From a virus (taxonomy: Duplodnaviria; Heunggongvirae; Uroviricota; Caudoviricetes), in the IMG/VR virus record IMGVR_UViG_3300031414_000001, positions 240,437 through 304,436 of that record: a stretch of 64,000 nucleotides of DNA; one strand, 5' to 3'. Numbering within the stretch: the first letter of the stretch is position 1; each line of letters begins with the position of its first letter. The notes below the pieces were generated by a model. That model searched no databases. It was not told where the DNA came from and was given only the letters and a program-made list of their open reading frames with translations. Shown here in pieces: positions 1 to 64,000 of this stretch. A program made the translations under genes and the position numbers.

Positions 1-81
1 TACCGATTGTATTACCAACAATAATAGTCAGTACTAAACCGATAAGGTATACGATTCCTATAATAATAAGAATGTCAATCA
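1..81 (-). CDS. partial small hydrophobic protein (N-terminus only; start at 81)
   Basis: Reverse-complement reads ATG at 79-81 followed by MIDILIIIGIVYLIGLVLTIIVGNTIG...; it runs off the window edge. Confidence 0.3.
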
Positions 82-435
82 TTAATCCCATCCTAAATGA
101 TAACGCCAGCCTTGAGAACCGAATGCGTCATCTTGATCACCAGCATCAAGGATACTGATCATGAATTCGATTTCTTCAGATACCATATCACCATCAACCG
201 GAGTTGAGTTGGCAATATTATCCAGTACTTCAAGGTTCAGAGGGGAATAATTTTCGAATAGATCATTTGGATCTACATCTTCATCATCGCCATAGTATTC
301 GCGGTCGAATTCTACAACGAGATTATGTATAATTCGGAGATCACGAATAAAAGAGTTACGGTCATCTTCATTACGAAATATACCGTTAATTTCTAATTCG
401 TGTTGAAGTTTACCGAAAGTACGTTCTTCACTCAT
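82..435 (-). CDS. hypothetical acidic protein (117 aa)
   Basis: Intact ORF in a co-oriented minus-strand early gene string; acidic composition. Confidence 0.5.
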   Translation of the reverse strand: MSEERTFGKLQHELEINGIFRNEDDRNSFIRDLRIIHNLVVEFDREYYGDDEDVDPNDLFENYSPLNLEVLDNIANSTPVDGDMVSEEIEFMISILDAGDQDDAFGSQGWRYHLGWD

Positions 436-710
436 ACATATCGCTCCATCAATTTATCAAAAACGTCTTTTAATGTTTGTCCGTTGAACCAATCAACTAA
501 CTCTAAATCATTAAAAGACGAATCTTCATCTTGATCTTCGGCGTGTTCATAGATTTCAACCATCCATGTTTTATTGTAATTAATATCAATCTTGAATACT
601 AATTCATGAAACACAGATTCTTCGATAGCATCCATCATATTAGATACATAATCGAATTGTTCGTCTTCCGATAGATTTTCAGGGAAGACGTATTTTACTT
701 CGTTAACCAT
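432..710 (-). CDS. hypothetical protein (start set at internal MVNEV, preceded by GGAAAAAGTT RBS)
   Basis: ORF 432..737; the Met at 710 has an SD. The ATG overlaps the upstream stop as ATGGTTAA. Confidence 0.45.
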   Translation of the reverse strand: MVNEVKYVFPENLSEDEQFDYVSNMMDAIEESVFHELVFKIDINYNKTWMVEIYEHAEDQDEDSSFNDLELVDWFNGQTLKDVFDKLMERYV

Positions 711-867
711 AACTTTTTCCAAATAACCACAGGCCAATAAGTGCCAGTAGTGGGGAGAATACTAGTGCTACTAAACCCCAAATGAAAACATTACGATTCT
801 GTTTGTTTGCGAAAACAATAACCAGAATGAATGCTGCGAACCAAATCAGGGTGAAAAGAATGCTCAT
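703..867 (-). CDS. small membrane protein (54 aa, two hydrophobic helices)
   Basis: Below the ORF-track cutoff. AAGGATTAAAAT-ATG RBS; translation MSILFTLIWFAAFILVIVFANKQNRNVFIWGLVALVFSPLLALIGLWLFGKSYG. Confidence 0.45.
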   Translation of the reverse strand: MSILFTLIWFAAFILVIVFANKQNRNVFIWGLVALVFSPLLALIGLWLFGKSYG

Positions 868-877
868 ATTTTAATCC

Positions 878-1081
878 TTACCAGTTGAGTTTACTTGCTC
901 TTTCGAGAATACGTTTTACGGCTTCTTGACGATTACGTTCATTTTCGTAATCCTCTTTTGTCCAGGGAACTTCAACAAGTGGCAGTCCATGACAACGACC
1001 TAACATATGTTCTTCTGAACCATAGTTGTTGACACAAACCTGACATACAAGTTTAGTTTTAATATGATGAACGTTAGTCAT
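878..1081 (-). CDS. small Cys/His-rich protein (possible Zn-binding); alternative longer start at 1141
   Basis: ORF with CQVC...CHG pattern; internal Met at 1081 carries a GGATGGAATGT RBS. Confidence 0.4.
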   Translation of the reverse strand: MTNVHHIKTKLVCQVCVNNYGSEEHMLGRCHGLPLVEVPWTKEDYENERNRQEAVKRILERASKLNW

Positions 1082-1340
1082 ACATTCCATCCATAATAAC
1101 ATCATAATAGTCATCAAGGAATTCGTCTTCATCGAAACCATGATGCTTAGTATGAATGGTTATATCACTAATTTCGTAGTTTGGACTATTTCGGAAAACA
1201 TCAATCTTAGTCTTAAGACTATTATGAATTTCTTCTGGAGATGCGTTAACAAACATATCACTCCATGAATAATTATTTTCGTCAAAGAATCCTAGTACTA
1301 CACAAGCAAATACAACTTTATCACTCATTTTGATTTCCAT
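1074..1340 (-). CDS. hypothetical protein (88 aa)
   Basis: Intact ORF; 4-nt overlaps with neighbours typical of a phage operon. Confidence 0.5.
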   Translation of the reverse strand: MEIKMSDKVVFACVVLGFFDENNYSWSDMFVNASPEEIHNSLKTKIDVFRNSPNYEISDITIHTKHHGFDEDEFLDDYYDVIMDGMYD

Positions 1341-1524
1341 TACTGGTTAATACATCAACAGAAATATCATAGTCATCTTCTGAATAGATATTACGAAGGG
1401 AAGATAAACGACCACCTACGCCGGATGTACCAATTGCGTTTATATGAGTCTCAGTACTTTGAGCAATAATATCATAGATTTCTTTGTTATCTTTTTTACG
1501 AATCGTATATACAACGTGAATCAT
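1321..1524 (-). CDS. hypothetical protein (67 aa)
   Basis: ORF with ATAAGGAGTACAA-ATG RBS immediately downstream of a UUCG-tetraloop terminator. Confidence 0.5.
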   Translation of the reverse strand: MIHVVYTIRKKDNKEIYDIIAQSTETHINAIGTSGVGGRLSSLRNIYSEDDYDISVDVLTSNGNQNE

Positions 1525-1544
1525 GTTGTACTCCTTATATTGTT

Positions 1545-1575
1545 TAATTAAAAGAAAGGGATACCGAAGTATCCC
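1545..1575 (-). terminator. rho-independent terminator after pnk (GGGATAC-UUCG-GUAUCCC + U-tract, minus-strand sense)
   Basis: Perfect 7-bp stem with UUCG tetraloop followed by TTTCTTTT, read in the sequence. Confidence 0.6.
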
Positions 1576-1583
1576 TTTTTGGA

Positions 1584-2510
1584 TTAGAAGTTACCGTACT
1601 CGACTTGAAGTACTTTCAACTTCAGCAGTTTACGCCACATGCGAACGACTTGATCGCGGTCATCGTAAACTTTTACAACGTTGAACTGGTCAAAGACATT
1701 GTTCATGTACAGTTCGTACTTCACAATATCATCGGAACGACTATCTTCAGCACCACGCATAAAGATATGATCATACTCAACGCCATGCTTTTTCAGCCAG
1801 GCTTCGGTATCTTCTTTACACGTTTCGTGACGACCACTCATGATGATCACGGTACGACCGAGATAAGCACGTTCCGCATGAACGGACAGAATTACTTCTG
1901 GATCTGGATCATCTACGGAAACTTTCGTTTCTTCGTATGGTCCACGTTTACCATTCATGTGAGCCAAAGTACCGTCAATGTCAACAACGATGGCTTCAGG
2001 AAGATCCGTGTTCGTTGGTACTGGAGCATTAAAAGCACTGTAGAAGTACTTTTCTGCCATACCGTCAATCACTTCTTCCGGTACTGACTTTTCACGAAGC
2101 AGGTTACGTTCTTTACACTGTTTGACGTACTCCTTAACAGCAAAGAATTCGTGGATGAAAGTTTTACCTTTCTTGAATTCTTCAAAGAAGTTTTGTTCTT
2201 TGTAAGTATAACCGTGCTCTTTGGCGAACTCTTTCCACTTCTCACGAACGGAAGGATTCAGGTTTGTGTCACCAACAATGATGTTCCACTTGTTAGCAGC
2301 AGCATGAACCGCAGCACTGTACTGAGCGTTTTGCACGTACTGTTCGTTATCTTTGCGGAACTTATAGTTGCTATGGGAACCTGCCATTGTTTGGCGAATG
2401 TCATCAAGGTTTACAATAACAGTCTTTGACCGTGCTGATTTCACTTGTTCATTCGCCCAGGTGGTCTTACCGCACCCTGGCAACCCGATTGTTACTGTTA
2501 CTTGTGGCAT
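1584..2510 (-). CDS. pnk: polynucleotide 5'-kinase/3'-phosphatase (T4 PseT/Pnk family)
   Basis: N-terminal P-loop GLPGCGKTTWA. C-terminal HAD phosphatase motifs DIDGTLA...MNGKRGPY. Colinear similarity to T4 Pnk through the C-terminus (...DDRDQVVRMWRKL...). Confidence 0.9.
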   Translation of the reverse strand: MPQVTVTIGLPGCGKTTWANEQVKSARSKTVIVNLDDIRQTMAGSHSNYKFRKDNEQYVQNAQYSAAVHAAANKWNIIVGDTNLNPSVREKWKEFAKEHGYTYKEQNFFEEFKKGKTFIHEFFAVKEYVKQCKERNLLREKSVPEEVIDGMAEKYFYSAFNAPVPTNTDLPEAIVVDIDGTLAHMNGKRGPYEETKVSVDDPDPEVILSVHAERAYLGRTVIIMSGRHETCKEDTEAWLKKHGVEYDHIFMRGAEDSRSDDIVKYELYMNNVFDQFNVVKVYDDRDQVVRMWRKLLKLKVLQVEYGNF

Positions 2511-2724
2511 TTTCTTTTCCTATTCCAAATTTATCAGAGAAAATTTTCAATACGTGCTCGGACAGACGAATACTCGCAGTATCCTCACGTGAACTGTATT
2601 TCAACGGTGTCCATTCTAACCCATTTGAATCGAGAAAGTCAAGCCCACGGAAGTAATCTTTTAACGAATTAAATTTGATTACAGTCATATCCTGGACGAT
2701 GCTATGTTGCACTTGTACTTTCAT
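2467..2724 (-). CDS. hypothetical protein (85 aa)
   Basis: ORF overlapping the pnk start; operonic. Confidence 0.4.
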   Translation of the reverse strand: MKVQVQHSIVQDMTVIKFNSLKDYFRGLDFLDSNGLEWTPLKYSSREDTASIRLSEHVLKIFSDKFGIGKENATSNSNNRVARVR

Positions 2725-2735
2725 GTGATTCTCCG

Positions 2736-2960
2736 TTAGATTATAATGTACTTGTCATGGTACTTCATCGTCAAATTGAAGAATGCTCCTTCGTCGAAGT
2801 AGAATTCACCATCGACAATAAAGGCCACGTCACCTATATTTCTTACATATTCTAGCATCTGACGCATTGTGTAAAGTGTCAGTGCTGTATTTGGGATAAC
2901 TGAAAATTCCTGATCTCGGTATAGCACTTTATGCGTTTGTAATGTTACTTGATTACTCAC
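2736..2960 (-). CDS. hypothetical protein (74 aa)
   Basis: Intact ORF in the early operon. Confidence 0.45.
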   Translation of the reverse strand: MSNQVTLQTHKVLYRDQEFSVIPNTALTLYTMRQMLEYVRNIGDVAFIVDGEFYFDEGAFFNLTMKYHDKYIII

Positions 2961-3192
2961 GAGCGTATCTTCCTAAATCATAAATTTTTGGTTTTTTGTT
3001 TTTGGGCTTACGTTCCTTCTTATACGCAGATGAACTAACTCCAAAAGTATTTTTAAGACGCTTGACAGATTTCTGAACCCCTTTCCTTGAGCGTTCAGAC
3101 TGTTTCGCGTCTATCTCTTGTAGTATTCTTCTATGTTCTTCAGGAGTTCGTACTTCGCCCTTTGTTGCTTTATACTTTGGTTTAGCCATCAC
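2953..3192 (-). CDS. small highly basic (Lys/Arg-rich) protein, possible nucleic-acid binding
   Basis: 79-aa ORF with K/R-rich composition (KPKYKATKGE...KKERKPKNKKPK). Confidence 0.5.
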   Translation of the reverse strand: MMAKPKYKATKGEVRTPEEHRRILQEIDAKQSERSRKGVQKSVKRLKNTFGVSSSAYKKERKPKNKKPKIYDLGRYARE

Positions 3193-3224
3193 TACTCCTT
3201 GTGGTAGGCTATTTAGAAGTACTG

Positions 3225-4373
3225 TTAAACTTCGAAATCCTTCAGTACTTCTTTCATGTATTTTAGCATCACACCCTTGTAATCAACAGGACGTTGTTGA
3301 TACAGGCTGAACGCAATACCTGGCTTACCAAGTTCGTTAGGCAGAACCTTCTGAACCTGTAAGGCATACTCTTTACGTTCAAGATGCTTGTTCTGATTGT
3401 AAAACGCTTCACTTTCAGTGACTAAAGCATTATAGCACGAAAATACAAGCTGTTCCATTTTTTCAATCTTTTTCATTGCGTACACATCAGTACTGAACAT
3501 CTGCTTCAGGTCGTCGGACGCACCCTGTACTACTGTTTCGTACAAGCGTGAATCAACGTTAATACCGTCCTTAGTAAAGTGCAGAGCACAGTACCAGTCA
3601 GTTTTAATCTTACAAATGCGACCATCTTTCAGAATCAATACGAAACCTTCAATGTCCGTCATCTCACGACATGCTTCAATGCTTTCGAACAATGTTTCTT
3701 TCATTGGGAATGTTTCGTCAATATCACCGAACTTAGCTGATACTGAACGTGCGTACAACTCAGGGAATACCTCTTTCAAAGCATTACCCACCAGCATTTC
3801 ACCAGTATGACGATGGCGAACATTCAGTACTGTTAATCCGTCTTCTTGATACGGAAGAACAATACGATACTCTGGTGATGTATATTCGAGATTCACAGTG
3901 TAACCAAGAATCTCAGCTTGATATACATCCTCATAGAATGCTTTATCCGCATGAAGCATCGCAGTACTGTTAATCGCGTGATCCGATTGTAATGATGCCT
4001 GAGATTTGGTACGGACTTTATAATCTTCATCCATAAAGGTACTGATGATTGAGCCGTCCAGTTTATCCATCACAACAGCGATTTCAGTACTTAAAGTACT
4101 CTTATCAAACATAGTGAATGGATTCTCATACGCATTAAAGAACTTCTTCGGTGGTCGCGAAGCAATGGTGATATAGTTACCTTCAGCATCTACTTTAAAC
4201 ATAGAGCCGCGACCTTCCAGAGCACTAGGCTCAAGGAAATCTGAATAACTCGCCAGGCGATATGAGAAAATACGGAAGATACCGCCACCAACAGAGGTGA
4301 AGTCTTTCCACGAAAACGCATCGTTCTTAGCGGTTAAAGCCATCAGATCGTTAAAAATAGTTTCAGTACTCAT
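3225..4373 (-). CDS. rnlA: RNA ligase 1 (T4 RnlA family)
   Basis: Colinear similarity to T4 Rnl1 over the whole length: FRIFSY..ASYSDFL.P.ALE.RG.MF, ligase lysine motif region, KSDWY, ASDDLK.M. Confidence 0.9.
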   Translation of the reverse strand: MSTETIFNDLMALTAKNDAFSWKDFTSVGGGIFRIFSYRLASYSDFLEPSALEGRGSMFKVDAEGNYITIASRPPKKFFNAYENPFTMFDKSTLSTEIAVVMDKLDGSIISTFMDEDYKVRTKSQASLQSDHAINSTAMLHADKAFYEDVYQAEILGYTVNLEYTSPEYRIVLPYQEDGLTVLNVRHRHTGEMLVGNALKEVFPELYARSVSAKFGDIDETFPMKETLFESIEACREMTDIEGFVLILKDGRICKIKTDWYCALHFTKDGINVDSRLYETVVQGASDDLKQMFSTDVYAMKKIEKMEQLVFSCYNALVTESEAFYNQNKHLERKEYALQVQKVLPNELGKPGIAFSLYQQRPVDYKGVMLKYMKEVLKDFEV

Positions 4374-4404
4374 TCTTTAATCCTCATTAATTAAGTAAGA
4401 GAAC

Positions 4405-4433
4405 AGTCTACACAAAAGCAGCCTGTCTGTCAA
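4405..4433 (-). promoter_or_regulatory. sigma70-type early promoter for rnlA (TTGACA-N17-TAGACT)
   Basis: Reverse complement reads gagTTGACAgacaggctgcttttgtgTAGACT, followed by the leader and the AGGATTAAAG RBS. Confidence 0.55.
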
Positions 4434-4434
4434 C

Positions 4435-4728
4435 TCAATATTCGCAAGTGTCGTCAATATTTTTCTGTAGATCGTACTTGTACATGCGAACTTTCAATTT
4501 CAAATCCGCAGGATAATGATAACATATTCCGTTATCATGACGCAAGTAAACCATGTCTACATCACGACCATAACGATTGTAATTAGTTCTTAGTAAATGT
4601 TGCGGCGGTTTTGTATGAGTTATTGTGTACAATACTTCGCCTGATGGCTTCTGTACAACTGTACCTTCTTCAATTCTACCAGCATCTACAAGTACTGTAA
4701 GGTAATCTACACCAGTTAAATCAATCAT
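4435..4728 (-). CDS. hypothetical protein (97 aa)
   Basis: Intact ORF, co-oriented. Confidence 0.45.
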   Translation of the reverse strand: MIDLTGVDYLTVLVDAGRIEEGTVVQKPSGEVLYTITHTKPPQHLLRTNYNRYGRDVDMVYLRHDNGICYHYPADLKLKVRMYKYDLQKNIDDTCEY

Positions 4729-5024
4729 TTGTCATCCCACATAACTACGTCATACAAGTTATGATATAATTCTTCAACACTCATATAAACCATTAATTCA
4801 GTACTTTCAGGAATCATATTAATGTTTCCTTGTTCATCAACTAAGAATACATTATCAACATCACATTTGATTTCCTGTTGATTCTCTCCGTAGATTTTAA
4901 TACTTCTACGTAATGTATATTTCTTTTGTCCAGTTGCTTTTGTTACTGTAGCACCATCACCAACGTATTGTGCTCTTAGTAATAATCGCATATCACCTGG
5001 CATGTATCGTACATTTATAGACAT
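4725..5024 (-). CDS. hypothetical protein (99 aa)
   Basis: Intact ORF with 4-nt overlap with the downstream gene. Confidence 0.45.
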   Translation of the reverse strand: MSINVRYMPGDMRLLLRAQYVGDGATVTKATGQKKYTLRRSIKIYGENQQEIKCDVDNVFLVDEQGNINMIPESTELMVYMSVEELYHNLYDVVMWDDK

Positions 5025-5063
5025 TTCTTTTCCTTAAAGAAAGCCCCAATTAAGGGGCAAACA

Positions 5064-5795
5064 TTAGAATAGTTGAACCATACCCATTAGTACTGAATCA
5101 TCAGGACGTGAATATGATTGTTTCTCAATTTTGAAATAGAATGAATCCGCGTCCTCTAAACAATAACGCTTCTTCAAACATCTAGTATAAGTTGAATTGT
5201 TTGGGTGAACCCATTCATAAATCTGAATTCCTTCTTCATTATATCCAACTATACTTGTACGGTTTCCCTCATGTCTATTGAAGTTCTTGCTACGCTCAGT
5301 GAAGTACTTGACTTCTGTCATAACAGGTTCTTCATATTCATAAGGCATTTCAGTTAGACGGAAGTAATAATGTGATTCATCCTCTGAATAACCCACTAAG
5401 ATAGTTTCAGTACTGCTAACTCCGTAGTGTTCTAAACTTTTAGATTCATTATCTTTTATATCCTGAAGCACCTCTCTTAGTACTTCAACTGGATCACCAT
5501 TTGGATTGGTTACTCCAGAAATCCTACGTTCTATAATAGGATCTGTATATCGTCTTTCTTCCTGAACTACACCGTTCATGAAATGCCCAACGAACTCGTC
5601 CTTATATGTTTTAACCGAGTATTGCGTACTGTTTAAAGTACTGAATACATCTGCCAACATATTAGCTTGTCCACACTGTACTCCATCTACACTTCCAGCA
5701 GTTGCGTATTCTGCCATAACGGAAGTCAATGTTTGAAAGTTTGACATATTGAGTTCATTAGCCATTTCTGTTGCAAATTTAATACGATCAATCAT
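5064..5795 (-). CDS. hypothetical protein (243 aa)
   Basis: Long intact ORF; no recognisable motif. Confidence 0.5.
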   Translation of the reverse strand: MIDRIKFATEMANELNMSNFQTLTSVMAEYATAGSVDGVQCGQANMLADVFSTLNSTQYSVKTYKDEFVGHFMNGVVQEERRYTDPIIERRISGVTNPNGDPVEVLREVLQDIKDNESKSLEHYGVSSTETILVGYSEDESHYYFRLTEMPYEYEEPVMTEVKYFTERSKNFNRHEGNRTSIVGYNEEGIQIYEWVHPNNSTYTRCLKKRYCLEDADSFYFKIEKQSYSRPDDSVLMGMVQLF

Positions 5796-5841
5796 CGCTC
5801 CACACTCCTTGTGAATAAATCTGCTAGTACTCCCTTAAAAT

Positions 5842-6957
5842 TTATTTTTCTTTCCGAACCCCAATTACACTTACTTTACCTTTAACATGGTAGTCAACCG
5901 CACCACGTGTTACCTGAACATCATTACCTAATTGTAACAATGCATAAACACGCTTAGAGTTTACCATCCAAGAGTAAAATGATTCAGCAGTGAAATCGAC
6001 AGGCATACCCTTGTGCCAGGTATCAGTTTGTTGAACATCAACAGCCGTTCCATCCATAGGGAATAGAATACCAGTACTTTCATCTTTGTAGTACTGCTTA
6101 TTGTTTTCTTCCACGATATTCAGGAAACGATAAACAACATTCTGACCTTCAAATGGATTGCCAGCAATGTAGAACATAATCTGTTCAAAGTTTGGAATAA
6201 TAGGATCTGTTTCAGGTAATTCATATACCTTATCAAGCATTTCTAGTGCTGCTTCCATACTGAACGGTACTTCTTTGTCAAATATTTCAGCTACGTCAAC
6301 ACCATAGAACCCGCTTAATTGGTCTATTAGTTTATCCCATGAATCCAGATTCAACATACTACAAGTCAGCCCAATCTTGAACATTTCTTTACGGTTAATG
6401 GTATAACCACGTTCAATATATTTCTGAACACGTAAAGTGCTCATAATAGGATAACGAGTATGTTCGTTGAAGGTCAAACGACGAGCAGCAACACTTTCCA
6501 GGAAATACGGATGTAAAATGAAGTTATCAATAGTGAAATCATACGCAGCCATATTGATATGGAAATCGTAGCTTTCAAAGATTTCTTCGGCATTTTGGAA
6601 GTACGCAAAGTGAATAAGCTGAATGGTATTACTATTTTGCGTAAAAGTGATACTACGGGCAGTTTGGTTCTGGCATGTAATGTTGAATGCTTTTTTGAAT
6701 TCAACTTTTTGTTCATCAGTTAAGATGAATAGATCTTCTTTGTTATCAGGTTTGCCAGGGCTTTTATAAGCATTTCGTAGAAATACAATCATGTCTTCCT
6801 TTGAACGGAAATACACATCGAAGTCATTGATTTGTGATTGGCTAAACAAAGAAGTAATGCTACCACCAGCGATGATAGCATTTGATTTTTTGAGAAGTGT
6901 AACCATATCTTCTCCGAGAATACGGAGAAGAATAGTTTTATAGCGTTCGTATTGCAT
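5842..6957 (-). CDS. putative nucleotidyltransferase-fold protein (371 aa)
   Basis: N-terminal IAGGSITSLFSQSQINDFDVYF fits the minimal Pol-beta-like NTase motif hG[GS]x9-13Dh[DE]h. The rest is unassignable. Confidence 0.4.
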   Translation of the reverse strand: MQYERYKTILLRILGEDMVTLLKKSNAIIAGGSITSLFSQSQINDFDVYFRSKEDMIVFLRNAYKSPGKPDNKEDLFILTDEQKVEFKKAFNITCQNQTARSITFTQNSNTIQLIHFAYFQNAEEIFESYDFHINMAAYDFTIDNFILHPYFLESVAARRLTFNEHTRYPIMSTLRVQKYIERGYTINRKEMFKIGLTCSMLNLDSWDKLIDQLSGFYGVDVAEIFDKEVPFSMEAALEMLDKVYELPETDPIIPNFEQIMFYIAGNPFEGQNVVYRFLNIVEENNKQYYKDESTGILFPMDGTAVDVQQTDTWHKGMPVDFTAESFYSWMVNSKRVYALLQLGNDVQVTRGAVDYHVKGKVSVIGVRKEK

Positions 6958-7652
6958 TAAATCCCTTTCAGACGATTTACCAATTGTGCTGCTGAATAAG
7001 TTTTGTTACGTTCTTCTTCCTGATGACCAATGATTACCAGGAACTTACGAATAGTACGGACTTCTGTCATCAACATGAATTTCAGTACTTCATATACTTC
7101 ACGTTGATTGAAGTTACTTTTCGCTTTATGCATCATATCCAGGAAGTATTTCTCAACTTCGTTACAGTACTCGGCAAGTTTCTCATTGCTGAAAACACCT
7201 ACGGCAGTACTTAGATTATGGATGCGGTCAATCAGTTTCACCACTGAACATACTTCACATTCAGACAGGCGACCGAAATAGCCATAATAAAGATCTTCAT
7301 CATGAGAGAAGTCTTTAAACTTAGCAAGACGCTGGCTGTACTGGACAGCATCAGGGAACATGTCTTGTAAAGCTTCCTGAGTTTCAGGATAGTCTTCAAT
7401 GGTATCATGAACAATGATAGCCATGTAAACTGAGTACGGATCAAGTAGTGAGTTATGTAAACTCAATGCGAGTGAAAGCATTTCTAATTGATGCGAAAAT
7501 TCAGGTGTACCATCTCGGCGTTGATTGCTATGTACACCTTCTGCGTATACGATAGCACGACGAACGTTAAAATAACGTGCGTCAGAAAGAGTCAGTCCTT
7601 CGATAATACCAAGGATTTTAGTACGTAGTTTGGCGTATTCAGTTTTTTCCAT
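6957..7652 (-). CDS. HD-domain metal-dependent phosphohydrolase
   Basis: H...HD signature (..HSNQRRDGTPEFSHQLEM.. / ..AIIVHDTIEDYPE..); 231 aa. Confidence 0.55.
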   Translation of the reverse strand: MEKTEYAKLRTKILGIIEGLTLSDARYFNVRRAIVYAEGVHSNQRRDGTPEFSHQLEMLSLALSLHNSLLDPYSVYMAIIVHDTIEDYPETQEALQDMFPDAVQYSQRLAKFKDFSHDEDLYYGYFGRLSECEVCSVVKLIDRIHNLSTAVGVFSNEKLAEYCNEVEKYFLDMMHKAKSNFNQREVYEVLKFMLMTEVRTIRKFLVIIGHQEEERNKTYSAAQLVNRLKGI

Positions 7653-7843
7653 TTTTAGTATCCTTCGAACGGTCTAACATACCCTTGATTAAGGATTTGA
7701 GTTTATCTGCTTCAGTACTTAAAATATCCAGAAGTTCACCAACGGTTTTATCCTTGAATTGATTTAGGTACTTTTGATCTTCTTTTTTATGGTCACGCAC
7801 GGTGTTTCTCCAATGAAAAGAGCGAGAAGAACTCGCTCAAATT

Positions 7844-8410
7844 TTACTTATGTCCACCTTCAATATCGTCCAGATATAGTACATCCACCTTCGGATGACT
7901 AAAATCTTCGAATATGAAGCCGTTACCTTGTCCAGTAATCATAAGGACAAAGTTTTCTGCTGGCGTGAACTCTGGTTCTTCACCAGTTTGTTGTCCAATC
8001 AGTTTCTTTAAACGCGATACTGCTTCTTCAAAAGCAGCAGGATCAATGAAGTCCATCATGAAATGAGCAAACTCACCATCACGATCACCAAAAGTACAGT
8101 TCAGTTGTTGTCCACAACCTACACGCACCCATACATCAGATCCAAGTTTAGATTTAGCCTGGTTGTAGATCGCATTGATAATCTCATGGTGACGATTAAT
8201 CATTACTTCTCGTGCTTCCAGACAATCCAAAATGTACGATACATCTGCGTCGATTTCATAGTCTCCCATGTCATCTATAGCGTATTGTACATTGTCATGG
8301 TACAGGCTGTACATGTAGTCACCATCTTTCCAGTTACCCCGAACGGTACGTGGAATGATACCCATACGCAAGTACTTCGCGAACGTTTTAGTCATACGAC
8401 TTTGCGGCAT
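7844..8410 (-). CDS. hypothetical protein (188 aa)
   Basis: Intact ORF. Confidence 0.45.
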   Translation of the reverse strand: MPQSRMTKTFAKYLRMGIIPRTVRGNWKDGDYMYSLYHDNVQYAIDDMGDYEIDADVSYILDCLEAREVMINRHHEIINAIYNQAKSKLGSDVWVRVGCGQQLNCTFGDRDGEFAHFMMDFIDPAAFEEAVSRLKKLIGQQTGEEPEFTPAENFVLMITGQGNGFIFEDFSHPKVDVLYLDDIEGGHK

Positions 8411-8443
8411 AGTTAATTTCCTTTTAGGTGTGAAAATTTAATC

Positions 8444-8734
8444 CTACACATTTCCTTCTATGCTGTCAAGGAAATTTTGCATCTCGTCAACAGTTAAGGA
8501 ATCTGAGCATAAAAATTCCATCAAGCCTGGCAGTACTGCGAACATGTCTGAGAACGTCTGTACCTCGTCCTGCTTGAATGAAAAGCCCATAGGTACTACT
8601 TGGGTCATCCATTCACCAGCAATCTTGTGTGCCGTTACAGCCATTAATACACGGTCATTATGTTCTACCGAGATATGTCTGTAACCAGTACTTTCATTTT
8701 CATCCCAAAACATACGTTTAGTCTTGAAGATCAT
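8444..8734 (-). CDS. hypothetical protein (96 aa)
   Basis: Intact ORF overlapping the downstream gene start by 4 nt. Confidence 0.45.
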   Translation of the reverse strand: MIFKTKRMFWDENESTGYRHISVEHNDRVLMAVTAHKIAGEWMTQVVPMGFSFKQDEVQTFSDMFAVLPGLMEFLCSDSLTVDEMQNFLDSIEGNV

Positions 8735-9267
8735 TTTACACCCATTAATTTACTTATTTCGTCGAAGTACTTTTTGTTCCTACCAAATGAACCATAGGGC
8801 ATAAGGGAACAGAATTCACCAAAGTCTTTGTCCATAATGGACTTGCGAACATTAGTACTGCTAAATTTGTTGTCATCCCTTTGTCCAGCACATTCAGAAA
8901 TGATACTATCAAAGTTATACAATAATCCATTGTACTTGTCAAGGAGTTTTTGAAACCCAAATGCCCTGTCAGAACCACTAACAATGATAATATCACTATA
9001 GGATTCATCAAGTTCTTCCAGTATTCCAAACAAAGTACTGCTATGTTCTTCCTGAATGTATTGTGCTGTCCAAGGATAATAATCTTTAATCATATCTAAC
9101 TTGAACTGATACGGAAGAATATTAGTATCATCTTCGGTAGTACTGGAATATATTTTAAGTTCAGAATATGGATTGTTCTTATGAATCATTAAAGCTTTAT
9201 TCAAAAGTTTACCATGTCCTTGATGGACGGGATTGAACCGCCCAAATGTCATTACGCAAGTCTTCAT
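8731..9267 (-). CDS. cytidylyltransferase-superfamily nucleotidyltransferase (NMN adenylyltransferase-like)
   Basis: N-terminal FGRFNPVHQGH = (H/T)xGH nucleotidyltransferase motif. ~178 aa, the size of archaeal/phage NMNATs. Confidence 0.55.
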   Translation of the reverse strand: MKTCVMTFGRFNPVHQGHGKLLNKALMIHKNNPYSELKIYSSTTEDDTNILPYQFKLDMIKDYYPWTAQYIQEEHSSTLFGILEELDESYSDIIIVSGSDRAFGFQKLLDKYNGLLYNFDSIISECAGQRDDNKFSSTNVRKSIMDKDFGEFCSLMPYGSFGRNKKYFDEISKLMGVK

Positions 9268-9270
9268 ATT

Positions 9271-9816
9271 TTACTCAGTGTATGGTTGAACTACAAACCC
9301 AAGACTTTTCAGTACTTCAATCTTTTCTTCTGTTAAGTTATTATCATAGATAACTAACATACTTGGGAATGGAGCACCGGATTTCTTATGTGAACCATCT
9401 TCTGTCCACGAAGGTAAACTCCGGTTATCGAATTTTAAACGACCTTTCACAAAACAAATAGCGGTGGCAGCAGTAGCTACGAACTTATGAAAGTAAGTAG
9501 TATCAGTACGTGCCGGTGGCAGAGCTACGATAGTAGTACCGTTCTCTGTAAATTCCTCATGCATCTTCTTAAACCATTTACTGATTTCTCGACCGTAAGG
9601 AGGATTACACCAAACAGTTTCGCCTTCCCATGAATGTGCTAGGCCGTCTGTTTCAGGTGTGTAGTACTTCTCACATTTTGCTGTATCATCCATAGCAGCA
9701 GGATCTAATGTGAAATTCCATACAGCATTTAGTTTCTCATAAAAGTCATCGGGAGTATCCCAAGTATTTGATGCTGAACTAAAGTGCACAGATTGTGTAT
9801 TCTTTTCTTCTTCCAT
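9271..9816 (-). CDS. DNA N6-adenine methyltransferase (phage Dam-like family)
   Basis: Catalytic motif IV WCNPPYGRE. Size and overall layout fit small phage N6A methyltransferases. Confidence 0.7.
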   Translation of the reverse strand: MEEEKNTQSVHFSSASNTWDTPDDFYEKLNAVWNFTLDPAAMDDTAKCEKYYTPETDGLAHSWEGETVWCNPPYGREISKWFKKMHEEFTENGTTIVALPPARTDTTYFHKFVATAATAICFVKGRLKFDNRSLPSWTEDGSHKKSGAPFPSMLVIYDNNLTEEKIEVLKSLGFVVQPYTE

Positions 9817-9831
9817 GAAGATTTCCTTATG

Positions 9832-10359
9832 TTATAAACTACTATAACAGTACCGTGTAATTGTATCAAAGTCAGTACTTTGTCGTCCTGATTCATAGAT
9901 AAACCTAAAGTAATGACCGTACTTCGCCATTATATTAAAGATTTCATCCTCACGAAATTCGTAGTACTTAAACGCCGAATTATCATCAGTAAAACCTATG
10001 AATTTCATTATATCGTTGGTTACATCATTTCCATTGAAAAAGAATTTCCTATCCATCAGTAAACCTTCTGCGTTGTACTTAACGTACTCTCCATAGAGTT
10101 TACCATCAAAACGATATGACAAAGAACTTACACGATTATTATTGTACCGTTCTTCTATGTGTCCATTGTATTCAACTGTTTGAATTATTGGTATCTTAGT
10201 GGGTCGGTAATCTATTTTAGCCAGTACTTCATTGTACCGCATCTCCGTTACCTTACTAATCTTATTATGGTCTATCTGAATACGATAGCCATCAAAAACA
10301 TTCAAATCTACAGAATCAGAGATTGATCCTGTATTCTTGCATTTGTATACAATTTTCAT
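9832..10359 (-). CDS. hypothetical protein, possible MORN-like repeat protein
   Basis: Repeated G-x-Y/F-x-x-Y-x-NG-like segments (YRFDGKLYGEYVKYNAEGLLMDRKFFFNGN); weak. Confidence 0.4.
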   Translation of the reverse strand: MKIVYKCKNTGSISDSVDLNVFDGYRIQIDHNKISKVTEMRYNEVLAKIDYRPTKIPIIQTVEYNGHIEERYNNNRVSSLSYRFDGKLYGEYVKYNAEGLLMDRKFFFNGNDVTNDIMKFIGFTDDNSAFKYYEFREDEIFNIMAKYGHYFRFIYESGRQSTDFDTITRYCYSSL

Positions 10360-10984
10360 TTACATCTCACATTTAGAATCAGTACTTAGCTGATTCAAAT
10401 TATACAAGGAACTACCTTCGGTAGCTCCAGTAAATCTCTGCTGAACTTCACTTACGTTACGTTCTTTTGAGATTTACGCTCTCTTACTTAAAATACGTTC
10501 AGTACTATTACTGACGAGATTTGTTGACGCATTTTCATCCCCCCGAAAGAGGAACGAATTAATCTGACGATGATAGTCATAGCAATTTCATGTCACGAAT
10601 TTCTTATTAGAGCGGAAGCGGGTTGTCCTGTTTCTCCCTATCGCGGTTCATACAACGGTCGTAGTCTTACTACACTTAGTACAATAGCTACATGAACAGC
10701 ATTGTACTTGTCAAAATCAAGACGGATCTATATTGTAATAAATCAATCGCTAATTTCAACTCCCTTATACATTAGGTAGGTGCGATCCTATATGTCTATC
10801 TAGGCATGAACTTATGTAGTACTGTCATGCTTTATACAGCCGCATTGCCGTGAGTGGTACAAACTATGCCAACATCTAACGGGTTTCTTTTGCTGTTCGT
10901 ACTGAATGAACTACTCAACTGATATTCTACTTTTCGATTATCAGGTTCAAAACTATCCTTGTTCTCAAGGTCATTCAGAGTTTT

Positions 10985-11016
10985 TTCTCAATTAAAAAAG
11001 GACGGTGCTCTCGCAT
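10985..11016 (-). terminator. rho-independent terminator after 11043..11837 (GGACG...CGUCC + U6, minus-strand sense)
   Basis: Reverse complement reads aGGACGatgcgagagcacCGTCCtttttt just downstream of the gene stop. Confidence 0.5.
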
Positions 11017-11042
11017 CGTCCTATACATTATAGCACAAAATT

Positions 11043-11837
11043 TTAAAACGTTTCACCGGAAATCTGCATCATTTGCCAACACAACGCACCCATGAATTTT
11101 AATCCAGAAGTGTGTTCAACGGCTTTTTCCAGTATATCTTTATCATCATTCATAAAGAAGTTAAAAGCAGTCAAAATCGCAGTGTACTGTAATGATGTTC
11201 CAGTGTACAGTACTTTGTCAGTATCGTTTGCCACTATCGCATTAAAACAGGTATCAATGAAATTAACTTCACGTTCAAGAATATCAGTAACTTCTTTAAA
11301 CAAATAATTCTTTTCATACGAGATATACTGACGTAATTCATCCAGTACTTGCTCGTAAAAATTATCAGGACATGTATAAGTGAATGGTTCTTCTTTTTCT
11401 ACACGTTCTGCGTAGTAATTAAAGAAATGCTCTTTCTCATTACCACTAATGAATCCACTACGACCTCTCGCACGATGACTTTTGTCACCAGACCAAGATG
11501 CCATATAAGCATTGTATGGAGTATTACCGAACCCAATCTTAAGTGTTTCTAAGTTAAAGGTACAGTACGAGTACTCTGGAACACACAATGCTTCTAACTG
11601 AAACATCGCTGCATCTTCAACATTAATGAGGATTTCACGAGTGAAACTGGAATTTTGACGGTACTGAGTTTCACGATTTAACTTCCTGGCTAAACCAGTT
11701 TTTAAACGTTCAAATGATACAATCTCAGGTACTTTATAGTTGTTATGTGATGAAGCAGTTTGACGCTGAGAGCCTGCACTCCCAGCAATAACAAAGTCTC
11801 CATCATCATGATATGAAAGGAAGAACCTTAAAAACAT
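11043..11837 (-). CDS. hypothetical protein (264 aa)
   Basis: Long intact ORF. Confidence 0.5.
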   Translation of the reverse strand: MFLRFFLSYHDDGDFVIAGSAGSQRQTASSHNNYKVPEIVSFERLKTGLARKLNRETQYRQNSSFTREILINVEDAAMFQLEALCVPEYSYCTFNLETLKIGFGNTPYNAYMASWSGDKSHRARGRSGFISGNEKEHFFNYYAERVEKEEPFTYTCPDNFYEQVLDELRQYISYEKNYLFKEVTDILEREVNFIDTCFNAIVANDTDKVLYTGTSLQYTAILTAFNFFMNDDKDILEKAVEHTSGLKFMGALCWQMMQISGETF

Positions 11838-12595
11838 TAATCAATCTCTACTAAAGTTACGTTACCTTCAACGTCGATAGTACTAGAATAGATAGAACCA
11901 GTACATTCATCTTGCATCAATTTTTGTAGAATAAGATGACGACGAACGGCTTCTTCGTATTTTCCAGTTATCGAACGGTCTTCGGTCATTGAAAGTTGTG
12001 GAACGTGAATATCGTAATCGAACTTAGTATTACGTAATTGAACAGAACGCTCAAGCTTACCTAAGTTTGTTTCACCGAAACTACGATTAAATTGTTTACG
12101 ATTGAAATCAATGAATTCAAGAATTGAACTACCATAAGGAATGATAGTGATTGTTTCATTGTTTCCAGTTACTGTATAACTATTACGATTCCAGAAAGGA
12201 CGTAGTTGATAGCGATATTGTAGAGAACGAATTCCCTCAACAATACCTTCTAAGTCTACGCATGGTATGTAGTCTGAAGGAATACGACCATCAAATGTTG
12301 TCGTTTCTTCACCAGTACTGGTAAGATAACCTGTATTTGGTAGTACTAAGAACGCTTCATTAATGGTGTTACATAATACATCATGAAGATACATAGCACA
12401 TTTATTCTTGTAATCCGTTATTAGTGGATTAAGAAGTTGGTCATACCAATCTTGATATTTCTGATCCCTGTACTTGTCGTCAAACAAGTCTTCATAAGAT
12501 AAGACCCCAAGTACTTTGGGATCTATCCCACGAGCAATATTCATGATTTCAGTATACGTTGTATGCTGATAGTTCATGTACTCTTTTATTTTCAT
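11837..12595 (-). CDS. hypothetical protein (252 aa)
   Basis: Long intact ORF; its start overlaps the stop of the upstream gene. Confidence 0.5.
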   Translation of the reverse strand: MKIKEYMNYQHTTYTEIMNIARGIDPKVLGVLSYEDLFDDKYRDQKYQDWYDQLLNPLITDYKNKCAMYLHDVLCNTINEAFLVLPNTGYLTSTGEETTTFDGRIPSDYIPCVDLEGIVEGIRSLQYRYQLRPFWNRNSYTVTGNNETITIIPYGSSILEFIDFNRKQFNRSFGETNLGKLERSVQLRNTKFDYDIHVPQLSMTEDRSITGKYEEAVRRHLILQKLMQDECTGSIYSSTIDVEGNVTLVEID

Positions 12596-12939
12596 TCGTC
12601 GTTCTCAATACGTTTACGTGCTTTTTTGATACTATTGTGCAATACAAAGAAAATACCAAAAGGCCACAAAGGTACACTGATCAATGCGAACATAATTGCG
12701 GGTAAGGTTGTCATAACAATGACTTCACCCCAATCATCTGAGTTGTTCCATTCCCAATACTGAACACCAAAATAAGTTTTAATGTCTTTTGGGCGAACAT
12801 GCTTAGCAGTATAAAGTTGGCGAATATATTCAAAGCAAGCACGGAAGTGCGAACCGATAATGTACGCCGCGAAAGACAAACCAACTACAGCATAGATAAT
12901 AATCAAATAGCCTAACATGTTATATACCCTTATACGCAA
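12592..12939 (-). CDS. small integral membrane protein (115 aa, 2-3 TM)
   Basis: Hydrophobic segments YLIIIYAVVGLSFAAYIIG and LPAIMFALISVPLWPFGIFFVL. Confidence 0.5.
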   Translation of the reverse strand: MRIRVYNMLGYLIIIYAVVGLSFAAYIIGSHFRACFEYIRQLYTAKHVRPKDIKTYFGVQYWEWNNSDDWGEVIVMTTLPAIMFALISVPLWPFGIFFVLHNSIKKARKRIENDE

Positions 12940-12961
12940 AAAGGGGCATATGCCCCTTCTA

Positions 12962-13318
12962 TTAATGGTTAGTACTGTAAGCGTAAGCTGGACGCAGAAG
13001 TTCTTGTGGGTTGATTTCAGGTTTCAGTACTGTAACTTTCACTTGATAATCTTCACCCGTAACAGGATGCTTATGTGTCTCGAAGTATACACCTTCAATG
13101 TAAGTTTCATATTCTTCTTGAGAACGAGAAACTACTGAAGCTGCGAACTTTTTACGACTTTCAGTTTTCATAGTAACACTGACGATTTCTACTTCTTCAG
13201 TGTCACTGTATTCATTGTCAACATCTTCTGAATCATATGATTCATCATGAAGTACTTTACGTACTTTTGGTTCTTCAAAGTTTTCGAACATGTTGAATTT
13301 GTCATTTCCGTTTGACAT
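12962..13318 (-). CDS. hypothetical acidic protein (118 aa)
   Basis: Intact ORF. Confidence 0.45.
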   Translation of the reverse strand: MSNGNDKFNMFENFEEPKVRKVLHDESYDSEDVDNEYSDTEEVEIVSVTMKTESRKKFAASVVSRSQEEYETYIEGVYFETHKHPVTGEDYQVKVTVLKPEINPQELLRPAYAYSTNH

Positions 13319-13341
13319 AATAATCTTCCTTGAGTTTTGTT

Positions 13342-13734
13342 TTATTCAGCGGTGTATTCAGTAATTGCGTCTTTCAGCATTTGAATACGTTTTTCAACGT
13401 CAGCTTTAGCCACGATTTCCGGTACTTCTTCGTTCAACTGTTTACATGCTTCCACCAGGAATTCGTAATCAGTATCGCAGTTTTCATGAGCTTGCGACAG
13501 GGCTTTCCAGTCGTTAGAGATGTTCTCATTTTCATCTTTGTAATGAGGCCACAACTTCCCGTACTGATCAACAGTTTTACCGTGAAGTACACGTACTGCG
13601 TTAAAGATTTGACCAATAGTGAAGTGCTTAGTACGGGTAAGATCTTCTACGCAACAAAGCATATCAGTTCCATCTTTCCTGATTAGTACTACACCAGTAA
13701 TCGCCTTTAAGTAGCCTGAATGTGATGTGTTCAT
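13342..13734 (-). CDS. hypothetical protein (130 aa)
   Basis: Intact ORF; the overlapping antisense ORFs are shorter and unsupported. Confidence 0.45.
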   Translation of the reverse strand: MNTSHSGYLKAITGVVLIRKDGTDMLCCVEDLTRTKHFTIGQIFNAVRVLHGKTVDQYGKLWPHYKDENENISNDWKALSQAHENCDTDYEFLVEACKQLNEEVPEIVAKADVEKRIQMLKDAITEYTAE

Positions 13735-13779
13735 TTTATAACCCTCTCGTTTTAGGTGTGTACATTATACCACAATAAT

Positions 13780-14109
13780 TTATTCCGTTCCATTTTTTGG
13801 TTCAGAATTATCTGTACTTAGCATTGTATGCCATTCGTTGAAGTCTGTCAACAACAAATAAAAATTATCTTCGTCTTCTTCGTCCATCACGTGAGCTAAG
13901 CCAAATAAGTACTTCGCCTGGTTAGCCGCATCCATCTGTACTGAAGAATTATAAATTCGTTCCACAGCAGCTTTGTAGTTCGGAGCATCAGAAATGTATA
14001 CAATAGAACCATCATGGTACTGTATTTCTTCCGCATTACGCGGTACTCCACGTTTGCCTAACCAAATATACTTAGGAGCATCATCAATGAATTTCAATTT
14101 ACGTTTCAT
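13780..14109 (-). CDS. hypothetical protein (109 aa)
   Basis: Intact ORF. Confidence 0.45.
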   Translation of the reverse strand: MKRKLKFIDDAPKYIWLGKRGVPRNAEEIQYHDGSIVYISDAPNYKAAVERIYNSSVQMDAANQAKYLFGLAHVMDEEDEDNFYLLLTDFNEWHTMLSTDNSEPKNGTE

Positions 14110-15019
14110 ATTTTATAGTGTTCTCGTCAATTTGAGCTAATATATTCCGAAATACATCTTTGTTATAAGGAGCAGTTTCAGACCTTTCCTGTACTAGAGT
14201 GCGGAGTTCATTTAATCCGTACTGGAACGCATCAAACAAATCAGTACTAGGTAACATTAAATCAATAAAGAAACAATTATACTCATTATAAAGATTAACA
14301 ATACTCGCATCTTTTAGTTCTGGTAACTTAATATTCTTAAGCATATAACCAGATTGTGGTTCTCCTTTACAGAAGAATTCAACTACACCATTGATTAGAT
14401 TAAGTTGAATTGAACCATGACCTGATTCATATGGGAAATGAAAGAGACTCGTAGTACAAACACCTTTGCTATTGTAATATTCATATAACTCACAACCAGT
14501 GTACGGAAATATGATTGAATGCTCACGTAGTCCATTCTTCCTTATACGTTGTGTATAAGTATGTGAACCATAGCAAATAGATTTGAATGTATTATCTGAG
14601 TAATTAATTTCAATACTGCGATCTTCAAAACGGTACTCTTTAGAGTCCATTCGAGTTTCACCCTTTTTGTTTATTTTAATTTTAGCATAAACATTCTTGA
14701 AACTAATTATTTCTTTAAAAGTACTTAAATGATAGTACATCCGATTTCCAAGAATATTAAATTCTCGTAATGATGGATGTACTACACTACGGGCTTTAAT
14801 AAATGTACCTTCATGAGTTTCTATATCTTGTGTGAATCCAGTGTTACCACGGTGAGTTCTTGAACTACTATGACCTAACATAAGTGGAGAATCAATTGGA
14901 CCATTGAATATATGGTCTAAGTGTTCTTTAAGTGAATGTGCTTTGAAGTCCAGCAAAGTATTAACCCTTAGAAACGTCAAAGGACGCATCATAGCGTCCT
15001 TTGTGTTTAGTTTTTCCAT
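14099..15019 (-). CDS. hypothetical protein (306 aa)
   Basis: Long intact ORF. Confidence 0.5.
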   Translation of the reverse strand: MEKLNTKDAMMRPLTFLRVNTLLDFKAHSLKEHLDHIFNGPIDSPLMLGHSSSRTHRGNTGFTQDIETHEGTFIKARSVVHPSLREFNILGNRMYYHLSTFKEIISFKNVYAKIKINKKGETRMDSKEYRFEDRSIEINYSDNTFKSICYGSHTYTQRIRKNGLREHSIIFPYTGCELYEYYNSKGVCTTSLFHFPYESGHGSIQLNLINGVVEFFCKGEPQSGYMLKNIKLPELKDASIVNLYNEYNCFFIDLMLPSTDLFDAFQYGLNELRTLVQERSETAPYNKDVFRNILAQIDENTIKYET

Positions 15020-15144
15020 TCTTCGATTCTTTCTTGCGGTCTACATGAGTAGCTGCTTTGTTGAAAGTATTCATGTGCTTCGCAACGAAGTTCTGAACAT
15101 CAGGTACTTCAGAAGTACTTTTCTTCTTGGACTTAGCCATTTTG

Positions 15145-15657
15145 TTACTCCAGGTATGGATTTTTGTGTGTTAAACTTTCTATGTCTTCAGCGGTAATCA
15201 TAACATGTGGCTCACCCTCTGTAAAGAGGAAGTCGTGATAACTTTCACGTACTGTAAAATTATCCATGACATAGCCTTTCGATAGAAACATAAGAATGTG
15301 TTTCTCGTCAGGTTTTGTATATGTGTTTCTTAGTTTCTCCACTTCAGATTGTGGAGTCTTATCTTTATTGTTTCGCATTACACATTCGTTGAATTCAGTA
15401 TTCATCGTCATGGGCGTTGCCATAATCCATTTATCAGTACTGTTAATAGTGACAGCAAAGCAATTACACATTGGATTATTGAAAAATTCGTACATTGTCG
15501 AACTACATAGGAAAAGACATTGAACAATGTCCTTAATGTTAAACATAATCCCATGTACTTCAAAGGCTTCTTTTGAGATCACATCATCAATCGGCCCATT
15601 CTCTTTGTGAATAATATTCATGCGTTCACTCCCTTGAACTCTTTTAATGCACCGCAT
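15145..15657 (-). CDS. hypothetical protein (170 aa)
   Basis: Intact ORF. Confidence 0.45.
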   Translation of the reverse strand: MRCIKRVQGSERMNIIHKENGPIDDVISKEAFEVHGIMFNIKDIVQCLFLCSSTMYEFFNNPMCNCFAVTINSTDKWIMATPMTMNTEFNECVMRNNKDKTPQSEVEKLRNTYTKPDEKHILMFLSKGYVMDNFTVRESYHDFLFTEGEPHVMITAEDIESLTHKNPYLE

Positions 15658-15701
15658 CGGTGCTCTAAAAGTATTTATACTCGTCCTTGAGTACGGTTTT
15701 G

Positions 15702-16145
15702 TTATGATGCGGTTAATTTCCGCAAGAATTCTTCGTGAACTCTACGGCACATCGTAATCGTTTCCTGCATTGTATCATAGTCGAACTGTACTGGCAAGCC
15801 AAAAACAGCACCATTATTTGTAAACGCAGATGGGAGTTCTTCTAAACTAAAGGAACCTTCAAAGAGATTAGTACTCAATTCGTTTCCCGCCTGAACGAAG
15901 AAAAATTCAGGACTGTAACGTATTACAATATTCTTCTTGTCAATACCTATGTTACATAAATCTTGTAAGTTCTGAGTTCGTACCTTTAACTTGTATACGT
16001 TCTTGCGAACTTCCTGAACATCCAAAGAGTATCCTTCACCTATGTAAAAATTGTTCTTCGGAGCAAGTTCTAATCCATTGATGTTACTCAAAACATCCTG
16101 GATAATGAAATTGATTGGGTCAATATTCTCAATTATGTTCAGCAT
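15702..16145 (-). CDS. hypothetical protein (147 aa)
   Basis: Intact ORF; abuts the paralog array. Confidence 0.45.
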   Translation of the reverse strand: MLNIIENIDPINFIIQDVLSNINGLELAPKNNFYIGEGYSLDVQEVRKNVYKLKVRTQNLQDLCNIGIDKKNIVIRYSPEFFFVQAGNELSTNLFEGSFSLEELPSAFTNNGAVFGLPVQFDYDTMQETITMCRRVHEEFLRKLTAS

Positions 16146-16828
16146 TTTTGTTCTTCCAATTTATGTACTAATTTTCTGTATGATTCAATATGACTGTCAT
16201 TAAAAATCCTGTCCATATTGATTGTCAAAGACACAAAATTACCAATCCAAAGATTCTCTAAAGTTCTTTGAACTTCAATAAAATATTCTTCTGGTGGTAA
16301 ATCTACTTGCGTCAACTTTTGGAAGTACCATGCTTCATCATGCTTCAAATCATTATCTAACCTATATTCAGTACAGTCAAGTACTTTCATTCCTCGATTC
16401 ATGGGTGAATAAGAAAACTTATCCTGATTAACATGATTGCCATCATTAATATCACTGAAGTGAATTAACGCAGCATCATGCCATGAAGAATGATTGTTAG
16501 ATGTAAATTTCATATAGAAATGAACACAATTATCCTTTACATGTTGAATACGAAACATACCACAATCAGAATCAATCTCTGTAAAGTCTGGATTAGAAAT
16601 ACAGTAGTTTTCTACAATCTCCAGTAGTGGTAACATCTGTTCAACAAGGATTAGTTCTTTAAGAAACACATCATCGCAATCATCATAACTGAATTGATGT
16701 ATTTTTTTCATTAACTCCAGATCAATCTCTGTTGTTATTTCAGCATCAAGTTCTGCTTGTAGTTCTGCCATAAAGTCATCATCATCAGTAATAATGTCCT
16801 TGATAGCCTTCGAAAGTGAATTGTCCAT
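16139..16828 (-). CDS. early paralog family member 1 (EEYF-motif family)
   Basis: Contains DLPPEEYFIEVQRTLENL, matching the family motif. Confidence 0.5.
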   Translation of the reverse strand: MDNSLSKAIKDIITDDDDFMAELQAELDAEITTEIDLELMKKIHQFSYDDCDDVFLKELILVEQMLPLLEIVENYCISNPDFTEIDSDCGMFRIQHVKDNCVHFYMKFTSNNHSSWHDAALIHFSDINDGNHVNQDKFSYSPMNRGMKVLDCTEYRLDNDLKHDEAWYFQKLTQVDLPPEEYFIEVQRTLENLWIGNFVSLTINMDRIFNDSHIESYRKLVHKLEEQKC

Positions 16829-17219
16829 TTAGTATATCTTCTGCTACGTCCATATGCATCGTGCTATGGTCTAAAATTTTAATATTTGTTGTATCGAAAA
16901 GGCAGAAAGATGGCATTATGTCCGGTTCATATTCGTTGATATATTTAATCGAATCAAAAATGACATTTTCCCGCAAAAGCATATTATGTAGTTTACGCCA
17001 ACCTTCGTCTGAACCTTCATCAAAAGATTCATACGGAGTAGTACTGATAAGCTCGCACTGGTGAATATGAATATGATCAATGTAATGACCTTTGCCGCGA
17101 CCCTCATATAATTTACGCAGAGCACATTCAATAGCACTCTGGTATCCACCTACATGTAAACCACCATAAGGAATATAGAATTCCTCAATCTTTACAGTAC
17201 CAGCATGAAATACAATCAT
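16785..17219 (-). CDS. hypothetical protein inside the paralog array (144 aa)
   Basis: Intact ORF; no family motif seen. Confidence 0.4.
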   Translation of the reverse strand: MIVFHAGTVKIEEFYIPYGGLHVGGYQSAIECALRKLYEGRGKGHYIDHIHIHQCELISTTPYESFDEGSDEGWRKLHNMLLRENVIFDSIKYINEYEPDIMPSFCLFDTTNIKILDHSTMHMDVAEDILNGQFTFEGYQGHYY

Positions 17220-17812
17220 ATTACCCTGAACCCTTCAAGTGTTTTTAATTTGAATTTTTCCAGATCACTAATGTTAATCATAATATCCTCACGAATTAAA
17301 TTCGGAAGAACTAGATTGTAGTACCAGTTAACTTCTTGCTGGAATAATTCATACGGAATAATGTTCTGTACTGTCAGTTGTTGGAAGAAATATTCTTCAC
17401 CATATTCCTCAAATACGTCTTCAGCATCAGAGCCAGAAGAACAAGAAATATATCGGCGTTCCCAATTCGTTTTATGATCGCCAACAACTAAACACAAATC
17501 ATCGTTGTACCTTCCATTGTACCACTGGAACTCGCTATCTGACAAGGAAAATTCTGCCCAAACCGCGTGATCTCGTTCTACAATACTAATCTCAAATACT
17601 GGATATTCAGAATCAGATTCATCATATACCGAAAAGTACTTAGGACGCATAACAATGTTCTGTCCAGTATCCCTGAAGTTCAAGAACTCGAACTCATAAC
17701 TTTCTTCAGTACCCGCAAGATGCGAGTACTTTTCTTCCATCTGAAGATATAAGTTATATACATGTCGAATCATATAGAACGTTTCTGGAGTACTGAATTC
17801 TTCACGTTTCAT
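17216..17812 (-). CDS. early paralog family member 2
   Basis: EEYGEEYFFQQLTVQNIIPYELF motif. Confidence 0.5.
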   Translation of the reverse strand: MKREEFSTPETFYMIRHVYNLYLQMEEKYSHLAGTEESYEFEFLNFRDTGQNIVMRPKYFSVYDESDSEYPVFEISIVERDHAVWAEFSLSDSEFQWYNGRYNDDLCLVVGDHKTNWERRYISCSSGSDAEDVFEEYGEEYFFQQLTVQNIIPYELFQQEVNWYYNLVLPNLIREDIMINISDLEKFKLKTLEGFRVI

Positions 17813-18392
17813 CTAAGTAACCTTTTACTTGTTCTAAGAACGTACTCCAGTACTGTTCCTGATAATTGAAATTAATACTCATTTTAAATGGAAGTGCACG
17901 AATCGTTTTATGAATAGCATCATACTCTGCCATATCTTCATAATACGGAATATCGTGTAACGTTAATAACTGGAACAACCATTCCTCAGTAATCTGTTCA
18001 GGTAATATAGCAACTACATCACCACCAGTACTCATAAAGTACGCATGACTCTCTGGAATGTTATTCATCGAAATTTGATTGTGAACCTTAGAAATACTAT
18101 TGAAGAACCAGGCAACATCATACACAACACTTAAGGAACACAATGTCTGTACTGAAGCAGCTAAACAACTAATAGTACTTCTACTGAACGTAAAATTGAT
18201 TTGCTTTTTATGATGGGCTGGATGATCTGATTCACTAACCGAAAACGAATACTGTATAGAATACTCAGTACTGTTAACACCGCACGGCACGTTTGTATCA
18301 CGTGTCTTAAGTACGAATGGCTTATCTCGTAACTTCGGCAAGTCCTTCACGATTTCATGTAATGCTGTCAGTACTTCTTTCATATTAACCAA
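17802..18392 (-). CDS. early paralog family member 3
   Basis: ILPEQITEEWLFQLLTLHDIPYYEDM motif. Confidence 0.5.
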   Translation of the reverse strand: MVNMKEVLTALHEIVKDLPKLRDKPFVLKTRDTNVPCGVNSTEYSIQYSFSVSESDHPAHHKKQINFTFSRSTISCLAASVQTLCSLSVVYDVAWFFNSISKVHNQISMNNIPESHAYFMSTGGDVVAILPEQITEEWLFQLLTLHDIPYYEDMAEYDAIHKTIRALPFKMSINFNYQEQYWSTFLEQVKGYLDET

Positions 18393-18898
18393 TTGCTAAG
18401 ACTGTAAGGATAATGTGTATCATCTTTATGTAATTCAATTAATTCAGAGTACTTCAACAAAGCATTTAATGTATTATGATGAATGTCCTTCCGAATATAT
18501 CCAATATATCCTGAAGTATGAAGTAGACACAAATAATAATAATCATATAATTCAGAATCATTATACAGTGTCTGTAACTGGAAATCTAATGCTTCATCAA
18601 ACTCCGGTATTCTACGTAACTGTCGGTCAATCCTTCGATGATTGTAGTTAGTACCTGAACCATCAAAAATATAAAATGAAGCATGGTGTCTGACAATTGA
18701 TGCGTCACCATCACTCATAAGGAGAGTATAATTCATTCCAGCTTTACCTTTTCGATAAATCTTATCCGAATAAAATCTATAAGACTTTATACCAATAGAA
18801 TTTGTACTCAACCGTTCAGTACTAGCTTCTTGATGTGCTCTAATAGAAGCTACTTTATCTGCCACAAATTTTGCTTTGTTGTATATTTCTAAACTCAT
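18380..18898 (-). CDS. early paralog family member 4 (divergent)
   Basis: Similar size and position; the motif is degenerate. Confidence 0.4.
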   Translation of the reverse strand: MSLEIYNKAKFVADKVASIRAHQEASTERLSTNSIGIKSYRFYSDKIYRKGKAGMNYTLLMSDGDASIVRHHASFYIFDGSGTNYNHRRIDRQLRRIPEFDEALDFQLQTLYNDSELYDYYYLCLLHTSGYIGYIRKDIHHNTLNALLKYSELIELHKDDTHYPYSLSNWLI

Positions 18899-19503
18899 AA
18901 CTTCGCCGTTCTCCGTATTGCGAATTCGACTAATTTAATATCATCCCGTACTTTCTTCATAGCACCGGAATCATTAAGGACTTCCCTGAATTTCTGAACA
19001 CCAGTACTATCATTAGCTATTAATTGAAGAACACATTGATGCTCTTTCTCAATATCTACAAAGTACTGATATAAATCTTCTGAACTTAAATCTAATAAAG
19101 TTAAATGCTGGAAGTACTGTTCTTCTGATATAGGAAATGGAAGTACTTTAAGTGTTTCTCTATCCTGTACCCAAATCTTATCTGAATCCAGTACTCTACC
19201 GAAATTGATTCCAGTACTTGAGGCTTCACCAAAGAATTGACAGCAATCCCATCTGTCATGTTCGAAATCCATACTGTATTCAAATACAAATACATCAGGT
19301 TCATATATCTTTAATTGTACCCATTGTGCTGTACAAATTAATCTGTACTCCAATGAACCATGTCTACCACCCATGTTATTAACACTATAAGAACCTTTCT
19401 TACATGAATCCAGTACTAAATTGTCCACAAGCTGAATTAAAATATTCTGTTCTTCATAGAACTGCTTTAATAACTCACAATTTCTCACACGCTTCCCTCG
19501 CAC
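18895..19503 (-). CDS. early paralog family member 5
   Basis: LPFPISEEQYFQHLTLLDLSSEDLYQYF motif. Confidence 0.5.
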   Translation of the reverse strand: MRGKRVRNCELLKQFYEEQNILIQLVDNLVLDSCKKGSYSVNNMGGRHGSLEYRLICTAQWVQLKIYEPDVFVFEYSMDFEHDRWDCCQFFGEASSTGINFGRVLDSDKIWVQDRETLKVLPFPISEEQYFQHLTLLDLSSEDLYQYFVDIEKEHQCVLQLIANDSTGVQKFREVLNDSGAMKKVRDDIKLVEFAIRRTAKL

Positions 19504-19594
19504 CCTCGCCGCCGCCCATTATACCTTAATATCTATAATGAGAAGCGGAAATTTTTTCTGGTTATTTTTTGTACACGTTTTTTAAGGTGAAGAC

Positions 19595-20287
19595 TTATTT
19601 ATCTCCGTGAAAATCATCAAAATGTTCACGTTCTACATCCTTCGCCCATTCTTCATCACGTGCCTCAATACGGTCTTTCTCAACCTGAATCAATCCTTCA
19701 AGAACTTCCCGTACTGATTGTACCATACTTTCTTTGTTCGTTTCATCTATTTGATCTTCTGCTATCCATCCTGCGTTGAATGAATATGCCTTGAACTTCG
19801 TAACACCGTCCATTACATATGAACCTGTATTCATGAACAAATCAATATCAGATTCTAACGGTACTGGAAACCTCGTTAACTCCTGAAACACTTGTTCCTC
19901 TTGTAAAGGATATTGTAATGAACATTGTTTAGCTTCACGTAAACTAATCGCATGACTTATTAATAATTCGGTACTATCCTTTCGGTACGTACTGAATCCT
20001 ATATTATCACAATTCGAATTCAATCGAACATGAGATGAACGCAAATTAGATACTACTGTTCCTGTATCGTAAAAACATGTACAATGAATTATCTCATAAT
20101 CCGTGTCTTCACCAATAGCATAAGCATTGAAGGTCATTCGGTCGTCACGTGCTCGTACTAAACGACAGCGAACATTATCGTTCTTAAAGGATATGTCATT
20201 TAAAACTTCTGTCTCAAATGGCTCCATCAACATCTTCAATACATCTTTAAACGCATCTTGTACGTAAAGGTTCCTAAACGTTGTCAT
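19595..20287 (-). CDS. early paralog family member 6
   Basis: LQYPLQEEQVFQELTRFPVPLESD motif. Confidence 0.5.
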   Translation of the reverse strand: MTTFRNLYVQDAFKDVLKMLMEPFETEVLNDISFKNDNVRCRLVRARDDRMTFNAYAIGEDTDYEIIHCTCFYDTGTVVSNLRSSHVRLNSNCDNIGFSTYRKDSTELLISHAISLREAKQCSLQYPLQEEQVFQELTRFPVPLESDIDLFMNTGSYVMDGVTKFKAYSFNAGWIAEDQIDETNKESMVQSVREVLEGLIQVEKDRIEARDEEWAKDVEREHFDDFHGDK

Positions 20288-20912
20288 GTATCGTTCGCTC
20301 CTGAATCTCGGTTTCTAATACTTCAATTAACTCTAAAATTTCTTCTGTACTCAAAATATCCAGTACTCGATAATCTAACTTCATCGTACAAAAGAAACCT
20401 TTTTCATCCCTCTCGTACTCAGTCATCCTGTGCGGATATATCTGTACAGCAATTAACTGAGTCAGGACTTCATTCATTGTATAACGTGTGAGGTTCTGAA
20501 AGATTATCGGGTCAATTATATCTGGTTCAAGACTTGTATCAGCCGACAAAGCAGGATATGTCTGAGCCATCTTATCTAACCTTCCTAAACTTGCACGACG
20601 TATTCCACGACTCATAACCCAAGTATAAGGCCATCGTGTAGGAAATATCGCTCGTACATCATCCCATATCTCAGGCTGGAATGGCTCGTTATTTGAATCG
20701 TAATACAAAAACTCAGTACATCCCTCAAATTCTTTATCAAGCATCTCTATGTATGCTATACTTGAGTTTACTGATGTACGATAATTTTTACCCGTACTTA
20801 ACTGCTTAACCTTAAATGTAAATCCTAATCCTTCATCTAACCTGTACATACAATACAGTTCATCCAGTACTTTCATTAATCGAAGTACTTCATCCAGCTT
20901 TGGAGGCTTCAT
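20274..20912 (-). CDS. early paralog family member 7
   Basis: IIDPIIFQNLTRYTMNEVL motif. Confidence 0.45.
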   Translation of the reverse strand: MKPPKLDEVLRLMKVLDELYCMYRLDEGLGFTFKVKQLSTGKNYRTSVNSSIAYIEMLDKEFEGCTEFLYYDSNNEPFQPEIWDDVRAIFPTRWPYTWVMSRGIRRASLGRLDKMAQTYPALSADTSLEPDIIDPIIFQNLTRYTMNEVLTQLIAVQIYPHRMTEYERDEKGFFCTMKLDYRVLDILSTEEILELIEVLETEIQERTIHDNV

Positions 20913-21525
20913 GCTCTAATCCTATTACAGTACTATAATACAAATCTTTCAACGCAGCTTCACGTTCTTCACCTAAACCAACAAATGGTGCTAAGTTCAC
21001 TGCGTACTTCTGAATACCAACATCCTCATTGATAAGAACCTGATTCAGTAGTATAGCAGTTAAATCTACCATTCCATACTTAGACATAAGCATGAACTCC
21101 ATGACTTCTAATTCTTCTGGATCATTCTCATGAAGCATCTCAAATACCTTAGTAGGATGATTACCCTTCAAGAAGTAATAAGGTTCTGCTGCGTTTGGAA
21201 TAGTACAAAGACTACGACCATCGTAAGAACTAATATATTGCCTCTGCTGTTCAGCAGTAGTCATAGAAAACATTTGCTCACGAGTAGCTTTGTGTAACCT
21301 GGAACTCTGGAAACTCAAATGAGCATTATCATAACCAACATGAATGTTACATGTTACTGAAGCACCAAACGCTGGATAGTACTTCGTAGTCTGATAATCA
21401 AAAGAAGAACCATAATTCGCTACCGCCAATGTTTCAATTCGAGGAAACATCTTCAAGTACTGTTCACGTAAATGAGTAATTAGCTCGTAGTGAAAATCAA
21501 TCGTCTGTAACATCATATGCTCCAT
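20890..21525 (-). CDS. early paralog family member 8 (divergent)
   Basis: Same size class, tandem position. Confidence 0.4.
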   Translation of the reverse strand: MEHMMLQTIDFHYELITHLREQYLKMFPRIETLAVANYGSSFDYQTTKYYPAFGASVTCNIHVGYDNAHLSFQSSRLHKATREQMFSMTTAEQQRQYISSYDGRSLCTIPNAAEPYYFLKGNHPTKVFEMLHENDPEELEVMEFMLMSKYGMVDLTAILLNQVLINEDVGIQKYAVNLAPFVGLGEEREAALKDLYYSTVIGLEHEASKAG

Positions 21526-22099
21526 CTAAGTAAGGTACTAACAAATCCAGTACTGTTTGTACTTCTAAATCAAAATCATTAAGTACCATTCCAATCGTTA
21601 TTGCTGAATGGTCATTATGACGAAACATTTGAATCATCTTCTCGCACTCTGTATCCCACATACCGTAATCTTCTTCAGGTAATGTTTCCTGTACTGTCAT
21701 ACGCTGAAAGAAATATTCTTCAGGGAAAGGATATGAAATGAAAGTATGTTTCTGACCGTCCCTGCCATTACTTGGATCGAACAGTGCGTAGTACCGTGGA
21801 TGGTCTTCTTTCCAAAACGCAATACGCATACCGTTAGAATCAAAAGTACTTAAGTATTGAGAACTCGTATTAAAGGACATGCTGAATACAATGTCCTCCT
21901 GCCAACGCCCACCATTACCAAATAACTTTAAGATGTACTGGTACTCGTTTAAGTCACCATCACTCCACCGTGCTACGGAAGCACCGTATTCATCATTTAA
22001 CTGAACATAGGCTTTATCTTGAAAAGGTATCTTAGGAACAAGGTGCTCCCACGTTCCAAGAAACATTTCCTTTATCTTTTCGTACTTTTCGTAATCCAT
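21497..22099 (-). CDS. early paralog family member 9
   Basis: ISYPFPEEYFFQRMTVQETLPEEDY motif. Confidence 0.5.
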   Translation of the reverse strand: MDYEKYEKIKEMFLGTWEHLVPKIPFQDKAYVQLNDEYGASVARWSDGDLNEYQYILKLFGNGGRWQEDIVFSMSFNTSSQYLSTFDSNGMRIAFWKEDHPRYYALFDPSNGRDGQKHTFISYPFPEEYFFQRMTVQETLPEEDYGMWDTECEKMIQMFRHNDHSAITIGMVLNDFDLEVQTVLDLLVPYLDGAYDVTDD

Positions 22100-22707
22100 T
22101 ATTGAATGTATCCTTGTTCTTTAGCTTGTTCAATAATCTGTTCAACAACACCTTCGTAGGAGATTAAATCAATAGGTGCTTCAACGTGCTTGCCGTAAAT
22201 CATGAAAGCACGGTACTTCTCATTATGTAAGTACTGAATGCTTTCTTGTACAGTTTCAAACATCTTAATACCATTAGGTGAGTAATACCCTGCTTCAGCA
22301 CCCTGGAGTACTATCATTCCCTGGCCGACGAATGTTTGACCTTCCAGTACTTCATAATCATATTCAGTACGAAGCATACCAATGCGAACGTGTGGTTCAA
22401 AGAAGTCGCCGATTGTGATTGCGGAAGAATTGCCCTGTACAGTGTACGTAACAGTAAGACCTAAAGTACCGCCAATTTCTAAAAGAGTGTGTTCGACCTG
22501 ATCGCTGAGGACGCTGGTTCGACCATTCTGAAGTTTATCTTCGATTTGGAGAAGTAACTGTATCAGTACTTCAGAGATTTTGAGGAACTTCGTGTAGTAT
22601 TCTTCGCCGAGGTTAATGAGGGATAAACCGTTATGAGCATTTTGTTTAATACGATTCAGGCGAGAATTCCATTCACGATTAGCTAAGCCGCAAGCAGTGC
22701 TTTCCAT
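22099..22707 (-). CDS. first gene of the tandem array (202 aa); family membership uncertain
   Basis: Intact ORF with AAGGAAACAAC-ATG RBS; similar size. Confidence 0.45.
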   Translation of the reverse strand: MESTACGLANREWNSRLNRIKQNAHNGLSLINLGEEYYTKFLKISEVLIQLLLQIEDKLQNGRTSVLSDQVEHTLLEIGGTLGLTVTYTVQGNSSAITIGDFFEPHVRIGMLRTEYDYEVLEGQTFVGQGMIVLQGAEAGYYSPNGIKMFETVQESIQYLHNEKYRAFMIYGKHVEAPIDLISYEGVVEQIIEQAKEQGYIQ

Positions 22708-22937
22708 GTTGTTTCCTTAATGTGGGATTAATTGTATAGGGTAATACTTATACCCCGTTTATAAGGGTGCTAAGCATTACTGGCCTTTAGTAAGCAAAAA
22801 AATTTTGCATAGTCTTTTAATGTTATATACAGAAAAGTCAAGGGATTACCTGTTCATTTTAAAAGTCAAGCACTTTTTAGTTCACTTAACTTTTTTTCAG
22901 ATAATTCCTAAAGTACTGTAATCCTGCGTAGAACGCT

Positions 22938-23138
22938 CTATGCGAGGCGTACAGTACAGCCTGACCCGCCGTAGTCCACGTGGTGCTCCGCTGCCCCTGA
23001 CAGCTTAGGCAGAGCGTTACGCATGGCTCGTACCTTCTTATCAGTCAATGGTATCTGTGAACGTACAGCATCAATAGCTGCGTCGATGGTATCAGCCTGA
23101 GCTACAACAGTGCCGAGGCAACCGATGATAGTAAACAT
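22938..23138 (-). CDS. hypothetical small protein (66 aa)
   Basis: Intact ORF. Confidence 0.4.
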   Translation of the reverse strand: MFTIIGCLGTVVAQADTIDAAIDAVRSQIPLTDKKVRAMRNALPKLSGAAEHHVDYGGSGCTVRLA

Positions 23139-23205
23139 GTTAGTACTCCTATAAAAGAATAAGCCCCGCTAGATTAGCAGGGCTTGTCGGTACTGTCAAG
23201 GACTA

Positions 23206-23613
23206 TTACAGTCCTAAGATGATACGTGCCTCGTTACGCTCACGTACTTCATTAAGGATATAGTCAAGCGTATCGGCGTTAATGTCGCCGTCATTCATTG
23301 CCTGTCGTGCTGGCTTAGTGTAAGCTCCGAAGCCTGAGCGAGTGATAGTAATGTCGTTCAGGTTAGTTGTGTACTGGTTGTCCAGTACTTTCTCTGACTT
23401 GAATACAGCATCAACGCTGAATTCTACATTGCCGTCATTGACGTTCTGTAGTTCAATAACCTGACGAGCCGCCCAACGTCTACAATCTCTTACCAGGGCA
23501 GGGAACGCCGTGTTAACAGTACTGTTCTGTACAGCGTAATCCAGGGCAGCGATGCCAAAGGTTTTAGCCAGTACCAGAACATCATTGTAAGTGTTGGTAG
23601 TGAATGTAGCCAT
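23206..23613 (-). CDS. hypothetical protein (135 aa)
   Basis: Intact ORF. Confidence 0.45.
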   Translation of the reverse strand: MATFTTNTYNDVLVLAKTFGIAALDYAVQNSTVNTAFPALVRDCRRWAARQVIELQNVNDGNVEFSVDAVFKSEKVLDNQYTTNLNDITITRSGFGAYTKPARQAMNDGDINADTLDYILNEVRERNEARIILGL

Positions 23614-23670
23614 GATGAATCTCCTGATTAAGAGCGGGAAGCGGTATTGCCTCCCGATGTGTTTAATATA

Positions 23671-23943
23671 CTACTGTTCGACCTGGGACGCAAGTACTTT
23701 AAGCTTTTCTTTTAAATCTTTTACAACATAGGTAATGTGAATGTTGTTACCGTTAACGTCAGTAACTTTGTACATTCCATCGCTGAACAGCTTAATGAAG
23801 TAATCAGGCTCGCATGCATCTTCGTCACGCTGGATAGTATAGTACTCCAGTACTGACGCTTTATCTTCTTCGTCCAGGGTATCCATGTAGTCCTGGATAG
23901 AGTTATCGCCGAACAGTTTCTTAATCAGTGTTTGTACTCTCAT
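23671..23943 (-). CDS. hypothetical protein (90 aa) with long conserved leader
   Basis: ORF preceded by GAGGAAGTAAAC RBS and the ~150-nt conserved leader module. Confidence 0.5.
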   Translation of the reverse strand: MRVQTLIKKLFGDNSIQDYMDTLDEEDKASVLEYYTIQRDEDACEPDYFIKLFSDGMYKVTDVNGNNIHITYVVKDLKEKLKVLASQVEQ

Positions 23944-24126
23944 GTTTACTTCCTCGTGTTGGTTTATGTGTTAAGTATACTCCACCAGCAGAAGAACGCA
24001 AGTACTTTTTACGATTTAATTTATAATATTTTTTGGACGGATCTTGCCACCCTATAGGGTTTGTGCGTTTCGCCGCATTGATAGTACTATAACAAAAGGG
24101 CTAACCGAAGTCAACCCCTTTTTGAA

Positions 24127-24324
24127 TTAAAAATCGCAATGTACTGCGTCTTCACCCTGGCCGTGCGGGTGCAGAATGTTCTGGACTTCTTCGAAAACAT
24201 CATTGTACACGTTGGCGTTTTCTTTGGTATACTCACCAATGACCACTTCCATTGCCTCATTAATGCCGAGGTGTTTACGTGCCAGTACGTTGTTTGCCAG
24301 TTGCTTGATTCTTTCAGTAGCCAT
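24127..24324 (-). CDS. hypothetical small protein (65 aa)
   Basis: ORF with GGAGAGAAAC RBS 7 nt downstream of an early promoter +1. Confidence 0.5.
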   Translation of the reverse strand: MATERIKQLANNVLARKHLGINEAMEVVIGEYTKENANVYNDVFEEVQNILHPHGQGEDAVHCDF

Positions 24325-24354
24325 TTTGTTTCTCTCCGTTGTTTCAGTACTGAT

Positions 24355-24383
24355 AGTATATGACAGGGGCTAACAGTTGTCAA
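24355..24383 (-). promoter_or_regulatory. early sigma70 promoter embedded in terminator hairpin (TTGACA-N17-TATACT, then ATCAGTACTGAAAC)
   Basis: Reverse complement reads ggggTTGACAactgttagcccctgtcaTATACTatcagtactgaaac. The GGGGUUGACA/UGUUAGCCCC arms form the stem. Confidence 0.6.
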
Positions 24384-24395
24384 CCCCTAATTTGA

Positions 24396-24704
24396 TTAAT
24401 CCAGTAAGCCCATACGTTCAGCAACCTGCCAGGCTTCTGATCCGTACACTGGTTCAATCTCATTCCAGTGATCAGGGTTCAAGCTTCCACCAGCGGCGAG
24501 ATGTTTCTCAATTGCCAGGATACGGCGATTTTGTTTCTCACGTACTGCCTGTTGTTCGTGGAGTTCGTGAGTCAGTTCGCTGGAAGTTTTCAGGGCAATG
24601 CGTCGGCCTGTTTCTGTATCTTGACCAACGATGTAAAAGCTTGATGCTTCTTGACCGTTATACTCTACCAGGTCATGACGTACAAAAAAGGTTAATCTAG
24701 ACAT
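24396..24704 (-). CDS. hypothetical protein (102 aa; start set at MSRLTFF with AGGAAGTAAACA RBS)
   Basis: ORF 24396..24818; the internal Met has a strong SD directly downstream of promoter +1. Confidence 0.45.
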   Translation of the reverse strand: MSRLTFFVRHDLVEYNGQEASSFYIVGQDTETGRRIALKTSSELTHELHEQQAVREKQNRRILAIEKHLAAGGSLNPDHWNEIEPVYGSEAWQVAERMGLLD

Positions 24705-24737
24705 TTGTTTACTTCCTGTTGTTGTTTCAGTACTGAT

Positions 24738-24766
24738 AGAATAGCAAAGGGGCTGAACTATGTCAA
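24738..24766 (-). promoter_or_regulatory. early sigma70 promoter in terminator hairpin (TTGACA-N17-TATTCT)
   Basis: Reverse complement reads GGGGTTGACAtagttcaGCCCCtttgcTATTCTatcagtactgaaac. The 8-bp stem GGGGUUGA/UCAGCCCC contains the -35. Confidence 0.6.
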
Positions 24767-24781
24767 CCCCTAATTTGTACT

Positions 24782-25624
24782 TTATGCGGCATCTACTAAT
24801 GAAGTTGCCAACTGCCACAATTTAGAGTTAAAGTCTAAATTCTTGTCGATGTTAGTCACGCCGCGAGTAGTACGGCGACGGCCTGTATCACTGCGGCCTG
24901 ATTGTCCACCAGCCATTACGTTCTGTTGTACGATGTTAAACGTGCTGTAAAGGCTGTTGCTGTTGCGATCAGTACTGTTCACGTTGCGAGTATTCAACAA
25001 CTGTTCAGGACTGTACAGGAAGTTGATCCCTTCGCCTGGTTTTGGTAAACCTTCTTTAGCGAAGTAACCAGCAACGGCAAATGATTTGCGTTGTTTGTCG
25101 TCTAACTGGATGCGTGACATTTCGCCTTTGTAACGGTCGATAAGGTCGAAGTCTTTAACAACCTCGAATACACCTTCGATCACGTCATCCATGATGTTCT
25201 GGCCTTTGTGATAGATCTTAGTGTTGCTTTGGGTGTTACCCATTACCAGACCATTAGCACAAACAAAACGGAATTGCCCGCTAATCAACTGATAAGCACT
25301 TGTGCCATCGTTGGCGTTAAGAAGGATGATTTCATTTGCTTCACCTTCTTTCATACCAGGTTGACGGAAACGCAACATATGCTTTGTGAATTCGCGTTTT
25401 GATTCATCGCGTACACGTGCCTGAGTTGCGAACATCGGGAAATAGTTTTCCTGAGCAAGACGATCAATCACGTCGATAGTTGGCACTGGTGCGAAACGTG
25501 CTGAACGTGATTCGTGTGCATCGTACTGGAATACGGACGGCACTACTTCCAGGAGTTCAGTTCTGGTCAATGGACGGTTTTCTTTGATAGCTTTACCGTT
25601 GATACCCTGATACATTTTAATCAT
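24782..25624 (-). CDS. DUF932-like phage/plasmid-associated protein
   Basis: 280 aa; segment QLISGQFRFVCANGLVMG resembles the conserved core of the DUF932 family. Confidence 0.4.
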   Translation of the reverse strand: MIKMYQGINGKAIKENRPLTRTELLEVVPSVFQYDAHESRSARFAPVPTIDVIDRLAQENYFPMFATQARVRDESKREFTKHMLRFRQPGMKEGEANEIILLNANDGTSAYQLISGQFRFVCANGLVMGNTQSNTKIYHKGQNIMDDVIEGVFEVVKDFDLIDRYKGEMSRIQLDDKQRKSFAVAGYFAKEGLPKPGEGINFLYSPEQLLNTRNVNSTDRNSNSLYSTFNIVQQNVMAGGQSGRSDTGRRRTTRGVTNIDKNLDFNSKLWQLATSLVDAA

Positions 25625-25700
25625 GATTCGTTCCTCTCGTTTGGTGTAAGGTAATAGTACTGGATTCTGTTTATGTTGTCCAGTACTATTTTGAATTTAA

Positions 25701-25940
25701 TTACTCGATTCCGCCATCTACAGGCCAGCAATCACGAATGAATTTAGAACGGGATGGATCATCTTTCAGTGTCTTTGTCAAGAGTACTGCGTGATCTTCC
25801 GCACCTTTTTCAGTACTGAATTCCGCACCAGGTTGATAGTGCTGGCGGTTGTTGTCGTGGTCGAGGGCTACAACGTCGAACGGGCGAGCGTCGCTATCAG
25901 ACCAGACTCTTACTTTAAATTCAATTCCTGATTTTGCCAT
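25701..25940 (-). CDS. hypothetical protein (79 aa; start at MAKSGIEF after ~170-nt leader)
   Basis: The ORF track's longer N-terminus is translated leader; the RBS sits before the internal ATG. Confidence 0.45.
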   Translation of the reverse strand: MAKSGIEFKVRVWSDSDARPFDVVALDHDNNRQHYQPGAEFSTEKGAEDHAVLLTKTLKDDPSRSKFIRDCWPVDGGIE

Positions 25941-26115
25941 TTTGTTTTGCCTCTGTGCTGTTTCAATAACTTCATTATACGTTATCCTGGTTTGAATGCA
26001 AGTACTATTCACGTTTTAATTTATAAATTTTTTACTGGACAGATATACAGTACTAATAGATTTTGAATACAGTACGCCACCCTATAGGGTTAGTCAGTTT
26101 CGCCTGATTGATAAC

Positions 26116-26144
26116 AGTATAGCAAGAAGGGCTGAACGGGTCAA
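26116..26144 (-). promoter_or_regulatory. early sigma70 promoter in terminator hairpin (TTGACC-N17-TATACT)
   Basis: Reverse complement reads GGGTTGACCcgttcagcccttcttgcTATACTgttatcaatcaggcgaaa. Confidence 0.55.
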
Positions 26145-26519
26145 CCCTTTCTATTAAAATATTTGCATTTCTTTTGCTACTGCCTGGCTGTAATAATAAA
26201 GAGCATACCAGGGCTTGACAAACGTTGTGGTGCAGTTATTAATATCTGCGTGGTTAAGTGTTAGTACTCCGTGTTTAGAATACAATCTAACTTTGCCGTT
26301 TCTGAATGATTTAAGTTCACGCATGATTAGAATACCAGGAAAAAGGAAAGTACTGTAACAATTGCGAGGATCACAATTTGTTCCATATGTTTAGCTTCAA
26401 TGTGTGCTAAACTTTCTTCTGTATACTCTACAACATATTTTTCTTTCATGTTTGCTTCCTCTGTTTCAGTACTGATAGGATAGCAAAAGGGCTTAACCTA
26501 AGTCAAGCCCTATTTTGAA

Positions 26520-27098
26520 TTAAAGATAAGTTACTGACGCTTCACGCGGATCTTCTTCAAAATCCATATCATTAGCGATGATAGTTTGTTTAACTTGTTC
26601 ATCGCTGATAAGATCGTAATACGCTGTATCTAAATCAGAGTAGTATTCTTTACCCTGTTCAGTGATAAAGCCGTCGATTTCTTTTTCAAGTTCTTCATAC
26701 ATTTCAGACTTTTTAGAAGTCATTTCGATATACCATTCACCGGACAACTCTGCTGCTGTAGTGTTGTAGTGAACATAACGTGAACCGTGATCGCGGCGTA
26801 CTTTACAGGTAATATCTTTAATGCGAATATGCTCATGTAAGCAACGGTAATGCGTCCAGCGTTTTTGTGAACGTAAAAACTTCTCAATATCCACATTTCC
26901 AGCCGTGAAACTTGCACCGTCGCCTTGTGAACAAAACCCGGAGTACTGAGATTCTACGTCTTCAAAACCTACAGATTCCAGGATTGAATGATGTTTTTCT
27001 TTTATCCAATCATTCCAATCAGGATAATCGACGTTAATATCTCTGTTCAGTTCAATTGCTTTAGCTTGCTGTTCTGCGTTCAGTTCGTTAAATTTCAT
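26520..27098 (-). CDS. hypothetical acidic protein (192 aa), possible anti-restriction-like
   Basis: Acidic, Asp/Glu-rich early protein; start set at MKFNELN. Assignment is speculative. Confidence 0.4.
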   Translation of the reverse strand: MKFNELNAEQQAKAIELNRDINVDYPDWNDWIKEKHHSILESVGFEDVESQYSGFCSQGDGASFTAGNVDIEKFLRSQKRWTHYRCLHEHIRIKDITCKVRRDHGSRYVHYNTTAAELSGEWYIEMTSKKSEMYEELEKEIDGFITEQGKEYYSDLDTAYYDLISDEQVKQTIIANDMDFEEDPREASVTYL

Positions 27099-27343
27099 TT
27101 TGATATTCTCGCTTAAATGATTAAGGCCATTCCCTAATCCATGTAAAAGATTATACAGTACTGAACGAATAACGCAAGTACTATTCACGTTTTAATTTAT
27201 AAATTTTTACCTGTACAGATATACAGTACTTTCTAGTACTAAAATCCATTGGACGCAACTTGCCACCCTATAGGGTTAGTCCATTTCGCTGGATTGAATA
27301 CAGTATAGCAAAAAGGGCTAACCGAAGTCAACCCTTTATTTTC

Positions 27344-27565
27344 TTAATGCATCAGTTTATGATCAGCCAGTACGAACGGCGTAGCCAGTGGGCTAACCTT
27401 ATCGGCGATGATCTGGCGGTCGAATCCACCCAGGAAGTTATTCAGTAGGAGGACGCCCATCAGGTTAAACTGATTGAACTCACAGATCTGCCCGATCACT
27501 TCATTAGCTTTCAGGTCTGCTTCTGTTGGTTCAGTGAACAATTCTCTTAACATATCTTCAATCAT
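27344..27565 (-). CDS. hypothetical small protein (73 aa)
   Basis: Intact ORF. Confidence 0.4.
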   Translation of the reverse strand: MIEDMLRELFTEPTEADLKANEVIGQICEFNQFNLMGVLLLNNFLGGFDRQIIADKVSPLATPFVLADHKLMH

Positions 27566-27637
27566 GGTAGTGCCCTCGTTTGTTGTCAGTACTGATAGGA
27601 TAGCAAAGGGGCTGAACTATGTCAACCCCTTATTTGA

Positions 27638-28357
27638 TTAATATTCGTATCCGTGTTTTACTGCTGCTGATTTACGAATTTTCATAGAACGATCCAGCAC
27701 TACTTGAGCACGAGTTAGGAAACCAGCACTGACCGCCGCTTCACGTACTAACCAGTAAGAATGTGGATTCGTTTCGTCGTAAAATTTCCATTTAGTTGCT
27801 TCATGGAATGCGATCACACGATAAGCCCAGGCACGTTCTGAACCTTTAACATCTGCCTCTTGTGGTTCGCAGAATGCAGGAACATCGGCCAGGAAATAAT
27901 CATAGCGACGGTTATCATCACCGTGTGTACGTTTGTTGATATATTCAATATCGCTTAACAGAGCATCGCGGATCTTATCCTGGTTCAGTACTGAACAGGT
28001 GAGATTAAACATAGTAACAAGGCTTAACAGTTTGCCCCAGCGTTGTGACAGTTTAGAAACTAAATCATTGCGGTTATTGGTACGGTCAAGTCCTTTTTGA
28101 TCAGCACGTACACGCACAAACATCGGGCTAAAGAATGTGCTATATAAATCAGTATTCAGTACTTTACGCAGTACTGAAACACGTTTTTCAATGAAGATAT
28201 TTTCATTGTTAACAATGTCAAAGATTGAATTACCAGTGCCGCCAACGGAATTAAACAGAATTTCATCGGACAGGTTATTGAAGTCGATCACGTTGTTTCT
28301 TGCCAGTACTGCCAGTGATTCAGAATTCAGAGTTGCCAGGTTGATATTCATGTTCAT
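27638..28357 (-). CDS. hypothetical protein (239 aa)
   Basis: Long intact ORF. Confidence 0.5.
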   Translation of the reverse strand: MNMNINLATLNSESLAVLARNNVIDFNNLSDEILFNSVGGTGNSIFDIVNNENIFIEKRVSVLRKVLNTDLYSTFFSPMFVRVRADQKGLDRTNNRNDLVSKLSQRWGKLLSLVTMFNLTCSVLNQDKIRDALLSDIEYINKRTHGDDNRRYDYFLADVPAFCEPQEADVKGSERAWAYRVIAFHEATKWKFYDETNPHSYWLVREAAVSAGFLTRAQVVLDRSMKIRKSAAVKHGYEY

Positions 28358-28590
28358 TTTTAGATTCTCGCTTAATTAAAGGTTTTGATTTTTTTGAGAC
28401 TGTTTGCTGTCTCGATGTGTATATATTATCAAATACAAAACATAACGCAAGTGCTTTTTGATATTATTTTTAAATTCTTTTTATTTTTAAAGTACTGACG
28501 GAACTACCCACCCTATAGGGTTAGTCAGTTTCGCCTGATTGATAACAGTATAGCAAAAGGGGCTAACATATGTCAACCCCTGGAATGAAA

Positions 28591-28941
28591 TTAATTACAA
28601 TGATAAACGATCTTGACAGGAAGATAAACGCCGTGTTGTGGTACTGACGTTTTCATGGTAAACATAGATCCGGCCTGTTCGATTGTGCCAGTATCATTCC
28701 GATAGATACTGTAATCTTTCCAGAATTGAACTACGTCCATATCGGTATCTTTCACCTGAACTTCGATCACTGGTTCAGTAACAGTGATTTGAATAATATG
28801 TTCAGGAGCGGCATTATCAACTTTCTGATAGTTACCGTTGCCAGTACCTTGATACAGTGTGTAGCTAGGGCAAGTATAAACCTGAGTACCAGCGTTCGCA
28901 CATGAAGCCACCAGCAGACCTAACAGAAGAAGTTTTCTCAT
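28591..28941 (-). CDS. putative outer-membrane lipoprotein (signal peptide + lipobox LVASC)
   Basis: MRKLLLLGLLVASCANA: type II signal peptide with Cys at +1; 116 aa. Confidence 0.55.
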   Translation of the reverse strand: MRKLLLLGLLVASCANAGTQVYTCPSYTLYQGTGNGNYQKVDNAAPEHIIQITVTEPVIEVQVKDTDMDVVQFWKDYSIYRNDTGTIEQAGSMFTMKTSVPQHGVYLPVKIVYHCN

Positions 28942-29012
28942 TTCGTTGTACCTTGTTTGTTTTCAGTACTGATAGAATAACAAAGGGCTTAACCAAAGTC
29001 AAGCCCTAATTT

Positions 29013-29480
29013 TTAAACTGATTGTATTGCGTTCATGATAGCTTCATACTTATCATAAACATCATCTGATTCTGTGTTATGTGTTGCGTGAAATAATGCC
29101 TTGACAGCAGCTTGATATTGTGCTGGTGGCACGGCCTTTAATGCTGATGTAATATCTTTAATGTACGTTGGTTCGTCTTTGAACATAGTACGTAAGACAT
29201 TAGGCAGATCTTTAATAGATGGTTCTGGTGTAGGTTCGCGGCCTGGCATAAGTCCTAACGATTTAAAGTACTTTAACTTTTCATCTGGATTCATGCGGGA
29301 AGTGTCAACGCCTTGACTTGGCATTGTGTTTAGCTTACCTTGTAGCCCTGTTCCCTGGTTACGTGATCCGCGATCACCTTGTCCAGCGTCGTGACTGTTT
29401 GAACGTCTATTACTGTTTGACCACTTATCGGCGTGACCTGCCATTGTTGCATCTTTCTTGTTAACGAATTTTCCTGGCAT
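29013..29480 (-). CDS. hypothetical protein (155 aa)
   Basis: ORF directly downstream of a strong promoter. Confidence 0.45.
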   Translation of the reverse strand: MPGKFVNKKDATMAGHADKWSNSNRRSNSHDAGQGDRGSRNQGTGLQGKLNTMPSQGVDTSRMNPDEKLKYFKSLGLMPGREPTPEPSIKDLPNVLRTMFKDEPTYIKDITSALKAVPPAQYQAAVKALFHATHNTESDDVYDKYEAIMNAIQSV

Positions 29481-29509
29481 AATAAAAAAATCCCCTATGA
29501 CTATAGTTT

Positions 29510-29539
29510 ATTATAATCATATTTAGGGGATTCTGTCAA
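29510..29539 (-). promoter_or_regulatory. strong sigma70 promoter (TTGACA-N17-TTATAAT)
   Basis: Reverse complement reads cgTTGACAgaatcccctaaatatgaTTATAATaaactatag. Confidence 0.6.
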
Positions 29540-29778
29540 CGCCTAGCGATGAAATTGTTATATTGCTCATGAGTCATTAGGTTAAGTTTGCCATTGTCAA
29601 TCACAATACGTTCATTGCGTGATACTTCTATCACACTGAACAATCCACAATTCAGCTTTCGCGGTCTGATATTACCGCCATTAAATTCTCTCACAACACG
29701 AATAGCCTTGTCAAGTACTTTAGTCTGAGCTTTAAAATGTATTCGTAATTGTGTATCATCTACCATTATCTTTTTCAT
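29536..29778 (-). CDS. hypothetical protein (80 aa; start at MKKIMVDD)
   Basis: The internal Met follows the CAGGGGG/CCCCCUG terminator hairpin and an RBS. Confidence 0.4.
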   Translation of the reverse strand: MKKIMVDDTQLRIHFKAQTKVLDKAIRVVREFNGGNIRPRKLNCGLFSVIEVSRNERIVIDNGKLNLMTHEQYNNFIARR

Positions 29779-29828
29779 TGATACACCCCAGGAATAAACA
29801 GGGGGCATATAACCCCCTGTATCGCATT

Positions 29829-30179
29829 TTAAGAGACTTTAGCGAGATGGTTAGCCAACCGTACCGCCGTCATATTGCGACGCCATGAAACACGTACAGG
29901 CTTGTTATTTGGCGTTTTCAGTACTTGCTCGCCGATGATACCTGGCCGCTGACTTGTGATCACTTCGGCATCCTGTAGTACCTTCCATTGATCGTGGAGG
30001 TTCTGCGTTTCCTGATAAGCAGGAGAAAGAAGTGTTGCTTCGTCTGGTACTTCCACCAGCACCGCCCAACGCTCACCAGTTGCGGCATCTTTGCCAAAGT
30101 CTTTGAGCTTACCGTTCAGTACTTCAACGTTAGCACGAGCGAGAGTTCTGGTAGCGAAGTAGTGAGTCTGAATAGTCAT
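29829..30179 (-). CDS. hypothetical protein (116 aa; start at MTIQTHYF with AAGAGGAAAGAAAC RBS)
   Basis: The N-terminal 28 codons of the track ORF are leader. Confidence 0.45.
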   Translation of the reverse strand: MTIQTHYFATRTLARANVEVLNGKLKDFGKDAATGERWAVLVEVPDEATLLSPAYQETQNLHDQWKVLQDAEVITSQRPGIIGEQVLKTPNNKPVRVSWRRNMTAVRLANHLAKVS

Positions 30180-30273
30180 GTTTCTTTCCTCTTTGTGGTT
30201 TACAGGGAAATTTGTTTCCCGTCTGGATGTAAGTACTATAACAGTACTGACTGAGTAACGCAAGTATTATTTT

Positions 30274-30672
30274 TTACTTTACAAAAGCTTTGCCAGTTTG
30301 ATAAATGTCAATAGCTTTCTTTGCCATTTCGTGCCGTTCAACGTTCAAGCCTACAGCTTGCCACAATGCCTGGTACTGTCCGTTATTATTCGCAAGGAAC
30401 ATTACCATATCATTAATGGTCTTTAGCTTGTACTCGCGAGGATGTTCTTTATTATAACGTTCCTTCGCTCGATTGTACAGCCTTTTCATCTTGGGATCTT
30501 TAATAACCCCAAAACCAGAAGTCTTGCCACGGTTGATCATTTCGTTATAATAATCATCCTCTGTGCGGTACTTCCTACGAGCACCGCCACCAGCCGTATT
30601 ACGTGCGATCTCGTCAAGGGCAGTCGCTATGCCTTTCGGCAACCCATAAACATTTTGACCCATTACTTGCAC
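30274..30672 (-). CDS. hypothetical basic protein (132 aa)
   Basis: Intact ORF. Confidence 0.45.
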   Translation of the reverse strand: MQVMGQNVYGLPKGIATALDEIARNTAGGGARRKYRTEDDYYNEMINRGKTSGFGVIKDPKMKRLYNRAKERYNKEHPREYKLKTINDMVMFLANNNGQYQALWQAVGLNVERHEMAKKAIDIYQTGKAFVK

Positions 30673-31025
30673 CTTACAATGATCATGCCACCGCTGGCTT
30701 TTTCATCATCCATAAAGATTTTATAACCAGACAAATAATCGTCAATGTCCAGCACTCGCCGCCCTTCAATTGTATCACCATAACGAGATGATTTCAATAC
30801 TGATTTCGACACTTTAAACGAGCCGTTGTATTCATCACGGCTGTTACGTTCAAAATCATTGAATGAACATTCCAGGTTATCAGCCTTGTCAGTACTGTTA
30901 GTACTAACACCGTTTACAGTTACGTTAATAACTGGAGCAGACTTGACAGATTCAACATATCGACCTACATTCAGACCAACAGCGAAAGTAGTAGCAGCAA
31001 TGGCGATAACAGCGATTCTTTTCAT
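30663..31025 (-). CDS. secreted/periplasmic protein with N-terminal signal peptide (120 aa)
   Basis: Start at MKRIAVIAIAATTFAVGLNVG with ACGGAGAA RBS. The track ORF's MLIECEYFIM prefix is a repeated leader, not protein. Confidence 0.5.
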   Translation of the reverse strand: MKRIAVIAIAATTFAVGLNVGRYVESVKSAPVINVTVNGVSTNSTDKADNLECSFNDFERNSRDEYNGSFKVSKSVLKSSRYGDTIEGRRVLDIDDYLSGYKIFMDDEKASGGMIIVRCK

Positions 31026-31216
31026 TTTGATTCTCCGTTCAGTTGATGTAATCATTATAAAGTACTCGCATTCAATAAGCAAGTACTTTTGATAATGTTT
31101 ACTCGCAAGTGTAGCTATTGCCAGATTGACCCATTATCACCGTACAGTTATTATTTGAATACGTGACAGTACAACCACGTAAAGCAAAGAATACTACGGC
31201 GGCGATAAGTATAAAC

Positions 31217-31417
31217 TTAAGCATTGGCTAACTCCTGGTTATATGTTACCATCCACGCTTTTTCGTGGGCTTTAAACATCTTAGCAAGATCAAGATCCAT
31301 CTTGCGGAAATCGTGGTTATGTTCCCACTGTCTAGCACCTTTCAAGTACTTAGCACGGCTTTCACGGCTTTCACGTGCTGCCATAAGTGGGAAAGGAATT
31401 GCTGGCCCGATGAACAT
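31217..31417 (-). CDS. hypothetical protein (66 aa; start at MFIGPAIPF, ACGGAGGG RBS)
   Basis: The internal Met has a near-perfect SD; upstream codons are conserved leader. Confidence 0.4.
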   Translation of the reverse strand: MFIGPAIPFPLMAARESRESRAKYLKGARQWEHNHDFRKMDLDLAKMFKAHEKAWMVTYNQELANA

Positions 31418-31559
31418 ATTGCTACCCTCCGTGCGATTCACCATGAACCGCTTCGATGTAATAATAGTACTACACACCAATAACGAAAGCAAGTACTATT
31501 TTATAAAATGCAAAAGAAAAAGCCCCAATTAAGGGGCTTGATTTATTCAGTACTTTGTG

Positions 31560-32429
31560 TTACTTCTGGCCTGGCAGAGAAACACCAGTCAGGGAACTGT
31601 TAGGCACAACAGTAGTAGGGCTAATACCGTTCCACGTGGTGGCGTAGGTATACGCTACGAGAGTATCACCAGCCTGTTTCAACGCTTCGCCTTTGGCACG
31701 GATTGCCGATGCTTCTGCGTCGCCTTTCGCCTTGATACCGTTCGCCTCTGCTACCAACTGAGCATACTTAGAATCGGCATCAGCTTTCGCATTAGTCAAC
31801 TGGATCTGAGAAGTAATTTTAGCTTTTTCCCATTCCTGCTGTGACTGTTCCACGGCTACCTGTGCCGTCATACGAGTTTCAACCGCTTTATCATAAGCTG
31901 GCGAGAAAGACAAGCCCTCGATCTGGATGCTGGAGATCGTTACAGGTTCGTTCTTCATTGCCTCTTTTACGGCCTTGTTAACATCAGCCACCAGCCGTGT
32001 GCGATCCTGTACAGCACTGATCGCTGTATACTGTCCGAACACGTTTTCCAGGGCTTGCGGAATCTGGCGATCAATAACACGTGCGATCATCGCTTCAACA
32101 GTGTTATACTTCTTATACAGATCCTCGACCTGGCCAGGCGTCACGTTGAACGACACGGAAACCGCCATATCTGCTGGCTGCTGATCGCGACTGTACGCCT
32201 GGAGTTTATCCCAACGGCGTGACTCGCCCGTTACGGAAATATCCTTAGTACTGGTAACGAATGGCATAACCAGATGGAAACCAGGCTGAGCCACTTCTAC
32301 GAATTTACCGTTTCGCAGTACTACAGTACGCTCTGTTTCTTGCGTGGTGAATGACGACGCGATAGCCGACACCAGGATCACCAACGCACCAAAACCAACC
32401 AGACCCCAGGAGAAATATTTCTTTGACAT
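31560..32429 (-). CDS. SPFH/band-7 (HflK/C-prohibitin-like) membrane protein
   Basis: N-terminal TM (LVGFGALVILVSAIASSF). SPFH-type core (VAQPGFHLVMPFV...QIPQALENVFGQYTAISAVQDR...) and a C-terminal coiled-coil-like A/E/K-rich region. Confidence 0.7.
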   Translation of the reverse strand: MSKKYFSWGLVGFGALVILVSAIASSFTTQETERTVVLRNGKFVEVAQPGFHLVMPFVTSTKDISVTGESRRWDKLQAYSRDQQPADMAVSVSFNVTPGQVEDLYKKYNTVEAMIARVIDRQIPQALENVFGQYTAISAVQDRTRLVADVNKAVKEAMKNEPVTISSIQIEGLSFSPAYDKAVETRMTAQVAVEQSQQEWEKAKITSQIQLTNAKADADSKYAQLVAEANGIKAKGDAEASAIRAKGEALKQAGDTLVAYTYATTWNGISPTTVVPNSSLTGVSLPGQK

Positions 32430-32438
32430 AGTGTTACC

Positions 32439-32633
32439 TCATGTTAATTTACCGGATGAATTATACAGGAAAGATGGAATATCTTTCTTGCTTAAATCTA
32501 CTACGAACGATGGATCTACTTCCTTACAATGTTCAATTACTCTTTCCATTGTCAACTTCGGTGCATCAGGACGTTCACGCTTACGCTCGTCAAGATACAA
32601 AGCATGTACTGGATTGATTGGCTGAATTCTCAT
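32439..32633 (-). CDS. hypothetical small protein (64 aa)
   Basis: Intact ORF. Confidence 0.4.
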   Translation of the reverse strand: MRIQPINPVHALYLDERKRERPDAPKLTMERVIEHCKEVDPSFVVDLSKKDIPSFLYNSSGKLT

Positions 32634-32855
32634 TTAAAAGTACTCCCTCGTTTCGATACAATAATAGTACTACACACCGAGCCATCACGCAAGGAATTTA
32701 TTCAAAAACTTTTCCTTGACAACGCCGCTCTGTTCCCCTATAATTACTACATAGACGCGAGAAAGCGGAAACCCCAGGGGGTGGCAAAATGTATCTATAG
32801 GTTAGAAAGCTGTATATAAAAACAGTACTGGATATTTCACCAGTACTTTATGTTT

Positions 32856-33155
32856 TTAGCTGAAAATGTAACGTGATCCGCCGAAGTAATCAACGTTGAC
32901 CATAACAGCTTTATCTGTTACAATCGTGTGTTGCGTAGTCCAGCCAATCAGGTTAGTACCATCGAATAAGGCCATATGACCATAACCATATTCGACCAGT
33001 GCTGTAAAGTCGCCTTTTTCTTCAACGACACGCCAGGCATAGGGGGAACCGTCTTTCAGCCACAACGCACAATCTGAATAATCAGGACTGAGCTTATGCT
33101 CTTTGTCAGAAAGTACTTTTGCGACTTCTGCCATCAGTACTGCTAACTTATCCAT
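32856..33155 (-). CDS. hypothetical protein (99 aa; start at MDKLAVLM, GAGAGGATAGACAA RBS)
   Basis: The track ORF's MLIECEYFIM prefix duplicates the 31050-31100 leader sequence. Confidence 0.45.
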   Translation of the reverse strand: MDKLAVLMAEVAKVLSDKEHKLSPDYSDCALWLKDGSPYAWRVVEEKGDFTALVEYGYGHMALFDGTNLIGWTTQHTIVTDKAVMVNVDYFGGSRYIFS

Positions 33156-33233
33156 TTGTCTATCCTCTCGCTTAATGTGTAACTTCATTATAAAGTACTC
33201 GCATTCAATAAGCAAGTACTTTTGATAATGATT

Positions 33234-33422
33234 TTACGCCGTGCGGATCACTGTGATATTAGTATCAATATCAATTGATGTTCCCACTTCCAGATCGATG
33301 ATAGCACACAATTCATCGTTGGTCAAATCTGGTACAGTACTGATAACATCCAGGAGATTTAACCGATGATCAGTGTTATCATCGTTGCCGATAGTGTATT
33401 CACGTTTGACCATCTGGATCAT
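33234..33422 (-). CDS. hypothetical small protein (62 aa)
   Basis: Intact ORF. Confidence 0.35.
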   Translation of the reverse strand: MIQMVKREYTIGNDDNTDHRLNLLDVISTVPDLTNDELCAIIDLEVGTSIDIDTNITVIRTA

Positions 33423-33628
33423 GCCGGAACCTCTTGCGTCGATTCTTCCCAGGAAGATTTAACCATCGGCGTTTGCCCGCTTTTTTTCCAACGGGCAATC
33501 TCTTGCTCCGCGTCGTGGCGTGTATCATGTGCTGATACATACGTACCGCAAAAACGAATTACGAATTGCTTTTTCGGTGCACCAGTAAACTCACCTGCTA
33601 CGTTGTAACGACGATCTTTTTGAGCCAT
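33419..33628 (-). CDS. hypothetical small protein (69 aa)
   Basis: Intact ORF with 4-nt overlap. Confidence 0.4.
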   Translation of the reverse strand: MAQKDRRYNVAGEFTGAPKKQFVIRFCGTYVSAHDTRHDAEQEIARWKKSGQTPMVKSSWEESTQEVPA

Positions 33629-33715
33629 GATAACTTCCTCTTAATTAATGGTTATTGCGTTTCAGTAAGTTCATTATATAGTACTCGCAGAAGAAAGCAA
33701 GTACTATTAATGGAT

Positions 33716-33952
33716 TTACAAAGAAATAACTTTGTGATACTCGCCATGCGTCAAATCAGACACATATACTTCATTGCTGTTATTCAGCTTTTCAGTACTG
33801 GTGATCACGTTGCCGTGATACGTTTCATTCGCCCAGGTTTGGATCTGCTGGCTGACTTCTTCCAGATTGTCAGATCCTGCCAGTACTAACAGTTTATCAG
33901 ATCCAGCAATCGCCGTGCCAGTACTGCTTACAATGACTTCGAATTGTGGCAT
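33716..33952 (-). CDS. hypothetical small protein (78 aa)
   Basis: Intact ORF. Confidence 0.4.
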   Translation of the reverse strand: MPQFEVIVSSTGTAIAGSDKLLVLAGSDNLEEVSQQIQTWANETYHGNVITSTEKLNNSNEVYVSDLTHGEYHKVISL

Positions 33953-34224
33953 GATATATCCTCTTAATTAAATTCAACAGACAACATTATAACAATAAAG
34001 ATAAACAAAAGAAACTCTACTTTACGACTCATTTCTTTACCCTCGTTTGCCCTTCCATGTAATACATATTACCAGATTCAAAAACAAAAGCAAGTACTTT
34101 TTATGATTTAATTTATAACTTTTTTTGAACGGATCTTGCCACCCTATAGGGTTAGTCAGTTTCGCCTGATTGATAACAGTATAGCAAAAAGGGATTGAAC
34201 TTGTCAACCCCTAATTTTAGTACT

Positions 34225-34530
34225 TTACAAATCACGCACCGCTGTAGTATGCGTAATGTATGGGGCAGAACCGCCGATCAATTCTACCTTTGCCATCAGG
34301 GATATATGATCCCCTGCTGTTGGTAATGCTAACGCTTCCTGTACTGTGATCACTTCACCGAAAGAGTACTGATATTGTACAAAGGCTAACCAGGTATTAA
34401 AGATCTCGCCCGGTTTCCATCCGTGCTGTACTAAGCACACATTATCAATTACAATCGGTTTACCTGTATGATCTCTCGTAGTACAGGTATAAGTAAATGC
34501 TTTCGCGAAGTTATCAATGTTATCAGACAT
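34225..34530 (-). CDS. hypothetical protein (101 aa)
   Basis: Intact ORF downstream of a conserved leader module. Confidence 0.45.
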   Translation of the reverse strand: MSDNIDNFAKAFTYTCTTRDHTGKPIVIDNVCLVQHGWKPGEIFNTWLAFVQYQYSFGEVITVQEALALPTAGDHISLMAKVELIGGSAPYITHTTAVRDL

Positions 34531-34771
34531 TTTCTAATGTTACCTTAAGAGATTGTGTCATACGATTTCGCATTGCTTTTAGTACCATGCGACACGCTAA
34601 CACTTTGCCTTTATCATCCAGACGTTTAAAGCCTGGCCGTTTCATTGTATGGGATTGTAATTGAGTCCAGTTATCGACCCTTTGCCCCTTGCGATAGATT
34701 ATACAATGAATCTTGTCAGAAGTACAAGTAAAAATTACAACTAATCTTTTAGTACTATAGAATAGATCCAT
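34523..34771 (-). CDS. hypothetical protein (82 aa)
   Basis: Intact ORF. Confidence 0.4.
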   Translation of the reverse strand: MDLFYSTKRLVVIFTCTSDKIHCIIYRKGQRVDNWTQLQSHTMKRPGFKRLDDKGKVLACRMVLKAMRNRMTQSLKVTLENV

Positions 34772-34819
34772 AAAGCCCCTACAACACGTTTTAAGAGGGG
34801 GTATATTGCCCCCTATAGG

Positions 34820-35197
34820 TTACACGTCTACAGTATCATAAACATTACCTGATGCGATCCAGACGCTGAATTTTGGCATCTTATCCCATTCAGCCATAGT
34901 CAGACCGAGATCGTGGAGAACGTTAGTATTTGCCATACCTGGTACATTGTGAGCAGTACTGTACAACTTTCCATTGTACTGATACGCTAAACACATTTTA
35001 TGCTGATTGACAACGCACAACATAGAAGTAATCAGGGTAGTACAGGCGAAACGTTCCCGTACTAATGACAATTCAGTACTGATGCGTTTATTCAATCTGT
35101 CAACTTCTTTATTACATTCAGCTTTTGTTTTCCCCATCATTTCGATATGGGAAAGTGCACCTACAATGTCAGCCTGGATTGTGAAGATCTTATTCAT
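34820..35197 (-). CDS. hypothetical protein (125 aa; start at MNKIFTIQ, AAAGGAGTAAACC RBS)
   Basis: The internal Met has an excellent SD. Confidence 0.45.
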   Translation of the reverse strand: MNKIFTIQADIVGALSHIEMMGKTKAECNKEVDRLNKRISTELSLVRERFACTTLITSMLCVVNQHKMCLAYQYNGKLYSTAHNVPGMANTNVLHDLGLTMAEWDKMPKFSVWIASGNVYDTVDV

Positions 35198-35388
35198 GGG
35201 TTTACTCCTTTCGTTTAGTGTGAATACATAGTAAGTCATTACAGCAGTTAAAGCAAGTACTATTTGAGTTTTAATTTATAATATTTTCTGGATAGATCTC
35301 GCCACCCTATAGGGTTAGTCCATTTCTCTGGAGTGATTACATAGTACTATAAAAGGGATTGAATAGTCAACCCCTCTTTTGTAAAGAT

Positions 35389-35571
35389 TTAAACTTCTTT
35401 CCAGCGTCCATTATAGAACGTATGCGTTTCAATATACATGTTGTTAATGTTGCTGATATATCCTACACTATCAGCAGCCCGCCGTGTAGCAGCATTCTTT
35501 GCCCCACGTTCGGACTTTGCCTGGATAGGGTAAGCCTTACTACCGATCCCGATTGCGTATTGTTTAGCCAT
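35389..35571 (-). CDS. hypothetical small protein (60 aa)
   Basis: Intact ORF. Confidence 0.35.
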   Translation of the reverse strand: MAKQYAIGIGSKAYPIQAKSERGAKNAATRRAADSVGYISNINNMYIETHTFYNGRWKEV

Positions 35572-35749
35572 GCTTCACCGCCTTGATTGCGTTAACCGCA
35601 ATAATTCCTTTACATTCGCGAGGCAAACGGCATTCACATAACCAACGGGAAATACCGCCAACATAACGAGCCGTAGGGCATTTGTTCGCGTTCTCCTGAG
35701 TGAACAAAGGCCATTCAACATTACCCCAGGTAGGTCTAACAGTTTTCAT
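35564..35749 (-). CDS. hypothetical small Cys-rich protein (61 aa)
   Basis: Intact ORF; CxxxxxxxxxC..CxC pattern. Confidence 0.35.
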   Translation of the reverse strand: MKTVRPTWGNVEWPLFTQENANKCPTARYVGGISRWLCECRLPRECKGIIAVNAIKAVKHG

Positions 35750-35826
35750 TTTTAAAACCTCGTTTGCTTAAGTGATAACTCATTGTAAAGTACTTGCCAG
35801 GATTAAGCAAGTACTTTCGAAATGAA

Positions 35827-36213
35827 TTATAGATCTTTTTTGCGTTTTACGTCTGCCAGGTTTTCAGATACTGGAATATCATGTTCACGACAAAAACGGG
35901 ATAACGTGCCACAATCAGGAACTGGATAAGTACAGGCAGCATCGAACAACGCCAGGGCAGTTTGATCGAAACAACGCTCATAGCCATATTGGAATGTATC
36001 TTGTGCCAGGTCGATCCACACTGTACCATCTTCTAACGGGCGATTGTACACGTTCGCTACAAGCTCGTTAGCACGTTCTACAGGCACCAGGACGCTAACA
36101 TATACAGAATGATATGTGTTACCATCACCACGGTTAAACCAGCGTTTCGCGGTCATAGTGACGGCGTGAACATCGGCCAGGTTAACAGTACTGAAAATAG
36201 TTCTATTGGTCAT
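35827..36213 (-). CDS. hypothetical protein (128 aa)
   Basis: Intact ORF. Confidence 0.45.
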   Translation of the reverse strand: MTNRTIFSTVNLADVHAVTMTAKRWFNRGDGNTYHSVYVSVLVPVERANELVANVYNRPLEDGTVWIDLAQDTFQYGYERCFDQTALALFDAACTYPVPDCGTLSRFCREHDIPVSENLADVKRKKDL

Positions 36214-36220
36214 AATAATC

Positions 36221-36391
36221 TCACTTAATGTTATTGGCTGCTACAAAGTCAGGGTGTTTAGATTCAAACCACTGCATGACTTCTATTCTATCAGTACCTA
36301 CACCGAAGTGCAAGAACTCTTTTTCGATTTCATCATCATTGTTAACGGGAACCAATGAGAACAATTCCCACAACTTCAATAACTCCGCCAT
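36221..36391 (-). CDS. hypothetical small protein (56 aa, below ORF-track cutoff)
   Basis: Reverse complement reads GGAGTAAACAGC-ATG MAELLKLWELFSLVPVNNDDEIEKEFLHFGVGTDRIEVMQWFESKHPDFVAANNIK. Confidence 0.4.
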   Translation of the reverse strand: MAELLKLWELFSLVPVNNDDEIEKEFLHFGVGTDRIEVMQWFESKHPDFVAANNIK

Positions 36392-36486
36392 GCTGTTTAC
36401 TCCTGAGTGATTACCCTATACCGCTTATTATACAGATTACTCATTTACGATCAAGTACTATCTCGTTTTAATTTACTTTATTTTAA

Positions 36487-36512
36487 AACAAAAAATGCCC
36501 CTCGATCTAGGG
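36487..36512. terminator. bidirectional-looking hairpin terminator (GCCCCUcgaucuAGGGGC)
   Basis: 6-bp GC stem flanked by an A-run upstream and an AT-run downstream. Confidence 0.45.
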
Positions 36513-37072
36513 GCATTAATTGGTGAATAAGGTTTCCTTTCAGAACGTCTATAATGGCACTAATGCGATTATAGAACTTCACACCTACGCGGCAATTTAA
36601 TATAAGTAGTTTGTTTATAAAATTGAGTACCGGATAATCTTTCAGTACTAACCACAATCACCCTGTAGATGTGCTTTCGCTTTGTGGTTCCTGGTATAGA
36701 CTTACCTTGTGTGCTATACGTCTTAGGGTTCTACGTACTGCCACCAGGATATCAGCCTGATGGTTCAAATCTTAACTCCTTTGGCGGCTCGCCGTGTCGT
36801 TTCGATGTAGCTATATTATCATAACCAGCGAACCGATCAAGCGATTTAATTACTTTTTTTCGATTCTTTTTCCTTGCTTTTCTTTTTCAGTACTGGCATA
36901 ATATCTACATACCAGCGAAATGGGAGACTCTAGAGAGTGGCAAGTTGCGTCTAAAATTTATATAAAAAGCAATGGACGGATCTTGCCACCCTTTTGGGTT
37001 AGACCATTTCGCTGGATTGATAGTACTTTAACATAAGGGGCTAACCGAAGTCAACCCCTGTTTTGTAAAGAT

Positions 37073-37414
37073 TTACATTGCTTCGATGACTAATTTTAAT
37101 TCATATGAACTAAAATGTTTCTTGAATAATTGTTCAGCCTGGGCTTTACTTTCGGCGTCAATTATGATTGAGTCTTCACCGCGATCCGTGCCGTAGGTTA
37201 TCGCGAACCCACGACGCACGATTTCTTTTGTTGGCAGGTGAATAGTACCGTTACGCAACAATTGCCCTTCTGGATCATTTGCGATTGCCTGGAGATCTAC
37301 TTCAACGTAAAGTTCATCGTTGAACAATTCCACAATCGGATCAATGTTCCCTCTTTTGTGTGCGATTTGTTCCAGTTGGAAAAGTACGCCTTTCAGTTCG
37401 CTTAATCTCATCAT
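37073..37414 (-). CDS. hypothetical protein (113 aa)
   Basis: Intact ORF. Confidence 0.45.
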   Translation of the reverse strand: MMRLSELKGVLFQLEQIAHKRGNIDPIVELFNDELYVEVDLQAIANDPEGQLLRNGTIHLPTKEIVRRGFAITYGTDRGEDSIIIDAESKAQAEQLFKKHFSSYELKLVIEAM

Positions 37415-37493
37415 TTTCGTTTTGCTCCGTTGGTTGGTGTGATTACATAGTACTATAAAGGGCTTGAAACAGTCAAGCCCTAAATTGTAAAGA

Positions 37494-38156
37494 TTATAAC
37501 TTTTCTAACGCTTCCTGAATCCGTTCCTGTAAGTTAGTCGTGACAATGTTTTCCAGTGTCAGATCGTCCGGGTAGTTAATATCTGAGTTTTCCAGTACTT
37601 CCCCCAGGGTTGGATCTTCCTGTACAATCAAGGCCGCCAGGTTAGGCCAAATTTGATTATACTCAAAATCCAGAACATCCCAGACGGCTTCCTGTACTGA
37701 ATCACGCCATTTCATTTCTGATAACGCAAGGTTATAGTAATGTTCATACATGGTAACAGTGATCGGCGTTTCCATCTTCTGGCGGTAGTACTGAATCAGA
37801 CGATCCACCAGCTTGATCCGGTTCGCACCGTGGATCGTGTCGTCGTCGTACAAGTTACGCTGAGCAGTGTACGCAATACGCATATGATCGCGATTGTCGT
37901 TACTCATACCCTCCACCGGATAGGCATTATCTAAGCCCATTTCTTCAAAGGCATCACACAAAAATTCCCAACCGATCCCTGTTATGTTGTGGTCCGGCGT
38001 TTTGGCGTATACATGCCAGCAAATGCCGAAAGAAGTAGTAAGGTTAAACGGCTTACCTTTAACATTAGTGTAAGTCTCGCCACGGTCTAAACAATCTTTC
38101 ATTTGTTCCAGTACTTCCAGAACCATTCTATATTGCTCTAACTTAAATAAGTTCAT
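37494..38156 (-). CDS. hypothetical protein (220 aa)
   Basis: Long intact ORF. Confidence 0.5.
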   Translation of the reverse strand: MNLFKLEQYRMVLEVLEQMKDCLDRGETYTNVKGKPFNLTTSFGICWHVYAKTPDHNITGIGWEFLCDAFEEMGLDNAYPVEGMSNDNRDHMRIAYTAQRNLYDDDTIHGANRIKLVDRLIQYYRQKMETPITVTMYEHYYNLALSEMKWRDSVQEAVWDVLDFEYNQIWPNLAALIVQEDPTLGEVLENSDINYPDDLTLENIVTTNLQERIQEALEKL

Positions 38157-38296
38157 TTTGTTTTCCTCTCGTTTCGATAAGTTCTATTATCCATATTCGA
38201 ACGAACTATGCAAGTACTAATTTACTTTTTTGATGCAAAAATAAAACCCCTTCTAAAACGCTCTGTAACGAGTTCTAAGGGGTTTTATATGTTAGC

Positions 38297-38566
38297 TTAT
38301 GCCTTTAATGATTCTGCGTTAAAAGCCCCGCTAATGGGCTTACATTGAAGATTTACGGCATAGTTTACTTTCTTGTGGATGATATACATACACGAATCAA
38401 ATTGATGATTGTAAGGCATATCATAGATCCGACGCTGTACCAGTACGCCACCAACTACAAAGGCAAGATAGCCGCTAAACTCCGCTGTATATCGCCCCGT
38501 CTGCGTCATTGTCTTTGCGATCCTGGTACGTGGATCAATCAGGTCTGAAATAGGTTTCAATTCCAT
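38297..38566 (-). CDS. hypothetical protein (89 aa)
   Basis: Intact ORF. Confidence 0.4.
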   Translation of the reverse strand: MELKPISDLIDPRTRIAKTMTQTGRYTAEFSGYLAFVVGGVLVQRRIYDMPYNHQFDSCMYIIHKKVNYAVNLQCKPISGAFNAESLKA

Positions 38567-38711
38567 AGGCGTTTACTCTCAATTAAAAGGTAGTCTAAAA
38601 CGCTCTAGGATCGATTCTAAGCGTTTCTAACAGTACTGTAACCCGATTGTATATCAGTACTGTTAGAACTGCTTAAGGGGGCATTTAGCCCCCTTATTTT
38701 ACGCCGTGGGA

Positions 38712-39410
38712 TTACTCGCCAGCGTTTTCGGTTTCAGCTTCGCTTTCGGCTTCGACTTTATACGCTTTGATAAAGTCGTCACGGTCAAGGCCGCTTTCAG
38801 ACAGAATCGCTTTGAGTTCGTTACCCATGTTACCTTTTACCGGCATATCGTACTGTTTGCCGTTGTATTCAACCGTTACACGGTCGTAGCTGTTTTTCGG
38901 CTCTGCGGCGGCTTTCAGTTTCGCTTTCGCACCAGCTTCGACGGCGGCTTTAGCCATTGTCAGATCCATGCCTGAATCGAGCAGCAGTTTCAGCATCGCT
39001 TTCTTTTCTTCTTCCATCGCGGCGTTGGCGGCGGCGGCTTCGGCTTCACGCTGAGCTTTCAGGGCGTTGCGGTTCGCTTCGCGGTCTGCTTTGCGTTTAG
39101 CGATGTTTTCCGCTTCACGTTCCAGGACAGCAGGGATCAGCGTTACAGTCGCAGACAGCAGGCGGGAAATGATTTCCACGTTGTCGGACTTGTCAACCAG
39201 GTAATCAGCCAGGGCAGCCGCCTGAGTGTTTACGAACGCCGTTACATCGCCTTCGAATTGTGCCAGTACTTCAGGGCTGTGCGACTCGCCTTCTTTCAGG
39301 GTAGCCAGTACCGGAGCAGACGCCAGCACAATGCTGTTCAGGGTTACTTTAGGAGCTTTAACAGCAGTTTCAACGGTAGCAGCAACAACAGTTTTGTTAG
39401 ACTTAGACAT
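38712..39410 (-). CDS. Ala/Glu/Lys-rich protein encoded on a GC-rich island (232 aa)
   Basis: Long ORF whose local GC is visibly higher (about 55%) than surrounding DNA. Low-complexity A/E/K repeats (AKAAVEAGAKAKLKAAAEPK). Confidence 0.55.
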   Translation of the reverse strand: MSKSNKTVVAATVETAVKAPKVTLNSIVLASAPVLATLKEGESHSPEVLAQFEGDVTAFVNTQAAALADYLVDKSDNVEIISRLLSATVTLIPAVLEREAENIAKRKADREANRNALKAQREAEAAAANAAMEEEKKAMLKLLLDSGMDLTMAKAAVEAGAKAKLKAAAEPKNSYDRVTVEYNGKQYDMPVKGNMGNELKAILSESGLDRDDFIKAYKVEAESEAETENAGE

Positions 39411-40379
39411 AATATGTACCTTCTTAAAAGTGATTGATTAATTTGTTTGTCTGATTCGCTCTTGCGTTTCAGTGATTACATCTTACTACGTTTCGTTTCT
39501 TTCGGTCAAGGACTTTTTCAACTTTCTAGAAACTTTTTTTCGTTTCATCTCCAGGCGGTAGATAGGACGCTAACAGTTAGTTAGCCTTTATAACGCTACG
39601 TTGCCTTTGTCGGTCATACGCTGTAACAGTACTATCTATTCTAGCCCTGTTACCGTTTCCTATCATCCGGCGAACCTTACCGCCTTTCGATGATTGACAT
39701 TCTACACTACTCAATCTAGCAGTCAAGTACTTTCTCAAATCTTTTTCGCGTTTCCGCTTAAGTCATTGTTTCAGTACTGAATGCCAGGTTTTTAAAGAGC
39801 GGTGTTTCGTGTCGTTGGAGCTATACTATCATACAGAACGAACCATGCAAGGACTTTTTCACTTTTTCATTAAAATAGTTTCGTTCCTCGCTTTCCTTCA
39901 TTATATGCACTTCCTGGTTCCTGTATCGAGTTCTAAGCCCTTTAACAGTACTAACATACACATTCACCAGGGATCGAACTACAAACGCTTAAACGGCTTT
40001 ATATTACGTATAAGGAAGGGCTAAAAAGTTTTGTAAAGATTGTAGAAAGTACTGGACAGCAGATCCCGAATAAGGCATAATAACTACATAGACGCGAGAA
40101 AGCGGAGACCCCAGGGGGTGGCAAGTTGCGTCCAAAATTCGTATAAAAAACTACAGACGGATCTTGCCACCCTCTAGGGTCGCCCATTTCGCTGGTGTGT
40201 GGATATAGTACTATAATCCGGCCAGGTCTGTCAAATTTATTTTTATTGAAAAAAGTACTTGCATTCGTCGCTCAGTATGATAATATAGCTCTGTCAACAC
40301 GAAAAGACAGCTTTCGATTCTGCCTGGTACTAACCAGACGCGGAAGGGGAGCTAATGGAAAAATGACAGAAAAAAACCA

Positions 40380-40520
40380 TTTAGCCGTCTAAACGTCTAG
40401 CCATCTAGACGGATAGCCATCTAGCCTTTTAGCCGTCCAGAAGGATAGCAGTCTATACGTCTATACATCCAGCTATCTACACTTCCAGAAGTCTATCCAT
40501 CTTCTGACAGCAGACGGGAT
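40380..40520. repeat. iteron-like array of about 10 direct/inverted copies of AGCC(A/G)TCTA / GTCTA(T/G)
   Basis: ttagccgtctaaacgtctagccatctagacggatagccatctagccttttagccgtccagaaggatagcagtctatacgtctatacatccagctatctacac... Confidence 0.6.
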
Positions 40521-40730
40521 TGATCCGTCTATCGAATACCAATACAGTACTGTAATTGTATCTGTATCTTGGACTCTCTCAATTAAAATTTAACAGTACT
40601 GACACTATACTCTCTAGGGTAATATCTACCGTACAAAAATATAATGCCAGTACTGTCGAAGTGCATCAAGTGCTACTCAAATACGCTTAGTACTCAATTT
40701 CCTAAGCAACGCAAGAAAGGAGGAAAAACT

Positions 40731-40802
40731 ATGAACACGAGGGTTCAAGTCACCAGGCAGTCTACACCAACCAGGCTAGGCTTCAGTACTGGCAGCTATT
40801 AA
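40731..40802 (+). CDS. 23-codon mini-ORF with perfect RBS (MNTRVQVTRQSTPTRLGFSTGSY)
   Basis: AAAGGAGG 7 nt upstream of ATG, inside an otherwise ORF-free 2-kb region. Confidence 0.35.
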   Translation: MNTRVQVTRQSTPTRLGFSTGSY

Positions 40803-41426
40803 CCACCTCCTGAACCATGTGTGTATATTACCGTACCACCAGCCAGAACGCAAGGACTTTCTTCAACTATTTTCATAATACTCTAGTACTGTAAATGTAT
40901 CCAGTACTGTACATATACACATGGGTGCTGGTGGTTCGAACTTTAGTTACAACATCTTATTCTATATTCTTTCGAAGATAGTCTAGTACAGAAATGATTT
41001 CGAGTACTATTGAGATTTAGGCTGGAGGTTCAAAGGTACTTCAAAATTTCTAGGATCGAGATTTAGGATAGAGTACTTTCCAGATTTTAGCTGAAGTGAG
41101 TTCTGGTTTTTTCAGTACTGAGATTTCCGTTCGACTTCAGGAACAGATATAGCGGAAGGGGGTTGACCAGTACTGGCAAGGGATGTTACAGTACTGGAGT
41201 GTACACTGTATGTATCTTCAGTACTGATAACTTATACATAATGTAGATTTTTACAGTACTGTATATTAATACATGGAATATCGCGAACGCTATTTTAGCT
41301 AGTTTGAATCCTTTCGATATCGCAATAGCGATACTACAGGAATCAAACACATGGCGTATAGAGCGTTCTAGGAGGTTCTAAGGGGTGTTTGAGATAGGTT
41401 TGTAGTACTGTTCTATATAGGTAAAG

Positions 41427-41438
41427 TGGGTAAATACT
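41427..41438 (+). promoter_or_regulatory. GGGTAAATAC motif (candidate late-type promoter) 33 nt upstream of first tagged gene
   Basis: gtGGGTAAATACtg. The same motif precedes genes at 47061, 48313, 59446 and (as GGTAAATTA) the SPFH gene. Confidence 0.4.
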
Positions 41439-41471
41439 GATAAGAATTTTTATTATAAGGAGATAAAAGGT

Positions 41472-43502
41472 ATGTTACCCTTTCCAATATTAAACTACTA
41501 TGGGAATAACATTGTACCTCCAGTAAAGACAATAGAAAGATTTTCAATATCCTCCAATGGTTCAGGAGTACTGTTACATTATGCTAATGGTGATTTATAT
41601 GCTTTAGGAACTAACACTGCTGGTAAGTTTGGTACAGGTGATACTACGAACATAACTGGTGCTTGGAGACTCATAGCTAGTAATGTACGTAAGTATGTAT
41701 GTTCTCATAACTTCACTATAATCATACACAATGATGGTTCAGTTCAGTACTCAGGCAATGTGAGTAATATTTTCACGTCAGCATTAGGATATTCATTTAG
41801 TACTACGAATGTGTTTACTGACATGAGTTCGGCGTTTAGTTCCTTTGATGTTCTAGGCATTAAGTCCTTAGAGTCTATGGAAGATTCAGGATATAGATTT
41901 TGGCTAATTGATAAGAATGATGTGTTATGGTGTATTGGTTCTAATCAGTACTACGCATTAGGTAGTTCTTCTAGTCTTACTACAACGAATTGGGTACAGG
42001 CAGTTAATGGTACTAATGTCGAAAGAGTTATGCCTGGATTACAATCAGTATGGATTAAGAAGAAAGATAATACGTACTGGAGAGCGGGAACTAATGCTTA
42101 TGGTTTATTAATGAGTAGTTCAGCTTCACAGACATATACGACATTTACTGTACAGAATTCATATGCCGGTACAGCGGCGAATAACACTATACGGAATCTA
42201 ACAGTAACTCCATACAACATGTATATGAATTTAGAAGACGGTTCAGTACGTATCTATGGTGTAAGAAACTCTGGTCAGACAGGTACAGGAAGCACAACTG
42301 GTACGGCATTGATTCCAGATAATCCATCGGGAACAAGTGGAGTTCTGAAGTTACTGGATAGTACTGGTTCGTTTTACAGTTCTTATTTGGTTGGGCCGAA
42401 TGGATTATTGGTAGCAGGTCAAGGTACTAATAACATGTTTGGTTTAGGTACGGGGGCATCTCCTACAACCTTTACGTTATCTAACACAGGTGTAATGACT
42501 AATTTAGATTATGCTAATTTAGATTACTTGAACTTCGTTACATCTAATGCTGGGTATGCTGTAATTGGTGGGGAAGTATATACTGCTGGTAATAGTGCTT
42601 ATACATTAGGTGCTACGTCATATATTACGTGGACATTGATGAATACACCACAGAGTCAGTTATGGGGAACATCAGGAATGGTTAGTACTATAACTAATGC
42701 TTCGACTACTTCTCCGACAATGACTAGATATTCTCACAGCAGATGTAGTTATGGAGATGATAAGTTCATTATCTATGGTGGATATAATGGTTCGACGATT
42801 TTTAATGATATTAACATTTACGATGGTACTACAGGAACGTGGAGTACTGTACCAGTGACGGGAACTACGAAGGCATTATTTGGTGCAGGTATTACTACTA
42901 TTGGTGATACGATGTATGTCTTTTGTGGTAACAGTACTACCTCGACTACGACGAACACGATTTATTCAGTTAATTTACTTACTGGAGATTGGACTACGAT
43001 TACGCCGAGTGGAAGTACTATAAGTGCTAGATCGCATGTACGGGCGTGTACTATAGGAACTATGATATACATATGGGGTGGTGAGAGTGTTAACACATGG
43101 TTCTCATTTAATCCGGTTACGAATGTAGTAGCTTCTATGCCTACATCGCCAGTAACATCTAGTATTGATGCGGATATGGTTACTGATGGTAAGGATATAT
43201 TTGTTAACATTGGTACTACGGCGTTTTACAAGTACAGTACTAGTAAAGCTGCTTGGATAGTACTAGCTAATAAGAATAATGCGGCATTGAAGCTCGCATA
43301 TAGTAATGGATATATCTATGGTTCTATGGCGGGGAATACATTCTTGTTCGCATATAAGGTCAGTACTAACATATGGACGCAATTACCTAATCCTTCATTG
43401 ATTAGTACTAGTCGTCATTGTTTAGCATCAGCGGCGGGTAAGGTTGTGTATACGGGTGGTATAGCTAGTACTAACAGCAATAACTGTTTTACAATAACAT
43501 AA
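41472..43502 (+). CDS. MLPFPxL-tagged RCC1-like + Kelch-like beta-propeller protein (676 aa)
   Basis: N-terminal tag MLPFPILNYYGN. RCC1-type GxNxxGxLGxG blades (GTNTAGKFGTGDTTN, GSNQYYALGSSSS). C-terminal Kelch-like blades (RYSHSRCSYGDDKFIIYGG, RSHVRACTIGTMIYIWGG). Confidence 0.75.
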   Translation: MLPFPILNYYGNNIVPPVKTIERFSISSNGSGVLLHYANGDLYALGTNTAGKFGTGDTTNITGAWRLIASNVRKYVCSHNFTIIIHNDGSVQYSGNVSNIFTSALGYSFSTTNVFTDMSSAFSSFDVLGIKSLESMEDSGYRFWLIDKNDVLWCIGSNQYYALGSSSSLTTTNWVQAVNGTNVERVMPGLQSVWIKKKDNTYWRAGTNAYGLLMSSSASQTYTTFTVQNSYAGTAANNTIRNLTVTPYNMYMNLEDGSVRIYGVRNSGQTGTGSTTGTALIPDNPSGTSGVLKLLDSTGSFYSSYLVGPNGLLVAGQGTNNMFGLGTGASPTTFTLSNTGVMTNLDYANLDYLNFVTSNAGYAVIGGEVYTAGNSAYTLGATSYITWTLMNTPQSQLWGTSGMVSTITNASTTSPTMTRYSHSRCSYGDDKFIIYGGYNGSTIFNDINIYDGTTGTWSTVPVTGTTKALFGAGITTIGDTMYVFCGNSTTSTTTNTIYSVNLLTGDWTTITPSGSTISARSHVRACTIGTMIYIWGGESVNTWFSFNPVTNVVASMPTSPVTSSIDADMVTDGKDIFVNIGTTAFYKYSTSKAAWIVLANKNNAALKLAYSNGYIYGSMAGNTFLFAYKVSTNIWTQLPNPSLISTSRHCLASAAGKVVYTGGIASTNSNNCFTIT

Positions 43503-43511
43503 GGAGAGAAT

Positions 43512-44612
43512 ATGTTACCATTTCCAATAATGAATCAGTACGGTAATGAAGTAGTTTATCCTGATGTGATAAAGAAGCTCAGTACTGGTCAGAACAACAC
43601 AGGGTTATTAAAAACTAATGGTGATTTTTACATACAAGGATTAAACAACGTAGGGCAAAGTGGTACAGGTAATACTAATGATGTAGTTAACTTTACTAAA
43701 GTGGATTCTGGTGTTGCTGATATTAGTGTAGGGTACAATACTTCCTTTTATAGAAAAGGTACTAACCAGATAATGGGTACTGGAGTTTTCAGTTATATAG
43801 ATGGAACAGTGCAAAAGAATACATGGACACAAATCAATTCATTGTTTACATCACTTAGTGTATCTTTTGAATTATTTTTAGATATAAGAACAAGTAGTTC
43901 AGGTTTGTTCGTATTGTACAATGGAAATTATTTGTACTGTCGTGGTTCAAATACAAATGGTGATTTAGGTGTTACTTCGAACACTAGTACTTGGTCATTA
44001 AGTGCTACTGATGTAAAGGAAGTTCATTGTGGGTATGAGTGTAGTTACATATTAAAGACTAATGGTGATTTATATGCTTCAGGTACTAACAGTAGGGGGC
44101 AATTAGGCACAGGTAATACTACTCGTTCAAATACTTGGATACTAATACAGCAGAATGTATTACAAGTTTATGCTGGTTTTTATAATCTAATCATTGCTAA
44201 GAGTGATGGGCTATATGGTGTAGGTGCTAGAGAGAATGGATTGTTAGGTGATGGTTATACCAGTTCAACAGCATCAAATCAATTAGGTTTTGTAAAATTG
44301 AATATTCCCAATGGAAGTTATAATTTAGGACGCGGTTTCATTTACAGTTCAGGAAACGCGGTACTGGATACTGGTGTTGCTTATGTATCTGGGGTTAATG
44401 CTGCGGTTGGTGGTGCTGGGGCGAATAATGGTTTATTCACACAAGCACAAGGAACATTACCAATGAACTTAAAAGGATTAAATTTAATGGCTAATGGTAT
44501 ATTAGTACATGATGGTACGGATATATGGGGTTCTGGTAATGGACGATTACTACCTGGATATGGTTCAGGAACTTATACAACCTTTGTAAAATGTACAATG
44601 CCAACTACATAA
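43512..44612 (+). CDS. MLPFPxL-tagged RCC1-like beta-propeller protein (366 aa)
   Basis: Tag MLPFPIMNQYGN. Repeats GLNNVGQSGTGNTN, GSNTNGDLGVTSN, GTNSRGQLGTGNTT, GARENGLLGDGYT. Coupled via TAAGGAGAGAAT-ATG. Confidence 0.75.
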   Translation: MLPFPIMNQYGNEVVYPDVIKKLSTGQNNTGLLKTNGDFYIQGLNNVGQSGTGNTNDVVNFTKVDSGVADISVGYNTSFYRKGTNQIMGTGVFSYIDGTVQKNTWTQINSLFTSLSVSFELFLDIRTSSSGLFVLYNGNYLYCRGSNTNGDLGVTSNTSTWSLSATDVKEVHCGYECSYILKTNGDLYASGTNSRGQLGTGNTTRSNTWILIQQNVLQVYAGFYNLIIAKSDGLYGVGARENGLLGDGYTSSTASNQLGFVKLNIPNGSYNLGRGFIYSSGNAVLDTGVAYVSGVNAAVGGAGANNGLFTQAQGTLPMNLKGLNLMANGILVHDGTDIWGSGNGRLLPGYGSGTYTTFVKCTMPTT

Positions 44613-44622
44613 GGAGAGACAG

Positions 44623-45129
44623 ATGTTACCTTTTACACAATTATTGGTTTATGGAAATACTGTAATTAGAAATGAATATAATATGTTTGTTTCTGAATTA
44701 ACTTCAAATAGTACAAATAAGTCCGTAGTTTATAATCAATCATACAGTGCTATAAATGGAACTACATATAATAGAGTTTATATGTATAGTACTGCTGCAC
44801 TATCAGGCACATTATGGGGAACACCATATGGTAATAAAATGACATGGGATAGTTCATTTTGTAGAGTTATACAACATGCGTTTCCTACCCAGGCATTATA
44901 TAGTGATTTTATTGCTAATCCTGGTAATCGAGTTGTATGTTTAGTTCGTTCAGCAACGGCGAGTGGGAGTGGGTATGTATCATTATCCAGAAATGGATAT
45001 ACAAGTTCATCATATGGATCATTTACTGGTTGTACTGTAACACAATTTATATATTTTGATCCTGTTACACAACGTGTTATGACATATAATCCTAGTACTG
45101 TTAGTACTCCAACATTTTATTACACATAA
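44623..45129 (+). CDS. MLPFxQL-tagged small protein (168 aa)
   Basis: Tag MLPFTQLLVYGN; TAAGGAGAGACAG-ATG coupling; no propeller repeats. Confidence 0.6.
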   Translation: MLPFTQLLVYGNTVIRNEYNMFVSELTSNSTNKSVVYNQSYSAINGTTYNRVYMYSTAALSGTLWGTPYGNKMTWDSSFCRVIQHAFPTQALYSDFIANPGNRVVCLVRSATASGSGYVSLSRNGYTSSSYGSFTGCTVTQFIYFDPVTQRVMTYNPSTVSTPTFYYT

Positions 45130-45140
45130 GGAGAGAATGG

Positions 45141-46307
45141 ATGTTACCATTTCCACAATTATTAGATTACGGGAATACTGTTGCTCCACCAGCACCAATT
45201 AAAAAGATACAAACATATTCGAACTCAGTATATGTTTTAATGTCCTCTGGACAATTATATGTTCGTGGATTTAATAGTTCAGGTCAATTAGGTATAGGAA
45301 GTACAGCAACAGTAACCACATGGACATTGAGTACTATACTAGTAGATGATGTATGGGTTGGTGGTAGTGCGGCTTTAATACGTAAAATGGATGGTACTTA
45401 TCAATTCACTGGCAATAATACAAATGTAGGAAATGCTAATGGAACCAGTACTACAACATGGGCTACATGGACTGTTAAGAATACATTAACATCAGGAATA
45501 GTAGATATTGCTTTGAGTTCTCAAAGCATTAGTGTACTGTTAGAAGATGGAACTATTAAGTCGGCGGGTGTTGGTACTAATGGACAGTTAGGTAATAATA
45601 GCACAACAAACAATATAGCTGGTTCTTTTGTAAACAGTACTATACCGAGTGGTATTACACCTGTTTCATTACTGGCTGGTAATACGATGCATGGATTCAT
45701 TGGGAACAATGGTAAGTTGTATCATACTGGTATGGTTAATGCTACTAATACTGTTAGTCCCGGTACTACAACATATCTGGTATATACATTGAATCCAGCT
45801 ATTGGTACTAATACTGCTTTATCATACATGAATAACGCTAATGGATTAGCTATGGGTTTGATTAGAACTCCAGCTAATGTTGTTCGAATGTATTTTGGTG
45901 GTTCAAGAATATTTGGTCAAATGGCAGATGGGGTTAATGGGAACTTATCTAACATTAAAGCTTTTGGTGATTTTACTGGAACTCCATATCCATCAGGAAC
46001 TATTCTTGGTGTAAGTACTGGTTATTCGTATTATGCTCAGATGGTTATTACGAGTACTGGAATATTTGCGGCGGGTCGTAATACTGGAGATCAGTCTGGT
46101 GCTTTAAGTACTGGAATCGCATCAGAAGCATTGACCTATACAGCATGTGTATTACCATCTAGTTTTGATACTACTAATGCGAAAGTACATATGTGTTTAA
46201 GCAGAACGTACTTAACTGATGGTAATTATCTGTATAGTTCAGGTACATATGTTACTTATGGTGGTCCAAGTAGTACTACGTTTACATTAGATGATCCAAG
46301 ATTTTAA
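45141..46307 (+). CDS. MLPFPxL-tagged RCC1-like beta-propeller protein (388 aa)
   Basis: Tag MLPFPQLLDYGN; repeats GFNSSGQLGIGSTAT, GVGTNGQLGNNSTTNN. Confidence 0.7.
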   Translation: MLPFPQLLDYGNTVAPPAPIKKIQTYSNSVYVLMSSGQLYVRGFNSSGQLGIGSTATVTTWTLSTILVDDVWVGGSAALIRKMDGTYQFTGNNTNVGNANGTSTTTWATWTVKNTLTSGIVDIALSSQSISVLLEDGTIKSAGVGTNGQLGNNSTTNNIAGSFVNSTIPSGITPVSLLAGNTMHGFIGNNGKLYHTGMVNATNTVSPGTTTYLVYTLNPAIGTNTALSYMNNANGLAMGLIRTPANVVRMYFGGSRIFGQMADGVNGNLSNIKAFGDFTGTPYPSGTILGVSTGYSYYAQMVITSTGIFAAGRNTGDQSGALSTGIASEALTYTACVLPSSFDTTNAKVHMCLSRTYLTDGNYLYSSGTYVTYGGPSSTTFTLDDPRF

Positions 46308-46317
46308 GGAGAGAGAA

Positions 46318-46971
46318 ATGTTACCATTTCCACAATTAGTTCAGTACGGTAATGTTGTTCAGACCGCATTGATGGATATTGATTTTAATAATAGTACTGT
46401 TGGTAGTACTGTAATTACAGATATTGGTGGACATGTATTCACTAAGATTGGTACAGGTTCAGCGGTAGTAGTTAATGATGCTACAAAGGGGAATGTGATG
46501 CAATTCAGTGGTTCATCATATTTTACAACACCTATGGTTCAAAATATATCTTTAAGTAATTTACATTTCAAGATGCGATTAGTATTCAAGAGTACAGTGT
46601 CATCTGAGAACATGGTATTCAGTACTGGAGATTATTATTCTAGTGGTTCAATAGTAGGTGGTATATTGCTTACCTTATTCAATAACACTGGTTCTCAATT
46701 ATTCTGTACTACAACATCTGGTGTATTCACTCGTTGTCAATTCACATATGTAGTTAATACATGGAGAGATTTAACGATAGAATGGATACCTACAACAAAG
46801 ACAATGATTATACATGATAATGATTCTAACACTAACGTGTTTAGTGGTACTGTTCCTGGTGGATTTGGTGATGGTACACAATTTGCGATTGGTGCTAGTT
46901 ATGTTCGTGGGGCTGGTAATGCTAATTTCCAGGGACAAATACAAAAAATACGTATTGATGCTGTACTATAA
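46318..46971 (+). CDS. MLPFPxL-tagged ConA/LamG-like lectin-fold protein (217 aa)
   Basis: Real start at MLPFPQLVQYGN (the track ORF starts 27 nt earlier). C-terminal ...FAIGASYVRGAGNANFQGQIQKIRIDAVL resembles the LamG/ConA-like F.G.I.E.RI signature. Confidence 0.65.
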   Translation: MLPFPQLVQYGNVVQTALMDIDFNNSTVGSTVITDIGGHVFTKIGTGSAVVVNDATKGNVMQFSGSSYFTTPMVQNISLSNLHFKMRLVFKSTVSSENMVFSTGDYYSSGSIVGGILLTLFNNTGSQLFCTTTSGVFTRCQFTYVVNTWRDLTIEWIPTTKTMIIHDNDSNTNVFSGTVPGGFGDGTQFAIGASYVRGAGNANFQGQIQKIRIDAVL

Positions 46972-46983
46972 TAGTACTCAAAT

Positions 46984-47012
46984 AAAGCTCAACTTAGGTT
47001 GGGCTTTTATTA
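46984..47012 (+). terminator. rho-independent terminator (AGCUCAAC-UUAG-GUUGGGCU + U-tract)
   Basis: Hairpin followed by TTTTATTATTTT. The same CAAC-UUAG-GUUG hairpin type recurs at 48238 and 61806. Confidence 0.6.
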
Positions 47013-47060
47013 TTTTCGTGGGTAAATACTTAATTAATATTTTAAAAAAAGGAGTTTCTA

Positions 47061-48236
47061 ATGTTACCATTTCCAATATTAAATCAATACGGTAATGAAG
47101 TAGAAGTGCCAGTAGTAAAGTTTACAACATCTGAATATAGTTCAACCTATTCTATTCTTAAGAATGGTGTTCTATATTTGAGTGGGGATAACTCAATGTA
47201 TCAGATGGGTGATGGTACAACCACTAACAAATATAATACATGGATTAAAAGAACTGAAACAGAGGAAATAATAGCTTGTAGTACTGGTTATCGTCAAACA
47301 GTATATGTTACTAAAACTGGACGAGTTATGTTAACTGGCACAGATATAACAGTGAATCCTAATGTGGTTCGAACATCGTGGTATAATATCACATCAGTAC
47401 TAGCAAGTGCTATAGATACAAGTGCTATCAAATACATTAGCATAGATCGTAATGGTTTATTAGCTATTCTTACAGATGGTACAGTATGGGGTACTGGTAC
47501 TGATAATAGTGGATGGATGGGAACTGGTTCAATACCTTCAGCGTTCTTATCAATGCGTCAGATACATCCAGGTCCAGCAGTAGCATGTACAGCGGGTACA
47601 GGTGTAGCTCGAATAGTACTACAAGATGGTACAATTTTAGGTTCAGGTAATAATACATCGTATCAAATAGACAGTACTGGAGTTAATATCAGCACCTTTA
47701 CTAATTCATTCCCTACAGTAGATCCTAGTACAATATATCAATTTAAACTTGGTAATAATAATTGTATTGTCTTTTTAAACAATGGAACATTTCATAGTAC
47801 TGGTATGGGTTCTTTTGGAGCATTAGGAAATAATAATACAGCTTCAACTGGCAATAATCAGTACTACACAGGAACATTATCATTTACTCCTGCTGATATG
47901 CGACAATATCGACATTTACAAGGTTCAAGTGCTAGTGGATGGTCATTAGTATTATCAAGCACAAATGAAATGTATGGTTGTGGTTATAATGGTGGAAATT
48001 TAGTATCTAACAGTGTACACTATGGTGTGTTTACTAAATGTGTACAAACGAGTACATATCCTAATATGATGTTTTTATCTGGTTCAGGAAACACAGTACT
48101 GATAAATCCATATCTAATTTCTCCTACTTCAGTACAACTTATTGCCAGTTCTCCTAAAGCTACAAGTCCATATGCTCAATCATTAACACCAGCATTAGGG
48201 CTTACTACTGCTGTTACGGTTACATTACCAACATAA
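47061..48236 (+). CDS. MLPFPxL-tagged RCC1-like beta-propeller protein (391 aa)
   Basis: Tag MLPFPILNQYGN; repeats GDNSMYQMGDGTTTN, GTDNSGWMGTGS, GMGSFGALGNNNTAS. Preceded by terminator + GGGTAAATAC motif (47030-47039). Confidence 0.7.
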   Translation: MLPFPILNQYGNEVEVPVVKFTTSEYSSTYSILKNGVLYLSGDNSMYQMGDGTTTNKYNTWIKRTETEEIIACSTGYRQTVYVTKTGRVMLTGTDITVNPNVVRTSWYNITSVLASAIDTSAIKYISIDRNGLLAILTDGTVWGTGTDNSGWMGTGSIPSAFLSMRQIHPGPAVACTAGTGVARIVLQDGTILGSGNNTSYQIDSTGVNISTFTNSFPTVDPSTIYQFKLGNNNCIVFLNNGTFHSTGMGSFGALGNNNTASTGNNQYYTGTLSFTPADMRQYRHLQGSSASGWSLVLSSTNEMYGCGYNGGNLVSNSVHYGVFTKCVQTSTYPNMMFLSGSGNTVLINPYLISPTSVQLIASSPKATSPYAQSLTPALGLTTAVTVTLPT

Positions 48237-48237
48237 G

Positions 48238-48268
48238 AAAAGGCTCGACTTAGGTCGGGCTTTTCTTG
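48238..48268 (+). terminator. rho-independent terminator (GGCUCGAC-UUAG-GUCGGGCU + U-tract)
   Basis: Hairpin then TTTTCTTGTTT; followed by the GGGTAAATAC motif at 48276-48285. Confidence 0.6.
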
Positions 48269-48312
48269 TTTAAGTGGGTAAATACAGTAATAAGATTCTA
48301 AAAGGGGGATTT

Positions 48313-50385
48313 ATGTTACCATTTCCACAATTAGTCGTGTATGGAAATACAGCTCCTATTCCAGGAATAGGAATAAAAAGAATGAGCAATACACAACAAG
48401 GTACTGCTCAGATGTTACAATATTCGAATGGTGAACTTTATGCTCTTGGTGCTAATACTAATGGTAAGTTCGGATATGGTGGTGCTGGTGGTGAGACTAT
48501 AACAACTTGGACACAGTTAAGTACTGGTGTTCGTTTATATTCACTAGCACAACAAACAATGATATTAATAATGAATGACGGTACTGTTAAAGGTAGTGGT
48601 TCATTAAATAATATCTTTAGTGCTGCTACAGGTGGTGCGATTGCGAACAGTACTTCATTAGTAGATATTACTGACAGGTACAGTACTTTTAATATCCCAG
48701 GTATTAAACAAATTGTTCAGTACGATACACAGGTTCGTCAATACTTGATTGATGAAAACAATCAGCTATGGGGAATGGGTACAAGAACTTCATATGTGTT
48801 AGGTAATAATACGAACAGTGGTAGTACTAGTTGGGTTCAGATTGATAATGGTGATAATTGTCAAGAGATACAATGTACGGCACAGGGATTATGGATCAAA
48901 AAGATTAATGGTACATGGTGGCGTTGTGGTACAAATGGTAGTGGTTGTTTAGTAGGTGCTGCGGCATCGACAACTTATACAACATTAACACAATTCACAG
49001 ATTTTGCTAACTTAGCAGATGTAAGTGTATTGAGTAGCAGTTTAATGATTAGATTAACTGATGGTACAATGCGTTTCTATGGTACACAGTACTGGATAAA
49101 CAGTGTTGGAGTTACTTTTACTCCGTATACCCCTACAGTTTCTGGTGTATTCGCTATGAATATTTCAGAAAGTTATCTAGGGAACTTCCAAGCAATAACA
49201 ACTCCTAATGGAATTATGGGAGAGGGTACTAATGGTGGCGGTTCATTAGGTATAGGTAATACTTCTAATGCATATGCTGGAACATGGTATGCAAGTATAG
49301 GGGTATTCACAGACCCATCAAATACCGCATTAGATACTTCTAAAATTAAATTCTTGTGCACAGGAAACAACTCAGGATTCTTTGCTTATGAAGATGAAGT
49401 ATATGTGAGTGGTTCAGTAGGATATACACAAAGTGGTGCTGCTAGTAATGGTTTCTGGCAAGTACAGAGAACTCCTAGAAGTGCTATCTGGTCAGCGGCA
49501 GATAATCATCCATTATTATCAGGTACAGTAACCAATCTCAGTTCCGCTTCACCTGTAATGAATAGATATGGACATGCTACAGCAGTATGGGGTAAAAAGC
49601 TATTAGTTAATGGTGGTATTATTAGTTCTTCCGCATTTGCTGATACGGGTGAAATTAATATCTATGATACAGAAACTGGATTATGGAGTTCTATAGCTAA
49701 TACTACATCTATCACTAGATACGCACATGCGATGTGTGTTATAGGTGATGTAGCTTATATTTGGGGTGGATATACTTCTCCTAGTGGTGGAACAAATACA
49801 AATACTATGTATTCTGTTAACTTGAATACGGGAGTATGGACAAATTTAGCTCCATCAAATAACATAACCTTTGGTGCTTATGCAAGAATGGTTAGTACTA
49901 ATGATGGTATGATCTATATGTGGGGTAGAGATATTGGTACACAAATGTATCAGTACAATCCAACCACAAATTCGTTTGTTACAAAAACATCATCAACGTT
50001 CGCTGCTGCTGGTCCTGGTGGTAGTGGTGTATCATTAACTAATGCTGCTGGTGCAGGTTTTTGTACTGATGGTACTTATATGTATAACTGTACTGCTGTA
50101 TCTCAAATGGCAAAATATGATCCAACATCAAATACATGGAAACAATATCAAAGTAAAACTACCGGGGCAGTTGGTAAATGTTCTTTCTTAAATGGTGTTC
50201 TGTACTGTATTATAAACAACACACTATATTCATATAGAATTAGTACTGGTGTATGGACAACCGGTGCGGCTTCATTAATGCCTGGTACAAGAAACGCTGC
50301 TTCAATGGAAGCAATAAATGGTGCTTTGTACTATATTGGTGGTCAAGGTACATCAAGTACTGATAATTTTTACAAGATTCAATAA
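48313..50385 (+). CDS. MLPFPxL-tagged RCC1-like + Kelch-like beta-propeller protein (690 aa)
   Basis: Real start MLPFPQLVVYGN after AAAGGGGGATTT RBS. RCC1 blades (GANTNGKFGYGGAGG) and Kelch blades (RYGHATAVWGKKLLVNGG, RYAHAMCVIGDVAYIWGG). Same architecture as 41472..43502. Confidence 0.75.
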   Translation: MLPFPQLVVYGNTAPIPGIGIKRMSNTQQGTAQMLQYSNGELYALGANTNGKFGYGGAGGETITTWTQLSTGVRLYSLAQQTMILIMNDGTVKGSGSLNNIFSAATGGAIANSTSLVDITDRYSTFNIPGIKQIVQYDTQVRQYLIDENNQLWGMGTRTSYVLGNNTNSGSTSWVQIDNGDNCQEIQCTAQGLWIKKINGTWWRCGTNGSGCLVGAAASTTYTTLTQFTDFANLADVSVLSSSLMIRLTDGTMRFYGTQYWINSVGVTFTPYTPTVSGVFAMNISESYLGNFQAITTPNGIMGEGTNGGGSLGIGNTSNAYAGTWYASIGVFTDPSNTALDTSKIKFLCTGNNSGFFAYEDEVYVSGSVGYTQSGAASNGFWQVQRTPRSAIWSAADNHPLLSGTVTNLSSASPVMNRYGHATAVWGKKLLVNGGIISSSAFADTGEINIYDTETGLWSSIANTTSITRYAHAMCVIGDVAYIWGGYTSPSGGTNTNTMYSVNLNTGVWTNLAPSNNITFGAYARMVSTNDGMIYMWGRDIGTQMYQYNPTTNSFVTKTSSTFAAAGPGGSGVSLTNAAGAGFCTDGTYMYNCTAVSQMAKYDPTSNTWKQYQSKTTGAVGKCSFLNGVLYCIINNTLYSYRISTGVWTTGAASLMPGTRNAASMEAINGALYYIGGQGTSSTDNFYKIQ

Positions 50386-50394
50386 GGAGAAAAC

Positions 50395-51054
50395 ATGTTA
50401 CCATTTCCACAATTGGTTGTATATGGAAATACTAGACCATCATATTCTGGTGTTCTTGTAATGCATGCTGACAATGGTTTTACCGATTTAGCATCTCCAT
50501 CGAGAACTATCAATAAATCAACAACAGCGTTAGTTACAAGTACTACTCAACATTTACCGGGTTTAGTATCGTCATACAATTGTACACTAGGATACATTAT
50601 TATTCCAGCAGCTAATATGGCTGATATGAATATTGGACAAAATACTGGTAATTTTACCGTTGAGTGGTTTTGTTATATAACTTCAATGGCTGGAACTCCT
50701 TGGTATATAAGTTCAGGAACAGGTACTACTAGTGATGTTAAAGTGTTTAGTAGTACTTTATATCTACAAAATAGAACAGGAGGTTCTAGTGTAGCAGTAA
50801 GTACTATTAACAACAGTACATATGTTGGTCGTTGGATACATTGTGCTTTAGTTCAAGATGGAACTACCGTTACTTGGTATATGAATGGGACCCGTATACT
50901 AACTGCTGCTGGTAGATGGGGAGATGTTAATACTCCATTGAGAATTGGCGGTTATGAAAATGTTTCAAATTCATATATTGATCAAATACGAATAACAAAT
51001 ACAGCATTATATTCTGGAGCTTCATTTGTAGCACCTGAATATCCGTTAGTTTAA
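50395..51054 (+). CDS. MLPFPxL-tagged ConA/LamG-like lectin-fold protein (219 aa)
   Basis: Tag MLPFPQLVVYGN; C-terminus YIDQIRITNTALYSGASFVAPEY (LamG-like). Confidence 0.65.
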   Translation: MLPFPQLVVYGNTRPSYSGVLVMHADNGFTDLASPSRTINKSTTALVTSTTQHLPGLVSSYNCTLGYIIIPAANMADMNIGQNTGNFTVEWFCYITSMAGTPWYISSGTGTTSDVKVFSSTLYLQNRTGGSSVAVSTINNSTYVGRWIHCALVQDGTTVTWYMNGTRILTAAGRWGDVNTPLRIGGYENVSNSYIDQIRITNTALYSGASFVAPEYPLV

Positions 51055-51069
51055 TTAAAGGAGAAAAAC

Positions 51070-51843
51070 ATGTTACCATTTCCACAATTAGTAAAGTACG
51101 GGAATGTTAGAGCACCAGAATGGTACACCGGTTCAGATGTTCTAATGGCGTTCGATTCTGTTAATTTTGTTCCTAGTACTGGATTTAACACAAATGGCTT
51201 TACTGATTATAAAGGTAAAGTAATGACTTCTGATGCTCAAAATACTGGTAAATTACCAGCTAAAGCTGATGGAACAAATAGTATCTTAAACACCTTTGGT
51301 TCATATGGTATTATATTATATGGATCAGGTATTGTAGCTGCTAATTCTCAAATACTACCATCATTAACACAACAAGATCATACGGTAGATTTCTGGTTTA
51401 GAAATACTACTACAGGTAATGCTAATCTTGAGATGGTTCCATTTATGTGGTATAATGTAATGGCTACAAATAATGATAAATGGTGTATGTGGGCTTATAT
51501 GAAAGATGGTCAGGGTCCAAGATTTACTAACAATAATAGTAATACATTAAGAACTTTATCATTATATTCCACCATGTACAACAATACAAACTGGAACCAT
51601 TATGCTTATGTATTTGTTAAATCTACTAATACTATATCTATATTTCTTAATGGAATCAAAGTAGATACATTTACTTATAATATCATTACTCCTGCTGCTG
51701 GTTCAAAATGTGGTATTGCTGGACATGTGAATAGTACTGATGCTAATGGAGGTAGCGGTGCTCACACAGCAATAGATCGATTCAGAATTCGAAATACAGC
51801 AGTATGGACAGCAAACTTCAACACTAGTACAATATACCCATAA
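51070..51843 (+). CDS. MLPFPxL-tagged ConA/LamG-like lectin-fold protein (257 aa)
   Basis: Tag MLPFPQLVKYGN; C-terminus AIDRFRIRNTAVWTANFNTS. Confidence 0.65.
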   Translation: MLPFPQLVKYGNVRAPEWYTGSDVLMAFDSVNFVPSTGFNTNGFTDYKGKVMTSDAQNTGKLPAKADGTNSILNTFGSYGIILYGSGIVAANSQILPSLTQQDHTVDFWFRNTTTGNANLEMVPFMWYNVMATNNDKWCMWAYMKDGQGPRFTNNNSNTLRTLSLYSTMYNNTNWNHYAYVFVKSTNTISIFLNGIKVDTFTYNIITPAAGSKCGIAGHVNSTDANGGSGAHTAIDRFRIRNTAVWTANFNTSTIYP

Positions 51844-51853
51844 GGAGATAAAG

Positions 51854-52480
51854 ATGTTACCATTTCCAATTATAAACAAATTAACAGAACGTCCATCAGA
51901 AAATACTATTATTACATTTCTTAAAACTGGTGGAACTCTTACAAAAACTAATATAAATGAATCTCCTAATGATTTTTTCACAGAATCATATAACGCAATT
52001 CAATTCAATTCAGGATCAGCAAATATTCAAGTAGGTTCAGGTGGGATTCCTGCTATATGGCAAATAGGGAACAGTACTAACTTCCGCATTGAAACATACG
52101 TAAAGCTTTCAAATACTGGAACTAAAATACTATGTGGTAATCTTCAGAACAATGGTACTGGTTCATGGTGGATGGTATTAAACAATGTCTTTCAGAACAG
52201 TACAGCAGTTGCTTTAGATGGATTTAGTACTACTGGTGCTGTACAACGTTTCCATTTCACTGGAATGACAACATTACCAATTAATGTATGGAATCATATT
52301 GTGCTTGAACGTATAGGAAGTACTATAACATGTTATATCAATGGAACATCTATTGGTTCATTAACTATGACATTGGGTTTCCAGACACATTCAAACGCAT
52401 TTAGAGTAGGCGACAGTACTGACAATGCTTATAGCTTTAATGGTATTATAGATAGTTTCAAAATGACAATGAATGCATAA
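51854..52480 (+). CDS. MLPFPxL-tagged jelly-roll-like protein (208 aa)
   Basis: Tag MLPFPIINKL (divergent); C-terminal FNGIIDSFKM. Confidence 0.6.
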   Translation: MLPFPIINKLTERPSENTIITFLKTGGTLTKTNINESPNDFFTESYNAIQFNSGSANIQVGSGGIPAIWQIGNSTNFRIETYVKLSNTGTKILCGNLQNNGTGSWWMVLNNVFQNSTAVALDGFSTTGAVQRFHFTGMTTLPINVWNHIVLERIGSTITCYINGTSIGSLTMTLGFQTHSNAFRVGDSTDNAYSFNGIIDSFKMTMNA

Positions 52481-52490
52481 GGAGATTAAT

Positions 52491-53654
52491 ATGCTACCAT
52501 TTCCAATTATAAGTCAGTTAACAATACAACCTGCTAAGCCAACAATACAAGCATTAAACTTTGTTGCGAGTGGCGTGTATCTGTTATACAGTACTGGAGA
52601 GTTATTTTTTAGAGGTCGAGGAAATTCAGGTTATAAAGGCGATGGAACAAATACCGCTGCTCAATATAATTCATGGAATCCATCTAATACTAATGTTATC
52701 ATGGTTAGTACTGGCCCTGGCCCTGGTGTAGTAATTAAGAATGATGGTACTTATTGGACTACAGCAAGTTCTAATTATATGGGAATAAGTACTGGTTACG
52801 TTCAGTATAAATGGTCTGATTGTACTTCTAAATTCACAGCAATTACTAGCAATCCTGGTAATATTAAGCAAATAGTTTCTACTGGTGGTGGAGTTTTTGT
52901 TCTATTGTATTCAGGAGAACTGTATGCTATTGGTACTAATTCTAATGGTTGTTTAGGTTTAGGTACATCAACGTCTTACTCAGTAACTAACTTCACATTA
53001 GTTGGTACTAACGTAAAGAAAATAAGTGCTAGTTCTAATCACGCAATGTATATTAATAATAACAATACTCTATTCAGTACTGGATATAATATCATTGGAC
53101 AATTAGGTAATAATAGTACTACTACAGGAATATCATTTACTCAACTATCAGCAGGGCAATTAACAGCTTATCCATTTGTTCAGGATGTTGTATGTATTTC
53201 TAACAGTACTGTTGTTATTTCTAGACAAACTGCGGAATCAGCAAATATAATGTTAGCATGTGGTGCAGCATTATATTCAGGTACAGGAACAACGAGTGGT
53301 GGATATACTACATTTGTATACATTGGTACAATGAGTGGTACTACAGCTAGAGTTAATGCGTTGAGTTCAACTATGGGTTCAGCCAATAACAATATGATAA
53401 TGACAGAGAAAGGATTATATGCTATTGGTTCAGGACAATATTATCAGCTAGGTAATGGCAATGCTAATGATGTGTCAGTATGGACAGCAGTTCAAAGTTT
53501 ACCAACTACAGATTACAGTACGATCAAGTTTTTTGGTTCGAGTTCAGAAGGTTCTGCCTTTGTTTACCTGGACAAAGTTTACATTTTTGGTGTTTCTGGT
53601 CAATGGGGAACAAGTAGATCCTTACCAACGTTATCAACCGATACACCATATTAA
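52491..53654 (+). CDS. MLPFPxL-tagged RCC1-like beta-propeller protein (387 aa)
   Basis: Real start MLPFPIISQL after AAGGAGATTAAT. Repeats GTNSNGCLGLGTSTS, GYNIIGQLGNNSTTTG. Confidence 0.7.
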   Translation: MLPFPIISQLTIQPAKPTIQALNFVASGVYLLYSTGELFFRGRGNSGYKGDGTNTAAQYNSWNPSNTNVIMVSTGPGPGVVIKNDGTYWTTASSNYMGISTGYVQYKWSDCTSKFTAITSNPGNIKQIVSTGGGVFVLLYSGELYAIGTNSNGCLGLGTSTSYSVTNFTLVGTNVKKISASSNHAMYINNNNTLFSTGYNIIGQLGNNSTTTGISFTQLSAGQLTAYPFVQDVVCISNSTVVISRQTAESANIMLACGAALYSGTGTTSGGYTTFVYIGTMSGTTARVNALSSTMGSANNNMIMTEKGLYAIGSGQYYQLGNGNANDVSVWTAVQSLPTTDYSTIKFFGSSSEGSAFVYLDKVYIFGVSGQWGTSRSLPTLSTDTPY

Positions 53655-53661
53655 TGCAAAT

Positions 53662-53692
53662 AAAAAAACCCGCCTTGAGCGGGTTTTTTTGT
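53662..53692. terminator. bidirectional rho-independent terminator between convergent genes (A7-CCCGCcuugaGCGGG-T7)
   Basis: Perfect 5-bp GC stem flanked by A7 and T7 between the + cluster end (53654) and the - gene end (53694). Confidence 0.7.
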
Positions 53693-53693
53693 T

Positions 53694-54206
53694 TTACTTA
53701 GAAGGTAATGATTCTACCAATTCAACGTAACGATTGAATGCTTCATTAACTACTGGATCTGAATAACCAACGGTTATGGCTTCAATATCAGTACTACGAA
53801 GACCAATCAACTGACCTTCAGTATATCCAGTACTGTTAGAAGCATAGAACTTCTCAAACGGAGCAAACATATTGATACGACGAGCATCTTCATGCTGGGT
53901 ATCAGTATGGAAATGTTCATAAAACGAATGTTTTACAAATTCCGTATGAGTGATCTCCACGATTTGAAGTTTATACTTAATCGTAACTTCTTTCTTTTCA
54001 TCGTGTAGTTCTTTGAGCCTGAACTCTGCGTTTTCCAGGGTTCCGAAACATAATGGTTGTTGCCATTCACGATCACGTTCACTGAGGCTTACGAAGCGAT
54101 AACCGCCCATTGTATCGAACAACACAGTACTGGCATCATTATCCTTACAGATATAGAATGATGATGTACGTTGTTGTGGAAGATGAACAGTACTAATAAC
54201 TTTCAT
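53694..54206 (-). CDS. hypothetical protein (170 aa), co-transcribed with ygiB-like gene
   Basis: Intact ORF 1 nt downstream of the YgiB-like gene. Confidence 0.45.
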   Translation of the reverse strand: MKVISTVHLPQQRTSSFYICKDNDASTVLFDTMGGYRFVSLSERDREWQQPLCFGTLENAEFRLKELHDEKKEVTIKYKLQIVEITHTEFVKHSFYEHFHTDTQHEDARRINMFAPFEKFYASNSTGYTEGQLIGLRSTDIEAITVGYSDPVVNEAFNRYVELVESLPSK

Positions 54207-54207
54207 A

Positions 54208-54867
54208 TTAACCCCCGAAGCTACGTGAACCAGAAGAATGTGAACTGAAAGAACTATGAGATGAAGAACTCATTTTACTTACAGTACCGCCAAATCCACC
54301 ACGAGTGGTTGTAGTAGTCGTAGCAGCTTTAGGTGCTAATGAACTTTTAGGAACACTAGCAGTACCTTTAGAAGTAAAGGAACCAAATGAAGTACCTTTG
54401 CTATCTACGAACTTACCGTACATTGGAGAGTTGTAACTCTTTGAACTGTACAGTGGTTGGCTCGGATAGTTAGCATGAGAAGAACTATATCCGCTCATTA
54501 ACGGGAACCACATAAATGAACTATGTGAACCGTTAGAAGTACTTACGTTGTTCGCAGTACTGGCTTGTGAGTTACATTGACCGATGCCAAATTCATCTTC
54601 ACAATCTTTCTGAGAAGAATACTTAGGTGCGACCTTTGCGTTTTGTGCTAATGCGTTCTGGTAATCCAGAGCACATTGATCTTTCGCAGCTTGGTTAGCA
54701 GCACTGCGTTCACAATCCTGGATAGTGTTATACACTGAAACGTTCTCTGCTTCATCGCAGCCAGTAAGGAACATAGAACCACCAACAGCGATGAAGATAG
54801 CACTATATTTCCAGAAGGTGCGTACTTTGCGAAAACGGTCATAGTTCATTACTTTAGTACGTTTCAT
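54208..54867 (-). CDS. ygiB: YgiB-like (DUF1190) lipoprotein
   Basis: Lipobox FLTGC. Colinear similarity to E. coli YgiB along the length (SVYNTIQDCERSAAN, APKYSSQKDCEDEFGIGQC, FMWFPLMSGY, QPLYSSKSYNSPMYGKF, VPKSSLAPKAATTTTTTRGGFG, ...SRSFGG C-terminus). Confidence 0.75.
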   Translation of the reverse strand: MKRTKVMNYDRFRKVRTFWKYSAIFIAVGGSMFLTGCDEAENVSVYNTIQDCERSAANQAAKDQCALDYQNALAQNAKVAPKYSSQKDCEDEFGIGQCNSQASTANNVSTSNGSHSSFMWFPLMSGYSSSHANYPSQPLYSSKSYNSPMYGKFVDSKGTSFGSFTSKGTASVPKSSLAPKAATTTTTTRGGFGGTVSKMSSSSHSSFSSHSSGSRSFGG

Positions 54868-54917
54868 TTACTTCCCTCTCAATTAAAAACTCCCCGTACA
54901 TTGTACGGGGAATGGTA

Positions 54918-55235
54918 TTACTGCTGGTCTTTCTTGACTTCTTCGAACTCAGCGTCTGATTCTTTGGTTTCGTCAACCTTAGTTTCGTCGTGCTTCGCCG
55001 ATTCAACATCGGTCAGAATTTCCTGTTCGATCTCTTGGTACTCATAGTACGCCGTGTACGCAAGGTACAGGATGAAAATGAGCACAAGACCCAGCCACGA
55101 TGCCCACAGCAGACCAGACAGGGCGAGAGCGATATACAGTGGTGAGCATTCGATGAATTGTTTGAACTCCACCTTTACTTCATTCAGTACACGCTTACCT
55201 ACAAGTACTACAACATCTTTAGTGTTCTCGTCCAT
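54918..55235 (-). CDS. small membrane protein with acidic C-terminal tail (105 aa)
   Basis: One or two TM segments (LYIALALSGLLWASWLGLVLIFILYLAY) then an E/D-rich tail. Confidence 0.5.
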   Translation of the reverse strand: MDENTKDVVVLVGKRVLNEVKVEFKQFIECSPLYIALALSGLLWASWLGLVLIFILYLAYTAYYEYQEIEQEILTDVESAKHDETKVDETKESDAEFEEVKKDQQ

Positions 55236-55277
55236 CTTTGATTCCTCTCGTTCAGTTGATATACGTAGTATACGGGA

Positions 55278-55676
55278 TTACTCAGAGTCCGTCAAGGACT
55301 TTTTACGAGCTTTTTCTTCCCGCCGTGCTATGCTAGTATTACGAAGTGTAGTTAATCCTTTCACCAGTACTGCGAACACAGCAAGGAGAACAATATAACC
55401 AATACACATAGAACCGAACAGATTAGCCATGATTACAAAGAACATGGAACCAGTCAATACTTCCATCACCTTACACAAACAACCAATAATTGTCAGTAAG
55501 ATAATAGGTGAAGTTGCTTCCAGTGGGATGTAATTACCCAGGAAGTTAATCATACGATTGAAGGTATCGCTGACTTTATCATAGCCGAATGACCAATCAA
55601 CTGCGAACAGTACAGCAATACCAATCCAGAACCAGGTATACACACTGGCAATGGTTTCTAGAACAGGATGAAACAT
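55278..55676 (-). CDS. integral membrane protein (132 aa), basic C-terminus
   Basis: Four hydrophobic helices; C-terminal RREEKARKKSL. Confidence 0.5.
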   Translation of the reverse strand: MFHPVLETIASVYTWFWIGIAVLFAVDWSFGYDKVSDTFNRMINFLGNYIPLEATSPIILLTIIGCLCKVMEVLTGSMFFVIMANLFGSMCIGYIVLLAVFAVLVKGLTTLRNTSIARREEKARKKSLTDSE

Positions 55677-56026
55677 TATTTTTTACCTCGTTTTGATAAA
55701 CACCAATCCCTGATACATGATAAGAATGCCAGGAACATACATACACCAACTACCAGTACTACAATACATAACCACAGAGTCCAGATAGCATAGAAGAATG
55801 CCACTGGTGGAGCTACAGCACCCCATAGTAAGAATGGGATAGTAAGTATTACTGACAGTACTACATGGACAATACAAGTACCTACAGCATCATCTGTATC
55901 AAAGAATTGTTCTTCTAAGAAGTCATATAGATCAGTTCCTAGAGTCCACAGTACTAATACGATGACAGCCATTACCATGATGATATATGACGGCACAGGT
56001 GCGTAAGTCAAGAACAAATTATACAT
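55676..56026 (-). CDS. small membrane protein paralog A (116 aa, ...CLSKRGKK)
   Basis: 3 TM helices, GTDLYDFLEEQFF loop, basic C-terminal tail. Confidence 0.55.
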   Translation of the reverse strand: MYNLFLTYAPVPSYIIMVMAVIVLVLWTLGTDLYDFLEEQFFDTDDAVGTCIVHVVLSVILTIPFLLWGAVAPPVAFFYAIWTLWLCIVVLVVGVCMFLAFLSCIRDWCLSKRGKK

Positions 56027-56370
56027 TAGATTTTACCTCGTTTCGCTAAGCACCATGCGTTGAATGAATGTAATAAATGGCGAACTAAGCGAACACTGTA
56101 CATGAACAGTATGATTGAACACCATAAGTTGAACGCAGCCCAGCCATAGATAAGATTTTCAGTGAAGATAAGCCCAAAGGCATTAATAACTAATACCCAC
56201 CAGAAGTAGATCTTCATGAAGTCTAAGGAGTTCCACCATAACTTCTTGAAGCGATCATACCAGTCAGTACCGAACAGCCACATCATGTATACTAACAAGG
56301 TCAGTACTACATATACAGCAGAAGGGTAGTAGATGTATGGTTGTACGAAAGTCCAGATTGATTCAATCAT
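56026..56370 (-). CDS. small membrane protein paralog B (114 aa, ...CLAKRGKI)
   Basis: Same topology; GTDWYDRFKKLWW loop. Confidence 0.55.
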   Translation of the reverse strand: MIESIWTFVQPYIYYPSAVYVVLTLLVYMMWLFGTDWYDRFKKLWWNSLDFMKIYFWWVLVINAFGLIFTENLIYGWAAFNLWCSIILFMYSVRLVRHLLHSFNAWCLAKRGKI

Positions 56371-56705
56371 ATGCGGCGTCCTCGTTTATCTGCGAAGTAC
56401 TGACGAAGATCCATAATCTTACCATGAATAAAGATGGCTAAAGTTATGATTAGTACAATAGTGAAATAGCCTAAGTGGACATAAGGGGCTTTCCCAAATC
56501 CATCAAATGTTAGTCCGATTACTATTGAGGCAATACTAATACCTATGCTGAATAATACATGCATGAACAACGGTAGTCCTTCCGCAAATTTAGCACTACT
56601 ATAGTAATAGTCAGCACAGGTTAACCACCCAATACCAATTACTACTAATGAAGCTATATTCAGGAATAAACAAACCAGTTCAAGTACTTCAAAGATGTTT
56701 GTCAT
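56367..56705 (-). CDS. small membrane protein paralog C (112 aa, ...FADKRGRRI)
   Basis: LTCADYYYSSAKF loop, basic tail. Confidence 0.55.
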   Translation of the reverse strand: MTNIFEVLELVCLFLNIASLVVIGIGWLTCADYYYSSAKFAEGLPLFMHVLFSIGISIASIVIGLTFDGFGKAPYVHLGYFTIVLIITLAIFIHGKIMDLRQYFADKRGRRI

Positions 56706-56753
56706 TTGCTTATCTCGGTTAACAAAGAACTCCCCGAAGGGAGTTCTATCAGA

Positions 56754-57533
56754 TTACTTTACTTCTTCCAGGTACTGACTACGTTCGTAGATCCAGTCCA
56801 TGTAGTGAAGCAGATGGCTACGCTTACGCAGCGTCGGATTAGTACGGATTTCATGAATCGCTTCATCCCAGGTAATGGAAGTGCGGTTCAGTTCAGTCAG
56901 TACATCGCGACAGTAACGTTGACCTGCATCACAAGCACCAGCACGGTTCAACGCACGAGTGCTGATAGTGCGGTTTTTGAAGTCACGCCCGATTTTGCGG
57001 AATTCTTCGGTAGTCAGGTAACGCAGGTTACGAGTAACATCGTTACGAGTTTTCAGAATCGCAAGACCTTCATCCGTGAACATGAAGTGACGGATCGCAG
57101 GGTTGCGAGAACTGATCAACACATCATTGAATTCACGCCAATCCAGAAGTTTGAGTGCTTCAGTAACTGGCACGGCATCTTGCGTACATGCGATTTGAGA
57201 ACCGAAACGACGAGCGGTACGATTGTTACCGAGAATGTCTTTGATCACAGTGTACGGCATCTGAATGTCAGCAAGTACATTCCAGCCATCCTGGTAGTAC
57301 GCAGTTTCCAGAAGTTCAATCCACTGATCAGTACTGAGATTAGTTGGCGTCGCACGGTTGTTTTTGATCAGTGATTTGATGATCGGCTTAGACATTTTGA
57401 ACAGGTAAGTGTTCAGTACTTCAGTGTCTACACCTTCCAGATCACAAATACGAATGGATTTCCATTGTACGTGCGGCAGAAGTGCTTTGTCCAGTGTCAG
57501 AAGTGTTGCGTCTTCAATTTGAAGTTTAATCAT
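56754..57533 (-). CDS. hypothetical soluble protein (259 aa) inserted in the membrane-protein array
   Basis: Long intact ORF; no motif. Confidence 0.5.
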   Translation of the reverse strand: MIKLQIEDATLLTLDKALLPHVQWKSIRICDLEGVDTEVLNTYLFKMSKPIIKSLIKNNRATPTNLSTDQWIELLETAYYQDGWNVLADIQMPYTVIKDILGNNRTARRFGSQIACTQDAVPVTEALKLLDWREFNDVLISSRNPAIRHFMFTDEGLAILKTRNDVTRNLRYLTTEEFRKIGRDFKNRTISTRALNRAGACDAGQRYCRDVLTELNRTSITWDEAIHEIRTNPTLRKRSHLLHYMDWIYERSQYLEEVK

Positions 57534-57559
57534 TTTTCACTACCCTTACGAAGTTAAAG

Positions 57560-57898
57560 TTAACGACCACGTTTAGACCAGAAATACTTCCTGGACGTTT
57601 CGAACCAATTGAAAAGATTGAATGCGACAAACAGAACAATTAAGATCATGTTTATCACGCCTACAATACCATATGCGAAGTTATGTGTAAACTCAGCACT
57701 CCTGGCCTGAGTGACAGCACCTAAGCCCATAATAAAGATCCAGAAGAACCACGCAATAGCATTACAAATTGCGAGAACACCGACGAAATCTTTATTCAGT
57801 TTAAAGTAGTAGTTAGCACCTGTCCAGTACCCGACGAGGGCAACAATCAGAAATGCTAATACTACGAATGCCAGTACTACACAGATTTCAATAAACAT
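57560..57898 (-). CDS. small membrane protein paralog D (112 aa, ...FWSKRGR)
   Basis: WTGANYYFKLNKDF loop, basic tail. Confidence 0.55.
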   Translation of the reverse strand: MFIEICVVLAFVVLAFLIVALVGYWTGANYYFKLNKDFVGVLAICNAIAWFFWIFIMGLGAVTQARSAEFTHNFAYGIVGVINMILIVLFVAFNLFNWFETSRKYFWSKRGR

Positions 57899-58236
57899 TA
57901 CAGTTTACCCCGCTTTTTGCCGAAGTACTCTTTCAGTTCACCGAAACCATAATAACATCCGAAGCAAACAATCACCACGTACATTAGCAATGATACGCCA
58001 GTACACCACATTAAACCGTAGCGAAAGCCTTTCTCGATGCTTTGTTCAACTAAACTGACGAGTGCCATGTTTACCAGGAAACACATCGCCTGAATACCGA
58101 TAGCAAGTTTTAACATTTGCTTCGTATCAGATTCCAGTTTAGTATAATAGTCGGCGTATGTCAAGTTCCCGACGAGATAAATTATTGAGATCGCGACCCA
58201 CACAAACAAGTTGATAGGGGCTAAAATGTCGTACAT
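57898..58236 (-). CDS. small membrane protein paralog E (112 aa, ...FGKKRGKL)
   Basis: LTYADYYTKLESD loop, basic tail. Confidence 0.55.
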   Translation of the reverse strand: MYDILAPINLFVWVAISIIYLVGNLTYADYYTKLESDTKQMLKLAIGIQAMCFLVNMALVSLVEQSIEKGFRYGLMWCTGVSLLMYVVIVCFGCYYGFGELKEYFGKKRGKL

Positions 58237-58238
58237 AG

Positions 58239-58574
58239 TTACACCACCTTATTACGTTTACGTCCGAAATACTGACGAATGCCACCTGAATGACGCACGA
58301 ACAGTACTACAGCACCAATTGTTAATACCCATGAACATACGCAGCTAATACCAACGTACATTTCCCAGGGACTGATTTTTTTTGCGGCATCAGGTAAAGC
58401 AGCAGCGAATATCACGAAGGATATTACAGTGGCTACTAATGAAAGTAGTTTGTAATCACTGATGAAACTATCTGAGAACTTATCATAGTAATCAGCATAA
58501 GTTAAGTAACCAATGTACAGTACTACAACTGACACTAACCAAATGTGTGTGACAATTAATCCATAGAGTTCCAT
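58239..58574 (-). CDS. small membrane protein paralog F (111 aa, ...FGRKRNKVV)
   Basis: LTYADYYDKFSDS loop, basic tail. Confidence 0.55.
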   Translation of the reverse strand: MELYGLIVTHIWLVSVVVLYIGYLTYADYYDKFSDSFISDYKLLSLVATVISFVIFAAALPDAAKKISPWEMYVGISCVCSWVLTIGAVVLFVRHSGGIRQYFGRKRNKVV

Positions 58575-58583
58575 ACAATCCCC

Positions 58584-59372
58584 TTATGATTCTAAGCAGA
58601 CTTTCTCTGCATGTTTTTCCCACTTATTCGGGAACTGAGTATACAAGCCAGCAAGCTGTACTGGCATACGTAATGATGGCATACGAAGCTTATCACTGTT
58701 ACGAAGCATGAAGTCCAGGATCTGGTCAGAACCTTTCTGGTCTACACCAAGACTCTTAACAATGTTAGTAGTACGCATGATGTTTTCAATATGAACCATA
58801 ACACTTTCATTGTCATGAATTTCGAGGTCAATGAACGCACCACGAGTCATAAGAGCACATACATGCGGAGCTAGAGAACTACGACCTTTAGAAATCTTAA
58901 CCAAATCTTTGTTCGTAATGAATACTACTTTACCTTTGAACTCGAATTGAGTAGGAATTCCAGCATCACGAAGTACCTGAGAAGAACTCATGTAAGTAAT
59001 GATACGTTTGTCATCTGACTCCAGAGATGCTTTCAGGAGGTTCAGTTTATCTTCTGTATCGAATACATCAACGTCATCGAGTAACAGTACTGAACCCAAC
59101 TGACGAGCGTTATACAACGCCTGGTATAAACCTAAACCAGTACATTTACCATTCAGATAAAAGTAGTTACAGAAACCTGTATCGTGTGCTTCTTCTAAAC
59201 GCTGAATGACATTGTATGATTTACCAATACCACTCGCACCCGTTACAGTCATGGACTTAATCGGGTTATACGGATTCAGGATACATTCTACCATATCCAT
59301 CATTGCGTCGAAGTTATCTGCGATGCGTAATTTCAGTTTTTCACGATGTAAAGACATTTTGACCTCTCTCAC
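58584..59372 (-). CDS. AAA+/P-loop ATPase (262 aa)
   Basis: Walker A TGASGIGKS; Walker B VLLLDDVD. Confidence 0.65.
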   Translation of the reverse strand: MREVKMSLHREKLKLRIADNFDAMMDMVECILNPYNPIKSMTVTGASGIGKSYNVIQRLEEAHDTGFCNYFYLNGKCTGLGLYQALYNARQLGSVLLLDDVDVFDTEDKLNLLKASLESDDKRIITYMSSSQVLRDAGIPTQFEFKGKVVFITNKDLVKISKGRSSLAPHVCALMTRGAFIDLEIHDNESVMVHIENIMRTTNIVKSLGVDQKGSDQILDFMLRNSDKLRMPSLRMPVQLAGLYTQFPNKWEKHAEKVCLES

Positions 59373-59412
59373 TTAACGCAACCATTATAGCAGACAGAAA
59401 CTGGCGATGCAA

Positions 59413-59422
59413 GGGTAAATAC
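59413..59422 (+). promoter_or_regulatory. GGGTAAATAC motif 23 nt upstream of the tagged gene at 59446
   Basis: caaGGGTAAATACgtaaaaac. Confidence 0.4.
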
Positions 59423-59445
59423 GTAAAAACAAGAGGATTTTTTAC

Positions 59446-60084
59446 ATGCTACCATTTCCACAACTGTTCACATACGGGAACACGATAGAAACAGCACCTG
59501 TTTTTTTAATGACAGACTTTTTAACAACGGCTGATATTAAAGATAAAGGTCCATATTCAATACCAGTAACTAATAATGGTAACATTCCTGTCGGGGCTGA
59601 CGCATACGGAACTTATATGAATTTTACAGGTCTAACAACTCAATGGTTAGAATTTGCTTCAACCAATTTGAATATAGGTGAAGCTGAAATTCGTGTTAAA
59701 CTATCAAACTTCCAATATAGAAACACGATGTATCAAAATGTTATTTTAGATGGTAGACCATATCAAACAAATGGTCCATATTTAAATTTCGCTTATACAT
59801 CAAATGTTACAGCACCATTCCAGGTTTATGCGAACTACAATTCAAGCCAAACATTATATTCTGGAACAATTAATGCTGCTTCATACCCAATAGAAGTTAT
59901 ATTAAAAATCAGAACTACAGGAACTTCTATTTTAATTAATGGTGTTCAAGTTGCTAGTTCTTCTAATACTATTAATTTTGTTAATCAACAATTCAAAGTT
60001 GGGAGAAATGCTTTTATTGCTACTGCTGCTGTTCCATATCTATATGCTAAAGTATATCATTTAGAGATCAGAAAATACCTATAA
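59446..60084 (+). CDS. MLPFPxL-tagged jelly-roll/lectin-like protein (212 aa), orphan copy outside main array
   Basis: Tag MLPFPQLFTYGN; C-terminal LYAKVYHLEIRKYL. Confidence 0.65.
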   Translation: MLPFPQLFTYGNTIETAPVFLMTDFLTTADIKDKGPYSIPVTNNGNIPVGADAYGTYMNFTGLTTQWLEFASTNLNIGEAEIRVKLSNFQYRNTMYQNVILDGRPYQTNGPYLNFAYTSNVTAPFQVYANYNSSQTLYSGTINAASYPIEVILKIRTTGTSILINGVQVASSSNTINFVNQQFKVGRNAFIATAAVPYLYAKVYHLEIRKYL

Positions 60085-60112
60085 AAAAGGGAGCCATCGG
60101 CTCCCTTTTCTT

Positions 60113-61111
60113 TTATGCGATCATTGCTTTGACCGCTTTTACAATCTTCTGCCAGAATGACAGTTCAGCAGGAATCAGGATTGTATGTTGTTCCTGTACT
60201 TTCTGTTGCATTTCTTCAGACTGGCGTTGTGTCGCTGCGATGTTCTCTTTACGAATCTTCTCGCGACGCTCAGCTAATGCTGTTTTACTTAACTCGAATA
60301 CTGAGGATTGAATCTTATTGTGAATCAGATTCAAGAAATCATCAGCAGACATTTTCTTTTTGTTGTACGTCTTGTACACCGAGAAGTTAATGTTTGGGTT
60401 CTGGATACGGTACTTATGCTCACGCTCGATAAGCATTACCACCAGCGAGTTCATCAGTTCATTCCATGCATCCGTATTATAACGGGTAAGCAATGAATCG
60501 CTTGTATAGTTATAACTATTGTTCGGAGCGGAGATGTTACGAACGAACTTACCATTCTTCATATACATCTCGACCAGATGTTTACGCAGGAACGGAGGGA
60601 ACACAGCACCTTTAGCTAAATGCTCAATGTCCTTCATCGACCCCAGGTTCTTCTGGAAATCCAGGTAACAGAAGTTCTGTACCAAAGTACGGGCAGCGTT
60701 ATACGGGTTACGTCCGAATGAGATTTGTTCATCGAACCACGATTTAAACTCACTGTATTCCGCAAACAAATTACCACGAGCGGAGTTACAACGTTCACAG
60801 AGTAAATGCTGATTATCAATTGTATCAGCACCCGCCAGTGATTTCAGAATATCATGATCCATAGTCATGGCAGTTGGTTTCTTCTTATACAACTGAGAAG
60901 ATACTAGTACTAAACCGTTCTGAGGATGAATGGTGAAGTACAGTTTGTCATCACCACAGCAATCACATTTCAATCCATCACGTTTAGCAATGTTGATCAG
61001 CATTAAGTTACCACTGCTGATTTTGATTTGTGAGCGTACTGCTTCAGTGTTATCCAGGACGTACTGAGCTTTTACTTTCACGTTGTTCATGCTATCTGCT
61101 AATGCTTTCAT
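60113..61111 (-). CDS. HNH endonuclease-domain protein (332 aa)
   Basis: CDCCG zinc knuckle then MTMDHDILKSLAGADTIDNQHLLCERCNSARGN (HNH catalytic His/Asn/His and CxxC). C-terminal ~180 aa unassigned. Confidence 0.65.
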   Translation of the reverse strand: MKALADSMNNVKVKAQYVLDNTEAVRSQIKISSGNLMLINIAKRDGLKCDCCGDDKLYFTIHPQNGLVLVSSQLYKKKPTAMTMDHDILKSLAGADTIDNQHLLCERCNSARGNLFAEYSEFKSWFDEQISFGRNPYNAARTLVQNFCYLDFQKNLGSMKDIEHLAKGAVFPPFLRKHLVEMYMKNGKFVRNISAPNNSYNYTSDSLLTRYNTDAWNELMNSLVVMLIEREHKYRIQNPNINFSVYKTYNKKKMSADDFLNLIHNKIQSSVFELSKTALAERREKIRKENIAATQRQSEEMQQKVQEQHTILIPAELSFWQKIVKAVKAMIA

Positions 61112-61150
61112 ATCAATTCTCTCTTAAAATTTACAGGGAGTCTTTCGTTT

Positions 61151-61186
61151 CAGTACAGTCATAATAGCAAAAGGCTCGACGGTCGT
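61151..61186 (-). promoter_or_regulatory. early sigma70 promoter in terminator hairpin (TTGACG-N17-TATTAT, then tgtACTGAAAC)
   Basis: Reverse complement reads aagggcTTGACGaccgtcgagccttttgcTATTATgactgtactgaaacg. Confidence 0.5.
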
Positions 61187-61202
61187 CAAGCCCTTTTTGT
61201 GT

Positions 61203-61547
61203 TTATTGTGGAGTAATTGAGTTTCGGTACTTGATTAGACCTTTAACCACGACAGTTAGGCCGCCGATACCACCGAACATACAAACACACATTAAGAACA
61301 TAAATCCTAATGGCGTTAGTTCATCGGGTTTTAATTTAGTTAGTATCTGAACGAGTAACATAGCGAATGCCATAATCAAATACAGTACTGAGGACAACCG
61401 CATATCAAAGTTATCAGTGAAGTACTTGGACACTAATGTATTACGTTTAAAGAATACAAGTATCCATCCACAACAGATGTAAAGAATAAATGAGCACACA
61501 ACGAATGGTGCTATTACATTTGAAATGTCAATGATATGTTGAAGCAT
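61203..61547 (-). CDS. integral membrane protein (114 aa)
   Basis: Three hydrophobic helices. Confidence 0.5.
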   Translation of the reverse strand: MLQHIIDISNVIAPFVVCSFILYICCGWILVFFKRNTLVSKYFTDNFDMRLSSVLYLIMAFAMLLVQILTKLKPDELTPLGFMFLMCVCMFGGIGGLTVVVKGLIKYRNSITPQ

Positions 61548-61813
61548 TAAGATTCCTCCCCAAATGGAGAACGCAGATTACGATTACGCTCACAGCGTTT
61601 CTTGATACACGCATGAACAATGTTAGTGCTTACCTCAGTGAAAAGATACTCAGCAATCTCTGAACGAGTATAACCCTTTTCGAAAAGGGTATTGAAAGTA
61701 TCTTGTACTGTTTGTGAAAAAGCCCTTGATGCTTCTTCATTAAGCAGAGCACCGTTAGGTTTCAGATCGTTGTTATGGTCTTCCATAGTACTATCCTCAA
61801 TGAAAAAGCCCAA
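61547..61813 (-). CDS. hypothetical protein (88 aa)
   Basis: Intact ORF. Confidence 0.45.
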   Translation of the reverse strand: MGFFIEDSTMEDHNNDLKPNGALLNEEASRAFSQTVQDTFNTLFEKGYTRSEIAEYLFTEVSTNIVHACIKKRCERNRNLRSPFGEES

Positions 61814-61832
61814 CTTAGTTGGGCTTTATTAA

Positions 61833-62219
61833 TTACAGAACCAGGTTTGGATGATTTTGTTTAATCGCAGCCACCACATTATCAATTGACGCTATGTAGT
61901 TTTTTTCACCTTTACGCAGAACAAGGTTCTTTTGTTTCATGCCGATCAGTTCGTAGTGTTCACCACCGAAGTTGATTACCGCACCTACCGCTGAATCTGT
62001 AAGACCGAGTACGACCGTATTAGCACGGAGTTTCGCCATTTCAGAACTATCGCCGCCACTGAATACACCAGAGATTTTCATTTGAAAACCATCGTCAGTG
62101 AAGGTACAGCGACCACGTTCCATTTGAGCCAAGCCATGCTTTTCTACGATCTGTATAAACGCTTTGTTCAGGTCAATAGTGATGGCAGCAATTTTGGCAC
62201 GAATTTCTTCATTAGTCAT
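61833..62219 (-). CDS. hypothetical protein (128 aa)
   Basis: Intact ORF. Confidence 0.45.
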   Translation of the reverse strand: MTNEEIRAKIAAITIDLNKAFIQIVEKHGLAQMERGRCTFTDDGFQMKISGVFSGGDSSEMAKLRANTVVLGLTDSAVGAVINFGGEHYELIGMKQKNLVLRKGEKNYIASIDNVVAAIKQNHPNLVL

Positions 62220-62288
62220 GATACAAACTCCGGTTCAGTTAAGATAGAGCTATCTTACAGGATAGCTCAGGACTCGTCAAGGACTATT

Positions 62289-62723
62289 TTAAAGTAAATC
62301 CAAATAGTACTTTGGTTTAATTGTGTTGGTATACTTATACCATTCTGGTTTCATAACCAGCTTTTCAATAATACGAGCACGAGATAGTTCTATTTCTGAT
62401 TCAGTTGGATTGTAATCATTACAGAACTCATGTGGTATATCATTAATACAGTTAATAGCAGTATTAGTTATATTAATACCACGCCGCAAACATTCTGTAA
62501 CTAAATCTTCATGTCGCATCTTCAGATACAATAACTTGTCATAGAAGAACGTAACATGACCAGTACCGAGAATGTAAGTACTGTTAATTTTGAAAGAGCT
62601 TTTGGTTTTACCATCCTGAACATGTTTACGAACAGCACCAAATACACGTGGTAATTCACGATATTCAGCCATAAGGTGTTGGTCAGCGAGTTCTTTAACA
62701 GGAATTAGATTAATGCGGGTCAT
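62289..62723 (-). CDS. denV: pyrimidine-dimer DNA glycosylase / endonuclease V (T4 DenV family)
   Basis: Near-identity stretches to T4 endonuclease V: [46 protein letters not shown]-like C-terminus. Confidence 0.9.
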
Positions 62724-62795
62724 TACTTATTCTCATTTAATTTCAACAAGGCTATAATAGCAAAAAAGGCTGACTCTCGTCAACCTCTTTTTTTG

Positions 62796-63068
62796 TTACT
62801 GCTCACGTTTTACATCATTTAATTTTGGCATTTCTTGCACAACAGTAAATGAATGGAGTGGTTTTTTTCTGTCTTGTGTACTATAAACTTTTCCAACATT
62901 GCGTTCAAAGATTATCATCAGTGTGTTATCTTGGCTCACAAAAATTCTATGTTCATCAGTACTGAAAGATTTTACAAAATGAAACCCTTGAGATTTAAGC
63001 AAATCAGCAAGGTCTGACATTTTAACAGTATTCCATTTTTTAATAACATTCATGTCCGAACGAATCAT
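62796..63068 (-). CDS. hypothetical protein (90 aa)
   Basis: Intact ORF. Confidence 0.4.
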   Translation of the reverse strand: MIRSDMNVIKKWNTVKMSDLADLLKSQGFHFVKSFSTDEHRIFVSQDNTLMIIFERNVGKVYSTQDRKKPLHSFTVVQEMPKLNDVKREQ

Positions 63069-63240
63069 AATTAATATCCTTATTAATTTGTTTTCTGTAT
63101 GTTATTTATTATCCAGACAAATGTTAACCAGTGCTGGCACAGATACTGCCTGATTATCGTGCATATCCACTAGATCAAAAATGTTCTGAGAACAGTAATG
63201 AATAGCATTACCAATATCAGTCCCTTGTTCTTTGAGTTCG

Positions 63241-63441
63241 TTAAGACGTTTGATTATCATCTGGTAGATCATTCTTCTTTCCTTTAGTACTTGGCTCGAT
63301 TAAACCATTAGCACAATCAATAATGAACTGACGTTTTTCTTCTCTGCTTAAACCATGTGGCATTTCAAAGAAATCATCTTCTTCTAATATGCGATTCAAT
63401 TCATTGAATGTTTCTTTGCTAAACATTTTTAAGCTTCCCAA
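63241..63441 (-). CDS. hypothetical small protein (66 aa)
   Basis: Intact ORF. Confidence 0.35.
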   Translation of the reverse strand: MGSLKMFSKETFNELNRILEEDDFFEMPHGLSREEKRQFIIDCANGLIEPSTKGKKNDLPDDNQTS

Positions 63442-63685
63442 TAATATCGTAGTACTCTAAATTAATAAGGTACAACAAGTAATCATAGTACTTGATTTCG
63501 TCGTCATACCTGGAACGTACTTTGGCTTTATCAGCTTCAGTTTTAGAATTACGAAGTTCTTTATTACGAGTCTTCTGTAGTAATTCTAATTTATCCTTTA
63601 GCTGTTTGATAGTACTGTTAACCTCATGGCGTGTAGTCCATGAAGCTTTGTACTTATTCATCGCCGCAATTACGCTCCGTTTCAT
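63419..63685 (-). CDS. hypothetical basic protein (88 aa)
   Basis: Intact ORF. Confidence 0.4.
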   Translation of the reverse strand: MKRSVIAAMNKYKASWTTRHEVNSTIKQLKDKLELLQKTRNKELRNSKTEADKAKVRSRYDDEIKYYDYLLYLINLEYYDIIGKLKNV

Positions 63686-63869
63686 AACATTTCACCTTAG
63701 ATACGTATTTCATTTTATAGTACAGGTTATCTAAACGTACAGTATAGATAGCATCGGCAATTAAATCGTCAACTTCCCGTTCTGTTTCAGCCCGGATCAC
63801 GATGGGAATTTCTTCATACACATCTTCACCGAACTTTAAACCTTTTAGAAGTACATTGTATACTAACAT
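63654..63869 (-). CDS. hypothetical small protein (71 aa)
   Basis: Intact ORF. Confidence 0.35.
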   Translation of the reverse strand: MLVYNVLLKGLKFGEDVYEEIPIVIRAETEREVDDLIADAIYTVRLDNLYYKMKYVSKVKCYETERNCGDE

Positions 63870-64000
63870 AAAATGTTATCCTCTGTCAAGCAGATTCTTT
63901 TGCGAAATAGTTTTTAACTAGCATGAATAGATACCAGTATGATCCTATCACAAGTGCGACATTGATACAAGCGTCCAGATCAACGCTCTTGATGAAAATC

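Follow-up and report, generated by a model that had tools for sequence, protein, structure and literature searches.

An ordered array of paralogous genes for predicted three-helix membrane proteins behind an NrdC.10-type ATPase gene in a GAP32/CBB-like jumbo phage

Genomic context and operon structure

The window analyzed here, a 64,000-nucleotide stretch of viral DNA, derives from a GAP32/CBB-like (Mimasvirus-type) jumbo myovirus. It carries seven genes of one membrane protein family, all on the minus strand, in two blocks (55278-56705 and 57560-58574) with products of 111-132 aa. The features of the region, in descending coordinates, are as follows.

61203..61547 (-): 114-aa protein with three transmembrane (TM) segments
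61161-61189: promoter of the HNH gene
60113..61111 (-): HNH endonuclease gene (PF01844; phrog_25420)
60085-60109: bidirectional terminator, after the plus-strand gene
59446..60084 (+): virion structural protein gene (phrog_6011, E 8e-31), between the HNH and ATPase genes
59384..59412 (-): sigma-70-type promoter TTGCAT-17-TATAAT, before the ATPase/membrane protein operon
58584..59357 (-): P-loop ATPase, T4 NrdC.10 orthologue (phrog_1250), first gene of the operon
58239..58574 (-): U1, 3-TM paralog, 111 aa (...LTYADYYDKF..., tail RKRNKVV)
57898..58236 (-): U2, 3-TM paralog, 112 aa (...LTYADYYTKL..., tail KKRGKL)
57560..57898 (-): U3, 3-TM paralog, 112 aa (...WTGANYYFKL..., tail SKRGR)
56754..57533 (-): 259-aa all-alpha protein (phrog_27654), interrupting the array
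56367..56705 (-): D1, 3-TM paralog, 112 aa (...LTCADYYYSS..., tail DKRGRRI)
56026..56370 (-): D3a, 3-TM paralog, 114 aa (...FGTDWYDRF..., tail AKRGKI)
55676..56026 (-): D3b, 3-TM paralog, 116 aa (...LGTDLYDFL..., tail SKRGKK)
55278..55676 (-): D4, divergent 3-TM paralog, 132 aa (DWSFGYDKV motif, longer charged tail)
55267..55295 (-): internal sigma-70-like promoter TTGACG-17-TATACT, one instance of an early-promoter cassette that is repeated
54918..55235 (-): conserved 105-aa protein, acidic in its C-terminal tail and with a single hydrophobic stretch, final gene before the terminator
54889..54913 (-): intrinsic-terminator-like hairpin (11 pairs and a T run), end of the operon
54208..54867 (-): DUF1190 protein with a lipobox (LTGC; PF06693, E 8.7e-36)

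All open reading frames (ORFs) claimed in an initial annotation of this DNA were present on the minus strand where it had placed them. That annotation overlooked the plus-strand gene at 59446..60084 and the 259-aa gene that splits the array. The order of the operon (NrdC.10-type ATPase, three U paralogs, the 259-aa protein, four D paralogs and the protein with a single hydrophobic stretch) is well supported, and its genes are co-transcribed, with stop and start codons that overlap or abut. The subtypes present are three U, D1, two D3 and D4, and the D2 type is absent. The 105-aa protein, which has positional homologues in GAP32, CBB (CBB_546), L011, L012 and L013, was rejected as a family member based on hydropathy and pairwise comparison. 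The DUF1190 lipoprotein gene lies 3' of the operon terminator and adjoins the module in every relative compared, and it is uncertain whether it belongs to the module.

A sigma-70-like promoter precedes the ATPase gene at a conserved position in all five aligned genomes, with -35/-10 elements of TTGACG...TACAAT in Kaldavass and XbC2, TTGACT...TATTCT in GAP32, and TTGACA...TATAAT in CBB. TTGACG-type promoters are enriched in the window (8 versus 2.55 expected) and sit in its intergenic gaps, and no T4-type late promoter was found in the region. Early expression of the operon is therefore predicted, via transcription by host RNA polymerase from sigma-70-type promoters. The CBB orthologues (CBB_538-546) close the region predicted by Buttimer et al. 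(PMC5259590) to be early or to serve host takeover. A literature search returned no transcriptome.

The HNH gene and the NrdC.10-type ATPase

The initial annotation had grouped the array with an HNH nuclease and an AAA+ ATPase. The nuclease identity is sound (27.3 bits against a Pfam threshold of 21.4), but its role as a module partner is not upheld. The HNH gene is a separate transcription unit with its own promoter, divided from the ATPase gene by a terminator in Kaldavass and XbC2, and by an opposite-strand gene in the window and CBB. The plus-strand virion gene is missing from this junction in Kaldavass and XbC2, while CBB has two there. Moreover, the HNH gene belongs to a multi-copy family spread across 54 Rak2-like phage records, and nothing was found that ties the membrane family to DNA handling.

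The ATPase is approximately 40% identical to T4-like NrdC.10 over its full length (phrog_1250, E 6.6e-101). Its Walker motifs (A, GASGIGKS; B, LLLDDVD) are conserved in the alignment with T4 NrdC.10, whose ~65-aa N-terminal extension it lacks. The AAA+ label is not proven, because matches to AAA_22 and AAA_16 fall below the Pfam cut-offs (18.3 bits versus 27). Translation likely starts at the ATG at 59357 rather than the GTG at 59372. The gene lies directly upstream of the array in every family-carrying genome examined, which supports its physical and transcriptional linkage to the array. The proposed co-occurrence is nonetheless not specific: NrdC.10 orthologues occur in 1308 phage records, of which 18 carry the membrane family, and T4-like phages and phage XaC1 have NrdC.10 without any TM array (genes downstream of NrdC.10 in T4-like phages encode soluble proteins). 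We infer that the link reflects co-transcription within this clade, and not a dedicated two-component system.

An array of small 3-TM proteins also directly follows NrdC.10 in Asteriusvirus (Salmonella phage SD-15_S21, PBECO4/121Q group), where the tandem genes number six or seven; their 104-123-aa products have three hydrophobic stretches, and several end in KRKRG. Profile-profile comparison with the family aligned the last 22 residues only (probability 77%), HMM scores were near those of block-shuffle controls, and the 259-aa gene is absent from that array.

Paralogy of the membrane proteins

Smith-Waterman z-scores for paralog pairs reached 15 with globally shuffled controls and 11 with controls shuffled in 8-aa blocks, which retain the hydropathy pattern, so that the alignments point to common ancestry beyond hydrophobicity. 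Pairwise scores define two subgroups, one of the genes starting at 55676 and 56026, and another of those starting at 56367, 57560, 57898 and 58239, bridged by the pair 55676/58239 (z of 7.4 against global and 4.7 against block shuffles). These six ORFs of ~112 aa, initially annotated as clear paralogs, match PHROGs 13405 and/or 16874 ("membrane protein", E 1e-9 to 1e-20), with cross-hits between families; shuffle scores and shared PHROG matches thus bear out that annotation. D4 matches phrog_19792 (E 2e-10), which also matches 55676..56026, and its positional orthologues have the C-terminal sequences RKYILSKKK in GAP32 and RKYFITRKV in Yen9-04. By these sequence comparisons, D4 is a genuine divergent family member, and the seven genes are true paralogs whose likeness goes far beyond chance. 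The family is already annotated as "membrane protein" (PHROGs 13405, 16874 and 19792), and CBB_539, 540, 541 and 543 have been listed as BLASTP paralogs (PMC5259590 supplement).

The subgroups share little identity with one another (10-28%), as might be expected if the array consisted of spurious or decaying hydrophobic ORFs with a merely compositional likeness. That explanation is already refuted, and retains next to no probability, given the block-shuffle scores, dN/dS values of 0.17-0.38 relative to Kaldavass (i.e., purifying selection), positional orthologues in >10 genomes, and the retention of both family motifs (described below) in 76 of 76 full-length clusters.

Of two divergent relatives initially proposed, D4 is thus confirmed, while 61203..61547 is not established. 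Its pairwise z-scores were no better than shuffles, bar one marginal value, it scored 9.7 bits against the family HMM, and it carries neither family motif. An hhalign comparison gave a full-length match (probability 52%, E 1.4e-4). At best, it is possibly a very distant relative.

Predicted topology and conservation

Every candidate ORF encodes three hydrophobic segments. The mean number of K+R residues is 5.4 in the tail, 1.7 in loop 1, 0.05 in the N-terminus and 0.7 in loop 2, and the seven paralogs are predicted to be small proteins that cross the inner membrane with three helices in an N-out/C-in orientation. An AF2 model of U2 (pLDDT 86.7) has three long helices. The three helices and basic cytoplasmic tail of the initial annotation accordingly agree with the predicted topology, and the loop motifs and basic tails it quoted were all found. 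Conservation across the family is confined to positions 22-31 and 102-111, whereas TM2, loop 2 (periplasmic) and TM3 are variable. The conserved positions correspond to two motifs on the cytoplasmic face, namely a juxtamembrane GW-x3-DYY turn after TM1, with an acidic loop, and a C-terminal basic amphipathic tail (R-x-YF-x2-KRGK), and the two regions carry opposite charges (loop 1 -1.8, tail +4.4). The paralogs evolve two to three times faster than the ATPase (dN/dS 0.085) and 259-aa (0.12) genes. No Pfam family scored above threshold for the paralogs, a BFVD fold search gave nothing significant outside the family, and mass spectrometry of CBB virions did not detect family members.

Distribution and copy number

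Only this phage clade has the family, which occurs in 18 records of cultured phages and forms 76 clusters at 50% identity among 1.84 billion proteins. Its strict co-occurrence partner is the 259-aa protein, which occurs in exactly the same 18 records and has no detectable structural relative. GAP32_522-527, CBB_539-545 and BF gp384-389 comprise the same family and module in the same order, with three TMs and both motifs, but differ from the window array in copy number and subtype content. Every genome examined has at least one copy each of U, D1, D2/D3 and D4, in a constant order on either side of the 259-aa gene, and the D1 and D4 orthologous groups were each found in 7/7 genomes compared. 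Copies per genome range from 5 to 9, varying by duplication of U (1 to 4 copies) and D3 plus one split CBB copy, and D2 is missing from the window clade and CBB. Five subtypes hold their gene order across genera, and are ancient enough to predate the Mimasvirus/Eneladusvirus split. Instead of the recent six-fold expansion initially suggested, the array thus comprises ancient ordered subtypes, with lineage-specific expansion in the upstream group only.

Putative function

Our best guess, which is tentative, is that the paralogs act as early inner-membrane conditioning or exclusion factors. Soon after infection, they would become embedded in the inner membrane of the host and condition the cell envelope, most probably as a battery of Imm/Sie-like blockers. 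Each paralog may use its variable membrane and periplasmic parts to occupy or mask its own inner-membrane target, for example a host membrane protein or a route taken by incoming phage DNA. The common cytoplasmic face could serve assembly or a shared partner, the obvious candidate being the 259-aa protein that is inherited together with the family. Known exclusion factors (T4 Imm and Sp, P22 SieA, HK97 gp15) are likewise small, phage-encoded inner-membrane proteins, mostly early or constitutive. T4 imm and sp are early genes, as is predicted for this family, which evolves faster than its neighboring genes. The array also adjoins genes for envelope-directed products (the small hydrophobic protein and the lipoprotein), and its variable copy number speaks for diversification and against a fixed machine. 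However, Pfam and BFVD searches gave no sequence or fold similarity to characterized exclusion proteins; the family differs from these in its five ancient subtypes and conserved cytoplasmic face, and T4 Imm is a single-copy protein with two TMs.

An unlikely, albeit credible, alternative is that the five subtypes are subunits of a hetero-oligomeric inner-membrane assembly, a platform or channel in which the acidic loop 1 docks on the basic tail of a neighbor and which anchors or works with the 259-aa protein, and perhaps with the NrdC.10 ATPase as well. The constant subtype order around the 259-aa gene, the identical distribution of that gene, co-transcription, the oppositely charged conserved regions on one face, and the position of the Asteriusvirus array would all suit such an assembly, whereas the variation in copy number and subtypes, the lack of the 259-aa gene in Asteriusvirus, and the many NrdC.10 genes without an array argue against it. 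A role as holin, antiholin or pinholin-type lysis-timing proteins, partnering the SAR-type endolysin of these phages, is disfavored and quite improbable. The proteins match class I holins (lambda S105, P1 LydA) in size (about 105-115 aa), in the number (three) and N-out/C-in orientation of their TMs, and in their short, basic C-terminus, the top non-family fold matches are LydA-like holins (not significant: E 0.4-1.0, TM-score 0.35-0.41), the predicted CBB endolysin bears an N-terminal TM domain, and the word "holin" was not found in two genome papers on these phages. Yet the family matches no holin Pfam or PHROG family, has 5-9 copies where one or two would be usual, and lies in a predicted early region behind sigma-70-type promoters, in CBB approximately 350 genes from the endolysin (CBB_187); a true holin expressed early would be lethal. 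Equally doubtful is inhibition of host inner-membrane proteins or membrane-acting defense effectors, that is, host takeover or anti-defense instead of phage exclusion. The placement of the operon in a host-takeover region, its predicted early transcription and the faster evolution of membrane-embedded parts would fit, as would the PHROG category ("moron, auxiliary metabolic gene and host takeover"), although this label is assigned automatically, and neither similarity to known anti-defense proteins nor a defense-related context was found.

Two observations run counter to exclusion as the preferred role. The conserved surface is cytoplasmic, while in a protein that blocks injection one might expect conservation on the periplasmic side, and five subtypes in constant order resemble subunits or roles that are not redundant more than they do an arms-race battery.

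Gene order around the membrane-protein array

The window belongs to the genome of a GAP32/CBB-group jumbo myovirus ("Rak2-like", Mimasvirus-type), and no tRNA genes were found in its 64 kb. The region 54900-61600 shares 81–84% DNA identity with Erwinia phage Kaldavass and Xanthomonas phage XbC2; in GAP32, Serratia phage BF, and the Erwinia pEa_SNUABM phages, conservation at the DNA level is limited to the ATPase gene. All eight open reading frames (ORFs) proposed in the initial annotation as small proteins with three transmembrane helices (3-TM) exist, each with three hydrophobic stretches. The array, ATPase, and HNH genes all lie on the minus strand, as follows:

54208-54867, minus strand: DUF1190 (YgiB/YjfM-type) protein, a phage copy of a bacterial type, with lipobox LTGC and a Ser-rich tail
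54918-55235, minus strand: 105-aa protein
55278-55676, minus strand: divergent 3-TM protein (D4)
55676-56026 and 56026-56370, minus strand: 3-TM paralogs (D3)
56367-56705, minus strand: 3-TM paralog (D1)
56754-57533, minus strand: 259-aa protein
57560-57898, 57898-58236, and 58239-58574, minus strand: 3-TM paralogs (U)
58584-59357, minus strand: NrdC.10-type ATPase
59446-60084, plus strand: virion structural protein (phrog_6011), between the HNH and ATPase genes
60085-60109: bidirectional terminator adjoining the virion structural protein gene
60113-61111, minus strand: HNH protein
61203-61547, minus strand: small protein with three hydrophobic stretches

An identical arrangement was observed in Kaldavass, XbC2, GAP32, BF, CBB, Yen9-04, and three metagenomic contigs: the NrdC.10-type ATPase is followed by one to four U paralogs, the 259-aa protein, three to five D paralogs, a small protein with a single hydrophobic stretch, the DUF1190 lipoprotein, and convergent virion-protein genes. 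In every genome examined, 3-TM genes lie directly after NrdC.10 and on both sides of the 259-aa gene. The 259-aa protein, for which a sequence search of the PDB returned nothing meaningful, is a fold-orphan that is strictly co-inherited with the 3-TM family. In XbC2, but in neither the window nor Kaldavass, an additional gene for a 199-aa protein (7594-8193 of the XbC2 locus) separates the ATPase from the first U paralog.

The DUF1190 protein always adjoins the membrane array and is 95% identical in amino acids to its Kaldavass counterpart (dN/dS 0.06). We considered whether it forms a spanin pair with the small hydrophobic protein at 54918-55235, and rejected this: the lipoprotein, at 219 aa, is a homologue of bacterial DUF1190, the small protein has a periplasmic tail of just about 45 aa, and the two genes are separated by a terminator.

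Membership and anatomy of the 3-TM family

Smith-Waterman scores were compared with two nulls, namely global shuffles and shuffles inside 8-residue blocks, which preserve the hydropathy pattern. Together with PHROG matches, they bear out the paralogy of the six core proteins (55676, 56026, 56367, 57560, 57898, and 58239). Proteins 55676 and 56026 form one subgroup (z = 13.9 global, 7.2 block) and the remaining four another (z = 7–15 global, 3.4–11 block), and the two are bridged by the 55676/58239 pair (z = 7.4 global, 4.7 block). All six matched PHROG 13405 and/or 16874 (E 1e-9 to 1e-20), families that cross-hit. An alignment of 41 sequences, including positional homologues from six cultured relatives, showed that the six carry a motif directly after helix 1, (V)GW-x3-(D/N)YY, and a second at the C-terminus, R-x-YF-x2-KR(G/N)K. 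No Pfam model exists for the family, and none of the nine small proteins gave a Pfam hit above threshold.

The initial annotation had also named two divergent relatives, one of which was upheld. The 55278-55676 protein matched PHROG 19792 (E 2e-10), which also hits 55676-56026, and proteins of its type carry degenerate motifs (DW-x-F/L-G-x-DK and RKY...KK). Membership of 61203-61547 is unproven: pairwise tests were no better than shuffles, it scored 9.7 bits against the family HMM, profile-profile comparison gave a 52% probability, and both motifs are absent. The 54918-55235 protein, with its single hydrophobic stretch, was ruled out as a member. Neither of these two matched PHROG 13405, 16874, or 19792.

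High information content across the family is confined to positions 22–31 and 102–111 of the 57898 protein, while TM2, the second loop, and TM3 tolerate change. Lysine and arginine residues average 5.4 in the tail, 1.7 in loop 1, 0.05 at the N-terminus, and 0.7 in loop 2. Under the positive-inside rule, these counts indicate an N-out/C-in topology, which would place both conserved motifs on the cytoplasmic face of what is most likely an inner-membrane protein. Loop 1 is acidic (net charge −1.8) and the tail basic (+4.4). An AlphaFold2 model from a 14-sequence alignment (pLDDT 86.7) has three long helices and a short helix across ADYY, with helix 3 continuing into the tail. Measured against Kaldavass only, dN/dS is 0.17–0.38 for the paralogs, compared with 0.085 for the ATPase, 0.12 for the 259-aa gene, and 0.13 for HNH. 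The paralogs are therefore under purifying selection that is 2–3 times more relaxed than that on these neighbours. Gene conversion was rejected as the source of DNA repeats in the array, which merely encode the conserved motifs.

An old set of subtypes in a restricted clade

The family is real and clade-restricted. Using tblastn, it was present in only 18 phage records, from phages of Erwinia, Yersinia, Cronobacter, Pectobacterium, and Serratia and one Xanthomonas phage, and a word-indexed protein search likewise found only 18 relatives. An HMM search run exhaustively against 1.84 billion representative proteins returned 76 clusters at E values up to 0.001, all of stand-alone proteins of about 80–135 aa; both motifs were kept in 16/16 cluster sequences inspected.

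Clustering resolved positional orthologous groups common to several genera (U, D1, D2, D3, and D4). U copies number one in BF and Yen9-04, one plus a split copy in CBB, two in GAP32, three in the window, and four in one metagenomic contig; the window clade lacks D2 and has D3 twice. Since the groups cross genera and genomes hold 5 to 9 paralogs in total, the array is best described as an old subtype set with local duplication, and the six-fold expansion suggested initially did not hold as a recent burst. The split CBB copy (346911-347263 of its locus) consists of two ORFs, CBB_540 and CBB_541, and is probably a frameshifted, decaying duplicate.

By sequence comparison, the window genes are orthologues of "membrane protein" genes annotated in GAP32, CBB, and related jumbo phages. 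The supplement of the CBB paper already lists CBB_539, 540, 541, and 543 as BLASTP paralogs, with three predicted TMs in the intact copies and no detection of the four in virion mass spectrometry (PMC5259590). Because these orthologues were annotated and their paralogy partly published, the window presents no new kind of element. What is added here is the fixed order of five ancient subtypes, their conserved face, predicted to be cytoplasmic, the predicted co-transcription with a widespread NrdC.10 ATPase, and strict co-inheritance with a 259-aa protein lacking a structural relative.

The NrdC.10-type ATPase

The ATPase shares about 40% identity over 96–100% of the query with NrdC.10 in T4-like phages, with homologues in 1308 phage records (tblastn), and matches phrog_1250 ("unknown function") at E 6.6e-101. 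Its Walker A (G40, G43, G45, K46) and Walker B (D94, D95) residues are invariant in the alignment. These similarities identify it as the T4 NrdC.10/phrog_1250 P-loop ATPase. The earlier label "AAA+" was not supported, as AAA_22 (18.3 bits, cut-off 27) and AAA_16 (17.1 bits, cut-off 32.6) were both below threshold. In the PDB, a sequence search with the protein gave nothing meaningful and the NrdC.10 profile gave only P-loop-level hits (E above 0.4), so that no relative can be recognised there from sequence. Many phage records label homologues "thioredoxin" or "processivity clamp loader"; the former was presumably transferred in error from nrdC, the name of the neighbouring gene.

The proposed association of ATPase and array was confirmed in one direction: the ATPase accompanies the family in all family genomes examined, whereas T4-like phages and XaC1 have NrdC.10 without a TM array. 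A candidate 3-TM gene after nrdC.10 in T4-like phages was rejected, as the genes there are soluble. In an Asteriusvirus (Salmonella phage SD-15_S21, 5752-8145 of its locus), six or seven small 3-TM proteins directly follow NrdC.10; several end in KRKRG, and one copy (6090-6314) is apparently truncated. Alignment with the family was limited to the last 22 residues, and HMM scores were near block-shuffle controls, which suggests that any kinship between the two syntenic arrays is remote. Literature on nrdC.10, the GAP32 paralogs, and transcriptomes of these genera yielded no functional data, and a preprint on phiKZ vesicles proved irrelevant.

Predicted transcription of the array and the neighbouring HNH gene

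Directly upstream of the ATPase start lies TTGCAT-17-TATAAT. The aligned site reads TTGACG...TACAAT in Kaldavass and XbC2, TTGACT...TATTCT in GAP32, and a perfect TTGACA-17-TATAAT in CBB. Kaldavass and XbC2 have a terminator hairpin between HNH and this promoter; a strong terminator-like hairpin also lies 3' of the 54918 gene, and stop and start codons within the array overlap or abut. These features together predict one transcription unit, from the ATPase through 54918, with HNH outside it. The clustering of the ATPase with the 3-TM family was corroborated by both gene order and predicted transcription.

The pattern TTGACG-N16-18-TANNNT occurs eight times in the window (2.55 expected); four copies lie on the minus strand at 55-63 kb, each in the gap before a gene (54918-55235, HNH, 61833-62219, and denV). 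Against 8.1 occurrences expected from shuffles, the 64 kb contain a single match to the T4 late-promoter consensus TATAAATA, and the array region has none. In CBB, CBB_538-546 are the final genes of a region proposed, from its RpoD-like promoters, to be early or host-takeover (Buttimer et al., PMC5259590). Promoter consensus and its positional conservation suggest that the array operon is transcribed early. A repeated early-promoter cassette was also noted, on the minus strand at 55267-55295, 61161-61189, 62252-62280, and 62754-62783 and additionally at 63860-63889, composed of an A-tract and a small hairpin overlapping the −35 TTGACG, 17–18 nt, and TAT(T/A)(A/C)T. Each copy is intergenic; those at 55258-55304 and 62243-62289 share 70% identity across 47 nt.

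The HNH domain itself was verified (PF01844, 27.3 bits, threshold 21.4, residues 80–114). The protein matches phrog_25420 (E 1.8e-67) and belongs to a multi-copy family in 54 Rak2-like phage records; a sequence search of the PDB found nothing meaningful. Its suggested partnership with the array was not sustained, given the separate transcription unit and the lack of any link found to the 3-TM family, and nothing ties that family to DNA handling, as a DNA-handling module would imply. At the junction of HNH and ATPase, the window and CBB carry inserted virion-protein genes on the opposite strand (two in CBB) that are absent there in Kaldavass and XbC2, suggesting an insertion hot spot. The window copy begins with MLPFP, an N-terminus similar to that of the RCC1-like gene at 52473-53654.

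Possible functions

The predicted early-expressed 3-TM proteins may condition the envelope of the infected cell, most specifically as an Imm/Sie-like battery. We favour this candidate role, tentatively, because of the predicted early timing and inner-membrane location, the more rapidly evolving membrane and periplasmic parts, the copy number in flux, and the envelope-directed neighbours. It differs from known cases in that no homology was found to T4 Imm-like or other characterised exclusion proteins (none by Pfam, PHROG, or viral fold search). A hetero-oligomeric inner-membrane complex of the 3-TM subtypes would fit about as well as anything, given five ordered subtypes retained over a long time, the cytoplasmic face they have in common, and the 259-aa protein inherited with them, although we regard it as rather doubtful. 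It is more speculative still, and improbable, that the five subtypes, the 259-aa protein, and the NrdC.10 ATPase constitute an undescribed membrane machine active early in jumbo-phage infection; if so, it would provide the first functional handle on NrdC.10, conserved in >1300 sequenced T4-superfamily phage records.

Class I holins have three TM helices, an N-out/C-in topology, about 95 aa or more, and a charged C-terminal domain. Hydropathy, the AlphaFold2 model, and positive-inside counts all predict this architecture for the 3-TM proteins, and no holin is named in the genome literature examined for these phages. A holin or antiholin role is nonetheless unlikely, considering the sigma-70-type promoters and predicted early region rather than a late lysis cassette, the 5 to 9 copies, the lack of a match to any Pfam or PHROG holin family, and the distance from the endolysin, predicted in CBB to be CBB_187, which has an N-terminal TM domain and is far from CBB_538-546 (PMC5259590). 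No endolysin gene was identified beside the module, where a 170-aa neighbour lacks Pfam or PHROG matches. A BFVD fold search with the 3-TM model recovered a GAP32 family member (E 0.02) and, non-significantly, LydA-like holins (E 0.4–1.0), and nothing else. Anti-defence activity or inhibition of host proteins by the 3-TM proteins appears similarly unlikely.

A role as exclusion battery or membrane complex would account for some of the large "dark" early region in Rak2-like jumbo phages and might give a clue to the role of NrdC.10. The module is a reasonable, if not urgent, target for experiments.

A second tandem family in the window

A second tandem family occupies 17216-22707 on the minus strand, a run of six to nine soluble proteins, each about 170–230 aa long. 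Several share the motif EE-x-(Y/W/V)FQ-x-LT about 50–80 residues before the C-terminus (e.g., EEYFFQQLTVQ, EEWLFQLLTLH, EEQYFQHLTLL, EEQVFQELTRF, and EEYFFQRMTVQ).
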